Origin: a virus
Length of the DNA stretch: 64,000 nt
Reading direction: 5' to 3' (one strand)
IMG/VR virus record: IMGVR_UViG_3300028802_000008
Location: 13,320 to 77,319 of that record
Every line of letters begins with the position of its first letter. Within the stretch, counting starts at the first letter, position 1. Shown here piece after piece: positions 1 to 64,000 of the stretch. The position numbers and the translations under genes were made by a program. The notes beneath the pieces are model-generated. The model did no database searches. It was given only the letters and a program-made list of their open reading frames with translations, and was not told the DNA's origin.

Positions 1-38
1 CGCGTCCCGCTCCCTCTCCTGGAAGTGCTGGCACCGTT

Positions 39-452
39 GTGAACAACACCGAACGCTTCCTCTCCGTCATCATGACGGGTGGCCGCTACATCGACATCTG
101 TGAGGGTCTCGGTGGCTTCCACAACGATGCCTGGATGGAACTCATCCTTGGTCATGGCGACATCACCATGACGCCCGATGGCAAAGGCTGGGTGATCGAT
201 TGCCTGCCACATCAGTCCACGCACATCGACACCGGCATCAGCATCTTGCGTGTCATCCACTTCGACCAGGACTACGAGAACTTCCTGTTCGCTCAGGTGT
301 GGGATCGCCGCGACGAGCGCCCGACGTGGAAGTACGCCCTGTTCTACAACACCGGAGCCAACGAATGGGTGCCCGAGGTCATCGCGGCCTGGGACGAACG
401 CCCCAAGTTCGCAGTCGTGAGTGCGATCGTTGACGATTGGCCTGTGGCATGA
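39..452 (+). CDS. hypothetical protein
   Basis: 137-aa ORF with phage-like codon use. Confidence 0.65.
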   Translation: MNNTERFLSVIMTGGRYIDICEGLGGFHNDAWMELILGHGDITMTPDGKGWVIDCLPHQSTHIDTGISILRVIHFDQDYENFLFAQVWDRRDERPTWKYALFYNTGANEWVPEVIAAWDERPKFAVVSAIVDDWPVA

Positions 453-465
453 CTGCCACTATAAT
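437..465 (+). promoter_or_regulatory. SigA-type promoter upstream of recombinase, with palindrome in spacer
   Basis: TTGGCC(437-442)-N17-TATAAT(460-465); spacer contains GTGGCA-tgac-TGCCAC. Confidence 0.55.
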
Positions 466-612
466 TACAGGTGGCTCGGACCCTCATGCAAATAAGCGCA
501 CCATGACATGTTCGCGGTGCGAACGGTCTGTACGACCAAGTCACAGCCGATGCTGTGCCGAATGTGCATGGGGGAGTCACTCCCATTGGTGCAACAAGCG
601 ACAGGAATCAAA

Positions 613-1446
613 ATGAGTACCCCCGAAGAGTTCCAGAAGTATGTGTTGGATCGTGGCCGAAGCCACGCCACGGCCATGAACTACGCGTCCGACCTCCGCA
701 AGTTCCAAGGGTGGGTTTCCCAGGAAGGGGGTGGGGGGTCAAACTCATTTTCGGATGACGTTGAGGCGTTTATCAATGAGCTTCGGGGCAACCCTGAAGT
801 TTCGGTGGCGTCGATCCTCCGCTACATGTCATCGTTGCGAAGCTATTGGCAGTACGCGTCGCGCACCGATCCGACGATCACGCAACCGTTCGTGGACTAC
901 AAGGGACCGCGCACACACAAGCTGTCGTCGCACCCACTGCCCGGAATGATGGCTGACGTGGATGCGATGATCCGGTCGACCTACCGGCCGCACCACAAGA
1001 TTCTGATCGCTCTGTGCGGGTACGCGGGCTGTCGCGTGACCGAAGCCCGCAGTATCACGCCCCGATCCTTGTTCCAGGATCACCAGGGGAACTGGTGGCT
1101 GGGGATCCACGGCAAAGGCGGCACCTATCGGGAAGTTCCCGTCATGGACAAGCTGTTCGACCTGCTGGACGACGCGCCACCGACCGATCCCGATGAGCCT
1201 TATGTCAGGATCAACGATCGAGCGGCAAGAGCGGCCATCACGAACATTGGAGTGCGAGCACGAATCTCACGTCCGGTCGCCAGCCACGACCTCCGTCACA
1301 CGTTCGGCTCCTGGGTCTACGGACAGACGAAGGATCTCCGCGTCACTCAGGAACTTCTGGGGCACGCGGACTCCCGAACCACTCAGGGCTACACACACAT
1401 CGACCAGGAAAGGAAGCGAGCGGCAATCATGGGGGCGTTGACGTGA
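613..1446 (+). CDS. tyrosine recombinase/integrase (XerC/D-like)
   Basis: Catalytic motifs GCRVTEA, HGKGG, HDLRH, LLGH, TTQGY; ATG at 613 after AGGA (the track start at 508 is probably too long). Confidence 0.93.
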   Translation: MSTPEEFQKYVLDRGRSHATAMNYASDLRKFQGWVSQEGGGGSNSFSDDVEAFINELRGNPEVSVASILRYMSSLRSYWQYASRTDPTITQPFVDYKGPRTHKLSSHPLPGMMADVDAMIRSTYRPHHKILIALCGYAGCRVTEARSITPRSLFQDHQGNWWLGIHGKGGTYREVPVMDKLFDLLDDAPPTDPDEPYVRINDRAARAAITNIGVRARISRPVASHDLRHTFGSWVYGQTKDLRVTQELLGHADSRTTQGYTHIDQERKRAAIMGALT

Positions 1447-1655
1447 CCCCCGAGATGCTGTTGCTTCAGAAGCACTTCCCATTCCGCAAGAACGGTCACT
1501 TCCGACTGCCGTTCACCTACAAGGGTGATCAAGTAGCGAAAACTTTCATTCAGGCGCACCTGTGCAACACTTGCGCTGCAATCGTCCCATCCACTGGGCT
1601 GGTCAAACATGCCAAATACCACGGGGGAGCCATCCCCCAGAAAGAAGGAAGATGA
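1443..1655 (+). CDS. hypothetical protein (CxxC...H)
   Basis: GTGA overlap with recombinase stop. Confidence 0.55.
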   Translation: MTPEMLLLQKHFPFRKNGHFRLPFTYKGDQVAKTFIQAHLCNTCAAIVPSTGLVKHAKYHGGAIPQKEGR

Positions 1656-2225
1656 ATGAGGAAACGTGCGGTTCGGACCGCGTTACGAAACGTCCTATTG
1701 ATCGGAGTAGTAGGTATGGCTGCTGGATGCACGCCAGAAGAAATGAATGCCTGGCTCGCCTGGCACGATGCAGATCCCGAATCCGCTATCGCCTGGATCG
1801 AGCGACCCGAGGTTGCCGAAGACCTCACTCTCGACGCCAACCAGGATGGGGAGTTAGTCCAAGCTGAGAGGCTGGCCCCGCCACCACCACCAGTTCCGAC
1901 CGGTCTGAACGGACTTCCGTTTGCGTCCGGTGGCCTGAGTGACTGCGCCGAAATGATGTTCTACGCCAACCAAGTTGGTCTCCCCGGTCGCTTTGAGGGC
2001 ATCGGCTGGAGAGAATCCAACTGTCGAAATGAAGATGGAGTTCACACGTCGTGCTGCTGGGGGTATTGGCAGCTTCACCGGATGCACTTGCCGAAGCCCC
2101 AGTGTGACGCCTGGTCGGCATCGGACATCAACAGTGATGATCCCCTTGAAAAACAACGCCAAGCTTGTGTCGCCAAGGCACTTTATGATGCGGCGGGATT
2201 GAGTCCTTGGAGCGCAACAACATGA
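1656..2225 (+). CDS. lipoprotein with lysozyme-like/SLT transglycosylase domain
   Basis: Signal peptide ending AAG-C, Pro-rich linker, IGWRESNC (catalytic Glu), GYWQL, C-terminal A.ALY..AG.SPW. Confidence 0.75.
   Translation: MRKRAVRTALRNVLLIGVVGMAAGCTPEEMNAWLAWHDADPESAIAWIERPEVAEDLTLDANQDGELVQAERLAPPPPPVPTGLNGLPFASGGLSDCAEMMFYANQVGLPGRFEGIGWRESNCRNEDGVHTSCCWGYWQLHRMHLPKPQCDAWSASDINSDDPLEKQRQACVAKALYDAAGLSPWSATT
2167..2225 (+). repeat. copy 1 of 59-bp imperfect direct repeat (3' end of SLT gene)
   Basis: 45/59 identical to 2601-2659; encodes VAKALYDAAGLSPWSATT*. Confidence 0.95.
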
Positions 2226-2659
2226 CACCTTGCCGTGAATACCAGGGCACCATCAGCAGCGCGGGGTATGGGGTTCGACATGGTGAAGCCGCCAAAAGAT
2301 TCCAAACGGCCTACGTCCATCGACAGATCATGATCATGGCTGGTCACAACATCGAAGGGAAGGAGGTCATGCACATCTGTGACAATCCTCGTTGCTTCCG
2401 GTACGACCATCTCCGGGTGGGAACTCACGCTGAGAACATGGCTGATATGAAAGCGAAGGGGAGATACAAGGACAGGTCTCAAGGGAAGTTGACTCCCATC
2501 CCTCACGGGACCAACGCTGGGTATGCCCGTCATCAACATCGAGGCGAGATACCTTGTGATCAATGCAAAAAGGCGCGTCAGGAGTACGACCGTGAACGTC
2601 GTGTCGCAAAAGCACTTTATGATGCGGCGGGGATGTCGCCCTGGAGTGCGACCTCATAG
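2222..2659 (+). CDS. HNH endonuclease (free-standing homing type)
   Basis: GYG, VHR, HICDNPRC...HLRVGTHAENMAD; C-terminal HGT...CDQC; ATGA-coupled start. Confidence 0.9.
   Translation: MTPCREYQGTISSAGYGVRHGEAAKRFQTAYVHRQIMIMAGHNIEGKEVMHICDNPRCFRYDHLRVGTHAENMADMKAKGRYKDRSQGKLTPIPHGTNAGYARHQHRGEIPCDQCKKARQEYDRERRVAKALYDAAGMSPWSATS
2601..2659 (+). repeat. copy 2 of 59-bp direct repeat (now the HNH C-terminus)
   Basis: Encodes VAKALYDAAGMSPWSATS*. Confidence 0.95.
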
Positions 2660-2673
2660 AACAGGAGGCAATC

Positions 2674-3303
2674 ATGACCGCCAAGGTCTCAGCCAAGATT
2701 TGGGTCTGCAAATACGGATGTCCTTACGTCTACAGATCGACCATTCCGATCTCGGCGAACGCTCACTTCTGCCCGAAACGCAAGGGGGAACATGTGGAGT
2801 CGATTCCGCAGAAAGAAGTTCCCGAAATTGCTTGTGTTTCGGACGATGACCCTGTACCTTCACTAACACCACAAGCACCAACGTCCAAGGAGGACACAGA
2901 TATGGCAACAACCCGAGCCGAACCCAAGGAATCGGCCACGAAGCCCAAGCTCAAGGCAGTGCCCAAGGAGGCAACTGTCGAGAAGAAGGGTCGTCGTTCG
3001 ATGGGTGGTCGCGGTTGGCTCGCTACGAAGGTCGAAGCGTACCTTCGTACACGCCCGACCGAGACCGTCTCGGTCGGCGAGATCGTGAAGTCGATCAAGA
3101 ACGTCGAAGGCGAGCATCCGTCAACGGGAGCCGTCGCCGCAGTCATCCTCCGATGGGGTGAGGCGGGATACATCAAGGTCAAGAATGAGCGTCCGCTCTC
3201 GTTCAATGGGTACACGGCCAAGTGGAAGGAATCCAGCTTGGATGCGTTCCTGGAGTTTGAGAAGACGAGGCGCGCCAAGGCCAAGGCGGCTGCGAAGGCT
3301 TGA
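2674..3303 (+). CDS. basic, putative DNA-binding protein; likely alternative start at 2902
   Basis: Lys/Arg-rich with a winged-helix-like segment; strong AAGGAGG before ATG 2902. Confidence 0.7.
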   Translation: MTAKVSAKIWVCKYGCPYVYRSTIPISANAHFCPKRKGEHVESIPQKEVPEIACVSDDDPVPSLTPQAPTSKEDTDMATTRAEPKESATKPKLKAVPKEATVEKKGRRSMGGRGWLATKVEAYLRTRPTETVSVGEIVKSIKNVEGEHPSTGAVAAVILRWGEAGYIKVKNERPLSFNGYTAKWKESSLDAFLEFEKTRRAKAKAAAKA

Positions 3304-3557
3304 GTCAAGCCAGGCCGTCCGTAACGCTCCCGGCCCACACTTTCTTCTACACGACGGATCAGGTCGCACTGATTCTGAACGTGGAAGAGGCGTGGGTCCG
3401 GGAGCGTTGCTACCTCGTAGGCAGAATGCCCGACACCCATGTTCGGAGCAAGTTGCAAGTCGTCAATCTCGCGGAGCCGAATGAACGGCCTCGATGGAGG
3501 ATCAGTGATCGCGAACTCACTCGCTGGCTGATCCGGAAAGGGTACCAAGTCTCATGA
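3300..3557 (+). CDS. HTH (excisionase/MerR-like) DNA-binding protein
   Basis: FYTTDQVALILNVEEAWVR...WRIS pattern. Confidence 0.7.
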   Translation: MSQARPSVTLPAHTFFYTTDQVALILNVEEAWVRERCYLVGRMPDTHVRSKLQVVNLAEPNERPRWRISDRELTRWLIRKGYQVS

Positions 3558-4168
3558 ATGAGACGACCCGTTTACTGAAGTTCAATTCAGAGATGTTGTT
3601 GTGGTTCGACCTGGAGACCACCGGGTTGGACGAGAAGACCGAGGTCATCCTGGAAGTGGGGTGGGGGATCACCGGGTTCGACCTGGAGTGGATTCTTGAA
3701 CCCATCAGTTACTTGGTCGACGCGAACATCATTTTTCAACCCACCAGGGTCGAAGTAAAAGGACTGGGGAAAGCTCACGATGTCGATCCCTACGTCTACA
3801 AGATGCACCAGCAATCTGGACTGTGGCAAGACCTGATGGACAAGAAACGTCTGTCATTGTCAGAAGTCGAGCGCACCATCCTCTCGGTGCTGAACATCAA
3901 CTCCAAAGCCAAGATCACGATGGCCGGTGCGGGAGTCGCCCAGTACGACATGCGGTGGATCAAGTACCACATGCCTGATCTGCACGCACGCTTGACCTAC
4001 TACACGATCGACACCGGCATCCACGAACGTGTGGAGAGCCTGGTGAGGCGTCGCGAGATCCGAGGGCCGAGTTCAACCGCCAAGCATCGCTCCGTGGACG
4101 ACATTCTTCAGAGCCACGAACGACTTATCCGCTACCGAACTGAAGTCCTGACCGGTGTGGCACGGTGA
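3554..4168 (+). CDS. oligoribonuclease-like DEDDh 3'-5' exonuclease
   Basis: WFDLETTGLD, MHQQSGL, AGAGVAQYD, YTID, HRSVDDI. Confidence 0.85.
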   Translation: MNETTRLLKFNSEMLLWFDLETTGLDEKTEVILEVGWGITGFDLEWILEPISYLVDANIIFQPTRVEVKGLGKAHDVDPYVYKMHQQSGLWQDLMDKKRLSLSEVERTILSVLNINSKAKITMAGAGVAQYDMRWIKYHMPDLHARLTYYTIDTGIHERVESLVRRREIRGPSSTAKHRSVDDILQSHERLIRYRTEVLTGVAR

Positions 4169-4420
4169 GTGTTGGTGACACCATCAAGATTGCTCTCGTC
4201 ATCGCCACCACCTTCGCTGTGATCTGTTGGATCGTGATCGACTACATCAAGGATGAAGAATGAGCAAGCGCATCAAGGTCACCGGGTACATCAGTCTCTC
4301 CGTTCTGCCCGAGGAATACCAAGACCTCAACCACGAGACTGGGCTGTCCGAGAAGGGATACTTGGACATCGGAGAAGTGGTTGAGTACATGGAGGACATC
4401 ATCACTGAGGTAGTCGAAGA

Positions 4421-4801
4421 GTGAGAGACCTGCTTTACATCGCTGGGCCTTACAGTCACCCCGATCCGGTCGAGAACACTCACCGGGCCTGTCGAGTGGC
4501 TACGGCGATCTTTGAGCAGACGTTGTGGGTGCCGATGCTCCCGCACATCACACTGGCTTGGCACTTGGTCACGCCGCGACCGGTGGAGTTCTGGTATGCA
4601 CTCGACCTCCACCATCTCGCGGCGTGCAAGGCAATTGTACGACTGCCCGGTGATTCGACGGGCGCGGACGCCGAAATGCAATTCGCTGAAGGGCTAGGAA
4701 TCGAAGAATTTTCCTTCTGGGAATTGCCTCTGAATATCCGAAATCTCTGGTTGCTATCCGAATCAAGAAGCGCTATGGTGGGACATGAAGACATTCACTA
4801 A
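4421..4801 (+). CDS. DUF4406/DUF1937-like protein (deoxyribosyltransferase-like fold)
   Basis: YIAGPYS, PH, C.AIVRLPG.S.GA..E. Confidence 0.7.
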   Translation: MRDLLYIAGPYSHPDPVENTHRACRVATAIFEQTLWVPMLPHITLAWHLVTPRPVEFWYALDLHHLAACKAIVRLPGDSTGADAEMQFAEGLGIEEFSFWELPLNIRNLWLLSESRSAMVGHEDIH

Positions 4802-4918
4802 TGTCGTAGCCATCACTCTGGTGGTCGCGACTGCCATCCTGGTACTGTCGCTAATCGCTTGGACAGTCATCAGCATCTGGTCGGCTATCCTCTGACCACT
4901 ACTCGCTCAGGAGGAACA

Positions 4919-5401
4919 ATGAGCACACCGAAACGAACAAACCGCAAGGGCGACTCTCAGGGTCTCCCGCAGGCGACCACCGGCCCGATCGCACACGATC
5001 TGGTGTCGAACGATCTGACGATCCACGCGGTCGGTAGGTACGTCGAAGACATCGATGAGTTGTACGACAGTCTCATGGACGGGGCCATCCTCGTTCACAG
5101 GATTCGTATGCGAGGGTCGAAGCCGGTGGGATACGTCGAAGACATCACCGCTGACATCGATGCTCGCTTGAAGCTGGGGATCGAACGCTACGGGCAACCG
5201 CTCCAACCGTTCAATGGTCGCGACATGCTGCTGGATGCTTACGAAGAGATCCTGGATGCGCTCGTGTACCTGCGTGCTGCTCTCTATGAGATCGACCACG
5301 AGAAGAATCCGCGGCCTGCGATCTTCGGCGACAAGGTCACCGAGGCGAAGCAGATGGCTGACAACGACGACGCCAAGCCAATCAAGCGGGCAGAACCCTG
5401 A
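4919..5401 (+). CDS. phage protein, possibly all-alpha NTP pyrophosphohydrolase-like
   Basis: GIERYG...DAYEEILDALVY; AGGAGG RBS. Confidence 0.55.
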   Translation: MSTPKRTNRKGDSQGLPQATTGPIAHDLVSNDLTIHAVGRYVEDIDELYDSLMDGAILVHRIRMRGSKPVGYVEDITADIDARLKLGIERYGQPLQPFNGRDMLLDAYEEILDALVYLRAALYEIDHEKNPRPAIFGDKVTEAKQMADNDDAKPIKRAEP

Positions 5402-5739
5402 TGCCGTATGGGTTGGCAATTGACCTTGACGCGATCAAATGCGTTGACCTGGGACATCGATGGAGTGAGACCTTCTACGGTCGGGCACCGGCAGGAAAGC
5501 GACGGGGGAACCCGATCCGCTGCTGCGTGTGCGACACCTGTGGGTCCGGGCGCATCGAGTACCTGAAGTGGGACGGCAAAGTCTTTGACCGTGACTACGA
5601 CCCAGACGATGCGTACCTCGCGAACGCTCGTCTCCTGGGGCCATTCCGGGACCGACGCACGGTCCTGCGTAAGGCCAAGAACGACCGACTGAAGAAGGAA
5701 GGGAATCGAGGAATCCTCAATGGCCAAGCAGATGACTGA
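5401..5739 (+). CDS. hypothetical Cys-containing protein
   Basis: Translationally coupled ORF; C...H, CDTC. Confidence 0.65.
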   Translation: MPYGLAIDLDAIKCVDLGHRWSETFYGRAPAGKRRGNPIRCCVCDTCGSGRIEYLKWDGKVFDRDYDPDDAYLANARLLGPFRDRRTVLRKAKNDRLKKEGNRGILNGQADD

Positions 5740-6082
5740 CCAAGCAAAAGAGAACATGCAGTTGGGGGCCAAGGCGATGCGCGCCATCGAGGCGTACCTC
5801 GTTTACATCAACCAGTACAAGACCCGTGGTCGCCCTTTGAGCAGTGAATCTCTTGAGAACAAGATCGCTGACGAGGCTCGTCTCGCTCAGAAGGTGATCC
5901 TGATCGCCAAGTTGCATGAGGCGATCCGTCGCGAAGAGTTGGCCCAGGAGGAAGAGGCTCTGAAGAAGGAGTTCGTCAAGTACGCTCCCTGGTTCTCGGA
6001 GCAGCACGGCGTGACGTATCCGGCATGGCGGGAGATCGGCGTGTCAGCCTTCGTACTTGCAGAAGCAGGGATCAAGCCGTAA
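5720..6082 (+). CDS. small basic protein resembling a conserved Acidimicrobiia protein (RGR motif)
   Basis: AIEAYL, RGRP, FVK.A..FSEQHGVTYPAWREIGVSAFVLAEAGI; family recognised from memory. Confidence 0.65.
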   Translation: MAKQMTDQAKENMQLGAKAMRAIEAYLVYINQYKTRGRPLSSESLENKIADEARLAQKVILIAKLHEAIRREELAQEEEALKKEFVKYAPWFSEQHGVTYPAWREIGVSAFVLAEAGIKP

Positions 6083-6330
6083 TGGCCAACTGCGACATCT
6101 GCTTGAAGTCCAAGGGATGTTCGCGGCCACTGAATCATGCGGGGCGTTGCAACGACGTTCTAACTTATGTCTGCCTGTGCCATGAGCCTGAAATTGAGGT
6201 TCTCAAGGTGTGGAGAAGCGTTTGTGGCGATGCACTTCAGTGCAGGAAATGTCACCGTTGCGTGGACCCACAGCATGGTCTACAGTTGCCTCTCCCCGCG
6301 AGCACCAAATCGAACCTCGCTGGAACTTGA
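6082..6330 (+). CDS. Cys-rich hypothetical protein
   Basis: TAATG coupling; several CxxC/CxC motifs. Confidence 0.5.
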   Translation: MANCDICLKSKGCSRPLNHAGRCNDVLTYVCLCHEPEIEVLKVWRSVCGDALQCRKCHRCVDPQHGLQLPLPASTKSNLAGT

Positions 6331-6357
6331 CAGTCGAAACATACACAACAGATAAGG

Positions 6358-7242
6358 ATGCAAGACATGGCAAAAGCCGACGCAATAGACGTGGTGGACG
6401 ACGACGAGAAAGTGGCGGTTCCCGCCATCCCGGCCAGCGACATCGATGGCCTGGAAGATGTCGATGAGACCGACATCACGATTCCGCGACTCACCATCGA
6501 CCACAAGAATGGTTGGTTCGTGGACTCACAGACCAACGAAACCTTCACCGAGTTCCAGTGCATCATGCTTGGACTGGTGAAGCAGCGTGTGCTGTGGCCT
6601 CCGACTCCCGGCGAAGAGGGTGACGGTCCACTCTGCCGGTCAGTTGACTTCACCACTGGCTCTCCGTATCTCTCTGGATGGGTGGAGAAGTACAACGGGA
6701 TCACGGCTCAGAAGCAGTCAGGGTTCACCATCCAGGAGGTCGAGGATGGCAATCTGCCTTGCAACAACTGCGGACTGAAAGAGTGGGATTCCCATCCCAC
6801 CGGCACCACGCCGTGGTGCAATGAGCAGTTCGTCTTTCCCATCATCCGCATCACGGATGAGGGCGGCTACATGCCTGCCCTGCTCACGTTCCAGAAGACT
6901 GGACTGAAGCCCTGCAAGTCCTACATCTCGGGTTTCAAGTCCTCACGACGCCCGCTGTACTCGGCCCTGACACTGATCTCGGCCATCCATCAGCGCAAGG
7001 GCACCGTGGAGTACGTCACCCCCAGCTTCACGCGCCTCAGCGACTCGGACCCGACCGAATGGCCGAAGTATTCGGAATCGCTGCACAACATTCGGGATTT
7101 CATCACGACTCCCCGGACGATGGAGGAAGCGGTGACGACCGAGGAAAAGGAAGAGGAAGAGACGACGCCAACGCCCACACCAACGGCTGCGGCACCGACG
7201 GCTCCCGTCATCGATGACGAGGACGAGGACGAACCCTTCTGA
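6358..7242 (+). CDS. putative ssDNA-binding protein
   Basis: IPRLTI motif, Cys cluster, acidic tail ending DDEDEDEPF. Confidence 0.6.
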   Translation: MQDMAKADAIDVVDDDEKVAVPAIPASDIDGLEDVDETDITIPRLTIDHKNGWFVDSQTNETFTEFQCIMLGLVKQRVLWPPTPGEEGDGPLCRSVDFTTGSPYLSGWVEKYNGITAQKQSGFTIQEVEDGNLPCNNCGLKEWDSHPTGTTPWCNEQFVFPIIRITDEGGYMPALLTFQKTGLKPCKSYISGFKSSRRPLYSALTLISAIHQRKGTVEYVTPSFTRLSDSDPTEWPKYSESLHNIRDFITTPRTMEEAVTTEEKEEEETTPTPTPTAAAPTAPVIDDEDEDEPF

Positions 7243-7250
7243 CAAGATCA

Positions 7251-7373
7251 CTGTGAGGGAGAGGGGTAGTTTAGTCCCTTGATGCTATGGATAAGCACTC
7301 TCCCTCGCAGTACAAGGTGACAGGGGGGAGGGGGTCTTCCGAAGACGGGCGGGAACCCTCCCCCTCTCTGTCA
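7251..7373 (+). terminator. tandem GC-rich hairpins (terminator or structured RNA)
   Basis: CTGTGAGGGAGAG...CTCTCCCTCGCAG and TGACAGGGGGGAGGG...CCCTCCCCCTCTCTGTCA. Confidence 0.55.
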
Positions 7374-7416
7374 ATAGCGTTGGTCCTATCCGGGATCGAC
7401 TTATCAAGGAGTAACA

Positions 7417-7827
7417 ATGGCAAGTTTAATGGTTCCCTCAGTCGAAGTTCTGAGGAAGATGACCGATCAAGAACTACTCACTCTGCGGACTGACATCGCT
7501 GCTGATCTCGGACTGATCCAGGGTCAGATCCGATTCAACGATGAGATCAAGGATGAGGAATGGAAGAAGCGCACAGGGATGGCGGCTCACTACCGCGAAC
7601 AGGGTCTCCGAACGATCAAGAACATCCTCGCTGAGCGGCACGAATACCATGCCGTCCTGCTGAGTTCGTGGATGAAATGCCTGACCACCGTGGCTGACGC
7701 CGCCGAAGCTGTCATCGAGAAATACGAATACGACGCCGAGGATGAGCCGGAATACGTCACCTTGGAAAAGGCGATCGAGTTGTATCAGAGCTTCCGGGTG
7801 AGCGCAGAGATCACGGCCGACGCATGA
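7417..7827 (+). CDS. hypothetical protein
   Basis: AAGGAG RBS; helical. Confidence 0.75.
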   Translation: MASLMVPSVEVLRKMTDQELLTLRTDIAADLGLIQGQIRFNDEIKDEEWKKRTGMAAHYREQGLRTIKNILAERHEYHAVLLSSWMKCLTTVADAAEAVIEKYEYDAEDEPEYVTLEKAIELYQSFRVSAEITADA

Positions 7828-8051
7828 AGATTCACGTCACCTTCGACGCTGACGATCTGATCAATCTTCAGTTCACCGGTAACACATCAGGAGCAACGGG
7901 CCGTCAGTACATGACTCAGGGCAAGGACAGAGAGTCCCGTCCTTCGTTCTACGCCGAAGGCGCAGAACTGCGTCAGATCGCTGACCACTTCGATCAACTT
8001 GCCACCGAGGCGGGGTACCCGCCCCATTGGCGAATCGAGGTCGGATTGTGA
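7824..8051 (+). CDS. hypothetical protein
   Basis: ATGA overlap. Confidence 0.6.
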   Translation: MKIHVTFDADDLINLQFTGNTSGATGRQYMTQGKDRESRPSFYAEGAELRQIADHFDQLATEAGYPPHWRIEVGL

Positions 8052-8332
8052 GACGTATGAAGTGGCTGATTCCCGCACTGCTCGTGCTCGCCGCGTGCGG
8101 CACGGACGGCGAAGAGTTCAACGATGCCCCCAAGCTGAACAACGTGGACACTGGTGCAGTACGCATCAGCTTCCCCGACGGGTTCAGCAACGTGGCAGCG
8201 AAGTGTTTCGGCACCGACATGGTCTACTCATCCACCAACTCCCCCTCAGGGAGCGGGCGTTCGATGGCCGTGTCGTCCAATCACCCGTGGTGCGCCGACG
8301 GGATTCTGACCGAGGAAGAGCAGAAGCAATGA
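8048..8332 (+). CDS. small lipoprotein
   Basis: MKWLIPALLVLAA-C lipobox. Confidence 0.7.
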   Translation: MRRMKWLIPALLVLAACGTDGEEFNDAPKLNNVDTGAVRISFPDGFSNVAAKCFGTDMVYSSTNSPSGSGRSMAVSSNHPWCADGILTEEEQKQ

Positions 8333-9750
8333 CCGGCGCAACCCGGAAGTCTCTCGTCAAGGTCAAGGACGAGGTTGACTTCTACCAGCATCAGGTGGAC
8401 GGCGTTCGTCTGGGCAACCGGATGGCGTCGTTCATCCTGGCTGACGAGATGGGCTTGGGGAAGTCCCTCACTGCGGCCACCGTGGCGGCGATCGACTTTG
8501 AACGTGGGTACGCGCAGCGAGTTCTGATCATCTGTCCGTCGTTCCTCAAGTGGAACTGGGCAGAGGAACTCGATCACATGACCCACTTCACTTACACGAT
8601 CTATCACGGGACTCCAAAAGAAAGAGAGAAGATCCGCGACGATTTCGATTCTGACATCCTTATTACCAACTACGAGCAGATCGTCAACGACTTCGACGCT
8701 CTGAACGTGATGGGATGGGACATCGTCATCGTGGATGAGGCTCACTTCATCAAGAGTAAATCCTCTAAAAGGTCGAAGGCTATCCGGCAACTGAAGCGCG
8801 GGCGTATGTTCCTGCTGACCGGCTCGCCGATGCTCAACCGTCCCGATGAACTGTGGGCGCTCTTGAACGCTTGCGACCCCAACCGGTTCGCCCGGTACTA
8901 CCCGTTCGTCAACCGATTCTGTGTGATGGGTGGGTGGCAGTCCAAGCAGATCGTCGGAGCCAAGAACAAGGACGAACTGCGCGGCCTACTGTCGGAGTAC
9001 ATGGTCCGACGGCTCAAGAAGGATTGCCTGGATCTCCCGGACAAGCAGGTCATCTCCATCATCGTGGAACTGCACCCGGAGCAGCGGAAGATCTACGACA
9101 AGATGGACGCTGAGCTTCGTATCGACATCCCGAACGACCCGGACCCGATGGAGGCTGAGAACATCCTGGTGAAGATGCTTCGGCTGAAGCAGATATGTGC
9201 CACGCCTGCGTCGATCGGACTCCCCGACGACTCGTACAAGTTGGACAAGGCGATGGAGATGATCACCGAGTTCGTCACCGATCCCGACGACCACACACCG
9301 GTCGTGGTGTTCACACAATTTCGTGCCGTCCAGACGGCTATGGGGTCACGTCTGGACGGCGCTGGCATACCGTACTGGGTGCTGAACGGCGACACGCCGA
9401 AGGACAAACGGATCGAACTGGTGAACGAGTGGGCGGCTCACCCGCAGCCTGGCGTCATCATGATCATGCTCCAGATGGGGGTGGGGCTCAACCTCACCGC
9501 GGCCAACAAGGCGATCTTCATCGATCGTCTGTACGTTCCCAAACTGAATGAGCAGGCCGAGGATCGCATCCACCGCATCGGGGCCGATCTCACCAAGCCG
9601 GTTCAGGTGTTCAACATCATCGCCAAGAACACGGTCGAGGAACGGATTGAGAAGATCCTGGCGGCGAAGCGAAAGCTGTTCGATTCGGTGGTCGAGGTCG
9701 ACGCAGACTGGAAGCGTGAACTCATCAAGCAACTGGCGAACGCGTCATGA
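8329..9750 (+). CDS. SNF2-family helicase
   Basis: LADEMGLGKS, DEAH, LTGSP, GLNL, QAEDRIHRIG. Confidence 0.95.
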   Translation: MTGATRKSLVKVKDEVDFYQHQVDGVRLGNRMASFILADEMGLGKSLTAATVAAIDFERGYAQRVLIICPSFLKWNWAEELDHMTHFTYTIYHGTPKEREKIRDDFDSDILITNYEQIVNDFDALNVMGWDIVIVDEAHFIKSKSSKRSKAIRQLKRGRMFLLTGSPMLNRPDELWALLNACDPNRFARYYPFVNRFCVMGGWQSKQIVGAKNKDELRGLLSEYMVRRLKKDCLDLPDKQVISIIVELHPEQRKIYDKMDAELRIDIPNDPDPMEAENILVKMLRLKQICATPASIGLPDDSYKLDKAMEMITEFVTDPDDHTPVVVFTQFRAVQTAMGSRLDGAGIPYWVLNGDTPKDKRIELVNEWAAHPQPGVIMIMLQMGVGLNLTAANKAIFIDRLYVPKLNEQAEDRIHRIGADLTKPVQVFNIIAKNTVEERIEKILAAKRKLFDSVVEVDADWKRELIKQLANAS

Positions 9751-10061
9751 GATCGGTCATCCCACCCCCCAGATCAACCACGCCTTATCAGAACTACATG
9801 AAGGGTGTGCAGTTCGACTGCGTGGACTGCGGCCACCACACCCAGTTGATGGGAGAGTATTACACCCTCGTCAAGTCAGTGTGGTGGGAAGCCGTCGACA
9901 AGCGACCGGACATGCACACCGTCATGCTGTGCATCGGTTGCTTGGAAGAACGTTTGGGTCGCCGGTTGACGCCGGGAGATTTTGACCCCACCCTCTGGGT
10001 GAACCGACGCCCAGAAGAACATTCACTCAGACTCAAAGATCGCCTCAGGAGGGCAAAATGA
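9747..10061 (+). CDS. hypothetical Zn-binding protein
   Basis: CVDC...LCIGCLEERLGRRL. Confidence 0.65.
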   Translation: MRSVIPPPRSTTPYQNYMKGVQFDCVDCGHHTQLMGEYYTLVKSVWWEAVDKRPDMHTVMLCIGCLEERLGRRLTPGDFDPTLWVNRRPEEHSLRLKDRLRRAK

Positions 10062-10264
10062 GAAGGTTCAACCTCAAAGACAGCCACGGGAATCTCCACT
10101 TCATAGAATCGGAGATCATCGAGTTCGATGAGAACGGATCAGTCACGTTCCTGGAGTCGGACAATTCCGACGCCCTGATCGCCTGCTTCGCTCCCGGAGC
10201 GTGGCACGCGGTCTTCACCATCCCGGATCAACCGGAACCTCTCGCCCCTCCGACCAATGGATGA
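10058..10264 (+). CDS. hypothetical protein
   Basis: ATGA-coupled ORF. Confidence 0.55.
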   Translation: MRRFNLKDSHGNLHFIESEIIEFDENGSVTFLESDNSDALIACFAPGAWHAVFTIPDQPEPLAPPTNG

Positions 10265-10451
10265 GAAGGAACAAGTCGAGATGGCACTCTCGGCGCTGAC
10301 ATACATCCGCCAACGGTGGTACGGCCAAGGCCAGGACAAGCCTGGATGGGCGCACCACACCGTTCACATCGACAGCATGATCACGGAACTCAAAGTTCTA
10401 CGCACCCGACTGGAGACCCAATGCTCAACCCCAACAAGTACATTGTCCTGA
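10257..10451 (+). CDS. hypothetical protein
   Basis: Coupled ORF. Confidence 0.5.
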   Translation: MDEKEQVEMALSALTYIRQRWYGQGQDKPGWAHHTVHIDSMITELKVLRTRLETQCSTPTSTLS

Positions 10452-10726
10452 GGCGCAGCAATCTCAGCCGCAATCTCATCCAGACGATCGAGGACGAGAA
10501 CCTTGCCATCGAGGACGCCGTCGTCATCCGCAAACAAGATGTCTTCGCCGAAGCGGGACTGCACGCCTACGCAGCCAATGTCCTGACCGGGATCGAGATG
10601 CTTGCCTTGTTCCCCAACCTGGCTCAGCATATCGACGTGGAGCACCTTCAAGACCTGGCTGACTTCTTCCATGAACAGGCGGTCTCGTGTTCTCAGGACA
10701 CGTTCTTTCGTAAACTTCCAGATTGA
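10421..10726 (+). CDS. hypothetical phage protein
   Basis: GGAG RBS; VIRKQDVFA..L.AYA motif. Confidence 0.65.
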   Translation: MLNPNKYIVLRRSNLSRNLIQTIEDENLAIEDAVVIRKQDVFAEAGLHAYAANVLTGIEMLALFPNLAQHIDVEHLQDLADFFHEQAVSCSQDTFFRKLPD

Positions 10727-10920
10727 TGAGCGAACCTCCCGAGACCTACACTCTGACCGAGGTAGCCCGACTGTTCCGACAGGACTATCGGGACATCAAG
10801 ATACGGGCCGCGAAGGGGGAGTTTGAGTACACCATTGACGAGCGAGGCCATTACCGGTTCACTCGTGAATCCATCCTCCAACATCTGGAAGAACTCCAGA
10901 TCAGGAACAACCGCATTTAG
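10723..10920 (+). CDS. excisionase-like HTH protein
   Basis: YTLTEVARLF...RGHYRF. Confidence 0.7.
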   Translation: MMSEPPETYTLTEVARLFRQDYRDIKIRAAKGEFEYTIDERGHYRFTRESILQHLEELQIRNNRI

Positions 10921-10928
10921 AAAGCTGC

Positions 10929-12038
10929 TTGATGGCTAATTCCCACATCGCCACCGTCTCGGCCGCACTGCTGCACGAGGCACTGAACAGAGCGAACAAG
11001 GTTGCCCCCACCAAGGGGAATGCTATGGACCGCGCTGCTGGCATCCAGATCGACTTCCGACTGGACGAGGCCCATATCCGGGCCACCGATCTCGATGTCA
11101 CCTTCTACCAGAAGATCCCGGTCGAACAGGTCAGCGAGGAATGCGTCTTGCGTCTGTCGTCGGTGGTGCCACCGTTCGTGGCATCGCTGTCGATGGACAA
11201 GAATCAGGTGATCCGATTCTTCCGGAACGACCAGAAGCGCATCATCATCCAGTACGGCAAGACTCGGACCAAAGCGACCATTCCCATGATCGTCGGGGAG
11301 TACCCGACGGTGAACTGGTACGACTACGAAGTGATGACCGACGCCAGTGACCTTGGCAGCAAGATCGCATCGGTTGCGTGGGCCACCGAGAACGACGCAT
11401 CGGGCGTGCTGTCCGGGATCAAGATCGATGGCAAGTGGCTGGAGGCTCTGTCCTCCAAGAACGCTGCTCGCATCCAGTGCGAGGTCGAGAGCGACGTGAC
11501 GGTGATCGCCGTCCTGAAGTCTCTCGTTCCTCTGGTCAAGTCCGGTTCCCGGCTGCGGATGATGACCCAGGAGGGTCGCATCATCGTCGCGCTGGATGAG
11601 ATGACCCAGGTGACATCCACCACGGTGCTGGGGGAGTGGCCGAATCTCGTGGAACGACTGGAACGCTTTGAGTTCCCGAACTCGGTGACGATCCGCAAGA
11701 CACGGTTCGCCGAGGCACTGGGACGCATCCTGAGCTTCGTTCGCAACGACCGACTGCCACGAGCCAAGGTAACCATCACCAATGACTCCATCGACGTGGT
11801 GCTGTCTGGCACCTTGAATGGTGACGTGCAGGACTCCTGCGCTATCTCCAGCCGGGAAGGGATCGAAGAAGATGTAGAGTTCACCTTCAACCCGACATGG
11901 CTGTTGGAGGCCATCGACACGTTCCCCGGAGCCTCCGTCAAGATCGAATACAACGGAAACCTTCAGCCAATCCGGCTGAGCGAACCATCCACAAGTTATG
12001 AGGCATACGTCATGCCCATGAGAGACATCGATGAGTGA
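10929..12038 (+). CDS. dnaN: DNA polymerase III beta clamp-like protein
   Basis: 369 aa; RATDLDV, EYP, LSGI, FNP.WLLEAI, YVMPMR C-terminus. Confidence 0.85.
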   Translation: MMANSHIATVSAALLHEALNRANKVAPTKGNAMDRAAGIQIDFRLDEAHIRATDLDVTFYQKIPVEQVSEECVLRLSSVVPPFVASLSMDKNQVIRFFRNDQKRIIIQYGKTRTKATIPMIVGEYPTVNWYDYEVMTDASDLGSKIASVAWATENDASGVLSGIKIDGKWLEALSSKNAARIQCEVESDVTVIAVLKSLVPLVKSGSRLRMMTQEGRIIVALDEMTQVTSTTVLGEWPNLVERLERFEFPNSVTIRKTRFAEALGRILSFVRNDRLPRAKVTITNDSIDVVLSGTLNGDVQDSCAISSREGIEEDVEFTFNPTWLLEAIDTFPGASVKIEYNGNLQPIRLSEPSTSYEAYVMPMRDIDE

Positions 12039-12044
12039 GGAACA

Positions 12045-12503
12045 ATGACCAAGAATCCTGGACCTGACAGCCTGTATCCCTACGCCGGATCAAGTGGTTG
12101 GTCAGGCACCGACACCAGCAAGGCGTCGGCCGACAAAGATGATGCCGAGGGGCGCACCCTTCGCCGTCACCAGATCACGATGGGTCACCTGGCCAATGCC
12201 GGTCCCCGTGGGGCGACGGTCAAGGAACTGCGTGACACCTACACCGAAGATCATCACGGCCGATGGTCGGCAGCGTTGAGCCGAGCCCACAAGATGGGGT
12301 ACATCTGCATGTTGGAAGACAAGCGTGTCGGTTGTCATGTGTACGTCCTGCCCGAGTGGGTGGGCGACCGCGTCACCATCGCTCCCCGTCCCCGTCGGAT
12401 GTCCGAAGTAGTTCGCGGAGAGTTGAAGGCTCTGGCCGAGGCTGGTGACCTGGATGGCATCCTAGAGTACTTGGATGATTCGCTCGTAACCGCCCCGGCA
12501 TGA
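12045..12503 (+). CDS. hypothetical protein (HTH-like)
   Basis: DTS..SA, GAT..EL pattern. Confidence 0.65.
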   Translation: MTKNPGPDSLYPYAGSSGWSGTDTSKASADKDDAEGRTLRRHQITMGHLANAGPRGATVKELRDTYTEDHHGRWSAALSRAHKMGYICMLEDKRVGCHVYVLPEWVGDRVTIAPRPRRMSEVVRGELKALAEAGDLDGILEYLDDSLVTAPA

Positions 12504-12740
12504 GGGACATACTCGCCATCCTCCTTGCTGGTGTCGTGGTTCCCGCCGTCTACTGCTACATGCGGTATCGATTCATGAACAGTGATCTCTGATGAGGGAC
12601 CACACCTACAACCCCAGCCGGAAGGTGGACATCACCGAGCCGGTCTTGGAGTACGACGGTGAAGTCATCAGGCCAGCATCCCATCCCAAGCGCGACCGCT
12701 CTCGGAACCGCCAAGCGAAGTTGTCCCGGAAGAGGAACCG

Positions 12741-13076
12741 ATGAGTAAAATCAAGCTGGCCTGCGGCGAAGTGTGGCCTTCGCGGTCGGGATGCACTGCG
12801 TGGGGATCGCGGTCATCTCACGGATGCCGACTCGACCCAGGCCACGACGGTATCCACCGCTGCCTCTGCGGACGCCCAAAGCCAGAGAGCGACCGTTACC
12901 CGTCAGTAACGGACGAACCATGCGAGTGCTGCGAACGAGAAGTCCTGACACGCCTGCGGCACGACTTCGATGACCCAGACGTAATCGTGGCGCTATGCGA
13001 TGAGTGCTCGGCTGTGCTGGAGCACAGAGTCGGTTACCCGTCAGTAACGACGGACGATGGCAAGATCGCGCCATGA
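12741..13076 (+). CDS. Cys-rich hypothetical protein containing two YPSVT repeats
   Basis: GAGGA RBS; HGC..H.G.H.C.C and CECC...CDEC modules. Confidence 0.5.
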   Translation: MSKIKLACGEVWPSRSGCTAWGSRSSHGCRLDPGHDGIHRCLCGRPKPESDRYPSVTDEPCECCEREVLTRLRHDFDDPDVIVALCDECSAVLEHRVGYPSVTTDDGKIAP

Positions 13077-13286
13077 AAGAACGCGAATGGGTCTGCAATA
13101 TTCTCCGCTGGCGCGTACGCATCTACATCGGAAGCTCGATGCACTCCGAGCGTCGCGTCCGAACCTGGCACTCCGACACCGGCAGCCGCGGCATCTACGC
13201 CGTCCCGTGGGAGATCGACAACCACGACGGGCGAGTGTTCGGCGCACAGTACCGCCGCCACCGATGAGCGGTTACCCGTCAGTAGC
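12895..13286 (+). repeat. three copies of GTTACCCGTCAGTA(A/G)C
   Basis: At 12895-12910, 13033-13048 and 13271-13286; GTTAC-N6-GTAAC inverted arms. Confidence 0.92.
13073..13267 (+). CDS. hypothetical protein
   Basis: ATGA overlaps at both ends. Confidence 0.5.
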   Translation: MKEREWVCNILRWRVRIYIGSSMHSERRVRTWHSDTGSRGIYAVPWEIDNHDGRVFGAQYRRHR

Positions 13287-13301
13287 GTCCGAGGAGACCT
13301 C

Positions 13302-13601
13302 GTGAGGAGGAGAACCATGAAGAGTAACCAAGGGATCGTCTACATCACAAGGAACGGAAGGGCTCTGACCGGTGCGGAAATTGAAGTGCTCGTGGCACAA
13401 TCCGAAGTCGCAGAATTTGAAATGGCCGATCGCTTCCCACCGGGTCGCACGGAGCCAGATGCCGATTCCCGCATGGCGGCTCGCGCCATCAACCAGCAGT
13501 ACCAAGCCCTCATTCTGGAGGGGATGGATGATGATGTGGCCGTCCGAATCATCGGAATGATGCTCGCCAACGCCGCTGCCCTGTATGAGCAGGGGGAATG
13601 A
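13302..13601 (+). CDS. hypothetical protein
   Basis: Strong GAGGAG RBS. Confidence 0.65.
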   Translation: MRRRTMKSNQGIVYITRNGRALTGAEIEVLVAQSEVAEFEMADRFPPGRTEPDADSRMAARAINQQYQALILEGMDDDVAVRIIGMMLANAAALYEQGE

Positions 13602-13703
13602 TCGCCCAGGATCGGCCGCTCAGCGTCCATTTCCGGGGCGAAACCCCCCTTTCTGGTATCCCGGTGGGGTCCAAATCGCCTACGAACGCTCAGGAGGGAC
13701 CAA

Positions 13704-14060
13704 ATGCCACACCTTGAGGAGCCGAAGATGGTGTTCGTCGTTGCCCAAGGCAGCGATCCGACCGAGATAGTCGACCGCGAGGTCGCTGTCGTCAACTACC
13801 TCATGACCACGCATCCGGGACATGTGTTCCTGTGTCGTGGCAGCTTCGTGCTGATCGAACTGAGGTTCGCCCGCCCACTCCAGGAGTGGTCGGACTTCTA
13901 CGTCAACTTGGTAGATCGTTGTGACGCCCTGTATTGCGTGGACGACTACCGCCGCCACCCGTTGGCCGACTTTGCTCTTGAGAACTACATGCCGATCCTG
14001 GGTGACGCTATGGATCTGGAACTGTTCCTGTCAGGGCTCAGCGTTCAAGATTCGGATTAA
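13704..14060 (+). CDS. hypothetical protein (possible diverged DUF1937-like)
   Basis: AGGAGG RBS; W......LVDRCDALY. Confidence 0.6.
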   Translation: MPHLEEPKMVFVVAQGSDPTEIVDREVAVVNYLMTTHPGHVFLCRGSFVLIELRFARPLQEWSDFYVNLVDRCDALYCVDDYRRHPLADFALENYMPILGDAMDLELFLSGLSVQDSD

Positions 14061-14174
14061 GCAATAGATCGCACCCATGAGAGCCAACGTCGCGAGCACC
14101 AACGGAACGACCACATGAGACCAATGATTCGATCCCTGTGGCTCTTTCACGCCCGAGAGTCTGCCTGATCACAA

Positions 14175-14648
14175 ATGCACAAGGGATGGTATTGGATCAC
14201 GGGAATCAACCCGGAACCCTGGACGCCCGGAACCGCCTTCCGATACGGAGGAGGGAGAGGAGCCGGGATCGCCAAGCAGGGCAAGCTCAGGGCGTACCAG
14301 GAGGCCGTGGGGGAGGAGTTCGCGTACCAGAACCCTCACTACGTTCCGATGATCGGTGAGTTGTCACTCACTTTCTACTTCTGGAGATCCACGGCTCACG
14401 GGAACGTGGCTGATGCCACCAACCTGCTCAAGTCCACCGAGGATGCACTTCAGCAGATTCTGTACGTCAACGATCGGCAGAACCGGCACGTCGCGAGCAC
14501 GATCATGGAGCAGTCTCCCGAGACGGCTCCGCATATCTTGATCACTATCGGCGCATGGGAGCGCCCGGAGATCGAAGTACCGGCAGGAGTCATCATCCCG
14601 AAGTACGCTGACATCGACTGGAAGCCACCAGACGACGACCTGTTCTGA
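14175..14648 (+). CDS. rusA: RusA-like Holliday junction resolvase
   Basis: D.TNLLKSTEDAL...YVNDRQ. Confidence 0.8.
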   Translation: MHKGWYWITGINPEPWTPGTAFRYGGGRGAGIAKQGKLRAYQEAVGEEFAYQNPHYVPMIGELSLTFYFWRSTAHGNVADATNLLKSTEDALQQILYVNDRQNRHVASTIMEQSPETAPHILITIGAWERPEIEVPAGVIIPKYADIDWKPPDDDLF

Positions 14649-14726
14649 TGTTGTGGATCTGGATAATACTTGTCGTAATCTACACTTTTACTATCGCTCT
14701 ACGTCCATATCTTGAAGAGGAACTTC

Positions 14727-15431
14727 ATGCAAACCGTCCCCGACCACCCGGCGAAGTACAGTCAACCGATCCTGAGAACGATCGAGACGATCCTTTTAGC
14801 CGAAAGCCTCAAATCTGATCACGAGATCACGGTCTTCGATTGCTTCGGTGGCACCGGCCTGATCCATTCGCTTGCGATGCCTGGGTTCATCCGAACTGAG
14901 GCGATCGAGATCGAGCCTGAGTGGGCCGCGTCTCACCCACTCACCAAGGTGGGCAACGCCCTCCATGTCGATGTCCCCGATGACCACTACGACGTGATCT
15001 GCACGTCCCCGACTTACGGGAACCGGATGGCCGACCACCACGAGGCCAGGGACGACTCCAAGAGGATGACGTACCGGCATCAGCTTGGCCGGATGCCCAA
15101 CCCGGACTCGTCAGCCACTCTCCCGTGGGGGCAGAAGTATTGGGACTTCCACAGGAAGGTGTGGATCGAGCAGAGTCGGATTCTCCGTCCGGGTGGACTG
15201 TTCATCCTGAACACCAAGGATTTCTACCGCACCCGGACGCTCAAAGGAGCCCGCGTCCAGGAACTGGTCGAGGTCACCAGATGGCACGTCGAGTTCCTGC
15301 TGACGCTTGGGTACAAAGTGATCTCCACCACGCCCGTGCCGGTCAATGGCATGAGGATGGGAACCAACCACAAGAAGCGCGTCCCCCATGAGATGGTCGT
15401 GGGCCTGAGGAAGAGCAATGTACGGCGGTGA
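14727..15431 (+). CDS. DNA methyltransferase (N4-C/N6-A type)
   Basis: FDCFGGTG (SAM binding), IEIE, CTSPTY (catalytic), RILRPGG. Confidence 0.8.
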   Translation: MQTVPDHPAKYSQPILRTIETILLAESLKSDHEITVFDCFGGTGLIHSLAMPGFIRTEAIEIEPEWAASHPLTKVGNALHVDVPDDHYDVICTSPTYGNRMADHHEARDDSKRMTYRHQLGRMPNPDSSATLPWGQKYWDFHRKVWIEQSRILRPGGLFILNTKDFYRTRTLKGARVQELVEVTRWHVEFLLTLGYKVISTTPVPVNGMRMGTNHKKRVPHEMVVGLRKSNVRR

Positions 15432-15645
15432 AATTGTCCGCTTCGTGGACGCCAAGCCAGGCGACCACTCGTTCGTCTACGGCGGCGAGTACATCACCGA
15501 CAACATGGATGTGGGATGGGTCACCGACCTGGAATACTTCGATGAACGGGACGGCGAGATCAAGCTCAAGCGTCAGATATGGCAACTGATCTCCGAGGAC
15601 GAGATCGTCCTGCCTGATCCTTTCCCACTGGAGGACGACGAATGA
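15418..15645 (+). CDS. hypothetical acidic protein
   Basis: Coupled ORF. Confidence 0.55.
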   Translation: MYGGEIVRFVDAKPGDHSFVYGGEYITDNMDVGWVTDLEYFDERDGEIKLKRQIWQLISEDEIVLPDPFPLEDDE

Positions 15646-15742
15646 GTCGAAGCGCCGCAATGAACGTCGTCATCGTGGCGACGCTGTTCATCCTGATGGT
15701 CGTCTTGTTCGTCATCGCTGGCTGGATCTTGAACGGAGCACT

Positions 15743-15979
15743 ATGAAAGTCCATGTCTACAAGATCCGGAAGGACGACTTCCGAGAGAAGAAGGATCTCC
15801 ATTTCTGCACCCACTGCAAGGGGTGGTACGGTATCCCCCACTACGGACTCCACTGTCAAGAGGACAGAGCGTCCGACTTCCCGATCGGATGTGCCTGTCG
15901 ATTCTGCAAGCAGAAGCTGGGCGTGCCCGTGACGGGAGAGTACGGATTCTTCTCAATTGCTAAGGAATGGCAACCATGA
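15743..15979 (+). CDS. Cys-rich hypothetical protein
   Basis: CTHC, CACRFC; GGAG RBS. Confidence 0.55.
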   Translation: MKVHVYKIRKDDFREKKDLHFCTHCKGWYGIPHYGLHCQEDRASDFPIGCACRFCKQKLGVPVTGEYGFFSIAKEWQP

Positions 15980-16683
15980 ATGAAGTACTGCACGGTGATT
16001 GTCGGGAGCTTCTCTCGATTCTCACATGGAACCGTGAAGTCAACTGTCTACTGACGGACCCGCCTTACGGAGTCGACTTCCAGTCGACCTACGGAAAGAA
16101 CGAGACCGACCGCGAGAACTATCAGCGCAAGATCGCTGACGACCACGGGGTAGATGATGCGATCGAGAGCTTCGATGACACCCTGAAGCTGATCATTCCC
16201 GCTATGGCTGATCTATGTGAGATCTATGTGTTCTCCGCTTGGCAAGTCGCTCCGGAGTGGCAGAAGTATCTTGAGTCACTTTCGGCTCACGGGCTCGACC
16301 TCAGGCAACTGCTGATCTGGGACAAGGGGTATCCGGGGATCGGCGATGTCAAGTACAACTGGGGGGCCGGTCACGAGTTCATCTACTACCTCAAGAAGGG
16401 CCGTCGGCGGGTGCCGTACCGGCGCTCCGGGATCATCGCCGTCAACAAGGTTCGCCCTGGCACCAACGTCCACCCGACACAGAAGCCGGTGGCGTTGCTC
16501 AAACTGCTGATCGAGTACAGCACCGACCCCGGTGAGTTCGTCTTTGACCCCTACGCCGGGTCGGGTTCGACCATCGTGGCTGCTCAGGAATGCGGGCGGG
16601 ACGCGATGGGGATCGAGATCGAGGAAGATTACGTCGATACGGCGCGCAACAGACTCTCGCAAGGCGGCTTGTTCAGCGTGTAA
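15967..16683 (+). CDS. DNA methyltransferase, beta class (N6_N4_Mtase)
   Basis: HGDC, TDPPYG, HPTQKP, FDPYAGSGST, GIEI. Confidence 0.93.
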   Translation: MATMNEVLHGDCRELLSILTWNREVNCLLTDPPYGVDFQSTYGKNETDRENYQRKIADDHGVDDAIESFDDTLKLIIPAMADLCEIYVFSAWQVAPEWQKYLESLSAHGLDLRQLLIWDKGYPGIGDVKYNWGAGHEFIYYLKKGRRRVPYRRSGIIAVNKVRPGTNVHPTQKPVALLKLLIEYSTDPGEFVFDPYAGSGSTIVAAQECGRDAMGIEIEEDYVDTARNRLSQGGLFSV

Positions 16684-16693
16684 CCTGACCGGC

Positions 16694-16966
16694 ATGTCAG
16701 AACCTGATGTGCCACAGAGCACGACACGACGGATTGAGCCGTTCGTGATCATCCCCGGCATCCAGCGCGATGGGTATCCGGAGCCAGAGAATCCTCCTTC
16801 CTTCCGCGACTACGTTCGCAAGCAGCAACAGGAAATGGCTGATCCCACTGAGGATCAACTCGCTCTGCGTCGTTGGGTGGATGACGGTGGGTACGAGAAG
16901 AAGCCACTTATGACCTTTGACCCCGACGAGGCAGAGTTCCCAGAAGCAGACATCCCTGAGGTCTGA
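16694..16966 (+). CDS. hypothetical acidic protein
   Basis: ORF coupled to whiB (TGATG). Confidence 0.5.
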   Translation: MSEPDVPQSTTRRIEPFVIIPGIQRDGYPEPENPPSFRDYVRKQQQEMADPTEDQLALRRWVDDGGYEKKPLMTFDPDEAEFPEADIPEV

Positions 16967-17250
16967 TGCTGGAAGCCCCCTGGCGTCGTAAGGCCAAATG
17001 CTTCGGGCTGGACCCGAACATGTTTGTTCCTTCGACACCCGGTGGCTCACTCAACCCCGCCAAGAACATCTGCAACGGCCGAGACGGACTTCCTCCCTGT
17101 CCCGTCCGCCAAGAATGCAATACCTTCGCCAACGATCACAGTTTGATCGGCGTCTACGGCGGGGTCGTCCACTCATCCCGTTCGACGGAGATCGTCGTGT
17201 TCGTTGAGATCCAGGATAGCCGACCGCACCGGAGCCCCCAAGCTCCTTGA
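16966..17250 (+). CDS. whiB: WhiB-family transcription factor
   Basis: W...AKC...DP..F, AK.IC, CPVRQEC, GVYGG. Confidence 0.85.
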   Translation: MLEAPWRRKAKCFGLDPNMFVPSTPGGSLNPAKNICNGRDGLPPCPVRQECNTFANDHSLIGVYGGVVHSSRSTEIVVFVEIQDSRPHRSPQAP

Positions 17251-17262
17251 TACTGTGGTCGA

Positions 17263-17353
17263 GTCCCCACTCGCCCGACAACAACACATAACTCGTGTCA
17301 GGGAAGCCCAGCACGATAGCAAGCTTCAACCATCACGACGGACGAGTGGGGAC
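17263..17353 (+). ncRNA. candidate small structured RNA
   Basis: Perfect 11-bp end pairing GTCCCCACTCG/CGAGTGGGGAC; TGnTACTGT just upstream. Confidence 0.35.
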
Positions 17354-17391
17354 ACTGGACCTAGACACACGAAGTCTGTAGCGTCCTTCAC

Positions 17392-17580
17392 ATGCTCTCT
17401 GTAGATGACGGTTTCTTCAACGGCAACTTCAACCTTGCCGATCTCCTGTTCTTCCTCGCCGCGATTGCGTTCGCCGTCGCATTCGTAATCCTGGCGACGA
17501 AGCCGAAGCCGAAGCCGATCGACTCGGCGCTGATAGCAGCAGGTCTCACCTGTCTCGCTGTCGCCTTGCTGGCTCTATGA
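17392..17580 (+). CDS. small two-TM membrane protein
   Basis: Two hydrophobic helices around a KPKPKP loop. Confidence 0.7.
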   Translation: MLSVDDGFFNGNFNLADLLFFLAAIAFAVAFVILATKPKPKPIDSALIAAGLTCLAVALLAL

Positions 17581-17582
17581 CA

Positions 17583-17622
17583 AGACCCCCCGCCCGACTG
17601 GAACTGGTCGTTTGGGGGGTCT
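17583..17622. terminator. hairpin between convergent genome arms
   Basis: AGACCCCCC...CGAC...GTCG...GGGGGGTCT. Confidence 0.65.
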
Positions 17623-17664
17623 CGGAAGTACAGAGATTACTGAACCCGTGAGGGTGATGCAACC

Positions 17665-17979
17665 TCAGAATGCAGCAGGGTGGACGCGTACGTCGATCCA
17701 GGCCAACTGATCCTCAGGCCACGTCTTGCCGTCGATGTGAAGCTTCAAGTCGTAACGTCCCTCGGTTCGGTTGCTCAACCAAGATTGAAGTGGAACCGTC
17801 ACAATCTTGTCATCTGCGTTGAGCACCGAACCGGGGAGACCTACCACGGTCGAATCTTCTCCCGAGAGGTCAGCCGTGATCACGGCTCCCGGAAGCAACA
17901 AAGCGAGTCCTGACAATTGGATGGCGATGCTATCGCTGTCGCCCTTGTATCGGACCCAGGACACTGGCATGGCGGTCAT
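17665..17979 (-). CDS. small virion/fibre-associated protein (BppU-like beta-sandwich?)
   Basis: YKGD...GRYDL...TWP motif; coupled to the giant gene. Confidence 0.55.
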   Translation of the reverse strand: MTAMPVSWVRYKGDSDSIAIQLSGLALLLPGAVITADLSGEDSTVVGLPGSVLNADDKIVTVPLQSWLSNRTEGRYDLKLHIDGKTWPEDQLAWIDVRVHPAAF

Positions 17980-20900
17980 GGCACGAGAATACCTTTCTCC
18001 GATGTAGCAGGTCTGATTACAGTTCGCTTGTCCTTGCGTTCCATCTCGCGCTCCTCATCGATCCGGATACAGGCGCGCAGAGCATCCAGCCGTCGCATCT
18101 CCAGCTTGTAGCCACTGAGGATGGTGTGCCCGAAGAGGCACAGGGCAGCAGCCGCCATCGTGTCGCGCCCGTCGACCGCACCAAACCCGCCAGCGGAGTT
18201 CCCTGGAGGGGAGTGCAGCCCGACCGCAGCAAAGGTGTCCCGACCTTCCCCCACAAGGACGGTAGAGGAGAAGGTCGGGACAACATGGACGACGGCAGCG
18301 GCCATCGTGTCGGAGCCGTCAGTAAGTTCCAGAGTGCTCTCGTGGAGCGGAGGAGTACCTACACCAACAGCAACAAGCGTGTCTGGCTTGTCGGCGAGAA
18401 CCAGTGTGCTTGAATGAACCGGAGGAACAGTGACGGCTTCCGCAACGAGGTCGTCACGCCCATCCGGAACAGCCAACGTGCCGGTGAGGGTCGGAGGCGT
18501 CGTGGAGGCCGTCGCCACCATCGTGTCGAGGCCGTCCGTGATCCCCAGGACGCCAGCACCGACCGCACCGGCCACCACATTGGCCACCAGCGTGTCCAAA
18601 CCGTCCGAGAGGTCTACGGAGGCCGTGTGCAGTGGTACGACAGCGGATACGGACGCTGAGAGGGTGTCGCGGCCGTCCGTGAACACCACGGTGGACGTGG
18701 CGAGCGGAACAGCAGCCGTGGCAGTCGCATCGAGGTTGTCTGCGCCGTCGATGAACCCCAAGGTGCTCGTGAAGATCGGGATCTCGCTCTGCGCCGACCC
18801 CACCATCGTGTCGCGGTTGTCGCCCCCCGACATCGTGCTGAGAAGCATCGGGACGACGGTGTCGGCAAAGGCACGCATCGTGTCTTGGCCGTCGGGGAGA
18901 ACGAAGATCAGAACATTGACGGCAAGGAAGTCGGGTGTGGCTTCCAGGGTGTCTACGCCGTCGGAGACGACCAAAGCTGCCGAGATCGTCGGGATGGTGC
19001 GGGTGGCCGCAGCCACCATCGTGTCCAGACCGTCCGAGACGGTGAACGCGGCAGCGGAGTTGCCCGGAGCAGCACTTGTTCCGACAGCACCGATCTGATC
19101 CGGTGCTTCGGTGATGACCAAGGATGACGTGAAGGTGGGAACGACAGTGGAGGCCGTCGCCACCATCGTGTCCGGAGCCTCGGTGATGACGAGGGCGCTG
19201 ACCAATGTCGGGACATCAGCCGTGGCTTGCGCCACCATCGTGTCCGTGCGATCGGTGAGAACGATCGACGCATCGTTGATCGGGATGACTTGGAGGACAG
19301 CGACGAGAGTGTCCCGGCCATCGGTGACGACCAGCGCACCGGAGAACGTCGGGATGGCCGCTGTGGCGGTCGCTACAAGTGTGTCTTCGCCGTCAGTGAC
19401 GGTGATCGCCCCTGCCGAATCTCCCGGAGGCGCGTGGTTCGCCGTGGCGACCATGTCGTCCACGCCGTCGGTGAGAACCAGAGTCGAATCGAAGGTCGGG
19501 ATGAATGCCGAAGCCGAAGCGACAAGGGTGTCCCGGCTGTCGGTGGCAGCAGCAGTACCCAGCAGGGTCGGCGGCTCCGTGTCGACGGAAGTCGCAAGCG
19601 TGTCGATGCGGTCGACAACGACCAAGGTTCCCGTGAGCGTCGGGGGAGTCGTCGTGACGACGACGGCAAGAGTGTCCGGATTGTCCGACACCGAGAGGGT
19701 CGATGCCTGCTCAGGTGGTGCCGCCGTTGGGACGCTTGTAAGCGTGTCAGCGTTGTCGGTGAGCGCCAGAGTCGACGTGTACGTCGGAGCAGTGGTGGAG
19801 ACCGTGAGCGCAAGAGTGTCGAGACCGTCGAAGAGGGAGAGGAAGGCGTTGAGACCGGGAGGCGTGGAGACTCCGGTCGAGGCGATCGTGTCCGCAGCTT
19901 CGGTGTAGAGCAGGGACGTGACATTCGGCGGGGGAAGCGATTCGGACGCAGCGACAAGAGTGTCTCGGTTGTCGGTCTGGGCGAAGGTCGACAGGTGCGT
20001 CGGAACGACCGTCTCGGCCGGTGCAACGAGGGTGTCGACGCGGTCGGAGATGGAAAGTGTGCTTGTGAATGTCGGAACTGTGGCGTCTACCGTCGTGACG
20101 ATCGCGTCGAGGCCGTCAGTGCGTGCAAGCGAAGATGTCTGGAACTCTCCAGCGGTCGCTGCCGCCACCAGCGTGTCTGGCTGATCGGTGAGAGCCAGAG
20201 TGCCGGTGAAGATGGGTGCGGTCGTGGTTCCCGCAGCCGTGATCGTGTCGATGTTGTCGGTGAGGACCAGAGTGCCGGTGTGAATCGGAACAGTGGATGA
20301 ACCCGAAGCGACCAACGTGTCTGGGTTGTCGGTTGCGGAAGCTAAACCTATGAAGATTGGAACCGTTCTGTCACCGGAAGCAACGAGCGTGTCCGCTCCG
20401 TCGGTGAGGGCGAGCGTGCCGGTGTACGTCGGAGCCGTCGTGGAGGGTGTCGCCACCAGCGCGTCGGCTCCGTCGGTGAGATCCAACGTTGCCGTCTGGA
20501 CGGTCCCGGCCGTTGCCGTCGCCACCATCGTGTCGACGCCGTCGGTGACGGTGATGATGGCTGCACCGAAGGTTCCGGCCGTTGCGGTCGCGACCAGGGT
20601 GTCCTGGCCGTCAGTGACGACGACATTCTCCGAAGTGAAGACTGGAACGGTTCGGCTGGCAGCAGCCACCATCGTGTCGAGGCCGTCGGTCGCTACCAGA
20701 GCACCCGTAGTGATGCCGAGGGCTTCGACCGAAGCCTCAAGTGTGTCTACGCCGTCGGTGCGAGCGACAGTCGAGTCAAAGGTGGGTACGGTCGTGGAAC
20801 CCGTAGCCGCAAGCTCATCCGGGTCATCGGTTGCCGACAGAGTGGACTGGAACAGTTGCTGAGCGTTGACCGACGCTGCCAAGGTGTCTCGACCGTCGAC

Positions 20901-23900
20901 CAGGATGAGGTCAGTCTCATAAGTACCTGGCTCCTCAGCCGAGACCGAAGCACCGATGACATCAAGCCGATCTGAGACATCCAGGGTTGCGGTGCGAACA
21001 GCGGTGAACGTGACACCGGAAGTGAGGGTGTCCGCTCCGTCGGTGAGCGCCAAGGTTCCCGTGAAGACCGGTACCTGCGTGTCAACGGTTGGCGCAAGCG
21101 TGTCTCGACCATCGGTCGTCGCGATGATCCCCCGATAGACATCCACCCTTGACGCCAACGTGTCCCGACCATCGGTCGGAGCCATCGATCCTGACGACGA
21201 CCCCGCAGCCCCAAGCGATACGATGAGTTGAGGGATGACACCTTGAGTGACGGTCGGCGCGCCAGCCTCGGCTACGGGGACAACCCTGAAGGCGAACGAA
21301 TCACTGTCCTCAAGCCCAAGGAAGTTGGTCTGGATCGAGAACACCAACTCCGTGTAGTTGTTCCCCGACCACCCGACATCGTCTGCTCGTCCATCCTCGG
21401 TGACTCGGCCTGCTACGAAGGTTCCGGTACCGGCTGACAGTCGAGCCGTGGTGGCGTTCTGATCCGTCAGGTTCACAGAATCGGTGTAAGCAATGATCCC
21501 GGCATTCGGGACCGGCGCGTACAGGACCGGTGGGAACGAATCGTATTCAAGCTGCCAATCAGTCGTACTTGGGATAGGCAAGTCGTTCGTGGACTGAAGC
21601 TGCACACGAAGTTGCAAGTTCTGCACGACATCACTGATCGCCGCAGCCGAGTTCTCGGCCGCAGCCGCAGCCGAACTGGTCTCCGTGCCGTCGAAGTAGA
21701 ATCTGTACTTGGAAACAGTGACGGCGGGGACGTACTCGGTGACGACTTGCGGAAGCTGAATCCAGGTATCGCCGGTCGTGTTCGCGACTGGTCCGTTGTA
21801 GACCAGAGAGGCAGTACGCCCTGATGATAGCGGGCTGATGTCTTCGTCGTCTATGAATACTCGCAAGCGAAGTCGCTTGCCCGTCGCTACGGCTGTAGTC
21901 GCGCCAGCCAACCATCCCTTGATGGCCGTCTCAGCAGTTGGAAGCCTTCCGTTTTGTTGGTTGACCCAGTTCCCACCCGGAGCAGGCGTATTCACAATGC
22001 TGCCAGCACCCCAGATCACAGCCCCTGAACCGTCAGCGTTGCAGATCGCCAATTCCGCCCGACACGAAGCCGTACCGGAAGTGGACTGGAATATCCGGAG
22101 GTTGAGTCCAACCAACCCATCCAAGGTGAAAGCATTCAATGTCTTGGAATACCACTCCAGCGGATTCGCACCCGGCGTAGATGTCCATTGGATTGCTGGG
22201 GTCCACCCTAGAACTGTGTTGACTTGAGCCGTAGCGGAGATCGGTCCACGATCGGTCCACATCTCCTTCTCATTCATGGGGCCGTCGCGGAGAACTTCAA
22301 CCCAAACCTGAGCAACCGTCAGGCTGGTGTAGTTGTTCAGACCGAAGGTGGTTGAACCTCCTGCGACACCTTGCCAGTCGATGATGTTCTGGCCGAAAGC
22401 TGTGCCATCACCCGCAGCACGACGTGCAGTCACCGTGCCGGAAGCCGCCAGGGGGGTCTTTCCATTCGGGTTAAGTGAGTTGAAGTCTGCACAGAAGTAG
22501 AGGAGCGTCGAGTTCCTTTGCAATATCGCGGTCTGGGATGCCTCTGTTCGGGAGTTCCCACCATTCGCCTCACCGATCGCGCCAGGTACGACCCAGGCGC
22601 ACAAACCGGAAGCCGAATTTCCCGAAAGGATGGTGAAGTTCGCTGAGATGGTCTGGTTGGTCTGAGACGATGCCGCCACGGCCACCCATATCCACGCAGA
22701 GCACTCAGTCGTGCCACCAGTCGATGCAGCAGCATTAACCTGCTGGAACAACAAGTTGGCATTCGTCGGAACACTGAACCCTTGCGAGTTGATGGAAGAT
22801 TCTGTTCCACCAGCGACGTAGATCCGGTCACCGGCATTCCAACTGACACCCGTGATCGTTCGCTGCGTTCCGGTGGGGTAGCCGGTGAACCACGTCGCCG
22901 ACTCGTAGAACGCAAGATTGGCGGGAGCAGCGGGTGTTCCCGTATCGATACTCGCGGTGTCCTTGAGATACAACTTGGACCCGTTCGGTTCCGTTTTTTG
23001 AACGGCGAAGGGTTGAGCGAACTTGACATAAGCTTCACTGGCTGCTCCTGCCGCACCACCGATAGCAGTAGTCGCCGTACCCGAAGCCATGTTCTGACCT
23101 GCCGGGGCGTCATCGAAGAAAATGCGTGCCCGAAGTCGATCACCCTTCAGAAGGTTGGTCGAGGTTGCGGTCGCGGTGAAGTTCATCTTGGTTGAAGTAC
23201 CGGTAGATGGAACAACGTTGGTCGATCTGAAGATCTCAGAGACAATGTTGCCCTGAGAATCCATCCTGTCCACGACGCAGTTGACAGCGGAGTTGGCTGC
23301 GCCAGCAGTACCCATCTGCCAAAGTTGAAGATCAACATTGCCCGAGATCGTCACATTGCGATCGATCGGCAGAGTGATCCAATGATGTATCTGTTGGGTG
23401 GCGAAATCAACTTCGATACCGGGAATCGGTCCTGGGACCGTAGCGACATTGGGCGACGAAACAACCCCTAACGGAGCGTCACCCCAGAGCCAGGTCAGAT
23501 GAGGAAGAAGCGTGCCTCTCAAGATGAAAGCGCGATCTCCCCTGTTGATACCGGGGTGTGGCCCGGTGTCAGCAAACCAGAACTGAGCGACGATCGGTGT
23601 CGCTTCAGCGGTGAACGACCACGAGTGGTTGAAGGCGGCTGTGCCTTCCGACATCTCTGCTTCGCCAGTAGAACCGGTGGCGCTGATCGCCCACTGGTGA
23701 TTGAGGAATGCCTGTCCGACAGGGTTCCTCTTGCCGACCGCGGTGAGGCCGCTCGACCAGTTGAATGCCGCGGTGCCTTCACTTCCGTTCTCACCGGTCG
23801 CCGTGAGATTCCAATTGTGACTGAAGGAAGCGGTACCTTGCTTGACGCCCGCAACGGGTGCCACGCCTGTGGCGGTCATCGTCCAGTTGTGATTGAACGA

Positions 23901-26900
23901 CGCGGTTCCCTGCTGATCCCGGACAACGTCAATCGTCGGCGTGACGCCGTAAGTCAGTCCTGTCGTCGCTCCGTTGCGGAGGACACGGAAGCGGATGGTG
24001 TCGCCGCCAATGAATGCTGGCTTGCTGATCTGCACCGGGTAGACGAGTTCGGTGAAGTTGTTGCCAGGGAAGCCGAAGTCATCAACCAAGCCGTCTTCGG
24101 ACACCCTGCCGGAAGAGAAGGTACCGGTGCCACCGGTCAAACGATTGGTGGTGGCCTGGCCGTCGGTCAGAGACGGGTCGTTGTAGGGAGCGACCGACGC
24201 TGAAGCAACGCGTGTCTGCACTCGGAAGATCAAGTCATTGGCGGAATTCGCAGTCCACGTTCCCGCAGCCACTCGGGTCATCTGGTTGCCGCCATGAGCA
24301 GGTGACAAATCGGAGCCGTATCCCCAGGCATTAGTACCATCGAAGGCAGCACTTGCTGTGAGCACGATGACGTACCGGGTACCATTCACCAAGGTGAACG
24401 TCCCATCGAAATCGAAGTATTCCCACTGTCTGGTGGTGGTGAACGTTCCCGCAGTTCGGACGGTAGAGGTCGCTAGGAGCGTGGCACCAACACTGCTTGT
24501 ACCGTAGGTACCCGAATGGGAGAACAACTCAGCCTTGATCGTTGAAGTTGGAGCCCCGAGCCGACAGGCCCAAAAACCGGCCCTCCACAGAGGCTGTCCG
24601 TTGCCGGTGAACGATTGGCCTATCGATACTTGGTTGACTGCCGAGATCGATGACGTGACCGACAGATTCGCCTCACCATAAACATCGACATCGGCAAAGG
24701 TGTACCCGACATCTGCCCACGTCCCGACGCCGTTCTTCTCCCACTGAAGCTGCCAATCGTCGGTGGCGGGAAGCGGTGCTGCCGTCGTGGATTGCAACCG
24801 CACACGCAATTGACCAATCCCGTCACCCGTGTTCAGGTTGCCGAGGATGGAAGTATTCTGGGCACCCAGCGCGACGCTGCCCGACTCTGTGCCTTGGTCG
24901 TAGAACCGGTATGCCGCTTGATTGACCCCGACCGTAGCCGCGACCAAGTTGACGGTCGGGGTTTGACTGTACGTCATTCCCGTCGTCGCACCGTTCCTCA
25001 GGACACGGAAGCGAACGGAGTCACCGCTGACGAATGCCGCCGCATTCATCTGGACCGGGTAGAGCAATTCAGTGAACCCGTTCGCCGCGAAGCCCACATC
25101 GTCAACGAGGCCATCCTCAGACACCTTGCCCGCAGAGAAGGTGCCCGTGCCACCGGTCAAACGATTGGTAGTGGCCTGGCCGTCGGTCAGAGACGGGTCG
25201 TTGTAGGGGATTGTCGGGCCGTCGTAGACCCTGAAGAGCAAATCTTCGTTGATCTGAGTCCACGAAGTATCGAACTGAGATCTTCTGCCAAGATGCGAAG
25301 AGATAGTGTCAGCGGTTACCAAGAGGCTGTTCGGACTCGTCATGCCACTGGCTTCAACTGCGATGACGTAACCGACACCCTTGGTCAATGTGAGACTTCC
25401 GTCGAAGTCGAACCGCACCCAGGATGCTGTGAGCGAAATCGAACTCGCTAATTTCGCCGTCGAAGTGGCAAGCGCAGTACCGGTGGCCATTCCGTCGATG
25501 CCACCTGTCGTGGTGGCGTAGAGGGTGGCCGTGACATTTCCGGACACAGTCCCTTGTCGTGCCAACCAGAAGTCAGCCCGAGTCAACTTCGCCCCTGCAC
25601 CGAGGAATGATTGGCCCTCACGGATATAACCAGCTACCGGGTCACCGAGAATGATCACCTGCGGCGACTGCGGAGTCAAGTAAGAATCAAGAACTCCAAG
25701 ATCGAGCCATATCCCGGTTGAGTTCTTCTCGAACTGGAGTTGCCAATCGTCGGTGGCGGGGAGCGGCGCGATATTCGTGGACTGAAGCAGCACACGCAAC
25801 TGACCGAGGCCGTCACCAAGGGTGATGTCGCCAGTGTGCGCGGTGTTCTGTGCAGCGAGGGCAACGCTGGTGTTCTCAGCCCCCTGATCAAAGAACCGGT
25901 ACCCCGCTTGAGTCACGGCGGGAAGCGTCCTTGTGACGTTGATCGTCGGGGTAGACGAGTACGTCATCGTGTCACTGATGGCGTCGTTCCTCAGGATGCG
26001 GAAGCGGAGTACATCACCATTGGTGAGGTCGGCCTGTATCAGCTTGACGGTATACAGCAACTCTGTGTAGTTGTTCGCCGACCAGCCGACATCATCGGTG
26101 AAGCCGTCCTCCGCAACCTTACCCGCAACGAAGGTACCAGTGCCCGCTCCGAGTCGGTTGGTGGTAGCCGCTGCATTGGTGAGGTATGCTGAGTCATACG
26201 CCCTCGCCGTAGTCGTAACGGCATCAACATCTGTCCACGTCCCATTGGCATTCTTCTCCCACTGAAGACACCAATCATCAGTGGCGGGGACGAGAGTAGT
26301 CGTCGTGGACTGCAACCTCATCCGCAGTTGAGTATTGACATCACCTTGTGTGACATCGATCGTGGGAGCCGTGTTCACACCGGCAAGCGCCGTGCTGCCT
26401 GTCTCTGTGCCGTCGTTGTAGAAGCCATACGCAGCCTGTGTGACTGCGACCGGAGTGATGTCCTTGACTTCAACTTGAGCCGTCGACCACACATCGGAGC
26501 GGGAGACCGTCACCGAGACGGTCGCGGCACTGGTCGTCGTGTTCAAGCGATAGGTGCCGTAAGCTGGACGTGTGCCATTGGCGTCAATGAGTGTGTGGCC
26601 GGTCGGTGTCGGGATTACGACATCCGGACGAACACCGTTGGCGAAGCGGAGAACCTGTGAAGTACCGTCAGCGACCTGAAGCGTCATTGCCGCCCAAGTG
26701 ATCGACGTGGACGTGGCCCCCTGGTTGGCGCTTATTCCAGGAAGGCACTCCTTCCCGGCCGCGGGTCGGATCGTGGTGGAGACGCACCGGGCAGCACCAG
26801 TGAACGTCGGCATCGTCCAGACGCCGTCGTACTCACGGTACGACACCATGATCGACGGCGAGACGTTCCTGCTGACGCATGTCGTCCAGCCAGCGGGCAG

Positions 26901-27020
26901 CGTCGCCAGAGTGGCCGTCGTGCCGTAGGCCGCGACCATGACATAGTCGCCGCTTGCTGTGCCCGCGGGCAAGGTGGCTGAAGTTGTACCCGGTGTCCCG
27001 TTGGCTACCCAGGTTGCCAT
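17976..27020 (-). CDS. giant (3014 aa) repeat-rich fibre/adhesin
   Basis: Thr/Ala/Gly-rich; four related Y.FY...TTNRL...TEL modules, lectin-like inserts, about 43 [DE]xxD repeats of about 24 aa. Confidence 0.85.
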   Translation of the reverse strand: MATWVANGTPGTTSATLPAGTASGDYVMVAAYGTTATLATLPAGWTTCVSRNVSPSIMVSYREYDGVWTMPTFTGAARCVSTTIRPAAGKECLPGISANQGATSTSITWAAMTLQVADGTSQVLRFANGVRPDVVIPTPTGHTLIDANGTRPAYGTYRLNTTTSAATVSVTVSRSDVWSTAQVEVKDITPVAVTQAAYGFYNDGTETGSTALAGVNTAPTIDVTQGDVNTQLRMRLQSTTTTLVPATDDWCLQWEKNANGTWTDVDAVTTTARAYDSAYLTNAAATTNRLGAGTGTFVAGKVAEDGFTDDVGWSANNYTELLYTVKLIQADLTNGDVLRFRILRNDAISDTMTYSSTPTINVTRTLPAVTQAGYRFFDQGAENTSVALAAQNTAHTGDITLGDGLGQLRVLLQSTNIAPLPATDDWQLQFEKNSTGIWLDLGVLDSYLTPQSPQVIILGDPVAGYIREGQSFLGAGAKLTRADFWLARQGTVSGNVTATLYATTTGGIDGMATGTALATSTAKLASSISLTASWVRFDFDGSLTLTKGVGYVIAVEASGMTSPNSLLVTADTISSHLGRRSQFDTSWTQINEDLLFRVYDGPTIPYNDPSLTDGQATTNRLTGGTGTFSAGKVSEDGLVDDVGFAANGFTELLYPVQMNAAAFVSGDSVRFRVLRNGATTGMTYSQTPTVNLVAATVGVNQAAYRFYDQGTESGSVALGAQNTSILGNLNTGDGIGQLRVRLQSTTAAPLPATDDWQLQWEKNGVGTWADVGYTFADVDVYGEANLSVTSSISAVNQVSIGQSFTGNGQPLWRAGFWACRLGAPTSTIKAELFSHSGTYGTSSVGATLLATSTVRTAGTFTTTRQWEYFDFDGTFTLVNGTRYVIVLTASAAFDGTNAWGYGSDLSPAHGGNQMTRVAAGTWTANSANDLIFRVQTRVASASVAPYNDPSLTDGQATTNRLTGGTGTFSSGRVSEDGLVDDFGFPGNNFTELVYPVQISKPAFIGGDTIRFRVLRNGATTGLTYGVTPTIDVVRDQQGTASFNHNWTMTATGVAPVAGVKQGTASFSHNWNLTATGENGSEGTAAFNWSSGLTAVGKRNPVGQAFLNHQWAISATGSTGEAEMSEGTAAFNHSWSFTAEATPIVAQFWFADTGPHPGINRGDRAFILRGTLLPHLTWLWGDAPLGVVSSPNVATVPGPIPGIEVDFATQQIHHWITLPIDRNVTISGNVDLQLWQMGTAGAANSAVNCVVDRMDSQGNIVSEIFRSTNVVPSTGTSTKMNFTATATSTNLLKGDRLRARIFFDDAPAGQNMASGTATTAIGGAAGAASEAYVKFAQPFAVQKTEPNGSKLYLKDTASIDTGTPAAPANLAFYESATWFTGYPTGTQRTITGVSWNAGDRIYVAGGTESSINSQGFSVPTNANLLFQQVNAAASTGGTTECSAWIWVAVAASSQTNQTISANFTILSGNSASGLCAWVVPGAIGEANGGNSRTEASQTAILQRNSTLLYFCADFNSLNPNGKTPLAASGTVTARRAAGDGTAFGQNIIDWQGVAGGSTTFGLNNYTSLTVAQVWVEVLRDGPMNEKEMWTDRGPISATAQVNTVLGWTPAIQWTSTPGANPLEWYSKTLNAFTLDGLVGLNLRIFQSTSGTASCRAELAICNADGSGAVIWGAGSIVNTPAPGGNWVNQQNGRLPTAETAIKGWLAGATTAVATGKRLRLRVFIDDEDISPLSSGRTASLVYNGPVANTTGDTWIQLPQVVTEYVPAVTVSKYRFYFDGTETSSAAAAAENSAAAISDVVQNLQLRVQLQSTNDLPIPSTTDWQLEYDSFPPVLYAPVPNAGIIAYTDSVNLTDQNATTARLSAGTGTFVAGRVTEDGRADDVGWSGNNYTELVFSIQTNFLGLEDSDSFAFRVVPVAEAGAPTVTQGVIPQLIVSLGAAGSSSGSMAPTDGRDTLASRVDVYRGIIATTDGRDTLAPTVDTQVPVFTGTLALTDGADTLTSGVTFTAVRTATLDVSDRLDVIGASVSAEEPGTYETDLILVDGRDTLAASVNAQQLFQSTLSATDDPDELAATGSTTVPTFDSTVARTDGVDTLEASVEALGITTGALVATDGLDTMVAAASRTVPVFTSENVVVTDGQDTLVATATAGTFGAAIITVTDGVDTMVATATAGTVQTATLDLTDGADALVATPSTTAPTYTGTLALTDGADTLVASGDRTVPIFIGLASATDNPDTLVASGSSTVPIHTGTLVLTDNIDTITAAGTTTAPIFTGTLALTDQPDTLVAAATAGEFQTSSLARTDGLDAIVTTVDATVPTFTSTLSISDRVDTLVAPAETVVPTHLSTFAQTDNRDTLVAASESLPPPNVTSLLYTEAADTIASTGVSTPPGLNAFLSLFDGLDTLALTVSTTAPTYTSTLALTDNADTLTSVPTAAPPEQASTLSVSDNPDTLAVVVTTTPPTLTGTLVVVDRIDTLATSVDTEPPTLLGTAAATDSRDTLVASASAFIPTFDSTLVLTDGVDDMVATANHAPPGDSAGAITVTDGEDTLVATATAAIPTFSGALVVTDGRDTLVAVLQVIPINDASIVLTDRTDTMVAQATADVPTLVSALVITEAPDTMVATASTVVPTFTSSLVITEAPDQIGAVGTSAAPGNSAAAFTVSDGLDTMVAAATRTIPTISAALVVSDGVDTLEATPDFLAVNVLIFVLPDGQDTMRAFADTVVPMLLSTMSGGDNRDTMVGSAQSEIPIFTSTLGFIDGADNLDATATAAVPLATSTVVFTDGRDTLSASVSAVVPLHTASVDLSDGLDTLVANVVAGAVGAGVLGITDGLDTMVATASTTPPTLTGTLAVPDGRDDLVAEAVTVPPVHSSTLVLADKPDTLVAVGVGTPPLHESTLELTDGSDTMAAAVVHVVPTFSSTVLVGEGRDTFAAVGLHSPPGNSAGGFGAVDGRDTMAAAALCLFGHTILSGYKLEMRRLDALRACIRIDEEREMERKDKRTVIRPATSEKGILVP
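18150..21190 (-). repeat. about 43 tandem repeats of about 72 bp (24 aa; TDGxDTLVA consensus)
   Basis: Counted in the translated C-terminal third of the giant ORF; boundaries approximate. Confidence 0.9.
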
Positions 27021-27044
27021 TGGATCAACCTCCCGGTTGGGAGA

Positions 27045-27389
27045 TTACGTCGAAGATCCGTTGATGACGAGGTTGGTGATGGTGTATTCCCCGGCCGAGT
27101 TGAAGGTCAAGTCACCGGCCAAAGCGGCCGACCCGTAGAAGGTGCCACCCGTCTCAGCCGACCAAAGCCCGACGTAAGTGGCAGGGTTGTTCGCTCCTCC
27201 ACCCGCGAACACCTTGTTCGTGATGGTCAGATCGCCGGTAGACGGAGCGGGCCAAGTCGCCGCGATTCTTGCCGATGACGCCGGGTTGGTGCCACCCGAT
27301 CCGGGGTCGGCCGAATGAATGGCAAGCCACGGCGCGGCGTTGCCCATCGCGGTCGCCCCGATGTTGACCAGAGCGTCCAGGATTGCCAT
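27045..27389 (-). CDS. small structural/fibre subunit
   Basis: LAIHSADPG..G, YVGLWSA.TGGTFYG motif typical of phage fibre proteins. Confidence 0.75.
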   Translation of the reverse strand: MAILDALVNIGATAMGNAAPWLAIHSADPGSGGTNPASSARIAATWPAPSTGDLTITNKVFAGGGANNPATYVGLWSAETGGTFYGSAALAGDLTFNSAGEYTITNLVINGSST

Positions 27390-27793
27390 CAGGGTGTTCC
27401 GTCAGTGATCACCGCCGAGGAACAGGCAACGGTTCCACCCGCCACGATCGCTGCGTTGAAGTTCAGATCGCCCGAGCCGACACCGGCCGTCATGTCAACC
27501 ACGGCTGTCGTGCCGTCCGCCTTCCAGAAGCGAGCCCACGTCGGGGTGCCGGAAGCCGCCGCCGTAGCGGAAGTGATGGGGTTCAGCGTCAGAACACCAC
27601 CGGCTGCACCAGGGGCAAAGGTCGCGTTGAGGGTCATCTCGGCGAGCATGGTCGCGCCACCGATGGCGGCTCCGACAGCAGGCTTGGTGCCTGAGTACAC
27701 GCGGAACTTGCCCGACGCGCCAACTCCGTTGGTTCCGGAGGAGATTTGATCGAGACGAGCATTGCGAAGGGATGTGACGTATCCGAGGGCCAT
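27389..27793 (-). CDS. small structural/fibre subunit
   Basis: LRNARLD, VYSGTKP, ASGTPTWARF, IVAGGTV motifs. Confidence 0.75.
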   Translation of the reverse strand: MALGYVTSLRNARLDQISSGTNGVGASGKFRVYSGTKPAVGAAIGGATMLAEMTLNATFAPGAAGGVLTLNPITSATAAASGTPTWARFWKADGTTAVVDMTAGVGSGDLNFNAAIVAGGTVACSSAVITDGTP

Positions 27794-27796
27794 GAC

Positions 27797-27946
27797 TTAT
27801 TCTTCCTCACCGGCATCGATTCGGGCCTGACGTTCGTCGGCTTCGCGCACAAGGCGGTCGGCTTCCTCTTGAGTCATGCCTTGGGGGAGTGTTGAGATGC
27901 CATTGCCCCCGACGGATAGATTCTCTTTGTTCTCTTCGTTTGACAT
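27797..27946 (-). CDS. 49-aa acidic protein (not in ORF track)
   Basis: MSNEENKENL...DAGEEE*; AAGGAG RBS. Confidence 0.55.
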   Translation of the reverse strand: MSNEENKENLSVGGNGISTLPQGMTQEEADRLVREADERQARIDAGEEE

Positions 27947-28020
27947 GCGAACTACTTATCTCCTTGAAAGGACGCTTTGCGACACTCTATTCCCTGGTCA
28001 CGATCCACGCCAGGATTGAA

Positions 28021-28898
<878 letters not shown>

Positions 28899-28901
28899 GC
28901 T

Positions 28902-29180
28902 TCATCCCGACTGCCCTTCGGTGGCCGCGGCGAGGTCACGCAACGGCTGGAGGGGCACCACTTCGGCCCGTGTGAACAGTTCGTTTATGGCCGCTGCCGC
29001 GGCAGCGATGACGCCTGTGACTATGCCCGCCACCGCACCGTCGTACACATCGGCTCCCAGCAAAATGGCATTGACAGCAGCGATGAACGTGAACAAGATG
29101 TTCATGACACGAACCGGCTCCCGTTGCCACAGTGACCTGACCGGCGTGGAGCGGACGACCGGCGTGTCGTCGTCGGACAT
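28902..29180 (-). CDS. holin
   Basis: REPV, two TM helices, R..VVP; directly after endolysin. Confidence 0.7.
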   Translation of the reverse strand: MSDDDTPVVRSTPVRSLWQREPVRVMNILFTFIAAVNAILLGADVYDGAVAGIVTGVIAAAAAAINELFTRAEVVPLQPLRDLAAATEGQSG

Positions 29181-29992
29181 CAGTCCCAGTCTCCTGCGTT
29201 GGCCTGCACCTTGATGCCGTCCTCCATCGCCTGCCACGTCTTGGCACCGCACCATCCGTCAGCGGTCTGACCCAGCACAGCTTGGACATTCTTCAGAGCG
29301 CCCACAGACTGTGATCCGAAGTTGCCATCTTCGACCACTCCCTGCCCGGAGAGAAGGTTGATCTGTTGCTGGCACATCTTAGCCATCTTGCCCTGACTGC
29401 CTTGCTTGACATCCTTGCGGTATCCGTTCACGGTGAACACTCCTGTTGGCGTTGGTGGTATCGGTGTCGGCTCCACGGGTGGCGGCGTTGGCTCCGGTTC
29501 GCCTGGAAGTTCCCAAGTCGGAAGATCCCAGGTATACAAGTTCGGCAACACTGTGGCGTATCTGCGTGATGCGCTGATCTCCGTCGGCTGGATGTGCCAC
29601 GGCTCTTTGTTCACATTGCGGAATGTGCGGAATCCGAACTTTCCGCAATGCTCCTCCATCCAGTTCCAAGACACATTCGGCACCATGTCGATCGCCAGAG
29701 CCGTCGCGCTCTCGGGACTGACGGGACAGGACTCGTGCCACGAGTTCCCCGGTGAGGCGAAGCCGCTCGTCGGGGTAACCGGCTGCACACGCCAACCTCC
29801 ACCCACTCCAAGTGGGATACCGAGGCTGTACGCCGTGAAGATCAGGTGTTGCAGGCGTCGCTGAACCTCCGGATGCAGGAGATGAACCGTCTTCTTGGTC
29901 AGCATCTGCTCCCAAGTGAGCATGGTGCCCATGCCCTGTGGGCCACCCTCCGGTGGCCGCGAATACCCGTAAGGGAACGTCGCGTCGCTCAT
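29180..29992 (-). CDS. endolysin: M15-family peptidase plus peptidoglycan-binding domain
   Basis: GGWR, PGNSWHE, AID, EPWHI; Pro linker; DGNFG/DGWCG..TW. Confidence 0.85.
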   Translation of the reverse strand: MSDATFPYGYSRPPEGGPQGMGTMLTWEQMLTKKTVHLLHPEVQRRLQHLIFTAYSLGIPLGVGGGWRVQPVTPTSGFASPGNSWHESCPVSPESATALAIDMVPNVSWNWMEEHCGKFGFRTFRNVNKEPWHIQPTEISASRRYATVLPNLYTWDLPTWELPGEPEPTPPPVEPTPIPPTPTGVFTVNGYRKDVKQGSQGKMAKMCQQQINLLSGQGVVEDGNFGSQSVGALKNVQAVLGQTADGWCGAKTWQAMEDGIKVQANAGDWD

Positions 29993-30126
29993 GACGGCTC
30001 CTTGTCGGGGAACAGAACTCGGATGTCGACGTGTGCGGGATCGTTGAGGTACTCCTCGCGATCGCTCAGGTCGTCGCCGATGTCAGGCACGTCATCGCCA
30101 GGGATCTTGGCAGTCTTCTTAGCCAT
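29989..30126 (-). CDS. small acidic protein
   Basis: GGAG RBS; ATGA overlap with endolysin. Confidence 0.45.
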   Translation of the reverse strand: MAKKTAKIPGDDVPDIGDDLSDREEYLNDPAHVDIRVLFPDKEPS

Positions 30127-30303
30127 TTCTCCAGCATACCGATAACAAAGATCTTGAGTCATGGATTGACCACGAGCCCCGCGACCCGGTATATTGGAGC
30201 CCAATCAAGGGGAATCTCCAAACATCCTTGGTTGTCGGGACAGAGGCCGTTCGCTCACTGCGAGCGGCCTCTGTCATCTTTAGTATCTTCCCTGAGGAGC
30301 GTC

Positions 30304-31422
30304 ATGGAACCGAGAACTCTGTCAGCATCATCGATCAAGTGCTTCGAAGATTGCGAAGCCATGTACCACGCCCACTACATCGACCGGGTAAAGGAACGAT
30401 CGGGTGCCGCGGCTGATCTCGGAACCAGCGTCCACACAGCCTGCGAAGAGTGGGTGAACGCTGGCGCTCCCGCCGATGTCGACCTCCTGCTCAAGCAGTT
30501 CGACCAGGATGCGATCATGCACGGGCTGAACCAGGAGATGATCAAGGACGGCCGCAAAATGCTCCGGGACTTCTACGATCGCTGGCAGGAGTTCCCGCCC
30601 CACGAGGTTCTCACGACCGAAGTGAAAGAGACGTTCCCGCTCAAGGTTGGCAACAAGACAGTCCAGGTCACCTACATCTGGGACCGCGGTGATCGGATGC
30701 CCGACGGCTCGATCGATGTCATCGACTACAAGACGTGGCGGAAGGTGCTCGACGCTGAGGACATGCGCTCAACCATCCAGGTGCGGATCTACGCCCTGAG
30801 CGCCGCCATCAAATACAAGAGAGACGAGCCCCCGGCGATCTGGGTGACGCTCGATCAGATGCGAACCGGCCCCGTGAGCGTGAAGTTCACCCGTGAGGAC
30901 AACCAGGCCACCTGGCGCTACTTGAAAGACGTGTACCAGCGCATCCTGGCCAGCGATGGCACGAAGATGACGATCAACGAGAACTGCCGGTACTGCGTCC
31001 GCAAAGCCGACTGCCCCGAACTCGCTCGTGCAATCGAAGTCGGCAACATCGTCAAGCTCCGCAACGATCCAATGCGAGCCGCGACACGTCTGGCCGAACT
31101 CAAAGCTGCCCGGAACGCAGTCAGCGACACGATCGCTCAATTGGAAGACTTCATGAGTGAACTACTCGATGAGCATGAAGTTCCCGTGATCAACTACGAG
31201 ACCGGGGTACAGGTCAAGCTGGAGGTTCGCAAGAGCCGCAAAATTGAGCACCACGGGGTCAACCGGGTGCTCAATCTCGACCCGCTGGCACGTCTGAGTC
31301 TGCCAGAAATCGATGAGATCCTCGCCGGAGATCAGATCACCGACGAACAGAAGTGGGAACTTCGCAAGTACGTCACCACGACAGCCAACGCCAAGGCAAC
31401 TGCGGTCTTCCCCAAACGCTAA
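30304..31422 (+). CDS. PD-(D/E)XK Cas4/RecB-like exonuclease
   Basis: LSASSI...C, GTSVH, E, DR.D, IDYKT, Q..IY, CRYC.....CP. Confidence 0.88.
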   Translation: MEPRTLSASSIKCFEDCEAMYHAHYIDRVKERSGAAADLGTSVHTACEEWVNAGAPADVDLLLKQFDQDAIMHGLNQEMIKDGRKMLRDFYDRWQEFPPHEVLTTEVKETFPLKVGNKTVQVTYIWDRGDRMPDGSIDVIDYKTWRKVLDAEDMRSTIQVRIYALSAAIKYKRDEPPAIWVTLDQMRTGPVSVKFTREDNQATWRYLKDVYQRILASDGTKMTINENCRYCVRKADCPELARAIEVGNIVKLRNDPMRAATRLAELKAARNAVSDTIAQLEDFMSELLDEHEVPVINYETGVQVKLEVRKSRKIEHHGVNRVLNLDPLARLSLPEIDEILAGDQITDEQKWELRKYVTTTANAKATAVFPKR

Positions 31423-33212
31423 TTCTGATGTCCGGGTGGCAGTTCAGCTTCCAGCGTTTCGATTCGCTGCACAAGATGGGCAACGATGTCCCACAACTCT
31501 GTGGTGATCACGGCATACGAAATCCCCATCGGTTCATTTTGCAAGTCGTAAGCGATCGCTTTGGGCAACGCTGTCATCAATTCTTCTGCAATGAACCCAC
31601 GCTGATCCTTGCTGCGCGTATACGCACCACAAGGTACTTCCGCCGTACCGCAGCACTTATCAGACTCAGTGCAATCATGCGGAACGGACTCAATATGATT
31701 AGGTGACAACTCAAGAGGTTGATGCCCCATCGCCTTCCAGCGACGGTTGACGTCGCGGAAGCGCTCATTACCTCTGATATGAAGCTCACCAACCTCGGCG
31801 TCGTACACGACGGTGCGAACGTTCTTGAGCGCTTCATATGCCTTGTCTCGATGTTCTGACGTAGCCGAACGTACATTCACCTTCAAATCACGCGATGAAG
31901 GCTTAACGAAATCTCCAGCCTTGATCCAGTTGTAGTCAGTGGCATTATTGTTCTTGAACTCAAACATCTCACCGACGCCACCGTTGACTTGCATAGTCGG
32001 TGCAAAGCCATAAGGCGTCACCCATGCCGCATACCCGCAGACGAGTCCACCGGAGCGAGCCTGCATTCCCATGCTGGTGTGGCCTCCCGCGCTATTCACC
32101 CAGTTCGTGATGCAAGGACCAGCATTGGAAATGAACTGTCTTCCGGCCGTAACGTCCATAGTCGTCGCGACAGCGTAAGCGCTAAAACCAACCGTGGAAG
32201 TCACGCCCCCGTTGTTGATGATAAGTTGATCGTCGCTGTTGCCTCCGATTCGCAACGTGCTGTACGCACGAAGGTGTGCATTCGACGTTGAAGAGACGTG
32301 ATCCAAGAGGAAGTAACCGCAGTTCCCGATGTAGCAAGTCCAGCCAGTATCTGATGCCCAAGGCCCAATCCTGATCCGGTGTCCGGTCTTGGACGTACCA
32401 TTGAAGTAGTTGCGAACATAGGTGTCTGTGTCCGACGAGACATAGCCGCCTTCGGCGCGGACATAACTCGCGCCAGTAATCGCGCCTGTAACAGAAAGAG
32501 CGCCCGCTACGTTCGCCGCGCCGTCGGTATTGAATGTGCCAGCCACGTTCACTCCAGCAGAATGAACTTGTACTTGGTGAGCACCGTCGTTGGCACCGGC
32601 CCGGATAAACACAGCCCCACCCGTATTTGCCGAGACGAATGAGTTGGTCCCATCAGCCAGAAGAACATAAGCTGTCGCTGCGTAAGACGCAGGATGCAAC
32701 GTAAGATATGCGCCAGCGTGACCAGGGTGCATCTGCATGACCCAACCACCCAAGGTGGTCGGGTTGTTCGGATTCTGAATCGTGAGGATGTCTTTGCCAG
32801 CAATCCGGTGGAAGATCTTTCCACCGCTGGGAACATCATCACCCTGGTTGATGCCAACCGACAAAACGTCTTCGATGTAGAGAGCACCTGGGCGACCCGA
32901 TATGCGGACAGTCTGACCAGCGAACGGCTGAGCACTCCCGTAGGGGACAGGGAAGGTCGGGGCTTCTCCCGGCCATTGACAGAACGCTACGCGCAGTGTG
33001 GCGTGGACGCTGATGACCGTCGCATACCTGACCTGTGGACGCTGTTCATCCACCACTTCGTGGGCGTAGCTACGAATGATGTCCCGCATCTGCGCGGCGC
33101 TGTTGAAGGTGGAAAGCGAACTGGTCGCACGAGTCGCGGTCGGTGTCGCGATGACAGCAGACGTGGATCTCGCCCCAGATCGGCGGTACACGGAAAGAGA
33201 GGTTGTGACCAT
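31419..33212 (-). CDS. tail fibre with intramolecular chaperone (S74-like) domain
   Basis: SSRDLK.N, GFIAEE, ISY, C-terminal coiled coil. Confidence 0.8.
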   Translation of the reverse strand: MVTTSLSVYRRSGARSTSAVIATPTATRATSSLSTFNSAAQMRDIIRSYAHEVVDEQRPQVRYATVISVHATLRVAFCQWPGEAPTFPVPYGSAQPFAGQTVRISGRPGALYIEDVLSVGINQGDDVPSGGKIFHRIAGKDILTIQNPNNPTTLGGWVMQMHPGHAGAYLTLHPASYAATAYVLLADGTNSFVSANTGGAVFIRAGANDGAHQVQVHSAGVNVAGTFNTDGAANVAGALSVTGAITGASYVRAEGGYVSSDTDTYVRNYFNGTSKTGHRIRIGPWASDTGWTCYIGNCGYFLLDHVSSTSNAHLRAYSTLRIGGNSDDQLIINNGGVTSTVGFSAYAVATTMDVTAGRQFISNAGPCITNWVNSAGGHTSMGMQARSGGLVCGYAAWVTPYGFAPTMQVNGGVGEMFEFKNNNATDYNWIKAGDFVKPSSRDLKVNVRSATSEHRDKAYEALKNVRTVVYDAEVGELHIRGNERFRDVNRRWKAMGHQPLELSPNHIESVPHDCTESDKCCGTAEVPCGAYTRSKDQRGFIAEELMTALPKAIAYDLQNEPMGISYAVITTELWDIVAHLVQRIETLEAELPPGHQN

Positions 33213-33220
33213 GACTTGTC

Positions 33221-34417
33221 CTATCCAACTAGGGCGACACGTTTGGCAGATCCGGACATGGAGCCCAGACCCAGAGGAATGCTGAAGCTTGAAAGCAGGA
33301 ACCGAGTCGGATCTCCGGGAGCCGAATCATCGATCAAAGTCTCCACGGCATCCCCGGCTTCCAGCCAGGGTGCGGCAATCGATTCCAAGCTCATGTCGTA
33401 TTGCTCCAGACCAGCCACCTTCAACAGAGACGTGGCGTTGGCCAGAGCAGTGGCGTTGTCCGGAACGGATTCACTTGGGAACATGTTCATTCTCCGTCCC
33501 ACCTTGGCAATCCTGGTCGGACTGTTCGCGTTGTTGTTCTCCGCTCGACCCATCACGAGAGCATTGTTGGTCGAACTCCCGTGGACGATCACATCGTTGA
33601 ACATGAAGGCATCAGTCGTCGTTCGACTGAAGTTCACCAAGTTGGCATCCAGACCCGTGCGGAACGTATACGACACCGGAGCCGTGAACGGATCGACATT
33701 CGGTCGAAAGGTCAGATACCCCTGACCACTGAAGAACAATTCAAAGCCAATTCCCTGAGCCAAGCCTTCCATCACGTTCCACCGCGTATCACCACGACTG
33801 TAAGGCATATCAGCCAAGAGGACGTTCGTCGTGGGAGCGAAGTTCTTCTTGGTGACACCCGCATTCGTAGCCATCGTGGAGATCACCGTCCCCACATTCA
33901 GCCCAGCAGCGAAAGTAATCGTGTCCGGGAACTTGTCCATCATCAACTTCTTGGTGAAGTCGCGAGCCGTTACTTGCAGCGTCCGAGGGAAGTGTGGGCG
34001 CTGGATGTTGTCAGGAATGAACTCACCCATGTAGGTCATATAGAAGTCGCCATTGTCGAGGCGAATCCCCTTGCAGACATGAATGATCTTGTCGTACCAG
34101 AAGAATCCCGGACCATATCCGAGGTCTCCATCAGCATCGTTGAGAGTGATCTCCAGGTTCCGACGTTCCGATCGAGTCATGTCCACACTGACTGATCCGG
34201 ATTCCACGGCAACATATTCGCGCCAAGGTGTCACATTGTCGGATTCGTAGATATCCGCCCAAGCCACCACCGTCACATGATCAGCTTCAAACTGATCGAT
34301 GATGTCGAAGGTTGGTGTGACGCCGTAGATGATGTTCGGTGGCTCGTAGATGGTCTCGCGGATTCCCTCTTGACCACCTTCACCAAATCCTGGACGAGCG
34401 AAGAAGATTGTTGCCAT
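33221..34417 (-). CDS. minor tail (hub) protein
   Basis: SGSVSVD...RR, FN.VIV.G, PWLEAGD. Confidence 0.8.
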   Translation of the reverse strand: MATIFFARPGFGEGGQEGIRETIYEPPNIIYGVTPTFDIIDQFEADHVTVVAWADIYESDNVTPWREYVAVESGSVSVDMTRSERRNLEITLNDADGDLGYGPGFFWYDKIIHVCKGIRLDNGDFYMTYMGEFIPDNIQRPHFPRTLQVTARDFTKKLMMDKFPDTITFAAGLNVGTVISTMATNAGVTKKNFAPTTNVLLADMPYSRGDTRWNVMEGLAQGIGFELFFSGQGYLTFRPNVDPFTAPVSYTFRTGLDANLVNFSRTTTDAFMFNDVIVHGSSTNNALVMGRAENNNANSPTRIAKVGRRMNMFPSESVPDNATALANATSLLKVAGLEQYDMSLESIAAPWLEAGDAVETLIDDSAPGDPTRFLLSSFSIPLGLGSMSGSAKRVALVG

Positions 34418-35614
34418 CTACATCTGCCGAGAATAGAAGTTTACCACAAGGTCGCTGACGGACGTGAACGTGGGTGTTCCACTCGTCACCAGCACCCCGA
34501 AGATGTTTGCTGTGGTCGTCGTGACGAACGGCATCTCGATGTCGCCCCCCACGAACCTTCCGGTGCAAGCCGAACCAGACGCCGTGTCGCGATAGTCGGC
34601 CGTAAGGAAATCAACATGACCAATCAGCAGAGCCGTATCCAAGCTGGCATCCAGCATGTCGAATGGAGCGTTGTCCGTTGAGACCAAGGTTGGAGTGAGG
34701 GTGAACAGCCACATCGTGAATGGTGCCTTCACCTTGGACTTGTCCACGATGAGGACGTTCCTGACGTACCCAGAACGACCAAGTGCCAACGTGGCATTCG
34801 TGAACGTCATGACGCCACCCACCTGATCGCCAGCGGTGTAGGGGGTCAACGTGATGGCCGGAGTCGCGCTGATCCTGATCATTCTTTCGTGGACGACCGA
34901 GACGACAGCACCGTTGCGATCTGCCCACATCGGCACCATGTCGCCATCAGCACTCATCGCCACCGGCTGAATGTTGTTGGCGCGAGCACCGTTGTAGATC
35001 GGGTTACCGAGGACAGGGAGGTCAGTAGCAACTTGTCCGCCGACACCCGAATTGGTGTGAGTCGCAGCGATCGCCATCGCCCTCAAACGAACGTTGGCCG
35101 TGCCGCTCGTGAACGCTGTCGCACGAACACGAACTCGATCTGCACCAGCAGTGGGAATGATGCACAAGCTCACACCGTTGGTCGGAATGGCTTGAGTTGT
35201 GTTCACTGCGCCGTCCAAGACGTAGTGACCATTCACGGCCCACCAAGTCACACCATCATCTGCGGATGTCTCGTAAGCAACGGTGAGACCGGCATACGTT
35301 CCACTGAAGTAGGCGTAGACGACGGCTGCACCTTCAGTTGTGATCACCACAGTTCCTGCTGTTGCCACAATGGTGGAAGTGACGGACTCCATCAAGGCGT
35401 TGGGCGTCGATTGGAGTCGACCGTTGTGATCAACAGAAATGTCAGCGAGGTTCCCCGTGGGGTCATCCAAGACGCTCATGGAATCCCGACGCCGAGCCAG
35501 CAAGACATTCAACTGAGCGATTCCCGTGGCACCACTCTTTGTGATCTCGTCCCCGAGAACGTCATAGTCAGGCCCAGTCGTGCCGTTCTTGACGGTCACA
35601 CTTTTAATGGTCAT
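34418..35614 (-). CDS. minor tail/structural protein
   Basis: Beta-rich; in tail module. Confidence 0.65.
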   Translation of the reverse strand: MTIKSVTVKNGTTGPDYDVLGDEITKSGATGIAQLNVLLARRRDSMSVLDDPTGNLADISVDHNGRLQSTPNALMESVTSTIVATAGTVVITTEGAAVVYAYFSGTYAGLTVAYETSADDGVTWWAVNGHYVLDGAVNTTQAIPTNGVSLCIIPTAGADRVRVRATAFTSGTANVRLRAMAIAATHTNSGVGGQVATDLPVLGNPIYNGARANNIQPVAMSADGDMVPMWADRNGAVVSVVHERMIRISATPAITLTPYTAGDQVGGVMTFTNATLALGRSGYVRNVLIVDKSKVKAPFTMWLFTLTPTLVSTDNAPFDMLDASLDTALLIGHVDFLTADYRDTASGSACTGRFVGGDIEMPFVTTTTANIFGVLVTSGTPTFTSVSDLVVNFYSRQM

Positions 35615-35623
35615 GCCAATCCT

Positions 35624-38029
35624 TTAAGCTGTGATCTCAGTGTAAGTAATATTGACGGTCGTCATTTCTGACAGCCCAACTCCAGCCAGGCGGGTGATGC
35701 GAGCACTTTCCAAACCCACGGACCACACATCCCCGAATGGGTTGCGAAGGAACAATTCACACCCGGAATCTCGCAGTTCCTCAAGGATCAACCTCTGAAG
35801 ACGAGCCGACTGCTGTGGAACGTCGCGGAAGGTTGCCGTGAGAGATCCGGTGTATCCAAATCTTGTTCCATATTCCACACGACGACCGCGACCAATCAAC
35901 TTGGTCACAGCCATCTCCTGCTCATCCTCAAAGTCATCAGCAGTGACGTGGTGCAGAGTGAGGTTCATGTCCATTTCAGGACACACGATTATGTATTGAG
36001 GGCAGTCACCGTAGAACGGGGAGATCGGGTAAGCCGACTCCACGTTTGCTCCCTGATTGAAGGAGACTTGAACGACTGAGTATTCAAGGTTGGTTCGCGT
36101 CGGCGCAGAGTAATCGTTGAAGCTTCTCGTATCGACAGAGAAGAACGCCAACTCCTGCCACGTCATGTAGCCCTTCGGACGACGAAGAACTCTCCAACCC
36201 ACCCAAGCCGCATCTCGGGAACTATCAGACCAATCGAGAATCACCAATCCATACCCCCCGAATCGACTGGTATCCAACGTGAAGATAGGGGTAGCGGGAA
36301 GAAGGTAAGCGGAAGTGAAGTTGTTGGTGACCGTCCTTGTCAGCCCAGACGAATCCGTCACAACCAGGGTGACGGAATAAGGCTTATCCACCAGAACCAC
36401 AGGATTTTCCAACCTGTAGGAAGTCGCGTTCCCCGACACAGTGCCTGAGTCAGCAACGACAAGCTGACCGTTCACGTCGGTGACGTACACTCGGTAGTTC
36501 ACTTGAGTTCGACCCGCAGAAGCTGCGAAGCTCCATGTGATGGTCGGCTGAGCCGTGTTGATTACCTGACCGTTCGTCGGAGAGGTCAACGTCACCGTTG
36601 GAAGATCGCGCAGGAAGAATCCCTGATCGATGGAATAAGCACCGACGACGTTGTCCTGGTCGTAGACCCTGACACGCCAGCGAAGCTCCGTATCCTTCCA
36701 AGTGGCATCCAGCGCAGTCCAGGTGCCGGTCTGGCTCCCGGAGACGACGATTCCTGTCGTCTTGACGGTGCCCGGAGCGGAGGCCTTCCACAACTCGGCC
36801 TCATACTTGAGTTGGAAGTCCTGTGGATCTGGATCTTGGAACTGCCAGGTACCGATCGCCGTGTTGTTCGCCAAATAAGCGATACTCGTGCCCGAACCAG
36901 GGAGACGATTAGCCGTGGTCGGTGGATGCGTGATGGCAAAGGAGACCACGGTGGAGAGGGCACTCACCACCCCGAACTCATCCGTGGCCTTACATCGTAG
37001 ATACCAAGTACCCTGAGGCAATCGTCCTGCGCCGTAGGTGGGAGTGAACGGCAGCGACTTACTCGTCTCGTAAGTCGTCTCAGCATAGGAAGCATAGGTC
37101 GCAGCGAAGTTGCTGGTGGTCGACAGTTCCCATGTTCGGATCATCTTGACACTGCTCGCCATAGCAGCGACCGTGGCATTGAACGTCGGCCGCGATGTCG
37201 TCTGCGTGGTGGTCGGAGCAACGTTCGTCGGCACCGACACCGGGATCGCCATCGTGAAGGCTGAGAATGCCGACCAGGCACCCGCTGTCGTCTTGACGGC
37301 ACCTGAACCGTTGTACGTCCTGACAAAGAAGCGATAAGCTGCACCGTTGCTGAGATCGCCACTGGAGAGCCAACTGGAAGTCGTACTCGTGACGACGCCG
37401 GAATCCACCGTGTTCGGTGACGTATCGACGTTGAACCCACCGACCGTGGCTTGAGCCAAAGTGAAGATCTTGACCTGGAAGCCAGCCTGCGTCCCACCCG
37501 TGGCCGCATCATTGTGTGTCCAGGTCAGCGTTGGACGACGACTGGTGGTCAGCCCCGTGGCGGCGAGAGCAGTCGGAGCAGTCGGGATTCCAAAGTAGGT
37601 GACATCCAGATACGCCTCGTAGAAGCGGGCAACAGTGTTCGCGCCCGTGACGTGGACCGAACCGAACACCTGCACGTCAGCCCCCGCCGACGTGACCGCC
37701 ACCGGAGTGGTATTGACCGTGGTGTACTCAGTCGCCAGGCTCGCTGTGTGGGTGTGGTCGCTGTAGCCCGTGGCCAAAGCGAAGTAACAAGCCGTCGCGG
37801 TGCGAATGCCGAATCGCCGAGATGTCACCACGTTCCCAATCGGAACAGTGAAGTAATAACCGACGTATCCGTCCTGACCATTCAGCGGAAGCCAGCCAGC
37901 CACGTTGGTGGTCTGCGTATACGAAGCATCCAGGTCGTCGCTAGCAGCCAGGATGTGGGTGGCAGCGCCGACCAGAACACCCGAAACGTCAGGTGTGACG
38001 TTGGTGGGTCGAAGAGTAGCTGTGGTCAT
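35624..38029 (-). CDS. minor tail protein with FN3/Ig-like domains
   Basis: Repeated PT.TW, Y.FFVR and WRVRV.D motifs; LRNPFGD C-terminus. Confidence 0.8.
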   Translation of the reverse strand: MTTATLRPTNVTPDVSGVLVGAATHILAASDDLDASYTQTTNVAGWLPLNGQDGYVGYYFTVPIGNVVTSRRFGIRTATACYFALATGYSDHTHTASLATEYTTVNTTPVAVTSAGADVQVFGSVHVTGANTVARFYEAYLDVTYFGIPTAPTALAATGLTTSRRPTLTWTHNDAATGGTQAGFQVKIFTLAQATVGGFNVDTSPNTVDSGVVTSTTSSWLSSGDLSNGAAYRFFVRTYNGSGAVKTTAGAWSAFSAFTMAIPVSVPTNVAPTTTQTTSRPTFNATVAAMASSVKMIRTWELSTTSNFAATYASYAETTYETSKSLPFTPTYGAGRLPQGTWYLRCKATDEFGVVSALSTVVSFAITHPPTTANRLPGSGTSIAYLANNTAIGTWQFQDPDPQDFQLKYEAELWKASAPGTVKTTGIVVSGSQTGTWTALDATWKDTELRWRVRVYDQDNVVGAYSIDQGFFLRDLPTVTLTSPTNGQVINTAQPTITWSFAASAGRTQVNYRVYVTDVNGQLVVADSGTVSGNATSYRLENPVVLVDKPYSVTLVVTDSSGLTRTVTNNFTSAYLLPATPIFTLDTSRFGGYGLVILDWSDSSRDAAWVGWRVLRRPKGYMTWQELAFFSVDTRSFNDYSAPTRTNLEYSVVQVSFNQGANVESAYPISPFYGDCPQYIIVCPEMDMNLTLHHVTADDFEDEQEMAVTKLIGRGRRVEYGTRFGYTGSLTATFRDVPQQSARLQRLILEELRDSGCELFLRNPFGDVWSVGLESARITRLAGVGLSEMTTVNITYTEITA

Positions 38030-41000
38030 CTCACTTGTCCCAGAGACTTGAGGTTGGTAATGAATCGATCAGCATCATGCGGATCTGTGATGTTCGGGAA
38101 GGACAGATCACCATAGAAGTTGAGCGTAACGTTCTCGCCACTCTCTGATTTGCCGTGCAGTGGCGTCACTTGAATAGCTTCATCATGCAATCCTTCGCCC
38201 ACCCTCAGGAGGGTTCCTCCATTGGTGCGAGGAACAACCAGTCCGCCGCGAGCAAGGGCGGCATGGACGTGGTTGATGTGCTCACGCATGAGAGCAGGAG
38301 AGAAGCTGTGATCCGCTCCCCGGAAGACGTTCGTCGCCCCCGGTCCACCGTAAATCAGTTCCTTCAATTGAGGCTTGAAGGCGCGGTAGATGGCATGGTT
38401 GATATCCAACAAGTCATGAGGACTGTAGTTGATCATGCCCGACGGCCCCGAAAGGTCGATGGCTCGATCCTTGCCGTGCCAAGAAGGCTGACCAGTGTTT
38501 CGGGTGATAGCTCCGGGGCGGTAGGTGCTCAGAATCTTGTACGGAATTCCCAACGCCTGAAGGACTGGAGGAATGGCCCTCCACGAACCTGCCCCCGCCT
38601 CCACCTGAGGAGGCAATCGCTTGCTTGCTTCCTCATTCCAAGCATTGTCTGCTCCCGTGATCCAGTCATTGACTGCATTCAGTACGCCTTGTCCTGAATC
38701 CTTGAGGAACTTATTGGGAATGCGATTGACAGCTTGCTGAGCAAGCCAGTGAGCAGGATTCCAGAGAGTCTCAATAGCTTTGTCCTTGAGGAATCCTGTC
38801 ACCTTGCCGATACCGCTCTTCGCTGCATTGAACCCATTTTTGACGATGTCGCCGATGCCAAAGAGGTCCATGTTGGAATAACCCTGCTCATCTTCACCGA
38901 ACACATGTCCGAGTTCGGAGTAGAGGCCGCGAGCACGCTGACGATACTTGGGATCGGTCGGGATGACGAACTCGGGGAAGATGTTCGATCCTTCGCCCAC
39001 CAGAGCGCGCATTCCGGCAACGGCACCACCCTCTTCGCCAACCACACCACCCTTGGCGAACCGCGGTACGGCTCCACCCGAGCCGCCGCCGCCGCCATTC
39101 ACTGCTGCATCGGATTCTCCCGTATCGAAGTTCCATTTGAGGGCATTCAGGCTGACTGGGTCCATATGGCTGACTTTGTGGCCAATGCCCAACAGGGACG
39201 CCACAGCATTCACCGCATCGGCAACCAAGTTGAACGCACCGATGAATCCGTTGATACCGCCAGCGATCGTGTCCAGAATTCCGTTCCAAACCCCAGAGAT
39301 AAGCGATCCGATCGCCTCCATGATCGGCTTGATGACACTGTTGTAGAGCCATCTCAGCGCAGCCTGAACAGGAGTCAATATCTCCTGGAATCCAGCGAAG
39401 ATTCCTCTGATCGCGTCGTAACCAATTTGAACGATCGACGTGATCGCATTCATCACCGGCTGCATGACGTTGTCCCTCAGCCAGTTCATAGCGGGGGTGA
39501 TCAAGTTGTCAACAACCCACCTGACCTGATCTCCAAACCATCTGAAGGCTGGCACCACAAGCGTATCGATGATGTAGTCGATGGCAGTGAAGATCTCTTC
39601 CATGACAGCCCACATCCCCTGGATGGCTTTCCAGACGATGTCGGCAACGTCAACAACCCTGTCACGAAACCAATCAAATGCCTTGACAACGACGTTCCTG
39701 ATTATCCAGTCCAGGATGTCGAAGACATCTGTGATGAAATCCACCATGATCCCGATGGCAGTGGAAATCCATCCCGCGACATCGTCAATGTGGTCCCATA
39801 CCAATCCGAAGACATCGATGAGAAGGTGGAGATAGTCCACCCAGAGATCGAAGTATTCCTGAATGATCCACCAAGCCGCCTGGATGATCTTCCAAATAAG
39901 TGTGAACACGATCTCCACAGTGACGAAGATCAACTGCAAGATCGGAATGATGTACCCATCGATGTAGCCCCAGAGAGTCTGGAAGATCGGGTAAATGATA
40001 TTCCAAGCTGCCATGATGGCTCCGGAGATCGCTCCCCAGACCGTCGCAAAGACATCGACCAATCCTCCCACTACGGAAGCAATGGCACCGAATACCGGCA
40101 TGATCACGCTGTTCCAAATGGTGCTGAGAACTCCTCCGACGCCCCGGAAGAAACCGATGACCGCTCCCACTACGCCGCGGAAGAAGCCCCAGATGGCCGA
40201 ACCCAGATCAGTGAAGAAGTCCCATATCGACGTAGAGAAATCGACAGTAGACCCACCCAGAGAAGCGAAGAAGTCAGCTACCGGCTGAACAAGATTATCC
40301 ATCAACCATTGACCGATGCCCAGGAGCACATCGTACATCGGCTTCAAGATGTGGTCATAAGTCCACTTCGCTACGGGGCCAGCGACGTAGGCGATCGCCG
40401 CGCCGAGGGCTGCGGCGATCAGAGGACCGAATGGACCGAACACAAGGATGAGCACTGCCGCCAAAGCACCGATCAACAACTGTGGCCAATGCTGCTTCAT
40501 CCAGTCAGGAATAGACTTGAAGACTTCAATAGCCTTATCTTTCCACCCCTTGAGCTTGTCGATGCTGTCTCCGAATGCGGCGAAGATATCGAAGTCGCCC
40601 ATTTTCTTCATTGCTTCATCGATCTCAGTTTCCAACTCCTTGTTGAAAGCCTCGATGTCAAACAGATCACCCTCGCGACCGAGAGTCGAATCTCCACCAG
40701 CAACGTCGAAGTCGACTCCTTCACCGGCAGCAAAGAGACTTTCCTCATCACCCTTCTTGGTCTTTTCGATGTTGGCCGCGGTCTCAGCCATCGAGATGTA
40801 GTCCGCCATCTCGGATTCCATCTCAGAGATCAAGTCTTTGATGTCTCGATACGCATCTTCAAGTTGATCCAACTTGGTCTGCTCAATATCAAGCTGGTCA
40901 CCCACCAACTCCTGCGCCGCAGCAGCTTCCTTGGCGACCGCCTGTGCTTCTTTCTGCTTCTGCACCAATCCGTCGTATTGTGGTTGAAGTTCATTAACAA

Positions 41001-43701
41001 TCTTCTGCTGTTCAGTGATACCCGCGATGATCTCATCGAAAGTCAACTCTTCAACGCCATTGACCATCTGATCGATCTCACGAACCAGCGGATCGAATGT
41101 GATGGACTTCGTCAGGTCAAGGAATCGACCCTCCAGATCCAACTCATCAAGTTGATCCTGAATAGCCTGGATCTCATTCTGAGAATCCTGGAGTCCACCC
41201 TTCTGATCCTCCAGAGCCTTGATCTGCTCATCGTAAGCACCGAGAACATCGGAGCCAGCCCCCGCCAATCGGAGGTCTTCGCGCTTGCCTCGCAGCATCT
41301 CGATGTCCGCGTTGAGTGCTGCCCATTTCTCTTGGATCTTTTCGATCGATGTCCCGGCTCGCTCAAACTCCAAGAGCCTCAAGTTGAGAACATTCTGCGC
41401 CTGAGAGTTGGCGAAGATCTGATCTTCCATGTCCCTCATGCCAGCGATAGGAGCACTGGCGAAATCGTTCAGCTTGCTCTTGGCAGCGTCCAGTCGCTCC
41501 CCAACAGCGTCCAACTCGTCCGTGATGGCATCGACCACATCATTGGCCTCGTCCATTCGTTGGGTCGCGGCGTCGTAGGCACGGCTCAGATCGTCCACGA
41601 TCCGGCTCTGTGCCTCGATTTCGACGGTCAACGGCTCCAATGCGGCGTACAACTCGTCAATGCTGTCCGCCATCACCGCAGCGGCGTTTCCAGCAGCCGG
41701 GTTCATTGCCGTGATCTTCGCCACATCAGCATCAGTCTTGGTGCGCCGGAACCCGGTGATGTCATTGCTGGCAACGGCCCGGAACGCTCCCAGCGACGCC
41801 ATCGCCCGAGCCACGGTGGCCGGAATCGACTTCAACCGATCGTACTCATCCAGGATGGTCGACACACCCGCCCTCACGTTGTCGACCAGCGACGGTGAGT
41901 GACGAGCAAAAGGATTCAGGTACGACAGAAGATCAACCACAACTTCCATCGCCCGCCCCAGAACGTGGATAACGTTCGTGAAGACCTCCGCCATGATGGA
42001 AGGCAATTCAGCAATGGCATCCACGATGCTCTGGAAGACCCGAATGAAGGGGTCTTCGATGTCTGTCGTGAGAACCAAGGCAATGGCCGCGGCAACAGCA
42101 ACGATGATGGCGAGCACAGCCCAGACCGGAATACCGAGAGTGCCAGCAATAGCGCCAACGATCGTCCACAGACCCGTCAGGATCGGCTGCACCACCAGCT
42201 TGTAGAATTGGATACCGATGTACCTGAAGGCTCTGGCCAACGTCTTGGCTCGTCTCCACACCAACGTACTGAAGACATCAATGACTGCCATGAGGTTCAG
42301 CAACGACCCAATGACGATCAGAATCGGACCAACGATCGCGACGAGCGCCAGCCCGTACAAGATGATCCCTCGGGTCTTGGGGCTCAACTTGGCGAAGGCA
42401 TCCGCCAACTGACGGATGAAGTTCACGATGTTCATGATGACCGGGATCAACGGTATGAAGGCCGACGCCATCGAGTTCTTGATCGAATTGGTCATGATGT
42501 CCCACTTTTTAGGGTTGGAATCAAGAACCTGCATCAACTCTTTCTGATACTGCTCCGCGTCATCTACTGGGCCGTTGGCCGCTTCCATCGCTTTGGCGAA
42601 GTATCCGGTGGAGGACGACACGTCATCCATCAGAACGTCGAAGCGCGAGACCTGCCACCGGGACGCGATCGTGCTGGAAGCAATTCCTCTCTGAGCCGTG
42701 GAGAGATTGTCCCACTGACCCGCAAGCATCTTAATCTTCTGAGTGGCAGTGGCACCCAGCCAGGAGGGATCGGAGACCGTAAACCCAATCTCCTTCAAGA
42801 CATCAACTGTCTCCTGCGTGGGATCTTGCAACCGAGAGAAGATCGTCTTGAGGGCGTTACCGGCTTGAGCCGCACTGCCTGTCGCCGGAACGAGAGCCGC
42901 AGCGAACCCCGCCAATTCATCAATCGTCACACCAGCAGAACGAGCAGAACCGCTGGCTCGCTGAAAGACCTCCACCAAGCCCGCCATCGTGATGCCGGTC
43001 TCGTTTTCCACGATGTTCATGATCGACATCGCCTTGTGGAGTTCACTCACTCCACCAGCAGCGTCATAAGTCGACAGACGCCATTGGGCTTGGATCGCGA
43101 TCAAGGCCTCCGTGGCTGAGGCCGCGTCCATCTCACCCAGAATCATGAGTTCCAAGGTGGCCCTGGTGTTCTCTGCGAGCCCTCGACCAGACGAACCAGC
43201 CGATGCCCAGGCAGCGCCGATGTCGATGACATCGGTCTGGAGTACGCCGAACCGTGTGCTCAAAAGCTCAAACGATTTGGACAAAGCCTCGGTCTCAGCC
43301 TTGAGCACGTTCTGATCTTCACCCAGGTTGCCATAGACCTTACGGACCTGAGTCATGGATCTCTCAAGGTCCATGTTGAACGAGAACAACGCCTTCCCCG
43401 CCAATACCAACGGGAGGGTAAAGTTGAACGCCAACTGACGCCCAACCCAAGTCATGTTCTTGCCCGCTTTACTCAGGGCATTGTTCGCCAACAGACTAGA
43501 GAAGCTCTGCTGAGCTTTTACCGCTTCTCGGAGCTTACCCAAGTAAGCACCCATGCCCGAAGCATTGGCACTCAACCCTTTGGCGTTTGCTCCCAGCGCA
43601 CCACCAGCACCGATCGCCTTTGCAGCGGCAGCGGTGGCAGCGAGTTGAGCTTGCGCCTGCTTCGCTGCCACCCTGACGACGATGTTGAGAGTTGCGTTCA
43701 T
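38026..43701 (-). CDS. tape measure protein with C-terminal peptidase-like domain
   Basis: 1891 aa; TP901-like core, Trp-periodic repeats, STYRPG...SWH...RAID...H.NHVH. Confidence 0.92.
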   Translation of the reverse strand: MNATLNIVVRVAAKQAQAQLAATAAAAKAIGAGGALGANAKGLSANASGMGAYLGKLREAVKAQQSFSSLLANNALSKAGKNMTWVGRQLAFNFTLPLVLAGKALFSFNMDLERSMTQVRKVYGNLGEDQNVLKAETEALSKSFELLSTRFGVLQTDVIDIGAAWASAGSSGRGLAENTRATLELMILGEMDAASATEALIAIQAQWRLSTYDAAGGVSELHKAMSIMNIVENETGITMAGLVEVFQRASGSARSAGVTIDELAGFAAALVPATGSAAQAGNALKTIFSRLQDPTQETVDVLKEIGFTVSDPSWLGATATQKIKMLAGQWDNLSTAQRGIASSTIASRWQVSRFDVLMDDVSSSTGYFAKAMEAANGPVDDAEQYQKELMQVLDSNPKKWDIMTNSIKNSMASAFIPLIPVIMNIVNFIRQLADAFAKLSPKTRGIILYGLALVAIVGPILIVIGSLLNLMAVIDVFSTLVWRRAKTLARAFRYIGIQFYKLVVQPILTGLWTIVGAIAGTLGIPVWAVLAIIVAVAAAIALVLTTDIEDPFIRVFQSIVDAIAELPSIMAEVFTNVIHVLGRAMEVVVDLLSYLNPFARHSPSLVDNVRAGVSTILDEYDRLKSIPATVARAMASLGAFRAVASNDITGFRRTKTDADVAKITAMNPAAGNAAAVMADSIDELYAALEPLTVEIEAQSRIVDDLSRAYDAATQRMDEANDVVDAITDELDAVGERLDAAKSKLNDFASAPIAGMRDMEDQIFANSQAQNVLNLRLLEFERAGTSIEKIQEKWAALNADIEMLRGKREDLRLAGAGSDVLGAYDEQIKALEDQKGGLQDSQNEIQAIQDQLDELDLEGRFLDLTKSITFDPLVREIDQMVNGVEELTFDEIIAGITEQQKIVNELQPQYDGLVQKQKEAQAVAKEAAAAQELVGDQLDIEQTKLDQLEDAYRDIKDLISEMESEMADYISMAETAANIEKTKKGDEESLFAAGEGVDFDVAGGDSTLGREGDLFDIEAFNKELETEIDEAMKKMGDFDIFAAFGDSIDKLKGWKDKAIEVFKSIPDWMKQHWPQLLIGALAAVLILVFGPFGPLIAAALGAAIAYVAGPVAKWTYDHILKPMYDVLLGIGQWLMDNLVQPVADFFASLGGSTVDFSTSIWDFFTDLGSAIWGFFRGVVGAVIGFFRGVGGVLSTIWNSVIMPVFGAIASVVGGLVDVFATVWGAISGAIMAAWNIIYPIFQTLWGYIDGYIIPILQLIFVTVEIVFTLIWKIIQAAWWIIQEYFDLWVDYLHLLIDVFGLVWDHIDDVAGWISTAIGIMVDFITDVFDILDWIIRNVVVKAFDWFRDRVVDVADIVWKAIQGMWAVMEEIFTAIDYIIDTLVVPAFRWFGDQVRWVVDNLITPAMNWLRDNVMQPVMNAITSIVQIGYDAIRGIFAGFQEILTPVQAALRWLYNSVIKPIMEAIGSLISGVWNGILDTIAGGINGFIGAFNLVADAVNAVASLLGIGHKVSHMDPVSLNALKWNFDTGESDAAVNGGGGGSGGAVPRFAKGGVVGEEGGAVAGMRALVGEGSNIFPEFVIPTDPKYRQRARGLYSELGHVFGEDEQGYSNMDLFGIGDIVKNGFNAAKSGIGKVTGFLKDKAIETLWNPAHWLAQQAVNRIPNKFLKDSGQGVLNAVNDWITGADNAWNEEASKRLPPQVEAGAGSWRAIPPVLQALGIPYKILSTYRPGAITRNTGQPSWHGKDRAIDLSGPSGMINYSPHDLLDINHAIYRAFKPQLKELIYGGPGATNVFRGADHSFSPALMREHINHVHAALARGGLVVPRTNGGTLLRVGEGLHDEAIQVTPLHGKSESGENVTLNFYGDLSFPNITDPHDADRFITNLKSLGQVR

Positions 43702-43704
43702 GGT

Positions 43705-44501
43705 CTACTTCCTGCGAGCCTTCCGGGCATCCATCGCCTGCTGGCGAGCCCTTGCTTTGTTGTTGATCCTGTCGATCATGACAAAATCATCAAGCAATGC
43801 CGGTTGCTGATCGTAGATCCCACCGGCCACCGGCAGATGAGCCCACTTCATGGACTGACATTGGAGGTAGAGCCTCAGGGACTCATGAACTCGACCCTCT
43901 ACGGGTTTTTGATTGAAGTACGACTCCGCTTGAGCCTCTAGGACTCTTTTCCCTCGGCCTCTTTCAACTTCGTCTCAAGCATCTCCTCAAGGTCGGAGAT
44001 CTGTTCGCGGATGTCCTCGATCGTGACATCACCCAGCAGCCAGGGATTCTTCTCCCTGACATCCTTCTCGATCACGTCGATGACTCTCGGTGGAGCCGAC
44101 TCCAGGAACCTGGCAAGATTCTGACCAGTGAAGTTGATGGGAACCAGTTCCCCATCCTTGTTCTTGGTCATGAGGTTCCAGCCGACGATGGCCTGCTTCA
44201 GCAGCGAATGTCGCTCATCGCCGGTCGCCATCTTCATGTAGGCGTCGCCGCCCTTCTGAAGACGAACCTCACGGTTCACCTGATTCATGTACGACCGGCG
44301 AGCGCCCTCATTCAGAACCTGATGGTCGATGTACGACTTGCCATCCGGAAGCTGCACACGGTGGACAACCTCAAAGCCGAAGTAGTCAACCTGGGTGTAT
44401 TCGTCAAGCGATACCCCGGCTTCCTTCATCGCCTCCAGTGTCCGTTGCTGACGTTCCTGTTCGGCGATCTCTGCGGCTTCGGTGTCGATATCTGTTTCCA
44501 T
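43705..44501 (-). CDS. tail assembly chaperone G (43938-44501) and -1 frameshifted GT
   Basis: GGGAAAA slippery site at 43953-43947; -1 frame open to TAG at 43705, includes LPVAGGIYDQ. Confidence 0.85.
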
Positions 44502-44546
44502 AGTAGAGCCTCCTGTGCTCTTGTGGTTTGTTGTGAATCTTGCGGA

Positions 44547-45575
44547 TCAGGGAACCTGCGTGTAGCTGTTCTTCACGGCCACAGTCATGATCGGGCTGGC
44601 GGCGTTGTAGCGGACGGCCCGGATCTCGATGTCGTGCTCCAGGATGTCGTCACCACTGGGATCAACCGAGAACGGAGCGATGATCGCGGTCGGAATGGTG
44701 AAGATGCAGGAGTACTTGGTGCCAGCAGGCGTGGTAGCGGGGATGTCCTCGTAGGACGAGATCGTGATGACCACGTCGTCTTTGAAGGACTGGCCCGACG
44801 GTGTCGTGGCGGATGGCCCACCCCACATAGCCGTCTTCCACAGCGCCGCGTCGTTCGGTCGGATCGTCACCGACATCGTGATCTCACGACGCTTCTCGGT
44901 GAGGTCACCCAGGAACAGCGAGCCAAGGCGGAAGTCGTCGTCCTCGATGTTGTTGTTGATGTCGAGCGAGAAGCTCTTGGCCGGAAGGTTGGCACCGTTC
45001 CACGCCACACCGATGTTGGTGCCGACCACCAGGGGGCTGGTGTCACGGCGCTGAGCGACTGACGCCGTCGCCGTGGTCGTCGCCTGCGTCAGAGCAATGA
45101 AGCCTGCCGTCGACATCAGGTAGCCGTTGGCGTCGGCCTCCAGGTGGAACGTGTTGATCTTGGCATCGGTGTATTTGAACACTTCGAAGCTGTTGGTGAT
45201 CTTCTCTTCCACGGAGATCCAGGGAAGACCGGTCGTATCGGCCGGGGTGATCGTGTGAGTGAAGCCCGTGGCCGCTGTACCGGCCGTTGCCTTGGTGCCA
45301 AGAGCACCGTAGAGAAGCAACGACAGCGATTCCATGCGGGCGTACACGTCGTACTCACCGGAGTACGCGATTGGCCCAAGCTGGGCATCGGGGATGTCTC
45401 GTGAACCACCGATTTCCGGATCGGGAATCAGAAGTTCACGGTTGCCACCCAGCGCGCCCGAACGGACGTAGAGGAACACGCCCTGGTTGGGAGCGACCGC
45501 ACCGGGGTCGGCATACACTCCCTTGGTGGCCTGAGTACGAATGCCGACATGACCGGCCTGTGCGATGAGACCCAT
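44547..45575 (-). CDS. major tail tube protein
   Basis: Position; SFSLDINNN, REIT motifs. Confidence 0.85.
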   Translation of the reverse strand: MGLIAQAGHVGIRTQATKGVYADPGAVAPNQGVFLYVRSGALGGNRELLIPDPEIGGSRDIPDAQLGPIAYSGEYDVYARMESLSLLLYGALGTKATAGTAATGFTHTITPADTTGLPWISVEEKITNSFEVFKYTDAKINTFHLEADANGYLMSTAGFIALTQATTTATASVAQRRDTSPLVVGTNIGVAWNGANLPAKSFSLDINNNIEDDDFRLGSLFLGDLTEKRREITMSVTIRPNDAALWKTAMWGGPSATTPSGQSFKDDVVITISSYEDIPATTPAGTKYSCIFTIPTAIIAPFSVDPSGDDILEHDIEIRAVRYNAASPIMTVAVKNSYTQVP

Positions 45576-45580
45576 CTAGA

Positions 45581-45919
45581 TCACTCCTTGTTTTCCTGGG
45601 CGGCGGCTGCTGCCTGACGGTCGGCTTCGGCGGCTGCTTCTGCATCCGCTGCGGCGGCGGCTTCCGCCTCCTTGGCAGCGGCGAATGCCTCAGCATCCTG
45701 CTCTGCCTGAGTCTTGACGTTCGCGGCCTGCTCATCGGCTTCCTTGAGAGCCCGGAGTTGCCCCTCCAGAGACAACTCTTCCTCTGCGAGAGCCCCAAGC
45801 TGGTAGTCAAGGGTGGCTTCGGCGTTGGCGATCGCCTGCTGCACTTTGTAATCGGCGATCTCCTGACGGAGAGCATCGATCCTCTCGTGCTTGCTATCGA
45901 TCTCTTCCTGGGTTGCCAT
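45581..45919 (-). CDS. Ala/Glu-rich coiled-coil protein
   Basis: GGAG RBS; in head-tail region. Confidence 0.65.
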   Translation of the reverse strand: MATQEEIDSKHERIDALRQEIADYKVQQAIANAEATLDYQLGALAEEELSLEGQLRALKEADEQAANVKTQAEQDAEAFAAAKEAEAAAAADAEAAAEADRQAAAAAQENKE

Positions 45920-45927
45920 AGTCGCTC

Positions 45928-46416
45928 CTACTTCGTGATTTCCGTTGTGATGATGAACTCGGTCTTACATAGAAACGTGAACCCAACACCTACTCTGCCT
46001 ACCATGAACTCTTGACGGAGAACGTCATACTTCTTTACTCTTTCGACACTTCCCATGAAGGTCTCTGTCAACCCGCCCAAAGCTACATGGAACTCCTGAT
46101 CCCGGTACAGTATTGCCCGAATGGCCTTGGAGTCGATGGAGTAGACGCGACGCCCTTCGATGGCGTCACCGTGGATGTTCAAGTTGTGAATCGCGATGTT
46201 GTAGACCGATTCGTAAGGTTCTCTGTTGGGGACACCCATCAACTTCTCGTCGGGATTCGCCACCCAAGTCGATGGAAACACGCCGATCGTTCGATTCGGG
46301 TCAGTGGGATTCAGCGGCCGACCGACGATGGTGTACTCGCCGTCGAAGTTGAGATTGCGATTGAAGGCATCGATCATCGGATCGATGAACCCCATCGGGA
46401 ACAGGTCGACAGCCAT
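45928..46416 (-). CDS. tail terminator-like protein
   Basis: Position and size. Confidence 0.55.
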   Translation of the reverse strand: MAVDLFPMGFIDPMIDAFNRNLNFDGEYTIVGRPLNPTDPNRTIGVFPSTWVANPDEKLMGVPNREPYESVYNIAIHNLNIHGDAIEGRRVYSIDSKAIRAILYRDQEFHVALGGLTETFMGSVERVKKYDVLRQEFMVGRVGVGFTFLCKTEFIITTEITK

Positions 46417-47006
46417 CAGACGATCGATCCCATACTGGACAGGAAGCCCACCAGATTCATGATGTGATTCATGAGCATCACCATGATGGCCTTCTCGTCA
46501 TATGCCGAGATCGCGAGAACAGGCCGGGGGGGAGTGTAAGTAACATCCCCCATGAGCGGATTGAACTCAGTATGACCCTCCTGGGCCGTTCTCAACTTCT
46601 TGGTCATCACTTCGTCGCCGGAATCACCAGGAATGGCAAGAGATGCGCCAAGAGGATCGATGCTGGTCTCGTGGTTGCCCAGCAAGTGCTCCAACATCTC
46701 ACTGGTTCGATCGTTGATCGCCCAGTCGTCGTACTGCCCCATCGCATGACGAATGCGAAGCGTAGATTCCTTCAACGGAAGCCAATCCACTTCGATTCCG
46801 TTGTAAGCGAATCGTTCCAGAATCCTCTCAGCCAGCCACGGTTGAACATCTCGATTGAGGAAGATCACAAGCTGCGGCGGACTCACAGCCAACTGCGACA
46901 TCGTCAAAAGCTGCTGCACCGATGTCTGGTCAACTTCAATTGCGAAGGCACCAGTCTGATACTTGGTGATCATCCCGGCAACCATCAGAACTCCCCCGGA
47001 TGCCAA
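46416..47006 (-). CDS. tail completion/neck protein (virion morphogenesis-like)
   Basis: W.PL.EST, P.RP.L motifs. Confidence 0.65.
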   Translation of the reverse strand: MASGGVLMVAGMITKYQTGAFAIEVDQTSVQQLLTMSQLAVSPPQLVIFLNRDVQPWLAERILERFAYNGIEVDWLPLKESTLRIRHAMGQYDDWAINDRTSEMLEHLLGNHETSIDPLGASLAIPGDSGDEVMTKKLRTAQEGHTEFNPLMGDVTYTPPRPVLAISAYDEKAIMVMLMNHIMNLVGFLSSMGSIV

Positions 47007-47512
47007 TTCTCCACAGGGAAGTCAAGAGACGAAGGCGTCATGAAGTTCAACTCAAACATCCGAACACCGCTGACCTCGTCCCGCACCGACGCGCCAGGAA
47101 CGCGAGCCAGAGGATCAGCAATCTCCGCATCAGCGATGTCGCCTCGGGCGTTGCCGTCGCCGTCGACCCGCTCTGCCCCAACCAAGATGACATCGCTGTT
47201 GGCGATGGCCATCAACTCCATCAAGCCTTCCTTGACGAGTTGAAGACCATACGCGTGCACCGATGTCTCGGAGATTGCCGCCGTAGCGGCCATCAGGATG
47301 CGGCCCGAACACAGCTTGCGATGGATCGACCGAATCAGACTTCCCTGACTATTGGGAAGCGCTGCAATGTTGATGGGGACGACGTAAATGACACCCAGCT
47401 TGGAGTCGATTTCCTCTTGGGTCATCTCCAAGTATTGCTGGGCGTTGATCGTTGAGGGGAGAACGTTGGTCAACTCCCCGAGCAACAACTCATTTACTTC
47501 GACGTAGGACAT
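46985..47512 (-). CDS. head-tail adaptor (Mu gp36-like)
   Basis: MSY, EIDSKLG.IY.VPI. Confidence 0.7.
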   Translation of the reverse strand: MSYVEVNELLLGELTNVLPSTINAQQYLEMTQEEIDSKLGVIYVVPINIAALPNSQGSLIRSIHRKLCSGRILMAATAAISETSVHAYGLQLVKEGLMELMAIANSDVILVGAERVDGDGNARGDIADAEIADPLARVPGASVRDEVSGVRMFELNFMTPSSLDFPVENWHPGEF

Positions 47513-47525
47513 GACCCCTCAAGGC

Positions 47526-47909
47526 TCACGCCTCGGCAGCGGCGATGGCGTCCACCAGTTCGTCATGATCCATCGAGGAACGACCCGAGATGTTGAGTTC
47601 CCCGGCCCTGGCCCGAAGCTCAGTCAAGGTCAAAGAGTCGAGGTCTTCCTCCTCGTCCAAGCCCTCTTCCTCGGCGGGAGCATCTTCCTTGACGACGTTG
47701 GAGGTCTCCTTGATCGGGTAGTAGTCGGTCCACTCCCCTGGCTCAGCGACCGCGCACGCCTCCGTGTTGTCGATGATCAACTGCTTCTCTTCATCGATCG
47801 GACCCGGCTCGCCAGTCGGCGAAGCCGAGTTCTGGTAGTCGGGGTCAACGCCGACATAGACGCTGTCCTCGTTCACTTCTTCTGCATCGGTCACTTCGAC
47901 ATCACTCAT
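47526..47909 (-). CDS. acidic protein with Rho-N/HEH domain
   Basis: LTLTELRARAGELNISGRSSMDHDELVDAI. Confidence 0.7.
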   Translation of the reverse strand: MSDVEVTDAEEVNEDSVYVGVDPDYQNSASPTGEPGPIDEEKQLIIDNTEACAVAEPGEWTDYYPIKETSNVVKEDAPAEEEGLDEEEDLDSLTLTELRARAGELNISGRSSMDHDELVDAIAAAEA

Positions 47910-47939
47910 TGGATTCTCCTGTCAGAACGGAAAGGTGGA

Positions 47940-49064
47940 TCACGGAATCACGTCCATCGTGAACGTCAGTTCCATCAGCGGGAAGACCGGGAAGGCCTTG
48001 ATGCCGGTGCCTCGGTTGAGACCCCACGGATCGCTGGTCTCCTGCTCCCACTCGTAGAAGCCACTCTGCCAGTTCCCCTCGGGGTGCGGGCTGGTGAGCA
48101 TCTTGCCAAGGCCAAGCTCGTTGCCGATCTCGGACACGTCGTCGTTGCTGGGCAGGAACAGGACACGGTTCTGCGGGAAGAACCGGGTGTTGGTGATCGT
48201 GGCACCACCAACCGGACGCGTGCGGTACACGGCGTCGTAGGTCTGGAACGTGACACCGGTTGCCCGCTCCACGACTGCCTGAGCCGCCTGCGGCCCCCAT
48301 CCATCGAGGATGTAGTCGAGGTCGACAGGACCGCCACCGGACGTGTTCACCATGCCCGAACGGGCGATGAACCGGGTGCTGTTCTGGAGCGAGTTGATCA
48401 CCTTGCGGCTGGCGATCGCACGGCTCATGCGAATGCCGTAAGTGTCGAACATGAAGTCCTGAACCGCCATGATGTCGGCGATCGGGTCCGAGTTGACCGT
48501 GCTCCACAAGCCACCGGCCGGGACTTGCGCCTGCTGACCGGCCGGTCGCCCGTAGTTGATGGAGAAGGCGATCTTGCCGTCGTCGTAGGCGATGGCCCCG
48601 GTGCTCATGGCGGACATTGTCAGCCATTCCAGCCGGTTGTCGATACGACGACGGCGAAGCGCGTCCTCACGGGCGAGCTTGTTGTTGAAGTCCGACACCA
48701 TGTTGCCCACGGTGAGCGGTGCGGCCACGTTGGACCCGAGAGTGGACTGCACGAGCAGGCTCTCGCGGTACTTGGTGACATCGCTGGCCGAGTAGTGATC
48801 CTTCTGCGCCCAGTCCACGACCGATGCACGGCCCTGGCCTCCGAAGAGCAAGTCCTTCTGAGCCAGTTCCGACTCTGCGTCCTCGGCGCGAGCCGCAACG
48901 AGACCGTCGGTCAGACCCTTGGCGTAGTCGAAGATGACATCATCGGCCGACACATCCATGAAGGGGAAAAGTTGAAGTCCGATATGAGTCTTGGGGGGCT
49001 CGATCTCACGGATCGTGCCCAGTGCGACTTCTTTGCGGACCAGCCGGTCTGTTGAAGTTGGCAT
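47940..49064 (-). CDS. major capsid protein (lambda E-like)
   Basis: LFP, RLEW, G.I.Y, DPIADI, DP.G...FPV. Confidence 0.88.
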   Translation of the reverse strand: MPTSTDRLVRKEVALGTIREIEPPKTHIGLQLFPFMDVSADDVIFDYAKGLTDGLVAARAEDAESELAQKDLLFGGQGRASVVDWAQKDHYSASDVTKYRESLLVQSTLGSNVAAPLTVGNMVSDFNNKLAREDALRRRRIDNRLEWLTMSAMSTGAIAYDDGKIAFSINYGRPAGQQAQVPAGGLWSTVNSDPIADIMAVQDFMFDTYGIRMSRAIASRKVINSLQNSTRFIARSGMVNTSGGGPVDLDYILDGWGPQAAQAVVERATGVTFQTYDAVYRTRPVGGATITNTRFFPQNRVLFLPSNDDVSEIGNELGLGKMLTSPHPEGNWQSGFYEWEQETSDPWGLNRGTGIKAFPVFPLMELTFTMDVIP

Positions 49065-49075
49065 GTTCTTCTACC

Positions 49076-49756
49076 TCACTTGAAGATCAGTTGGACTTGC
49101 GTGAGGGCCAGGATGGCATCACGCGTGGCATTGGACAGGGCAATCGGAGCACCCGCAGCGTTGTACTCCAGGCACCATGCCTGCACCACGGTGGCCTCAT
49201 AGGTCACGGCGATGTCGACATCACGCTCCAGCAGCATCCACGGAACGAAGGTGTCAGCGACACCGACGATGTTGGCGGCGGTCTGACGACCGTCCGTGGC
49301 TCCAGCCTGGAACACACCGAACTTGCCGGTGTAGGTACCTGACGTGATCTTGGCGATCACCGTGCCTGGCTGGAGAATCTTGGAGACATCTGCGCCTCCG
49401 GTCACGGTGCCGGTTGCCGCGCCCGTCACCACGTCAGCGGCAACACGCTCAAAGGAGAACGTGGTGGCTGAACCGACCGCCGAGACCGTGCGCCGTCCAT
49501 CGAAGGTGGCGTTGGCGATCGCCACGACGACCGAATCTCCCACGGAGAACCCGTGAGCGGTGCTGGTAGTGATCGTTGCGACGTTCGACGTGAGCACACG
49601 GTTGGTCGCCGTCTTGACGCTGCCGTCAACCGTGCTCGCCGGGAACACGGCCGCAGCGATCGTCGCGCTGTCCGTCTTGACATCCTGAGTTGAACGCAGG
49701 TATGCGTTCTTCCCGAACGGCGTGCGAGCCGCCTTGTTGGCTGTGAAGCTTGGCAT
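49076..49756 (-). CDS. head decoration protein with inserted beta domain
   Basis: ILQPGTVIAKIT.G, ATDGRQ; insert TITTSTAHGFSVGD. Confidence 0.75.
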   Translation of the reverse strand: MPSFTANKAARTPFGKNAYLRSTQDVKTDSATIAAAVFPASTVDGSVKTATNRVLTSNVATITTSTAHGFSVGDSVVVAIANATFDGRRTVSAVGSATTFSFERVAADVVTGAATGTVTGGADVSKILQPGTVIAKITSGTYTGKFGVFQAGATDGRQTAANIVGVADTFVPWMLLERDVDIAVTYEATVVQAWCLEYNAAGAPIALSNATRDAILALTQVQLIFK

Positions 49757-49768
49757 CTGATCTTCTCC

Positions 49769-50875
49769 TTACTTGGAAGACGTGAGGGTCTGGAGTTCGA
49801 TGAACGAGGACTTCTTCGCGAGATCATCCTCGGAAATCCCGGTGGCTCGGTGGTTGGCCACGATGCCCTGGAGAATGCTGATGCGATCCTCCGCGGCGTC
49901 ACCGGGGGCGGGAGTTCCACCCTGACCCAGATCGTGCTTGCCGAACAGGTTGGCCGGGGCCATCCCTTCAAAGCCAGTCTTGAAGGCCGTGAACTGATCA
50001 GCATTCATCGTCTTCACAAGTCCGTGGAATGCCACGCCCTGTGGGCCGGTGATGACCTTGCCCGAGACCAGGCCATCCACGAACGCTGCTCGTGCGCTGT
50101 CGATCGATTCTGTACGGAACGTCTCCAGTTCCGTGATGTGTTGCTGCACCCTGGCGTAGTCGTTGACCTCCACGCCATCAAGGCGGAACGACTGCACCTG
50201 GAACTGAGCGTTGCCGTGAGCGCCGACCGGCTCGGGCTGCTGCACCGGGGGCTGTGTGGCTTCCGCGGGCGGTTCCGCAGGCGGTTCTGCGGGCGGCGGC
50301 GTCGCGGGCGGTTCCGCGGGCGGGGTCGCGGGCGGATCAGCAGGCGGAACCTGAGCGGCTGGAGTCTTCGTGTCTGTAGCCATATCTTCTCCTGAGTTGG
50401 CAATCCGGTAAAGTCCTTCGACCGCCGGGTGATCTACAAAGGCGAGACCAAGGACGACAGGATCATACTTGGTTCCGTCATTCGCGATGTAAGCACCGAT
50501 TTCGATCGAACGATTACGCCACTTCTTCGCATCCCACTTTTCCTTGTCCGCTTGGGAAGTGAACTCCCAATCAGCAAAGAGGAAATCACCAAACCGACGA
50601 ACGTTGGTGATGTACCCCACAACGTCTTTGATCGACTGGGTGTGATCCTCCCGAAGTGGCACGTTCGGAACGATGTTGGCGTCTCTCAGCTTGTAGAAGT
50701 TCTCTACAGCAAGATCGAGATCATCCGATGTCCAGACCCGAGTCTGGTGATTCATCGAAGTGAACGTGCCGACCCGAAAGATCTTCTGATCGCGCACCTG
50801 CAAACCGCTATCAGCGGCTACAGCGAGATCAAGATCGGAGAAGCCGAATTGGGTGCTTCCCTGGATACCGGTCAT
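49769..50875 (-). CDS. capsid maturation protease/scaffold (Mu I/Z-like); internal scaffold start at 50383
   Basis: GTF, DH, SIE, LGLAFVDHPAV; AGGAG then ATG at 50383, Pro-rich scaffold. Confidence 0.8.
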   Translation of the reverse strand: MTGIQGSTQFGFSDLDLAVAADSGLQVRDQKIFRVGTFTSMNHQTRVWTSDDLDLAVENFYKLRDANIVPNVPLREDHTQSIKDVVGYITNVRRFGDFLFADWEFTSQADKEKWDAKKWRNRSIEIGAYIANDGTKYDPVVLGLAFVDHPAVEGLYRIANSGEDMATDTKTPAAQVPPADPPATPPAEPPATPPPAEPPAEPPAEATQPPVQQPEPVGAHGNAQFQVQSFRLDGVEVNDYARVQQHITELETFRTESIDSARAAFVDGLVSGKVITGPQGVAFHGLVKTMNADQFTAFKTGFEGMAPANLFGKHDLGQGGTPAPGDAAEDRISILQGIVANHRATGISEDDLAKKSSFIELQTLTSSK

Positions 50876-50924
50876 GGGCAGCGATGATATACCCAAGACC
50901 CGTGACGCGGTCCAGCATTGGCTA

Positions 50925-51161
50925 TCACTGAGGTTTGGTGATCTGCATCGGTTGACCGAGTTTGATCTTCCAAACTCGTTTGCATTCGCGACACACAATC
51001 TCGACCCGTCCACCGATGGCTCGCATGTCCAAGAGGCTCCTTGCGCCTTTCATATGCCTTACCCACACAAACGGAACGCCGTCCTCGATTCCCGCCTTGG
51101 CAAGCAACGGCGTTCGGGAACATTCGCAACGAATCTCCTGAGGCGCGTCGAAGTCAGCCAT
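50925..51161 (-). CDS. Com-like zinc-ribbon protein
   Basis: EIRC.C...LLAK...VEIVCREC. Confidence 0.6.
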   Translation of the reverse strand: MADFDAPQEIRCECSRTPLLAKAGIEDGVPFVWVRHMKGARSLLDMRAIGGRVEIVCRECKRVWKIKLGQPMQITKPQ

Positions 51162-51654
51162 TCAGCTTGCGCTTTGGAGACTTATTGTTGGCTTGCTGAA
51201 TTGGTGTTGCCCACCGACAATTTGAAGGCTCGTAGTTGCCGTCATTGTCGATTCGATCCAAGCTTGTCCCCTCTGGCCGTTCACCCATGTCCGCCAGGAA
51301 TGTAGCGAAGTCGCTCCATGCTGGACAGACCGAGATTCCTCGCCCACCGTACCGGGCATACTGAGTCATCTTGGGGTTATTGCACCGCTGACGCATCGAG
51401 TCCCAACTGTTGTAAGTAGGGGTTTGACCACCAGCCGTGTGTCCATGCTTTGTCAACTTGGCCAGCGTCTCGTCAGAATGCTTCATGCCTTTGCGGGTTG
51501 CACTCATCTTCGCTCTGGTCTCTTCGGGCCGCGATCTGCCCTGAAGGGAAGCACGAATCTTCGCCTTGGTCTCCTCGGAGCACGGTTTGCGTACCCTGGC
51601 CTTATGAGTTGCACTCATCTTCGCTTTGGTCTCGTCTGAGTGCTTGTAACTCAT
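51154..51654 (-). CDS. HNH endonuclease with NUMOD3 repeats
   Basis: Four (H/C/R)(S/P)(D/E)ET.AK repeats; W.SM.QRC, YGGRGI.VC, DRIDNDGNYEP.NCRWAT. Confidence 0.9.
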   Translation of the reverse strand: MSYKHSDETKAKMSATHKARVRKPCSEETKAKIRASLQGRSRPEETRAKMSATRKGMKHSDETLAKLTKHGHTAGGQTPTYNSWDSMRQRCNNPKMTQYARYGGRGISVCPAWSDFATFLADMGERPEGTSLDRIDNDGNYEPSNCRWATPIQQANNKSPKRKLNG

Positions 51655-53081
51655 CCGTTCAGCTTTCCGCCAGAGCCAGGGCGAGTCACTCCTGCGGGAG
51701 TGTTCACGACCCGTTCTGGACGGTCGCGTTGCCGAAGATCAGGGGCGTTGCCCACCGGAGCATTGGGATCACCCGGAACCGGTTTGTTCTGAACCTGTCG
51801 CACTTCCTTCAACGTCATCCCGAGAGCCATCCCGAGTTGATCGATGTCAGGCATCATCTTGCCGCCCGAGATCAGTCCGGTGGCGATGGCACGAATCGTT
51901 TCGACGTTGTCCTTGCCGAGAGGTCGAATCTTCCACTCCACCCGCGGAGCGTTCGGAGAGAAGTTGTAATCCTTGATCCGCTGGAGGATGTAGGGGTCGA
52001 TGTATTCCTTGATGTCCATCGCCAAAGCGTTCAGCGACCACAGCCAAGTCTGCGTGTGCTGGACGCCGAGATTCAGCGACCCGTGCTCCCCCGCCCGCAT
52101 CAACAGCATCGGCGTGAAGATCGAAAGACTGATCTCCTCGTCCAATCGAGCGAGGTACCGCTCAAAGTCAGCACCCCGCATGTTGGACTCAAGATAACTG
52201 ATGTCGTAGGTGTATTCGCTTCCAACCGACGCCGAAGGGTCACGATCAGACGGCAACGTGACGGAACCACCGGAACGCAAACGCTCCAAGGATTCCTCGA
52301 TGACCTGCTTGCCGGTCTTCTCGATGTCGACACCGGACGCGTCCTTGTACTGGAACTCTTCCTGAAAGGGAGCACGCCCGATCGGTGTGGGCTCACCGAA
52401 CCGCTCAAAGTACCGATTGGAGAACAGGTGCATCAGGAGTGAGAAGTACCACGGAGCGAAAGCAGCCTCCAGAAGCTTCCGTCCGTAGTAGTTCCCGTGC
52501 TCACGCAGAAGCGGATACCACAGGGTGTGCTCGGGTGGCACCGGGTATCCGAGACCGATCTTGTCGATGCCGTCGTAAACCTTGACCTTCGGCGGAACGG
52601 TGTTCGCCCCGGTCACGTCCTGCGGTCGCGGGCGGTAGCTACTGGGGACTTCCTTCCAGTGGACCGCCGCCTGACTCGGATGGATGTCCTTCACCTTGTC
52701 AATGAAGACGTTCTGTCCGTTGTTGGCGTTGTCCCACTCCAGCACCATCGGCGAGAAGCCGGCCCAGTAAGCGGTTGAGAGTCCGCGGATCAACTCGGTC
52801 CAGATCAGACGGAGGTTCTCCTCCACGACATCAGCGATCTTCTGATCTTCGCACTCGACGTACCAGTCGCACTGATGCAGCATGAACGACATCAGACAAA
52901 GCGAAGCATTCACCTGTGGATGTGTCCGCATCTCGGAAAAATCAGCCAGCGTCAACTTGCTCGTGTCGAACATGATCGCCGGAAGCCCCATATACGACTG
53001 GAACGGTCGTCCCGAACCCTGCTCAAACGTCGCACCAAGTGCAGGAGGATCAGCTTTCCTGAAGTAAAACGGTTCGCTCAT
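51651..53081 (-). CDS. portal protein (Mu gp29/DUF935-like)
   Basis: AYWAGFS..LEW, GNYYG..L, ERFGEP. Confidence 0.85.
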   Translation of the reverse strand: MSEPFYFRKADPPALGATFEQGSGRPFQSYMGLPAIMFDTSKLTLADFSEMRTHPQVNASLCLMSFMLHQCDWYVECEDQKIADVVEENLRLIWTELIRGLSTAYWAGFSPMVLEWDNANNGQNVFIDKVKDIHPSQAAVHWKEVPSSYRPRPQDVTGANTVPPKVKVYDGIDKIGLGYPVPPEHTLWYPLLREHGNYYGRKLLEAAFAPWYFSLLMHLFSNRYFERFGEPTPIGRAPFQEEFQYKDASGVDIEKTGKQVIEESLERLRSGGSVTLPSDRDPSASVGSEYTYDISYLESNMRGADFERYLARLDEEISLSIFTPMLLMRAGEHGSLNLGVQHTQTWLWSLNALAMDIKEYIDPYILQRIKDYNFSPNAPRVEWKIRPLGKDNVETIRAIATGLISGGKMMPDIDQLGMALGMTLKEVRQVQNKPVPGDPNAPVGNAPDLRQRDRPERVVNTPAGVTRPGSGGKLNG

Positions 53082-53082
53082 A

Positions 53083-54987
53083 TCACTGCCTCGTTGGTGG
53101 TCGCCACATCATGGGGTCGGTGCCGATCCTCGGAGGGATCGGCGCACGAGCCGACATCCCTGAGAAAGCTGGGTGAGAACCAAGCATCGCATGAGTGCCA
53201 TTCATAGCAGAGTCCTCCCCCTGGCTGTCCCCCATTGAAGTATCCGAAGCGAACCTTCTATGGAACCGGGTTTCGCCCATGATGCTGGAAACAGTGCAGG
53301 CGATCGCGTCGGCAATGTCCTTGGAGCCGTCCGGTGGATGGTCGATCTTCATCCCCTCGTCCTGGAGTTGCGACAGTTCCTTGTAGACGATGTCGATCAA
53401 CGACGGATCAGTGATGGAAGCCGGGACCAGATACGGGGGGATCGCCACTCGATCCTCCACGATGGCGTCATGCAGATCGAAGTAGGGCAGCGTGCTCTTG
53501 TCAGCGGAGATGACCTCGGTGAGAATCCGACGACGGCTGAACTGCTGACGCATGTCCGTGCTCTGGAACCCATCGGTAGTGATCTTGACAATACGGAACT
53601 TGCGCTCGCGTTGCAGTTCGTAGATCAACGAACGGATGTCACCCAGGAAGATCTCACGGCCCGGAGGAGCCGTGATTCTCATCACTAGGTCGAAGGTGAT
53701 GAAGGGCTTCCGATCTCCATCCACCGTGATAAGGTCAGAGACGTGAGCAATGGCCAATCCAAGGGCATCGCCATCGGGGCTGTAGGCCACGTCGATATGA
53801 CCAATACGGGGAACCGAGTTGTCGGCCTTGAGGTCGTCGTGAAATCGGTTCTTGGAGTCCACGGGAATGAAGTCCCCGTACTTGGCGACATAAGCCTTCC
53901 TTGCATCATCAATCCGTGACGGATCGTGGAACAACGGCGAGTTGACAGCGGGCGGTCGACCAGCCAGATCACGGAGAGCCTTCTGCGGTGAGTTGAGGAA
54001 GTCCCGCTCGTACACACGGGGCACTTCCAAGACGTGTTCCGGGAATCCCTGGAGGCGAGCCAACTCCATCGTCGTGAACTCGTACCGCTGAGAGTCGTAC
54101 CAGAAGGAGTCGCGGCTTCCGTCCGGACGAAGGTACTTCTGCCATCCCATCGACTCCCAGATCGTGATCAGGCTCGTGTACGCCTGCGGATCGAGCCGCA
54201 TCTCTCGATACTTCTTGGCAGCGAAGCCCGCCGACTTCTTCATCTGACCGATAACGAGCAAGAAGCCACGGTTGTCGAAGCGCGACGTGATGCGGCCGTG
54301 GATCGTGGTGTAGCCCTGTTCGGCGTAGTCCTTGTTCTTGGTGATCTTGTGTGAGTCGGCCTCGTCCAGAATTCCGCCCAGGATGTTGTAGCCCTCAAAG
54401 GTGGTCTCGGCCGAGTCACCGGGGATGATCCAGATGTCCTTCTGGTCGAAGCGGAACTGCGTCTTGAACGTCGGGTTGTACCGGTAGTTCGCCCGGAACC
54501 AGGGCGAGTGATCGATGCGGGCTTTGATGTCGCCGAACACGACCTCCTTCGCCTGCGCCTCAGAAGTCGACATCTGCATGAAGGCGATGCGGCTTCCCGG
54601 CAACAGATTGAAGTATTCCTGGGGGTCTTTCAAGCAAAGCACCCAATGGGTCATGTAGGGAATGACGATCGATGCCAGTGTCGTCTTGCCCACGCCGATC
54701 GCCCCGGTAAATATCGCCCGCTCGTACTGAGCGATGCGATCAGTGTTCGTCTCCAATCCGAACAAGTCCATCAGGATGTTCTTCAGGCTGTGACGAACCA
54801 GCCGCTCGATGTTCAGGTAGTCGGGGCCGAGGAACTCGTAGATCGACGCGGGGCGTTGCTCAAACTCAGGATGATCCTGAAGCCACTTGAACTCAGCCTT
54901 CTGACGCGCATCCCCTGAGAGTAAGTTAATCAGTGTCACTGTAAGATGCCTCGATCGCCTTGCGGTAGACCGGAGGATCTTCACCAC
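53083..54987 (-). CDS. terL: terminase large subunit (true start probably about 54940)
   Basis: GAIGVGKT Walker A, ILDE Walker B, HID, DGFQS, IDHP..GSKDIADA. Confidence 0.9.
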   Translation of the reverse strand: MVKILRSTARRSRHLTVTLINLLSGDARQKAEFKWLQDHPEFEQRPASIYEFLGPDYLNIERLVRHSLKNILMDLFGLETNTDRIAQYERAIFTGAIGVGKTTLASIVIPYMTHWVLCLKDPQEYFNLLPGSRIAFMQMSTSEAQAKEVVFGDIKARIDHSPWFRANYRYNPTFKTQFRFDQKDIWIIPGDSAETTFEGYNILGGILDEADSHKITKNKDYAEQGYTTIHGRITSRFDNRGFLLVIGQMKKSAGFAAKKYREMRLDPQAYTSLITIWESMGWQKYLRPDGSRDSFWYDSQRYEFTTMELARLQGFPEHVLEVPRVYERDFLNSPQKALRDLAGRPPAVNSPLFHDPSRIDDARKAYVAKYGDFIPVDSKNRFHDDLKADNSVPRIGHIDVAYSPDGDALGLAIAHVSDLITVDGDRKPFITFDLVMRITAPPGREIFLGDIRSLIYELQRERKFRIVKITTDGFQSTDMRQQFSRRRILTEVISADKSTLPYFDLHDAIVEDRVAIPPYLVPASITDPSLIDIVYKELSQLQDEGMKIDHPPDGSKDIADAIACTVSSIMGETRFHRRFASDTSMGDSQGEDSAMNGTHAMLGSHPAFSGMSARAPIPPRIGTDPMMWRPPTRQ

Positions 54988-56392
54988 GAATGATGGCTTC
55001 CACCTGTTCTGCCGTTGCCGTGGCGGGGGCGATTCCGTGCTCCTCCAGGATGGCGATCACGCCAGCCATCACCTGTTGAGGCGTGGCTGCGGCGACAGCA
55101 CCGGCATTGGCGTTGTGGATGCCGACGTTGACCCGCGTCCCGGACATCTGACCAGCAATCGTCGGGTCCAGCAGCCGTGCCATCTGGATTCCCCGGTCGA
55201 AGACCGAGTTGGCGAGCGTGGTGACAGCCGGGGATACCTTGTAAACACCGCTGTCTTCGGCCTGCTGTTGTTCACTCACGATCGCCTTCTCCAACCGCCC
55301 TGCGCTCGCGGTGAGGAGAGTGCTGATCCCGTCGATGATGTCGCTCACCTTGCGTGAGCCGAACTTCTCCGACAACTTGAGTGCTTCAGTACCGTCCACG
55401 ATGCAAATAGCTCCTGGTCGAGAGTATGGACAACGGTTTGCAGCACTGCAAGTGTCGCAAATCCACTTGTCGTTGAGATTGGTCAGCTTGGGTCGATACT
55501 TTGACAATACCGGCTTCCAATCCTCATCGGGATCATCCCAGTCAGCCGAGTTCGGGTCCATGTCGGGGTGTCGCCCCTGAAACGCATACATCCGATCCTG
55601 ATTCCGCGTGATCCACAGCAGAGACTTGAGGTTGAACCGGTACACATACTGCGCCAACGCCCTGCGCTCTTTGATCCGACGGAACTCCGCAATCGACTCA
55701 CCGATCAGCCGCGCCCACTTCACATCAGCCTGTTTTCCCAGAGTCCGTTCACCATTGGGCAGCAGCAGAACCGGCCTGTCTCCGTTCCATTGCAGCGTCA
55801 CCGGGTGATCAAAGGAGTCGATCGAGATCCCCACCGTCCGCTGCACGCTCTTGCCACCATGCAGATGGAAGTCGATGTACGGATACTCACGCTTGAGATC
55901 CGAGATGTACGACATCATGTTCTGCCATTCAAAGGAACTCTTGGACGGATTGCGGATCAGAATCTTGTATGCCTGATTCTTGACCGCCGCATACGGCACT
56001 TCGTTACCCCAGAACGTACCGACGATCTCACCCGGCTCCGGATAGTGCTCACACAGACGCTTCAATGCGGGGAAGGTGTCATCCTTGTGTGACCAAGAGG
56101 GGTATGCGGCGATCGGCTTGCTCCAACCGTGCTTGCTGTCGAACAGCAACGAGACCCGTGCGTCGTACTCGACCAGGAGAGCGTTCCATGCGCGTCCTCG
56201 GGAATGGAACTCGATCGACTTCTTGGGATCGATCGCAATATTGCGCTTGAATTGGTACGTCTTCTGCGGAAAGACGAAGTTCTCAATGCCGTAGTCGAAG
56301 CAAATCCCGATATGGGGGCCGGGGGTGTTCACCCACAGGACGGACTCGTTGACCCAAGGGCTAACGACGCTTGTTTCCGGAATAGAACTCAT
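54926..56392 (-). CDS. large protein in the terS position: TGT-like N-terminus (tentative) plus Cys4/helical C-terminus
   Basis: FHLHG...IDSFD; CDTC.....CPY..PGAIC; overlaps terL start. Confidence 0.5.
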   Translation of the reverse strand: MSSIPETSVVSPWVNESVLWVNTPGPHIGICFDYGIENFVFPQKTYQFKRNIAIDPKKSIEFHSRGRAWNALLVEYDARVSLLFDSKHGWSKPIAAYPSWSHKDDTFPALKRLCEHYPEPGEIVGTFWGNEVPYAAVKNQAYKILIRNPSKSSFEWQNMMSYISDLKREYPYIDFHLHGGKSVQRTVGISIDSFDHPVTLQWNGDRPVLLLPNGERTLGKQADVKWARLIGESIAEFRRIKERRALAQYVYRFNLKSLLWITRNQDRMYAFQGRHPDMDPNSADWDDPDEDWKPVLSKYRPKLTNLNDKWICDTCSAANRCPYSRPGAICIVDGTEALKLSEKFGSRKVSDIIDGISTLLTASAGRLEKAIVSEQQQAEDSGVYKVSPAVTTLANSVFDRGIQMARLLDPTIAGQMSGTRVNVGIHNANAGAVAAATPQQVMAGVIAILEEHGIAPATATAEQVEAIIRGEDPPVYRKAIEASYSDTD

Positions 56393-58601
56393 CGTACTTA
56401 CAGGTCTTCTCCTTCTCGGTGTAGGCGCGATCGTACACAGCGAAGTCACCAGTCGGAGTCACGACGTGTGTTCGCTTGCCCGCCACTCCGGGAGTGTCAA
56501 CGAGGATCACCGTGACCAATCGTTGCTCCTTGAACATCAAATCCAAAGCCTTGTTGCGGATAACCGGCTCCGCAGCCCTCCACCACCGTTGTGTTCTGAT
56601 TTCACGAAGCTCAGGCCACAGACCCTTATTGTCGAATTGACCTTGAACCCACTCTTCGATCTTCGTGGACAAAATCGAGCCTTCAGACTCTTCCGGCGTC
56701 TGAACAAACTTGACAACGGATGACGCACAAGGAATGGTGTAACTCCACACCAAGTGGTATGCCGCGCTCACATGCTGTGGTTCAACAAACGGCGAGTTCT
56801 CATTGACCGCGAGCAGAAATGCGAACCGACAAACTTGATGCCTCCACCGGGAGAACATGTCACTTAGATCTTCGATGCCACTCAATTTCTGCTTGAGTGG
56901 ATGCGTCTCCAGAAGAAGCTGAGCATCATCCGAAAAGGGGATGAACTTCTTCTTGAACTGACAATCCTTCCACATCCGCTCAAACATCTTCACATACGGA
57001 GGATCAGGATCGAAATGAGCCTCAAAGGGAGGTTCCCCCACCTTGCGTCCGACGAAAAACAAGATGCGGTTGAAGAATCCAGATTCCAAATCTTCTCGTT
57101 CGGCCAGATGATGCAAGGCCTTGTTCTGCACCAAGAAAGTTCCGGTGAAGTAAGTATCGCGAACCGACCGCCGCCCGCCCGCCCGTGAATGATCCGACAC
57201 GACGACCTTTGGCTCATCTCGATCTTTGTAGAAATCATGGAAGATGATAAAGCGTTGCTTGATGTGCTCGCCCCCCTGTCGCTTCGATCGCGACGAAAAG
57301 GTTGCAAACTCTTGTTCGACGTACCAGAGATTGGTCGGCTTTTCTACCGGTGGTGTGTTGGGATCAAGCACATCATAGATTTCAGTCTTGGCTTCATCCA
57401 GGAAGGCTTCGGGAGAAGAAACCCCCATCGAGACACGAACACCTTCGCCCGTGACTTCATCTCGCTTGGTCCCCACAGCGTACTTAATCAAATTCTCCAA
57501 TCTGCTAAGCGCAGTGGACTTCCCTCCCGCCGTAGCACCCACCAGCATCACCATCGTCGCTCCGGTCAGATGATGCGTATACGAGCGAGATGTCGTGGAG
57601 TGCCCACAACAGATACCGATTGCTTGGAATCCCAAGGCGACAAAGAACTCGGGTGGCACCCATCCCTGTTCAATCTCAGCTTGAGTCATCCATGAATGCA
57701 GAAACGTGCCTTCGGGGATTCCCAAATCACGCCAATCCAAGGTCGGAAGATTATCCGTGTCGAAGAAATCATCGTCCAAGTCGTCATCAAGTTCCAGACC
57801 GCGGAGAAGCTCGTCGTCCGTAATGGTGATCGGCTCCGTGGCCTCATGAGACGCAGGCACAGTCGCAACCGGCTGCGCCCGCTCGACCTCTACTTCGGGT
57901 TCTTTGTCGAGTTGATTGGAAGCCCACTCATCGGTTCTCGCCTCCACATACTGGCCACCGTCGCTTGTGGAGACGATTGATATCCCCAATTCGTCAGCCA
58001 TCTCCTGAACGATTCGGGCGAACTCTGGCGTTCGGTGATACTGCCTCGGGTCCAAGTCATATTTCGCCGCTGCGTAGAAGTCGATTACGTCGCCACCGAG
58101 TGTGCATTTCCCGCAGTACCACGTCTGCTTACTTGTATTCACCCAGGCACTGGGATCGTTGTCGACGTGGTCGGAGTACGGGCACCGGACCTTGACGCCC
58201 TCCACCCGTTGATCCTTGATCCGCGTCTGGGGCTTCCCCCAGGTCCGCACCGCCTGGATGATGCCCACTCGCGACTTGATCTCATCGACGTAGTTGGGTC
58301 CGTCGTAGACCTCATCGGGAATGTCGTCCTGGAACTGATCAGGAACCTCAATCACTTCTGGCTTGGACTCTGGCTGATTGAGCCGCTGCTGGTACGCCTG
58401 CTGGGCCTGTTTGTTCAGGCCGACGACTTGGAACTTGACCATTTCCCCACCGGGCATGACCCGTTCCTTGCGTTCCTGTCGCGCCTCGGCGTCGTCAGGG
58501 TGCAGGATCGTCAGCAGTTCATCGATTACCGCTTCGGTAATCTCCCCGGAGTCGAACCGGGAGACGAGATCCTCGAAATTCACTGGACAAGGACATTCCA
58601 T
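56361..58601 (-). CDS. CHC2 zinc finger fused to P-loop helicase (DUF3987-like)
   Basis: CPY..H.DNDPS...WYCGKC..GGDVIDF; GATAGGKST; SGFFNR. Confidence 0.8.
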   Translation of the reverse strand: MECPCPVNFEDLVSRFDSGEITEAVIDELLTILHPDDAEARQERKERVMPGGEMVKFQVVGLNKQAQQAYQQRLNQPESKPEVIEVPDQFQDDIPDEVYDGPNYVDEIKSRVGIIQAVRTWGKPQTRIKDQRVEGVKVRCPYSDHVDNDPSAWVNTSKQTWYCGKCTLGGDVIDFYAAAKYDLDPRQYHRTPEFARIVQEMADELGISIVSTSDGGQYVEARTDEWASNQLDKEPEVEVERAQPVATVPASHEATEPITITDDELLRGLELDDDLDDDFFDTDNLPTLDWRDLGIPEGTFLHSWMTQAEIEQGWVPPEFFVALGFQAIGICCGHSTTSRSYTHHLTGATMVMLVGATAGGKSTALSRLENLIKYAVGTKRDEVTGEGVRVSMGVSSPEAFLDEAKTEIYDVLDPNTPPVEKPTNLWYVEQEFATFSSRSKRQGGEHIKQRFIIFHDFYKDRDEPKVVVSDHSRAGGRRSVRDTYFTGTFLVQNKALHHLAEREDLESGFFNRILFFVGRKVGEPPFEAHFDPDPPYVKMFERMWKDCQFKKKFIPFSDDAQLLLETHPLKQKLSGIEDLSDMFSRWRHQVCRFAFLLAVNENSPFVEPQHVSAAYHLVWSYTIPCASSVVKFVQTPEESEGSILSTKIEEWVQGQFDNKGLWPELREIRTQRWWRAAEPVIRNKALDLMFKEQRLVTVILVDTPGVAGKRTHVVTPTGDFAVYDRAYTEKEKTCKYDEFYSGNKRR

Positions 58602-59440
58602 TTCAAGTCAAGCATGGCTCCCTGCAATCGCAGGGCATCCATCGATGACAACTTACGGAGACCCCAATTCGGGATCTGGGGGAGCACGGGGTTCAAGGCA
58701 TAAGTTCTCATACCTCGCTCGTGCATCCCGAACGGCAACCTGATGAGGTTACCAAGCGAATCTGGCTCTTTGAGAGCATCCTGCTTTGGGAATATCTCGA
58801 TTTCGACACTGGGTGACCCCTGATGATTCTGATAGAAGTTTTCGCTTCTGCGGGCGAATATGGGTATTCCGTCCATCACCGAATGCGCCATCGCCCTCGC
58901 CTCCCCGGCAGGGATCAACTGGCCGAACGGCACAAAGACGTGTGCCCCTCCCCCTGTGATGATGATCGTACACGAGAGGCTCAAAGCCTCATAGACCTCA
59001 CGCTTGATGAACTCCACCGTGGAGCGAACGAGTGAGCACGCCCAACGGTGTGCCGGGTTCGCCGGGTTGTGGAGCGCATCCTCCAGATCGCCGTGGTGCT
59101 GAATCTGCATGTCCAGCGTCCCGTCCACGGGGGGCTCGCCGTCGCGGACACGGGTGTCGTCGCCAATCAGGAAGTAATCAGCGTCGTCTTTCAAGTCAAC
59201 GTCGAACGCGATGCAGCGCACCATCGAATCCCGATCCAACAGGTACGCACCGAGGCAGCGGTCGGCGAACAGGTGCTTACGAAAGTCATCCAAGGTGAAT
59301 TTCTCCCGGATGGCACACCATTCGCCGTTGCGGAACACGGCTTTGGCCTCACGTCGGCCGATGAACAACATGCCAAAGAGCTTGGAGGTCTCCCTCAGCA
59401 GGAGTTCATTGCGGGACAGGGTCTGTGGTTCGTCAGCCAC
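58580..59440 (-). CDS. archaeo-eukaryotic primase (TOTE-type domain)
   Basis: H......GAYLL, FDVD, GGGAHVF, EIFPKQ, GNLIRLPFG. Confidence 0.82.
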   Translation of the reverse strand: MADEPQTLSRNELLLRETSKLFGMLFIGRREAKAVFRNGEWCAIREKFTLDDFRKHLFADRCLGAYLLDRDSMVRCIAFDVDLKDDADYFLIGDDTRVRDGEPPVDGTLDMQIQHHGDLEDALHNPANPAHRWACSLVRSTVEFIKREVYEALSLSCTIIITGGGAHVFVPFGQLIPAGEARAMAHSVMDGIPIFARRSENFYQNHQGSPSVEIEIFPKQDALKEPDSLGNLIRLPFGMHERGMRTYALNPVLPQIPNWGLRKLSSMDALRLQGAMLDLKWNVLVQ

Positions 59441-59620
59441 GGCGGTTTGGCCTTTCGGTTAGGTGCGGGTCAGCGACCGTAGCCGACGTGTCGCCCCAGA
59501 GCAACCCCCGAAAAATGGTTCGACCCCGGTTCGGTCCTCGTGGTGACGAAGCCGAGAGGATGATTCCGAACCGAGGTCAAACACGCACCCTGACAGACCG
59601 TGGTGGCCATCAGAAGCGTC

Positions 59621-59649
59621 ATCATATGGATTGGAACGGTGTTCGTCAA
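59621..59649 (-). promoter_or_regulatory. SigA promoter for primase operon
   Basis: TTGACG-N17-TATGAT on minus strand. Confidence 0.75.
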
Positions 59650-59655
59650 CTCAGA

Positions 59656-60111
59656 TCACAGAAGTGATGGAATATCGTCATCCGGAGGTTCAAACTCGGC
59701 CGAATAACCTTCGTCGGTCGCGAGCCTTGTCCAAGTCACCGTGTTCTCGGGTGTCGGATACGTCCCGCTTTGCAGCGTGAGCGTGCCCTTGGTGGCGATG
59801 GCCTCGGTGATGCGAGCACGACCACCAAGACTGACCCGCGCATCATGATCCGGGGCGCGGGTCGGCGGCGAAGTCTGCCACCCGAACATCTTGGAACGCT
59901 GAGCTTGTTCAGCGATGACGCGGGTCACCCACTGGTTGACACTCAGCGTCTCCTTCTTGGCCGCTTCCTTGACAAGTTCATGAATCCAGTCCGGGTATCG
60001 GAAGACATGCTGATGCTGATCCGGTTCGGGTGGTGCGGGGACTTCCTCCAAGGGTGGATCGAAGACCATCGCCGGTTGCATGGTCGGCTGCGCTCGGGAC
60101 AAGTGCGTCAT
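59656..60111 (-). CDS. ribbon-helix-helix (HicB/Arc-like) DNA-binding protein
   Basis: FRYPDWIHELVKEAAKKETLSVNQWV. Confidence 0.7.
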   Translation of the reverse strand: MTHLSRAQPTMQPAMVFDPPLEEVPAPPEPDQHQHVFRYPDWIHELVKEAAKKETLSVNQWVTRVIAEQAQRSKMFGWQTSPPTRAPDHDARVSLGGRARITEAIATKGTLTLQSGTYPTPENTVTWTRLATDEGYSAEFEPPDDDIPSLL

Positions 60112-60211
60112 GGCAGCAACACCGCCACAAGTACCATGAAGCTGACGATCCCAATCAACAAGATGAGTTGATTGCGGAAGCTCATAGCGGGTTTGGGTTC
60201 AGGTTCGGGGG

Positions 60212-61156
60212 TCAAGCTGAAGCTCCTTCGGTGACGTAGTCGACTTCACGGTCGACCTCGTAAGTGGCCCTTGCGGGTATCCAAAACTTGCCGGAATATT
60301 TTCCGAACAACAAGCCACGGTCGTACTCGGGTCCGTACCGGGCGTAGTGGCCGCGGACGAATCCCTGCGGGACGCCGCCGATCACCTTGTCAGTGTCGCC
60401 CTTCTGGTGGCGGTACGACTTGCTGGTCTTCTTGATGACGATCTTCTGCGGGTTGACGCCAAGCCGCTCCAACCGTCGGCGCTCCGGGCGGGTGCGCTGC
60501 GGTGTGACGATCTCGACATTGCTGCATCCAGCCAAGGTGAAAGTCTGGAACCAGACCTGCATCGCGTTCTGGTGGATGAACGCCGACCTTTCGGGATCAC
60601 CGAAGTCGTAGAGGGCAGTCCATCTTATGTCCGCCATCTGCCCGTCGTCGTAGACGGCCACGTCCCAGCGGTACAGCGGGCCGCTCGTGGTGACGGGGTT
60701 CCCGTTGCTGGAACGCCCACCGATCCACAGGACGCCAACGAAGCGGTAACGGACATCCGCCCAGCGGACCTCGTTCTCGGTCTCCCACAGGTACGGCGGC
60801 TTGGACTGGTCCCACTCGTCCGATTTCCAGCGATCTTCCTCCCGGTCGATCGAGTAAACTTGTACGACGTGGACGTTGCCGTGCTGGTTCTGGTAGCAGA
60901 TGAGGGCGTTGTCCCAGACCGGCATCAAGCGGTATTCGTCGTAGAGCTTGACCGCTGGGCCGTTCGTGATCTGATGGTACATCGTCGTGGCGTCGATGAT
61001 CTGACAAGGGAAGTCGCGGACGAGTTCCAGCAGACTCAGGTGAACCTTACGCATCTCGTCCACGACTTCGGGGTCGTCGTGCTGGGCGCTGTTGGCCGGG
61101 TCCATCACCCGACCCATTTTGAGATCGCGCACGACCTTGGCGATTGCCTCGCTCAT
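60212..61156 (-). CDS. hypothetical phage protein
   Basis: C-terminal VRGH..Y...GLLFGK..G.FWIP motif. Confidence 0.75.
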   Translation of the reverse strand: MSEAIAKVVRDLKMGRVMDPANSAQHDDPEVVDEMRKVHLSLLELVRDFPCQIIDATTMYHQITNGPAVKLYDEYRLMPVWDNALICYQNQHGNVHVVQVYSIDREEDRWKSDEWDQSKPPYLWETENEVRWADVRYRFVGVLWIGGRSSNGNPVTTSGPLYRWDVAVYDDGQMADIRWTALYDFGDPERSAFIHQNAMQVWFQTFTLAGCSNVEIVTPQRTRPERRRLERLGVNPQKIVIKKTSKSYRHQKGDTDKVIGGVPQGFVRGHYARYGPEYDRGLLFGKYSGKFWIPARATYEVDREVDYVTEGASA

Positions 61157-61319
61157 GACTGCTTCCCATATTCAAGTACAAGTATCTCGTGGTACCTCAT
61201 GCGCCACCTGTTGGCAGCTTGTGTCCATTCGTGGTCCTGCTCTTCCCAGTTGCCGCCACTGACATTGGCGATGATGCCCCAAGCAGATTCAAGAGCACCC
61301 AGCAGTTCGTCGCGTTGAT

Positions 61320-61619
61320 TCAAGATACCTTCTCCACGAACAGAGCGTCGAACTGGTCGGCGGTGTAGACGCGCAGGTCTCCCGCAGCGTCGATGGCGAC
61401 CCAATCGGTTGCATGGGCGTATTCGTCACCGAACTTGGTCCGTGCTCGGATGACGGGAGTGTTCCGCGGCGGCGTGGTCATCCCGAAGTCGTCGTAGGTG
61501 ATCAGAGCGTTCGGCACGGTCTCGCGCACCCACTCCAGAATCGGGATGGCGGCTTCCACGGTGCCGTCCCACGGGACGGCCTCGATGACTTGCAGGGTGC
61601 GCTGTTCGTAGGTACTCAT
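61320..61619 (-). CDS. hypothetical phage protein
   Basis: IEAVPWDG...DWV...F...F motif. Confidence 0.65.
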   Translation of the reverse strand: MSTYEQRTLQVIEAVPWDGTVEAAIPILEWVRETVPNALITYDDFGMTTPPRNTPVIRARTKFGDEYAHATDWVAIDAAGDLRVYTADQFDALFVEKVS

Positions 61620-61876
61620 GATTCCCTCAATTCATCGAACACCTTGGTCAAGGCAGTCTGGTATCCCTCGGGGTTGAACTTGATCAACAGGCTGGTGGCA
61701 CGATCGGCGTGGCATCGCGACCACCGGACGGCCAGGTGGTCGCCCTCCTGGGTCCAGGTGCTCTCCCAGACGCTGCCGTCGTGATCGGAGAGCCAGACAA
61801 GTCCGGGTTCGCCGTGGTGGTAGGGAAGGGTGTCCTCTGCATTGTGATGCAAGCGGGGTGGGTTGATCCAGGGCAT
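61616..61876 (-). CDS. hypothetical protein
   Basis: TAATG coupling with upstream gene. Confidence 0.5.
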   Translation of the reverse strand: MPWINPPRLHHNAEDTLPYHHGEPGLVWLSDHDGSVWESTWTQEGDHLAVRWSRCHADRATSLLIKFNPEGYQTALTKVFDELRES

Positions 61877-62223
61877 TATTTCAAGTCCTCTATTCTTTGA
61901 GTGAGAAGTCCAAGTGTTCTGTATGGCGGCGATCGCCAAGGTTCCAGGTGGAGAATCCAGTGACCGCGTTGTGAGATTTCGGGATCTGCGTCTTCGACGG
62001 CGATCACCAGGCTCCAGTCGAGAATCGACATGGGGTCGGTCCAGGCGGGCAGGTCATTGTCCGTGATATCGGGAGTTCCGCCGTCGTCGTTGAAGACATC
62101 GTCGGCGTCCATGATCACGTCGCCGTACTCGCGGATCAAGGCCTCGACCTTGTCGCAGAGTTCGTCCCAGCGGGGTTTGCGCTCAAGTCGATTCATATAT
62201 CTCCAACGCTTGTTCGTAGTCAT
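61876..62223 (-). CDS. hypothetical protein
   Basis: Acidic ORF in leftward operon. Confidence 0.55.
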   Translation of the reverse strand: MTTNKRWRYMNRLERKPRWDELCDKVEALIREYGDVIMDADDVFNDDGGTPDITDNDLPAWTDPMSILDWSLVIAVEDADPEISQRGHWILHLEPWRSPPYRTLGLLTQRIEDLK

Positions 62224-62500
62224 CGGCCTCGATCGTCAGGATCTCGTCGTCGGGATGTTCTATGAAGTCAGCACAGGTGCAGGCGTCGGGCTGGAAGTCG
62301 AGCGCCCACACCTGGAGACACCGGCCGCACTTGACGATCAGGTACTGGTCCATCACTCGGACATCTCCTTGACGTGCAGATCCATGAGTTCCCAACAACT
62401 CGGGCCTTCCAGGTGGTGCCCGCACTTGCAGTCGATCGCGGTGGGCGGCATCCCGGTCCCGCGGACAACGAAGTGCTCAGCGTCGGGAGGTCCGTTGAAA

Positions 62501-62758
62501 TCAGGCACGCGTCACCGCCAGCTTGAACAGGAAGTGCTCGGGTACGGCGTTGTGCGGGAGGATGTCCGGGTTGGCCTCGCTCACCGGCATCGCGTCCAGC
62601 ACCCTCGCTTCGTATTCCAGCCACCCGTACTGGGGGTCGTTGGGGCGAAACATGAATCGGAACGACTCAACTTCGGGGGGTGCGGCCACCACCCACCAGG
62701 CGATGTCGTCGCCAACGGTGAAATGCAGGTCGTCGGGCATGATCTCGATGATGTTCAC
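62501..62758 (-). CDS. hypothetical protein
   Basis: GTGA coupling. Confidence 0.5.
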   Translation of the reverse strand: MNIIEIMPDDLHFTVGDDIAWWVVAAPPEVESFRFMFRPNDPQYGWLEYEARVLDAMPVSEANPDILPHNAVPEHFLFKLAVTRA

Positions 62759-63042
62759 GCGGGCTCCATGTACTTGATTGCAGGGACGAGCACTTCGATG
62801 ATGATCCAGTGGTGCGACAACGGCGTCAGAGTACGCATCGTGAACGCCCCGTCGCGAACCTCCAGGATCTTCCCGGTCGCGTCGAAATCTTCAAGCGTGT
62901 AGCGGACCCGGCCAGCGACGACCATCACGTCGGCCACCACACGGACGTGGTCGCCGACGCCGAGATGGAAGTTCTGAAAGGCTTGCGGAAGGCTTGGGGA
63001 AGGCTTGGCCAATGCTTGGGGGGGTGCGTGTGATTGTTCCAT
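62755..63042 (-). CDS. hypothetical protein, probably leaderless
   Basis: ATG 8 nt after the -10 box. Confidence 0.5.
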   Translation of the reverse strand: MEQSHAPPQALAKPSPSLPQAFQNFHLGVGDHVRVVADVMVVAGRVRYTLEDFDATGKILEVRDGAFTMRTLTPLSHHWIIIEVLVPAIKYMEPA

Positions 63043-63050
63043 GAGAGGGC

Positions 63051-63078
63051 ATCATATCAAAATGATAGCCGTTGTCAA
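63051..63078 (-). promoter_or_regulatory. strong SigA promoter for leftward operon
   Basis: TTGACA-N16-TATGAT. Confidence 0.75.
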
Positions 63079-63216
63079 CTCTCTGCCAGATGGGCCGGGT
63101 CTTCAGGAACTTCAGGTTCGCGACTACCAGGCGGACAGCCACCAGCAGCCACAGATCCCACCCGATCTCGGGTAGGCCCGCAATTGGCCATATGGAGGGG
63201 GGTGTTTAGAAGCGTT

Positions 63217-63503
63217 TGTTGACGTGTTGACGTGTTGACATCACTAAACCCCCACAGATACCCCCAAAGGGGTCAAGGTATCTGTTATCGGCAAGTATAA
63301 AGCAAAAGGTAAGAGAAATCGGAAAACAACGTCAACATGTCAACAAACAACAACAACACTACTTACTACTATATATATATACCTATTTACCTGGGGTTTT
63401 CCATTTGATAAGCGTGTTGACGGGGGTTGTCAACAAATGTCAACATGGTCAACACGATTTTGAGTATGTTGACAATGTTGACGCGGCAGGGCTCCGTGTT
63501 GAC
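63217..63503. repeat. about 12 TGTTGAC/GTCAACA iteron-like repeats around an AT-rich core (candidate origin)
   Basis: Copies at 63217, 63225, 63233, 63331, 63339, 63415, 63429, 63439, 63448, 63467, 63476, 63497; (TA)n near 63369-63381. Confidence 0.85.
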
Positions 63504-63661
63504 GCGGGGGGAGGTGTGCAGGGGAGGGCCGAACCCTGGTTTGTGGCTGCTCAGGGGTGATGGCTGAGAACTCGATGCCTGAAAACCGGTTCTATATTCT
63601 CTCTTATAAGCGGTTTATTCGGGACCAAAATGGATCGGGAGTGGCAAGAGAACACACGAAA

Positions 63662-63786
63662 GACCCCGGTTTGGGGCAATTTTTGCCCCAAACCGGGGTC
63701 GTTTTGGCTTCCGATTCGGCTTGCCGAATCGGAAGCCAAAACCGATATCGCGCCGCGTGCGCGTGCCGATAATGCCGATTATCGGC
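63662..63786. repeat. two abutting perfect palindromes plus a third short one
   Basis: 18-bp arms (63662-63700), 20-bp arms (63701-63742), 9-bp arms (63765-63786). Confidence 0.9.
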
Positions 63787-64000
63787 GGCTTTTGTTGCAC
63801 GCGCAAGCTAACGCGCAATCCACGCGCACGCGGCAGGGGAGCGCACGCGCACGCGGTCGCACGCGGGAGCGCACGCGCCGACCCCTCCCGACCCCTCCCG
63901 GTACCCCTCCACGCGTTACTTGCGCGTGCAATAGAATATATTGTTGAGCCTACGCGTCCCATTAATTGCGCTCTCCACGCGTACCCCTCTCCACGCGTGC

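Follow-up and report, generated by a model that had tools for sequence, protein, structure and literature searches.

How do two neighbouring genes, one for a secreted protein and the other for an HNH nuclease, come to end in nearly the same 18 codons? The question arises in a soil phage known from a metagenome-assembled virus record of 77 kb (IMGVR_UViG_3300028802_000008), of which we analysed a stretch of 64,000 nucleotides (positions 13,320 to 77,319 of the record), called the window below. Between positions 613 and 4168 the window carries co-directional, tightly packed genes, which encode a tyrosine integrase, a 70-aa protein, a 189-aa secreted protein, an HNH protein, a 209-aa protein and more; a promoter and terminator scan gave nothing above shuffled sequences. 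The gene for the 189-aa protein (1656–2225; all features of this locus are on the plus strand), which we call the SLT-like (lysozyme-fold-like) gene, is an open reading frame that ends in VAKALYDAAGLSPWSATT and a stop codon. The next frame, a gene of 145 codons for an HNH_3 (His-Me-finger) endonuclease, runs from the ATG at 2222 to 2659 and ends in VAKALYDAAGMSPWSATS and a stop. It is followed by a spacer (2660–2673) with a ribosome binding site, AGGAGG (2663–2668), that serves the gene for the 209-aa protein (2674–3303), which has no known family. The two gene ends, tail copy 1 (2167–2225) and tail copy 2 (2601–2659), form the top direct repeat of the region. They are 59 nt long and have 14 mismatches, 12 in the 18 sense codons and two in the stop codons (TGA vs TAG); the encoded tails differ only by L/M and T/S (2 of 18 residues), and one serine codon is AGT in one copy and TCG in the other. 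The repeat alignment confirms what an earlier note, made from the sequence alone, had reported. The note's ATGA overlap at 2222–2225 is also real: the TGA that ends the SLT-like gene lies within the ATG of the HNH gene plus the base that opens its conserved second codon (Thr), and since the relatives of the HNH protein begin MTPCRE the ATG at 2222 is its true start.

The first step is to ask to which of the two proteins the tail belongs. The 189-aa protein has 250 metagenome homologues, and all of the 120 that were listed end in ...KQRQAC-AAK-LYD--G-SPW---. By origin, then, the tail belongs to the SLT-like family, whose native C-terminus it forms. Residues L176, G181, S183 and W185, all inside the tail, are invariant in the family, and a profile of the family tails also matches copy 2 (30.1 bits, E = 2.6e-7). 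In the structure model of the SLT-like protein the tail (residues 172–189) makes up the second half of a helix, 163–180, and a short helix after it; the pLDDT exceeds 90 as far as residue 180 and is about 70 from there on. The junction C171|V172 falls in the middle of the well-modelled helix, and so a gene truncated there would, according to the model, lose part of the protein's core.

"SLT" is a working label only, as far as sequence and model go. The protein matches no Pfam family at E ≤ 0.01 and no SLT or lysozyme profile, the family profile finds no match among PDB sequences at E ≤ 1, and Foldseek with the model gives no clear match. The fold matches that do exist are weak (Z 3–4.3) and comprise Bombyx lysozyme, Slt, the phi6 lysin, MltE, Slt70, phiKZ gp144, RpfB and EtgA; the catalytic region of the model is poor. 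An E120-S121 pair is invariant in the family, and some homologues carry peptidoglycan-binding (PG_binding) domains. Among phage records there is one distant match, in MW202795, where an HNH gene lies nearby but does not adjoin it. Two other metagenome loci of the family, L097 and L098, have an HNH_3-like gene immediately upstream of the SLT-like gene but in the opposite orientation (about 1942–2340 of L097), an arrangement that differs from that of the window.

The HNH protein, on the other hand, appears to have no tail of this kind by descent. It is recognised by Pfam HNH_3 (45 bits, cut-off 24.8, E = 8e-12) and zf-His_Me_endon (29.9 bits, cut-off 27, E = 7e-7); the conserved catalytic and metal-binding residues H51, C53, D54, C58, H63, N72 and D75, invariant in 43 relatives, are all present, and the structure model has a pLDDT of 92. 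By these three measures the nuclease looks intact. Foldseek with the model puts I-PpoI (prob 0.92) and I-HmuI (prob 0.87) at the top, although these matches are weak (E = 0.1–0.3 over 46–66 columns). The nuclease domain occupies residues 1–87 and is followed, up to R127, by a Cys-containing helical module that is putatively DNA-binding, and then by the 18-residue SLT tail, which in the model merely extends the last helix. The closest relatives share the nuclease domain only, and their DNA-binding module differs; relatives that have an equal C-terminal module stop 0–6 residues past R127, and among the best 150 listed of 51,821 significant matches (in 1.8 billion representatives) none extends into the tail. 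The tail is thus foreign to the HNH family. The module itself (residues 88–127, encoded by 2483–2602) has the pattern H-G-T-x-x-G-Y ... C-x-x-C followed by a helix and belongs to no Pfam family. It also occurs, repeated 4–6 times in tandem, in larger proteins whose C-terminal part is a classical HNH domain. It is a repeat motif of actinobacterial-type nucleases that has not been catalogued.

What did the locus look like without the nuclease? Among 76 metagenome loci of the SLT-like family, one (L051, 3,015 bp) is both syntenic with the window and free of the HNH gene. Its gene order is integrase (85% protein identity), 70-aa gene (79%), SLT-like gene, ribosome binding site and 209-aa gene (84%), and the last of these starts 12 nt past the SLT stop. 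The sequence between that stop and the ATG start, CAGGAGGCAATC, is identical to what follows copy 2 in the window. Relative to L051 the window therefore carries an insertion of 434 bp. This empty site supports the earlier proposal that the HNH gene was inserted inside the 3' end of the SLT-like gene, which one of the tails keeps whole, and the identical spacer supports the proposal that the other tail became the HNH C-terminus and retained the downstream stop, ribosome binding site and start. As the note had claimed, neither an intron nor an intein is involved: an Rfam scan of 1300–3500 found no intron, the host gene ends with a stop codon, and the HNH gene has its own conserved start. Two other differences between the window and L051 may be mentioned here. 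L051 has about 700 bp of extra small genes (1108–1810) between the integrase and 70-aa genes that are absent from the window, another indel. The SLT-like protein of the window begins (1656–1730) with a probable lipoprotein signal, ...GMAAGC, whereas that of L051 (2026–2090) starts with an ordinary signal peptide, and the N-terminal halves of the two proteins are unrelated. They share the C-terminal, putatively catalytic domain alone, so the SLT-like gene is mosaic at its 5' end as well.

Among some 79 loci that have the family tail, the window is the only one in which there is a second tail or an adjoining HNH gene, and the event is thus recent and lineage-specific. A record assembled from a metagenome raises the suspicion that strain variants of the gene end were misjoined during assembly, the more so as the junction between the HNH gene and copy 2 was found only in the probable source run. 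Against this, a single contig from the source run covers the stretch from end to end with uniform depth, and an independent root-metagenome run from another study (X3) contains 2093–2486, including the junction between copy 1 and the HNH gene, at 100% identity, which shows that this junction is real. Furthermore, repeats that are 76% identical do not confuse assemblers, and all of the reading frames and overlaps are intact. We consider an artefact of assembly very improbable.

A soil run from another study (X2) holds a close relative of the window's phage, with 94% identity over 1400–2089 and 99.7% over 2669–3303, the latter stretch including the whole 209-aa gene. Between them, at the positions of 2090–2668, it has unrelated DNA; its upstream gene ends in ...RKGQS and a stop, and this stop overlaps the start of the 209-aa gene in another ATGA. 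The loose end of this allele matches nothing among the fetched loci or the viral contigs. The HNH site is thus polymorphic for presence and absence, with L051 lacking the nuclease and X2 having a third arrangement at the same spot, which makes the locus a hot spot of recombination.

The differences between the two tails speak to where the tails came from. A detail absent from the earlier note is that they are clustered: the first 29 nt contain just two of them and the last 30 nt the other 12, every codon there that can change having done so. The copies have an identical core of 20 nt in common. Might the phage have duplicated its own tail when the insertion occurred, in the manner of a target-site duplication, the copies then diverging within one genome? 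The nearly identical 5' halves (2 of 29 nt) suit such an in-situ origin, as does the presence in both copies of rare Val and Ala codons that are absent from L051 and from nearly all other members of the family. Yet the 12 differences in the last 30 nt are nearly all synonymous, with the stop kept, and a tail that had become a mere appendage of a nuclease should have gained non-synonymous changes. The probability of no more than two residue changes, given 12 random substitutions, is 1.5e-4 if all of them fell on the appendage and 0.009 to 0.07 if half did, and the AGT/TCG serine switch requires three base changes. Duplication in place is accordingly an unlikely origin, though we rate it above misassembly. 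When each copy is compared with L051, the changes are confined to third positions of conserved residues and to residues that vary in the family, and a stop is kept in each; both copies must therefore have diverged as working gene ends. This pattern in the sequences indicates that two alleles were brought together by recombination between related phages. The similarity breaks off at about 2197/2198, and one may speculate that a crossover once took place, or a cut is made, at that point.

If two alleles met here, which of them is native to this phage? The comparison with L051, the only empty allele available, does not separate them: copy 1 departs from it at 14 of 57 positions and copy 2 at 13, and its synonymous codon identity is 0.64 to copy 1 and 0.69 to copy 2. 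L051 is itself a mosaic of the two, with codons 10, 12 and 13 matching copy 2 and codons 15–17 matching copy 1. The best hits among 125 loci do not separate the copies, nor does the family's codon usage tell a native from an imported tail. Among 23 distinct family tails, the core CTTTATGATGCGGCGGG is common only to copy 1, copy 2 and L051, so that these three come from one sub-lineage. The empty allele, which the earlier note had proposed to test for a match to copy 2, thus resembles the two copies about equally. The note had also called the upstream tail "recoded", a word that the comparison does not support, since the codons GGA, TTG, AGT and CCT of copy 1 are ordinary variants within the SLT-like family; copy 1 looks like, and probably is, an allele that arose naturally in a related phage and not a recoding by design. 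A candidate co-conversion tract at 2084–2166, where identity to L051 is low, was rejected because that region is a variable loop of the family.

The way in which the ends are joined to their neighbours is more telling. Copy 1 takes two bases of its stop, TG, from the start codon of the HNH gene and the remaining one from the beginning of the nuclease's conserved codon 2, and its last sense codon ends in the A of that same start codon. Copy 1 is thus tailored at its end to the nuclease gene. Copy 2, on the other hand, holds the ancestral position with respect to the ribosome binding site and the next gene. A stop made of the nuclease's own first two codons favours, by this reading of the sequences and by analogy with a second locus described next, copy 1 as the part that is borne by the element, in which case the SLT-like gene would be a hybrid whose last 18 codons, though functional, are imported.

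That second locus lies elsewhere in the window, at 50925–53081, where a Mu-type portal gene (51651–53081, minus strand) ends in KLNG and a stop, and a NUMOD3-HNH gene (51154–51654, minus strand), unrelated to the HNH_3 gene at the SLT-like gene, also ends in KLNG and a stop. The nuclease gene starts at an ATGA in the upstream copy of the portal end, and the start of the next gene (78 aa), ATGGCTGA, sits in the downstream copy; the duplication is 15 nt long. In this case an informative empty allele exists. L128 (3880–3990) has a portal gene with 86% DNA identity and no HNH gene, and its portal end matches the downstream copy at 17 of 17 positions and the upstream copy at 14 of 17, from which it follows that the portal gene's present end was imported. 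The upstream copy differs by two synonymous changes, which destroy the old start and create the new one, and on this comparison it is clearly the imported end. (The close portal relatives, L128–L130, are fragments without the SLT locus.) At the portal gene the displaced copy is thus the one closer to the HNH-free allele, which L051 does not show for the SLT-like gene (13 mismatches vs 14). For the earlier claim that the upstream tail was brought in by the element, the fitted start and stop and the portal comparison count in its favour, while L051 itself is nearly equally distant from both copies.

Putting these observations together, we think it probable that the 434 bp are a free-standing HNH homing cassette within the 3' end of the SLT-like gene, and that the mobile unit is copy 1 together with the HNH gene. 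Such a unit would consist of a replacement for the gene's last 18 codons, taken from another natural allele, joined to the nuclease gene. The native tail, copy 2, would have been displaced downstream, where it would be read as the last 18 residues of the nuclease and would end at the ancestral stop, 14 nt before the start of the next gene. In this way the host gene would be kept whole and the downstream gene would retain its translation signals, and the ATGA overlap would permit coupled, low-level translation of the nuclease. The nuclease would cut HNH-free alleles in or beside the tail; in a co-infection the break would be repaired from the occupied genome, so that copy 1 and the HNH gene are copied, with the gene body as the left homology and copy 2 plus the downstream gene as the right. 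Being strongly diverged in its 3' half, copy 1 would then resist being cut again.

Several features sit less comfortably with homing. The identical 20-nt core and the 5' halves that differ at only 2 of 29 nt fit poorly with selection against recombination between the repeats, and the near-identity of these halves could reflect either gene conversion or a partly in-situ origin. A target confined to the tail would still be present in copy 2. Moreover, with its ordinary codons, nothing in the sequence of copy 1 marks it as having been selected for immunity.

In a plainer account, two related phages, one of them with an HNH gene directly after its SLT gene, underwent illegitimate recombination close to the end of the SLT-like gene, which joined the 3' end of that HNH gene to the other phage's tail once only; the duplicated tail would be a scar and the nuclease a passenger. 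The tails do resemble two natural alleles, the locus has three arrangements among close relatives, and the joint, where the microhomology is only 2 nt (GT), cost the HNH gene the codons and the stop of its original end. Neither the searched loci nor the relatives contain another copy of the cassette. We looked for one widely: a DNA search of the region against 50,697 phage records gave no match; viral contigs scanned with the downstream gene and the integrase held no close relative; genome contigs, scanned for prophages with the downstream gene and the family alignment, gave nothing; an exact search of the viral contigs for the tail core found one chance match, in an unrelated Mu-like gene (L127); and no second genome with the SLT/HNH pair turned up among the SLT-like and HNH relatives and the loci searched. 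At the window's HNH gene the match between the flanks has z = 22.9 relative to shuffles, and 41 other HNH_3 loci reach at most 3.4; none of these 41 has a flank duplication, although one as short as the portal gene's 15 nt would escape this survey. What tells against a single accidental joint is the second, unrelated HNH gene of the same genome, which has the same layout with its start and stop fitted alike; this recurrence speaks for a process that is systematic and in which the nuclease has a part. In addition, recombination at exactly that point is most simply accounted for by a break that the nuclease made. A one-off joint thus seems to us a distinctly less likely explanation than homing, though a more credible one than duplication in place.

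Were the cassette to home in the proposed way, the interior of phage coding genes would be open to colonisation by homing endonucleases at essentially no cost, without a self-splicing intron or an intein. This would widen the set of sites that can be invaded and would supply a mechanism for abrupt switches of allele at the ends of phage genes. Whether the HNH_3 and NUMOD3-HNH genes here are independent examples of a general and hitherto undescribed class of intron-less and intein-less cassettes that invade the ends of coding genes in phages is a matter on which we are evenly divided. In such a class the substitute gene end would form the start of the nuclease gene, which would be read out through the displaced native end, so that neither flanking gene loses expression, and repeated replacement would drive mosaic, fast-evolving gene ends. 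For annotation, the arrangement explains a C-terminus that is common to two adjacent proteins, and it warns against calling the tail of the nuclease a domain. The pair of tails also offers a short candidate target and a candidate immune variant, with which the specificity of the HNH protein can be tested directly.

Full-text literature searches found no published phage case of a homing cassette that replaces a gene end, in line with the earlier note, which knew of no such system in actinophages. The layout itself, in which an HNH gene here stands between two copies of the target's 3' end, one inserted and functional and the other displaced, is already known with other nucleases from fungal mitochondria and yeasts. 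Among phage elements, the free-standing Seg and Mob nucleases of T4-type phages ("intronless homing") resemble the window's in that they include phage HNH proteins encoded outside introns and inteins, next to or in a conserved gene and sporadic in occurrence (PMC2988022). The UAAUGA overlap of mobE and nrdA has been read as translational coupling that limits expression of the nuclease (PMC2988022). The T4-type genes, however, lie between genes or split a gene into two polypeptides, as in Aeh1 nrdA, and the review of their homing includes neither duplication nor replacement of gene ends (the word "duplication" has 0 occurrences; PMC2988022); a further paper describes recombination boundaries at nuclease genes and does not mention gene-end replacement (PMC10448857). 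The nuclease domain itself is of the I-HmuI type (Pfam HNH_3), I-HmuI and I-PpoI being the best structural matches, weak as these are (E 0.1–0.3), but I-HmuI is encoded in an intron, and the putative DNA-binding module in the window is another, Cys-containing helical motif.

In the layout of the insertion, the closer parallels are eukaryotic. The WHO elements at FBA1 of Torulaspora and Lachancea yeasts are units of a resistance-conferring 3' gene end and an endonuclease gene, and their integration substitutes the gene's 3' end and displaces the old end downstream, where it serves as the right-hand homology (PMC7282813), much as we propose for copies 1 and 2. WHO proteins differ in being intein-derived LAGLIDADG proteins with a zinc finger that act in meiosis, and the fragments they displace are not translated and degenerate in clusters; cleavage of specific alleles has been shown for WHO, and in the window it is predicted (PMC7282813). 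The comparison with fungal mitochondria that the earlier note had drawn also holds. In the mORF gene hybrids of Allomyces macrogynus (atp6) and Glomus (atp6, atp9, cox2 and nad3) an endonuclease reading frame is found within the 3' portion of a conserved gene. That gene is made complete by a C-terminal segment which was inserted, and its native segment is displaced downstream; the homing scheme put forward for these hybrids is like the one given above (PMC3630166). There the elements are organellar and the nucleases LAGLIDADG or GIY-YIG proteins (PMC3630166), whereas the window has a phage, an HNH_3 protein and a duplication of 18 codons. The mORF is fused to its gene, and the nuclease of the window has its own start, overlapping the gene's stop; the displaced tail of the window is translated as the C-terminus of the nuclease, and the comparison with L051 (13 vs 14 mismatches) does not identify which copy is native. 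The divergence of the duplicated segments is nonetheless of the same order in the two systems, with DNA identities of 64–81% in the mORFs and 76% in the window, and in both the encoded proteins are nearly identical (PMC3630166).

Follow-up and report, generated by a model that had tools for sequence, protein, structure and literature searches.

A near-invariant, translated 16-nucleotide junction at the joints between tiny genes of uncultivated soil actinophages

Judged from assembled contigs, a near-invariant 16-mer, GTTACCCGTCAGTA(A/G)C, marks the places where tiny genes meet in many uncultivated soil actinophages. Comparison of its copies shows, within the contigs at hand, a conserved architecture around the 16-mer, constraint at the level of the nucleotides, and mosaic joints that lie at or inside the motif. 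The 16-mer may form the invariant core of a translated adaptor for mobile tiny genes, with exchange of these genes through recombination between copies, an account to which we assign about an even chance of being correct. The ways in which phages acquire and lose their numerous tiny orphan genes are, to our knowledge, still mostly unexplained, and the conserved linker sequences suggested decades ago have seldom been found.

Organization of the motif array

The window, as the whole 64,000-nucleotide stretch analysed is called here, holds three copies of the motif starting at positions 12895, 13033 and 13271, as the first-pass annotation had reported, and all three are on the plus strand. No further copy with two or fewer mismatches is found in the window or in the full 77,319-bp record, while the expectation for shuffled sequence is 0.02 copies. 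The genes of this region form a single plus-strand run chained by stop/start overlaps, the first of which is a 152-codon gene. Downstream of it are a 30-codon membrane-like ORF (12500-12592) and a 50-codon gene (12592..12744) that ends in an ATGA overlap at 12741-12744. The next ORF (12741..13076) has 111 codons and encodes two Cys-rich modules. Copy 1 (12895..12910, GTTACCCGTCAGTAAC) and copy 2 (13033..13048, GTTACCCGTCAGTAAC), which had initially been taken for the ends of separate modules, both lie inside this single ORF; copy 1 forms an in-frame linker from module 1 to module 2, and copy 2 is located nine codons before the stop codon. All three copies in the window are read as YPSV, as was originally proposed. 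The accompanying proposal that a start codon follows the motif needs correction for copy 1: the ATG at 12920 is out of frame with the 111-codon ORF and opens an ORF of only 17 codons. Copy 1 is followed by a junction remnant (12911..12922, GGACGAACCATG) that has ATGC where other contigs have ATGA, and it is the presence of CCATGC instead of CCATGA that leaves modules 1 and 2 fused in frame.

A 64-codon cassette gene (13073..13267) lies between copies 2 and 3 and has an ATGA overlap at each end. Copy 3 (13271..13286, GTTACCCGTCAGTAGC), a variant with a GTAGC end, is carried by a 13-codon bridging mini-ORF (13264..13305, MSGYPSVASEETS). This mini-ORF is coupled at both ends, just as the initial description had it, since its start is the ATGA that ends the 64-codon ORF and its own end is GTGA. 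An SD-like stretch (GGAGGAGAACC, 13306..13316) then abuts the ATG at 13317 of a 94-codon flanking gene (13317..13601).

The genes adjacent to motif copies are diverse and encode Cys-rich mini-proteins, some of which have weak, sub-threshold matches to DnaJ-type CxxCxGxG repeats, as well as membrane peptides of 26-37 residues, an SLT-like enzyme, and proteins of unknown function. Searches of Pfam and PHROGs with the cassette proteins of the window gave no match, and a PDB sequence search with the 111-codon ORF was empty. Module 1 (residues 1-50; 12741-12890) is a member of a widespread Cys/His domain family of about 45 residues, approximately ACPxxWPAxxxCxAWGAPxxHGCKLxPGHDGxHxCxCG, in which C8, C18, H27, C29, P33, H35, C41 and C43 are invariant. 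The family was found in 29 cluster representatives (including proteins P0002-P0029), and the domain is mostly C-terminal or stands alone. One representative likewise terminates in GYPSVT, and another has unrelated sequence from just before the expected site of the motif. The AlphaFold model of module 1 is confident (pLDDT 89) and has no fold match in the PDB, and the module belongs to no Pfam family. Module 2 (12915-13073) has the layout CxCC...HD...CDEC...H and no detectable relatives; its structural neighbours in the Atlas are HNH and endonuclease VII families, at TM scores of 0.31-0.37 for a low-confidence model and with no sequence support.

Two further features of these genes can be recorded here. 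A second short linker, (Q/P)EN(P/T/V)(E/A), the DNA of which includes AGAGAACAC, occurs near the ends or starts of cassettes (L037:4950-4985, L042, L043 and L056:1030-1050; proteins P0003, P0006, P0007 and P0018) and is sometimes internal to proteins that resemble fused cassettes. The gene for the SLT-like cell-wall enzyme lies immediately upstream of the array in the motif-bearing phage genome G002 (31063-31596) and near a copy in G001 (75361-75867), a homologue follows a motif copy in contig L045, and the window has a gene of the same family at 1656-2225.

Conservation of the junction in other contigs

An exact scan of viral contigs detects more than one copy of the 16-mer in each of four further high-GC viral records (L015, L019, L020 and L021), and a scan of metagenomes with a 19-mer adds 25 loci, mainly on short contigs of 60-65% GC, which brings the non-identical copies in viral and metagenome contigs from soil to about 52. 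Both in soil metagenome contigs and in other phage records, which measure 43, 77 and 105 kb, the copies occur 2-4 to an array, clustered and on the same strand; complete or large phage records have 2-3 clustered copies apiece. The sequencing runs listed as containing parts of the window are also soil metagenomes, and no RNA data set is among them. Every position of the motif is retained in 49-52 of the 52 copies, a level of conservation that looks higher than it truly is because copies were gathered by exact-word seeds, and conservation drops to background immediately outside the 16 nucleotides. The 24 copies that did not serve as seeds comprise 13 exact ones, 10 with one mismatch and one with two.

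The architecture of the junction is equally regular. In all copies listed the motif is on the sense strand and the frame that gives YPSV is open. Downstream of the motif the usual order is G, an SD-like GA.GA, and CC-ATGA, the canonical form being GGA(C/G)GAACC-ATGA, so that the adaptor is translated as YPSVT[D/E]EP* with its stop codon overlapping the next start. An ATGA or GTGA stop/start overlap is found within 45 nucleotides of the motif in 38 of the 52 copies, and 24 copies share a single fixed spacing. In 11 copies the motif is carried by a bridging mini-ORF of 10-13 codons whose ATG is exactly two codons ahead of the TAC. Since the adaptor is always in one frame, either the upstream gene or a bridging mini-ORF stops on the start codon of the next gene.

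Comparison of window positions 12000-14200 with GenBank phages in either search mode yielded no DNA match beyond chance level (E = 3-9), and the 29-nt junction occurs in no GenBank phage; the large terminase is 41-47% identical to Gordonia phage terminases. The motif string is absent from the literature searched and no description of the element was found there. Taken with the comparisons below, this suggests that the element is previously undescribed and is a variant of known motif-bounded gene shuffling.

The same 16 nucleotides occur in other settings as well. Ten viral contigs of 44-54% GC (L004, L008, L010, L013, L023, L026, L029, L031, L032 and L033) have an identical 16-mer within small non-coding clusters of related TTAC-N6-GTAA palindromes, examples of which are L029:634-700, L031:1640-1740 and L032:7160-7210, and the palindromes are often extended to TAAGTTAC...GTAACTTA. 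The cluster of L032 has the start of a tyrosine integrase gene on one side and an HTH_17 excisionase gene on the other, and it looks like a set of attP arm sites or operators. In a metagenome-assembled genome of an Actinomycetota (L035:7286-7317), a TTTTT stretch, an exact 16-mer and GGAGGTCAGGTC-ATG of an alpha/beta-hydrolase-like gene follow one another downstream of MoxR/vWA-like genes; further loci are L039:691, L040:104 and L061:1910. The chromosomal copy could be due to chance, as about four matches to the 19-mer are expected, or could be a host regulatory site of the same kind.

Constraint on nucleotides and alternative functions of the motif

The constant frame of the motif, and the fact that the same tail ends many unrelated small proteins, could mean that the shared C-terminal sequence YPSVT(D/E)EP is itself selected as a peptide tag, for example as a degron or docking motif. 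We regard this as most improbable in view of how the tail is encoded. A scan that admitted every codon for YPSVTD[E/Q]P plus the overlap gave the exact spelling only and no synonymous one. At positions 5, 8 and 14 of the 16-mer, which are third codon positions, the copies show no variation, and throughout the approximately 52 copies the Val codon is always GTA and the Ser codon always TCA, except for a single TCG. TCA and GTA are typically rare codons in high-GC actinobacterial genomes. Where bases do vary, 8 of the 12 variants change an amino acid, and the acidic part of the tail is merely the SD read in frame. Third positions that are almost unvarying argue for selection on the nucleotides rather than on the peptide.

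Constraint of this kind might act on the mRNA. In such a case the 16-mer would be a small hairpin or a protein-binding site just ahead of the SD, with control over how the next cistron is translated, coupled or processed, and it would be shared because portable genes bring their own expression signal. The motif is always on the sense strand and translated, and usually lies 0-20 nt 5' of an SD-like stretch and a stop/start overlap; bridging mini-ORFs would keep ribosomes moving through it; the chromosomal copy in L035 sits right before GGAGG and the ATG of the hydrolase gene; and the position is analogous to that of the SAS/ESAS elements of cluster K mycobacteriophages (PMC3203893). The motif nevertheless makes a poor RNA structure. 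The lone hairpin has a free energy of only -2.2 kcal/mol and does not form in the minimum-energy fold of copy 2 or copy 3, the stem is not extended by any covariation, most single variants break a pair instead of giving a wobble, and no Rfam family matches. Moreover, SD-ATGA junctions function without the 16-mer elsewhere in the same arrays, which have so few copies of it. A search of the phage for an antisense partner detected no complementary stretch of more than 9 nt elsewhere. With the evidence divided in this way, a role in the mRNA seems unlikely.

Alternatively, the 16-mer could be an operator, either for a phage repressor or for a host regulator of the GlnR/MtrA type, as the first-pass annotation had suggested. 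The motif is a literal fit to the GlnR box of Streptomyces venezuelae, GTnAC-n6-GTnAC, with half-sites 11 bp apart (reviewed in PMC10704036), related TTAC-N6-GTAA palindromes are clustered in non-coding DNA of other phages, and the chromosomal copy is close to a gene start. While the fit to the pattern stands, the remaining observations are against the operator alternative, which we consider quite improbable. GlnR/MtrA boxes have free spacers and are found in promoters, whereas the 16-mer is intragenic and its spacer and 'n' positions vary no more than the consensus positions do, the spacer being retained in 51-52 of the 52 copies. All copies are coding and share one frame and one strand, they are confined to one array, and neither a promoter-like site nor a plus-strand terminator-like site was detected in 11800-14300. 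The nearest relative, L036, has the same neighbouring genes without any copy of the motif. GTNAC sequences were also assessed as restriction sites, and no bias was found across four phage records.

Changes of gene content at the motif

L036 is 80-88% identical to the window up to position 12507, and the identity resumes exactly at the ATG at 13317, from where the 94-codon gene is conserved. The 50-codon gene on the other side has a homologue in the 51-codon gene of L036, which places the left breakpoint at the ATGA of 12741-12744 and the right end of the segment at the SD-like stretch. The segment with all three copies (12741..13316) corresponds in L036 to one unrelated gene of 61 codons, and the motif is absent from the entire 58.8-kb L036 record. 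This makes 12741..13316 an acquired or replaced segment.

Pairs of copies in different contigs similarly share one neighbour at a time. Eight pairs share the upstream gene alone and about five the downstream gene alone, and both genes are shared only in duplicate contigs of one phage and in adjacent copies of a single contig that have overlapping flanks. One case involves three contigs. L055:730 matches L019:2984 at approximately 95% identity through the final base of the 16-mer and is unrelated to it beyond that point, whereas it is unrelated to L052:1136 before the motif and approximately 97% identical to it afterwards. Together these two alignments make L055:730 a chimera with its joint inside the 16-mer. 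A contig from sequencing run X4 contains window positions 13033-13284, a stretch from copy 2 through the 64-codon gene to copy 3, and its foreign flanks begin at both 16-mers; the 64-codon ORF differs from that of the window at 13099, 13108 and 13246, all of which are synonymous third-position changes. In run X2, positions 12693-12922 are followed by other DNA and then by another motif copy, and the assembly graph of the source run branches at 12892-12922 into several alternative flanks. In-frame fusions at the motif recur, as seen for copy 1 of the window, L052:813 and L054:517. The contig sample includes no clean presence/absence pair for a single cassette. In L036, the contig pairs, the L055:730 chimera and X4, gene content therefore changes exactly at the motif in relatives and metagenomes, which is the outcome that the initial proposal of a shuffling system had called for.

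Not every breakpoint of the region involves the 16-mer. The ATGA at 12741-12744 is succeeded by three different genes in the window, in L036 and in a contig of run X2, and since this ATGA is free of the motif, gene boundaries are breakpoints here, and stop/start overlaps hot spots of replacement, regardless of the 16-mer. The 30-codon membrane-like ORF (12500-12600 region) is missing in L036 and lies between direct repeats of ATGAGGGAC, the sequence with which the next gene starts. The arrangement looks like the insertion of a mini-gene into a stop/start overlap, the junction being duplicated in the process.

Possible mechanisms of exchange

In the account that we favour, the cassettes would be genes of 30-100 codons, many of them encoding Cys-rich zinc-finger-like proteins or single-pass membrane peptides, that sit in short arrays of uncultivated soil actinophages, and window positions 12741-13316 would be a three-copy array acquired relative to the nearest relative. 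As sequence, strand and frame are identical in all copies, a crossover in the adaptor would swap, delete, insert or fuse the neighbouring genes in frame, and it would leave both reading frames and the stop/start coupling intact. Exchange would probably proceed through general or short-homology recombination between copies with no dedicated recombinase in cis, as proposed for the PeSL cassettes discussed below, and the sequence of the adaptor would be retained because only cassettes with an intact adaptor stay mobile.

The weak point of recombination by homology is length. The identity common to some joints is only 16-20 nt, which is less than the minimal segment for efficient pairing by RecA (31-34 bp) or Red-beta (23-27 bp) (PMC3945230). 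Annealing proteins of the RecT or ERF type were not found in the motif-bearing phages, and the assembled contigs showed neither an excision product nor a circle. Homology-driven exchange alone also leaves unaccounted for the sharp edges of the 16-mer and its asymmetric spacer, which is the least variable part of the motif, and these two features suggest a sequence-specific reader.

Such a reader could be a recombinase or nickase acting in trans, supplied by the host or another element, for which the 16-mer would be the site and the asymmetric spacer the crossover region, much as in an integron. The 5-6-5 layout, the invariant spacer and the sharp conservation edges would be expected of a site of this type, the shortest joints offer too little identity for efficient homologous recombination, and all copies have a single orientation. 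A double variant, CTTAC...GTAAG, keeps its outer positions complementary, and a lower-GC unrelated phage contig has the 16-mer and TTAC-N6-GTAA sites between its tyrosine integrase and excisionase genes. When the motif is compared with core sites of known recombinases, the 5-6-5 layout and invariant spacer match, but the arms are far shorter and variants in a single arm are tolerated. The arms of the dif, lox and lambda core sites are all longer than 5 bp.

The search for the enzyme itself counts against this possibility. A Xer-like recombinase is indeed encoded at 613-1446, as had been noted, and matches Phage_integrase and SAM_1 of Pfam. However, this sole tyrosine recombinase of the window lies 11 kb from the array, is not conserved among motif-bearing phages, and has no homologue in G001 or G002. 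These two genomes, which are 100% and 98% complete, respectively, contain no tyrosine or serine recombinase recognized by Pfam. An all-against-all comparison of the ORFs of G000, G001, G002, G003 and G005 revealed no gene peculiar to motif-bearing phages; the SLT-like gene is absent from G005 only because that contig is truncated. In addition, the motif does not fit GTTRRRY, and the 19-mer is not enriched in cellular genomes, with 2 matches in 596 Gb. We consider a site-specific enzyme acting in trans rather unlikely. The original reading of an integron-like system is borne out by the comparative data as far as an array of mini-cassettes is concerned and, since G001 and G002 lack tyrosine and serine recombinases, is unsupported with regard to the tyrosine-recombinase mechanism. 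If a trans-acting enzyme were responsible after all, soil actinophages, even those without an integrase, would run an integron-like exchange at a site that is itself translated in a fixed frame; the combination of gene swapping with in-frame domain fusion would amount to a kind of exon shuffling of phage mini-proteins.

Comparison with known systems

The closest analogue of the 16-mer junction is the PeSL cassettes of T4-type phages, which are bounded by promoter-early stem-loop motifs (Arbiol et al. 2010, PMC2839356; Comeau et al. 2014, PMC4122927). In both systems a short conserved motif between small orphan genes bounds insertions, deletions and replacements among relatives, there is no dedicated integrase, and recombination between copies has been proposed. 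PeSL motifs differ in that they are intergenic and untranslated, consisting of a sigma-70 promoter and a terminator stem-loop, whereas the 16-mer is translated in a fixed frame and associated with a stop/start overlap. Being translated and having neither promoter nor terminator, the 16-mer is not a member of the PeSL class. Mini-circles have been shown experimentally for PeSL, while the joints at the 16-mer are known from assembled contigs alone.

The SAS and ESAS elements of cluster K mycobacteriophages (Pope et al. 2011, PMC3203893) are likewise short, conserved, one-orientation elements of actinophages that lie a few bases before the starts of unrelated non-structural genes, overlapping or adjoining the SD. 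SAS is nevertheless an unrelated, asymmetric 13-mer that contains the SD and is located 3-7 bp before start codons, whereas the 16-mer has no SD, is followed by the SD-like GGAsGA, and ends at least 9 nt before the start. SAS sites are also numerous over the right half of each genome, with 93 listed, and have not been reported as mosaic breakpoints (PMC3203893); the 16-mer, in contrast, lies ahead of the SD, is limited to 2-4 copies within one array, and travels with cassettes.

Integrons resemble the arrays described here in being composed of small promoterless genes in one orientation that end in an inverted repeat associated with recombination, and the arrays even include units like empty cassettes. 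The attC sites of integrons are 57-141 bp in length, have R''-L''/L'-R' boxes, are conserved in structure and not in sequence, and are read by the adjacent IntI integrase at GTTRRRY cores. The 16-mer, on the other hand, is a translated site with no linked integrase, and it reads GTTACCC in place of GTTRRRY. Its conserved unit is 16 nt with sharp edges and is conserved in sequence, unlike the folded structure of attC, and PF00589, the domain of an IntI-type integrase, is absent from the complete motif-bearing G001 and G002.

Implications for phage gene exchange

One near-invariant 16-nt junction is common to unrelated soil actinophages of 43-105 kb, and gene content shifts at it. Because the junction preserves both the reading frame and translational coupling, any gene could be plugged in behind any other or fused to it. 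The junction thus points to what may be a new plug-and-play mode of phage gene exchange. Should recombination at the motif be confirmed, it would provide a testable mechanism for the flow of accessory genes in actinophages, as well as a handle with which to catalogue mobile mini-genes in metagenomes, which are likely to be host-takeover or anti-defence factors, and possibly a natural adaptor for the engineering of phage operons.

Follow-up and report, generated by a model that had tools for sequence, protein, structure and literature searches.

Within the packaging/head module of this soil phage, the last four codons and stop codon of the portal gene recur at the end of the small nuclease gene that follows it, and the second copy leads directly into a zinc-ribbon gene. 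We put at roughly 85% the probability that a homing-type nuclease gene was inserted exactly at the 8-nt overlap of the portal and zinc-ribbon genes, that the 15-nt junction was duplicated, and that all three genes were thereby left whole. Coordinates are those of the window, by which we mean the entire 64,000-nt stretch of DNA that was analyzed, and all features described at the junction lie on the minus strand.

Organization of the portal/nuclease/zinc-ribbon junction

The order of genes in the module is terminase, portal, HNH, zinc-ribbon gene, protease, decoration protein, and capsid protein. The portal gene (51651-53081) codes for a 476-residue protein matching Portal_Mu (PF06074, E 1.3e-25), and its 3' end reads GGC GGA AAG CTG AAC GGA TGA, encoding GGKLNG and a stop. 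The last four codons and stop form the upstream copy of the 15-nt repeat (AAGCTGAACGGATGA, 51651-51665), which also contains the start of the nuclease gene (51154-51654; 166 residues); this is the ATG of GGATGA, the first start codon in the open frame, and it gives a 4-nt overlap with the portal stop. The nuclease gene is free-standing and ends in AAG CGC AAG CTG AAT GGC TGA (KRKLNG and stop), such that its own last four codons and stop make up the downstream copy (AAGCTGAATGGCTGA, 51154-51168). This copy in turn holds the start of the zinc-ribbon gene (50925-51161; 78 residues), the ATG of ATGGCTGA, which overlaps the HNH stop by 8 nt. An earlier note on this DNA had reported that both tails encode KLNG with 13 of 15 nucleotides identical and both differences synonymous, that the portal copy supplies the ATGA of the nuclease gene, and that the nuclease copy supplies the ATGGCTGA overlap for the next gene; rereading of the sequence bears out both the tails and the two overlaps. 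A repeat search returned an 18-nt direct repeat (D3; 15/18 identical) with copies 497 nt apart, and the DNA between the 15-nt copies consists of 482 nt of unique sequence. The GC content at third codon positions (GC3) is 0.62 for the nuclease gene versus 0.73 for the portal gene.

The overlaps suggest that translation may be coupled at both junctions. RNA folding of the two junctions and of three empty sites (see below) gave z-scores of -0.2 to -0.8, with no outstanding structure, and a promoter and terminator scan of the coding strand from 50700 to 52000 gave nothing above shuffled expectation. The zinc-ribbon gene is conserved directly after the portal gene, and its product matches PHROG 6679 and 20049, which are families without an assigned function. 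The CxC...CxxC pattern of this protein resembles that of Mu Com; the label 'Com-like' that the gene had been given reflects the cysteine motif only, with no Pfam match up to an E value of 5.

A noncoding spacer of about 49 nt follows the zinc-ribbon gene, at a distance of only about 240 nt from the insertion. That a spacer so near is unused would fit a placement set by the target preference of the nuclease, and not by the availability of free space.

Empty sites in related phages

The earlier note had also predicted how the junction should read where the nuclease gene is missing, and two relatives carry exactly that sequence. L002 (portal 90% identical) and L005 (89% identical) lack the nuclease gene, and their junctions read ...GGCAAGCTGAATGGCTGA..., which is the predicted empty site letter for letter, with the zinc-ribbon ATG placed inside the portal tail (GGCGGCAAGCTGAATGGCTGAATGG). 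A global alignment of the window with L002 places a single large gap, 489 nt long, at the junction, and the zinc-ribbon protein is 86% identical over residues 1-78 in L002 and L005 (tblastn). Two further relatives, L003 (portal 71% identical) and L004 (68%), are also empty, with the 8-nt overlap in the form GTGCCTGA. The downstream copy together with the two bases preceding it is identical at 17 of 17 positions to the L002/L005 empty site, and the upstream copy differs from it at 3 of 18, all of them synonymous. At the position of ACG in the upstream copy, each of the four empty sites reads NTG, and the A of the upstream ATGA is a C in every one of them.

The absence of the nuclease gene extends well beyond these four. 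The HNH family of 51154-51654 has no copy in about 77 distinct portal-relative loci searched by tblastn, in most of which the portal stop either overlaps or directly adjoins the zinc-ribbon start; the zinc-ribbon gene likewise follows the portal gene in most portal relatives examined. A search that recovers the copy in the window's own genome also finds no member of the family anywhere in the records of the three closest relatives, each searched over its full extent. Scans of metagenomes and genome contigs contributed the close locus L005 and the distant locus L166.

In one sequencing run, which is probably from the source sample (X1), only the filled form was seen. A second run (X2) yielded short contigs of relatives on both flanks, none covering most of the nuclease gene and none bridging the junction, and so speaks neither for nor against the model.

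The shared tail is native to the portal

All mechanical open reading frames of at least 60 residues in the 77-kb genome were compared for identical C-terminal ends. Four or more residues in a row are shared by 5 of 104,641 non-adjacent pairs on the same strand and by 1 of 253 adjacent pairs, namely the portal/HNH pair. By this control, the KLNG match lies beyond chance. The two sets of homologues point to the source of the tail. First, none of 119 HNH homologues ends in KLNG, so that the observation that could have spoken against a portal origin, homologues in other contexts with the same ending, is not made; the tails that follow CRWAT..EQ..N in these homologues are short and basic, comparable to the KSPKR found here. 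Second, portal tails of the form G-G-x-L-(N/R/S)-(G/A), or similar, are present in 13 of the 14 closest homologues (those of at least 66% identity), and an x-L-N-G tail is kept in portals of 72-77% identity (P0122-P0130), which were compared by their protein tails. By these sequence comparisons, KLNG is native to the portal and not to the HNH protein.

Features of the nuclease protein

The protein encoded at 51154-51654 has two parts. Residues 3-68 (51451-51648) contain four NUMOD3-like repeats that we presume to be a DNA-binding module; residues 3-18 match NUMOD3 in Pfam (PF07460, E 1.1e-9), the DNA of this region contains direct repeats of 45 nt (D1) and 31 nt (D2), and an AF2 model places helices at residues 7-21, 27-37, 44-56, and 61-67. 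Residues 69-157 (51184-51450) form the putative nuclease domain, with a predicted beta-beta-alpha element at 131-157 in which strands 131-134 and 146-149 and helix 151-157 are modeled at pLDDT above 95; the values over the domain as a whole are 95-98. Residues W84, R90, R134, Y141, N145, C146, W148, A149, T150, Q154, and N157 are invariant in 47 homologues, and an H-G-H at nuclease residues 70-72 is near-invariant. The protein matches the PHROG HNH endonuclease families 374, 3377, and 2081 (E values of 1e-32 to 1e-41, with about 1e-41 for the C-terminal domain) and does not match the curated HNH models PF01844 and PF13392. Its family has an invariant D-R-I-D, including R134, where HNH_3 has H-I-C-D, in an alignment that is itself not significant, and the position of the canonical histidine appears to be taken by the invariant Arg134. 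With an apparent arginine at this position and no Pfam HNH match, activity is not assured, and cleavage and homing by the product of 51154-51654 are presumed from its sequence relationships.

The best match among solved structures is PacI (PDB 3m7k and 3ldy), which is weak (VIA Z 5.2, rmsd 4.0, 84 residues, 21% identity) and is also the top Foldseek match, at an E value of 0.28; Foldseek against the PDB returned nothing at E ≤0.001, a PDB sequence search with the protein returned nothing relevant, and the further weak structural matches are to HNH enzymes such as I-HmuI and Gme. Homologues of the nuclease are present in >1000 phage records in unrelated contexts, such as DNA polymerase regions. 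Its own protein cluster has one member, and identity to the best relatives is 49-70% across part of the protein; with a one-member cluster and no relative above about 70%, there is no sign of recent spread. Taken together, 51154-51654 is probably a homing-endonuclease-type gene, composed of a NUMOD3 module and an HNH-like nuclease domain and found sporadically at one precise site.

A model for insertion, and alternatives

We propose that the nuclease gene entered the phage lineage at the 8-nt overlap of the portal and zinc-ribbon genes. This junction has no spare base, so an insertion would be tolerated only if the overlap were present twice. The upstream copy would complete the portal gene, having been re-wired by two synonymous changes: AAT to AAC would erase a zinc-ribbon start that is now useless, and GGC to GGA would make the ATGA at which ribosomes terminating on the portal gene can start the nuclease. 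Synonymous changes at two different codons of K-L-N-G can be paired in 27 ways, and AAT to AAC with GGC to GGA is the only pair that achieves both effects; the two changes may well have been selected. The downstream copy would have stayed unchanged, with the zinc-ribbon gene still started through ATGGCTGA, and because the nuclease frame enters that copy in the frame of the portal, the nuclease would obtain KLNG and its stop codon there. The outcome would be a chain of three overlapping frames, from portal to nuclease to zinc-ribbon protein. We note that the insert is seen in one genome only, which leaves no set of filled alleles from which to trace its history.

A plausible variant, to which we give a minority share of belief, is that the cassette brought its own recoded portal tail from a donor phage; the upstream copy would then be of foreign origin, and the downstream copy would represent the native tail after displacement. 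The perfect agreement of the downstream copy with L002 and L005, set against the three synonymous differences of the upstream copy, is what such an origin would leave; the other nuclease gene of the genome (2207-2659) has the same polarity, with a tail of 18 codons, and the pattern has been described for atp6, atp9, cox2, and nad3 (PMC3630166). However, the contrast extends over only 15-18 nt and is not significant. Identity between the window and L002 is 86.9% for portal DNA and 80% for its last 60 nt, so the 15/18 of the upstream copy is at the background level for the portal 3' end, and the 17/17 of the downstream copy has a P value of about 0.09 at that background. This reading is a submodel of the insertion that we favor and not a contradiction of it.

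We consider it improbable, by a wide margin, that the nuclease gene is ancestral and that the empty sites of L002 and L005 arose by precise deletion between the 15-nt repeats. The exact L002/L005 sequence would be restored if the flanking repeats recombined or slipped against each other, and junction DNA is readable in only four close relatives. Nonetheless, the gene is missing from every relative across the range of 90% to 44% portal identity, most of these having a tight portal/zinc-ribbon junction, and the x-L-N-G tail is conserved in the portals of 72-77% identity; an ancestral gene would need many independent scarless losses, as against one gain. Parsimony thus argues for insertion rather than loss.

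It is slightly less probable still that the gene is a packaging accessory, recruited for head assembly or packaging as are HNH genes beside the terminase genes of cos phages, and not a selfish element. The gene does lie within the packaging/head module, and HNH genes beside cos sites and terminase genes have been described (PMC3592412). However, the gene is absent from every relative examined, its product has no match to PF01844, its NUMOD3 repeats are modules of homing endonucleases, and its homologues occur in many unrelated contexts. Least credible of all are a target-site duplication left by a transposition-like event, for which the 15- to 18-nt direct repeat flanking the insert would speak but the insert has neither terminal inverted repeats (repeat search) nor a second open reading frame, its sole frame matching only NUMOD3 and the PHROG nuclease families, and a coincidental sharing of the tail, which is excluded by the exact empty site together with the genome-wide control.

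A second nuclease gene with a shared tail

The other nuclease gene of the genome, at 2207-2659 of the window, has its nuclease at the N terminus (HNH_3, PF13392). It also starts in an ATGA that includes the stop of the gene before it, whose tail recurs at the end of the nuclease open reading frame (VAKALYDAAG[L/M]SPWSAT[T/S]), here over about 18 codons with many synonymous differences; the gene downstream of it is free of overlap and carries an AGGAGG ribosome-binding site of its own. The gene upstream of this nuclease (P0241) was not recovered from the relatives' records, which are fragments, so that its absence there carries no information. The two nucleases are thus alike in the ATGA start and the shared upstream tail and belong to unrelated families, with 51154-51654 carrying NUMOD3 repeats and a C-terminal nuclease domain without a Pfam match, and a BLASTP comparison between them giving an E value of 0.19. 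Both of the nuclease genes found in this genome, in a search for four families, use the tail-sharing layout.

From this pair the earlier note had suggested a general rule. That two unrelated HNH families follow the same strategy holds within this genome; the extension to a rule is not supported, as tail sharing in 80 other viral-contig loci of the 51154-51654 HNH family does not exceed a cross-locus shuffled control: the top nucleotide match is 12/15, the longest shared C-terminal run is 2 residues, and at most 4 of the final 12 residues agree. We prefer to see the layout as the outcome that persists after a nuclease gene has landed in a gene end or overlap. The occurrence of the layout in two unrelated nuclease families in one genome nonetheless raises the question as to whether a second copy of the host gene end is a selected and recurrent route by which homing endonuclease genes enter the gene ends and overlaps of compact phage genomes, where conserved targets lie. 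We regard this as a tentative and rather doubtful proposal. If true, the duplicated junction would keep both neighbors translated and also break the nuclease's own target, and the layout would be a signature by which such elements, and the empty sites that match them, could be located in metagenomes.

Comparison with known systems

At the level of single bases, and with a matching empty allele, this locus offers a view of a selfish nuclease gene settling where no base is spare, with 15 duplicated bases and two silent changes sufficing for three overlapping genes to stay readable. For annotation, it explains a foreign-looking C terminus on a nuclease open reading frame, and it provides a simple test for a mobile insertion, namely a gene end in two copies and a relative with one copy.

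In T4-like phages, free-standing HNH genes such as mobE lie between or within nrd genes, reportedly with host function retained (PMC2790892; PMC3045599), and in these terms the portal-junction gene is similar in being free-standing, HNH-type, sporadic among relatives, and adjacent to an essential gene. In Aeh1, nrdA is split and reassembled at the protein level, whereas the neighbors at the portal junction are unsplit because the junction is duplicated; and cleavage and homing have been shown for mobE, whereas for 51154-51654 they are presumed. PacI is a rare-cutting HNH restriction enzyme without NUMOD3 repeats, which 51154-51654 has. HNH genes of Xanthomonas phages are reported to have no conserved flanks (PMC2248197). 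Literature word searches found no published phage case of the duplicated-tail layout, although such an absence is not proof.

The closest analogue of the portal-junction nuclease is provided by the fungal mitochondrial mORF 'gene hybrids' of Allomyces macrogynus atp6 and of Glomus atp6, atp9, cox2, and nad3 (PMC3630166). In these, an endonuclease open reading frame lies at the 3' end of the host gene with the C-terminal coding part on both sides, most differences between the copy in use and its native counterpart are synonymous, and the host protein is intact (PMC3630166). The phage nuclease gene is likewise at the 3' end of its host gene, between two copies of the C-terminal coding part. It differs in having a phage as host, an HNH-like nuclease in place of LAGLIDADG or GIY-YIG, and a duplication of only 15 nt. 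Moreover, the site is an overlap of two genes, with start codons re-wired in the upstream copy, and in contrast to the mORF remnant, the downstream copy is in use, since the next gene starts in it and the nuclease gene ends there. The soil-phage element is a tidy, rarely seen instance of a mobile element whose kind is known, and not a general rule; it opens no new field, the principle being already known from fungal mitochondria.

A duplicated gene end at the portal junction

The portal gene (51651-53081, minus strand; PF06074) ends GGC GGA AAG CTG AAC GGA TGA, and the putative nuclease ORF (51154-51654, minus) begins at the ATG within GGATGA, the earliest start codon in its open frame. The nuclease ORF in turn ends AAG CGC AAG CTG AAT GGC TGA, and the zinc-ribbon ORF (50925-51161, minus; 78 aa) starts at the ATG within ATGGCTGA. 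The junction bases quoted in the earlier note are all present in the sequence, and a repeat finder detects the tails as direct copies with 497 nt spacing, 13/15 identical, or 15/18 when extended by three bases. Another direct repeat, of 14 nt (13/14; 51203-51216 and 51744-51757; CGGTGGGCAAC[A/G]CC on the coding strand) joins the part of the nuclease gene that encodes CRWAT to the portal 3' region; its 541-nt spacing differs from the 497 nt of the tail repeat, putting the two out of register, and it is borderline by chance, with ~0.04 expected in the stretch.

The site lies within a minus-strand head module, in which the terminase large subunit gene (53083-54987; PHROG 2) precedes the portal gene, and the zinc-ribbon gene is followed by a head maturation protease-like gene (49769-51013 as a mechanical ORF; PHROG 976), a decoration-like gene, and the major capsid protein gene (PF03864). 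The full virus record is 77.3 kb, of which the window covers 64 kb, and the whole stretch is contained in one sequencing run only, from a soil metagenome. Two very long ORFs, 17976-27020 (3014 aa) and 38026-43701 (1891 aa), are also on the minus strand.

Could the shared KLNG ending be coincidental? Three tests speak against it. First, in a whole-genome comparison of mechanical ORFs no shorter than 60 aa, a common C-terminal run of at least four residues occurs in 5 of 104,641 non-adjacent same-strand pairs and in one of 253 adjacent pairs, which is portal/nuclease. Second, HNH homologues ending in KLNG in other contexts, raised in the earlier note as a counter-observation, were looked for, and none of the 119 nuclease homologues ends in this way; they have short basic tails after a conserved CRWAT..EQ..N, which KSPKR in the window protein matches, KLNG being additional. 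Third, KLNG is the portal's own end, because all but one of its 14 nearest homologues (66-90% identity) carry a G-G-x-L-x-x type tail (for example GGKLNG, GGNLNG, GGQLNG, GGDLNG, GGDLRG, and GGNLSA).

Empty sites in related phages

The earlier note predicted that relatives lacking the nuclease gene should read ...AAGCTGAATGGCTGA directly, and such sites are found at two portal loci, L002 and L005 (portals 90% and 89% identical to the window's), where the junction is GGCGGCAAGCTGAATGGCTGAATGG and the zinc-ribbon start lies 8 nt before the portal end; L005 comes from a different metagenome than L002, yet is close to it. At the more distant loci L003 (71%) and L004 (68%) the portal tails differ and the 8-nt overlap is the same, written GTGCCTGA. 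A profile scan of viral contigs yielded 80 portal loci (~77 distinct), in most of which the portal stop either abuts the zinc-ribbon start or overlaps it by 4-20 nt, and tblastn found no copy of the nuclease family in any of the 80. Family members are likewise missing from the entire records of the three closest relatives, by a search that was positive in the window's own genome. Repeated scarless loss would be the alternative to insertion in the window's lineage; given the absence from relatives and the tight junctions, insertion is far more parsimonious.

Other possible insertions were seen among the portal relatives. In two distant ones (L054:2424-2984 and L079:4662-5219), an unrelated 185-aa gene with no assigned function lies between the portal and zinc-ribbon genes, starting at the portal's stop codon (as ATGA in L054 and as GTGA in L079) without a shared tail; thus another insert has used this junction. 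The L004 terminase large subunit (L004:1209-3995) is 928 aa, compared with 609-639 aa in other relatives, and its extra block, which begins C-I-V-G, ends H-N-S, and contains an HNH-like motif, looks like an intein. Four portal homologues of 742-823 aa (P0132, P0135, P0142, and P0164), matching only 60-72% of the 476-aa query, could be portals that contain inteins or insertions of another kind.

The two copies and their differences

The downstream copy has a stop in two of its three frames, the portal frame ending at the final TGA and the zinc-ribbon frame at the TGA immediately before the ATG. The nuclease reads K-L-N-G-stop because its frame, by happenstance, enters this copy in the portal's frame, which makes the shared peptide a by-product of duplicated DNA; nothing suggests that the nuclease would need it. 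Compared with L002 and L005, the downstream copy is identical at 17/17 positions and the upstream copy at 15/18. Portal DNA is 86.9% identical to L002 overall and 80% over the last 60 nt, so the upstream value is background and the downstream value has P ~0.09.

The two synonymous changes in the upstream copy have distinct consequences. At each of the four empty sites, NTG stands in place of the upstream copy's ACG, and thus AAT>AAC eliminates the zinc-ribbon start from the copy no longer needing it. The last base of the final sense codon is C in all four, where it doubles as the middle base of zinc-ribbon codon 2 (GCT or CCT); A replaces it in the upstream copy, which is free of the codon-2 constraint, and the nuclease gene thereby gains its ATGA start. 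With an unchanged upstream copy, ribosomes would begin an out-of-frame ORF of 19 codons at this point, and the first start in the nuclease frame would be no earlier than codon 13. By our count, 27 pairs of synonymous changes at different K-L-N-G codons are possible and only the observed pair has both effects, a uniqueness that lends modest support to selection.

The insertion did not use nearby free space. The ATG at 50875 is the most likely start of the protease-like gene, as suggested by a conserved N-terminus, M-(T/A)-G-I, in L002-L004, the mechanical start at 51013 probably being too far upstream. This leaves ~49 apparently noncoding nt (50876-50924) after the zinc-ribbon gene, ~240 nt from the insertion, and free space was therefore at hand yet unused; placement set by a target preference of the nuclease would fit this.

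The putative nuclease gene and its protein

Residues 3-68 of the nuclease protein are four NUMOD3-like repeats (PF07460, E 1.1e-9; DNA repeats D1 and D2), and residues 69-157 have matches to PHROG families that carry an HNH endonuclease annotation (E ~1e-41), with no match to any Pfam HNH model. An AlphaFold model using 47 homologues (mean pLDDT 88.8) has a beta-beta-alpha element at residues 131-157 (pLDDT >95). The HNH restriction enzyme PacI gives the best solved-structure match, albeit a weak one (Z 5.2, 84 residues); it alone rises above helical noise and also tops the Foldseek matches, again weakly. Nuclease activity of this putative enzyme cannot be taken for granted, because an Arg (Arg134), invariant across the family within D-R-I-D (51243-51257, residues 133-137), appears to occupy the catalytic His position of HNH_3 enzymes. 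The gene shows no sign of decay, since every position invariant in the family is preserved. More than 1000 phage records contain homologues, in unrelated genomic settings, several with a homing or HNH endonuclease annotation; we found no close copy elsewhere, the protein cluster having one member and the best relatives sharing 49-70% identity along part of the protein. GC3 is 0.62, versus 0.73 for the portal gene.

Generality of the arrangement

Searches with PF13392, PF01844, PF01541, and the family profile identify two nuclease genes in the whole genome, and both have the tail-sharing layout. The second, an HNH_3 gene (2207-2659), has its ATGA start on the stop codon of gene 1656-2225 and repeats at its own end, differently spelled, the last ~18 residues of that gene; the two nuclease proteins are unrelated (BLASTP E 0.19). 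The earlier note's view that two different HNH families share one layout is borne out to this extent, but the general rule it drew, of tail replacement with preserved coupling, is unsupported. At 80 other viral-contig loci of the nuclease family, each ORF end was compared with DNA and ORF ends near its start, with cross-locus pairings as the control. All three tail-sharing distributions are near the control, with a slight excess at the top only, so the layout is not a family property. The best values there are 12/15 nt, a C-terminal run of two residues, and four of the last 12 residues, compared with 13/15 and a four-residue run for portal/nuclease and 10/12 for the HNH_3 gene. The tail-duplication architecture and the empty site hold, the former confirmed as an observation and partly supported in its interpretation. 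What can be supported is a conditional statement, that insertions into a gene end or overlap survive only when they provide that end a second time.

Relation to known mobile endonuclease genes

Word searches of the literature found no phage precedent for the duplicated-junction layout. Functional relatives among phages are T4 mobE, a free-standing HNH gene, and Aeh1 mobE, which splits nrdA; to judge from the texts that describe them, neither uses a duplicated junction (PMC2790892, PMC3045599). The nearest description is that of fungal mitochondrial mobile endonuclease ORFs, in which a LAGLIDADG or GIY-YIG ORF lies between inserted and native C-terminal copies of atp6, atp9, cox2, or nad3, the copies differing mainly by synonymous changes (PMC3630166). 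The polarity in the phage, seen over 15-18 nt, would match this fungal model, in which the copy lying upstream is foreign and the one lying downstream native. The phage case differs in its host, its nuclease family, and its small repeat, and in that the downstream copy is used by two genes and the start codons are rewired. The duplicated-tail layout is a variant of a kind of mobile endonuclease already known from fungal mitochondria.
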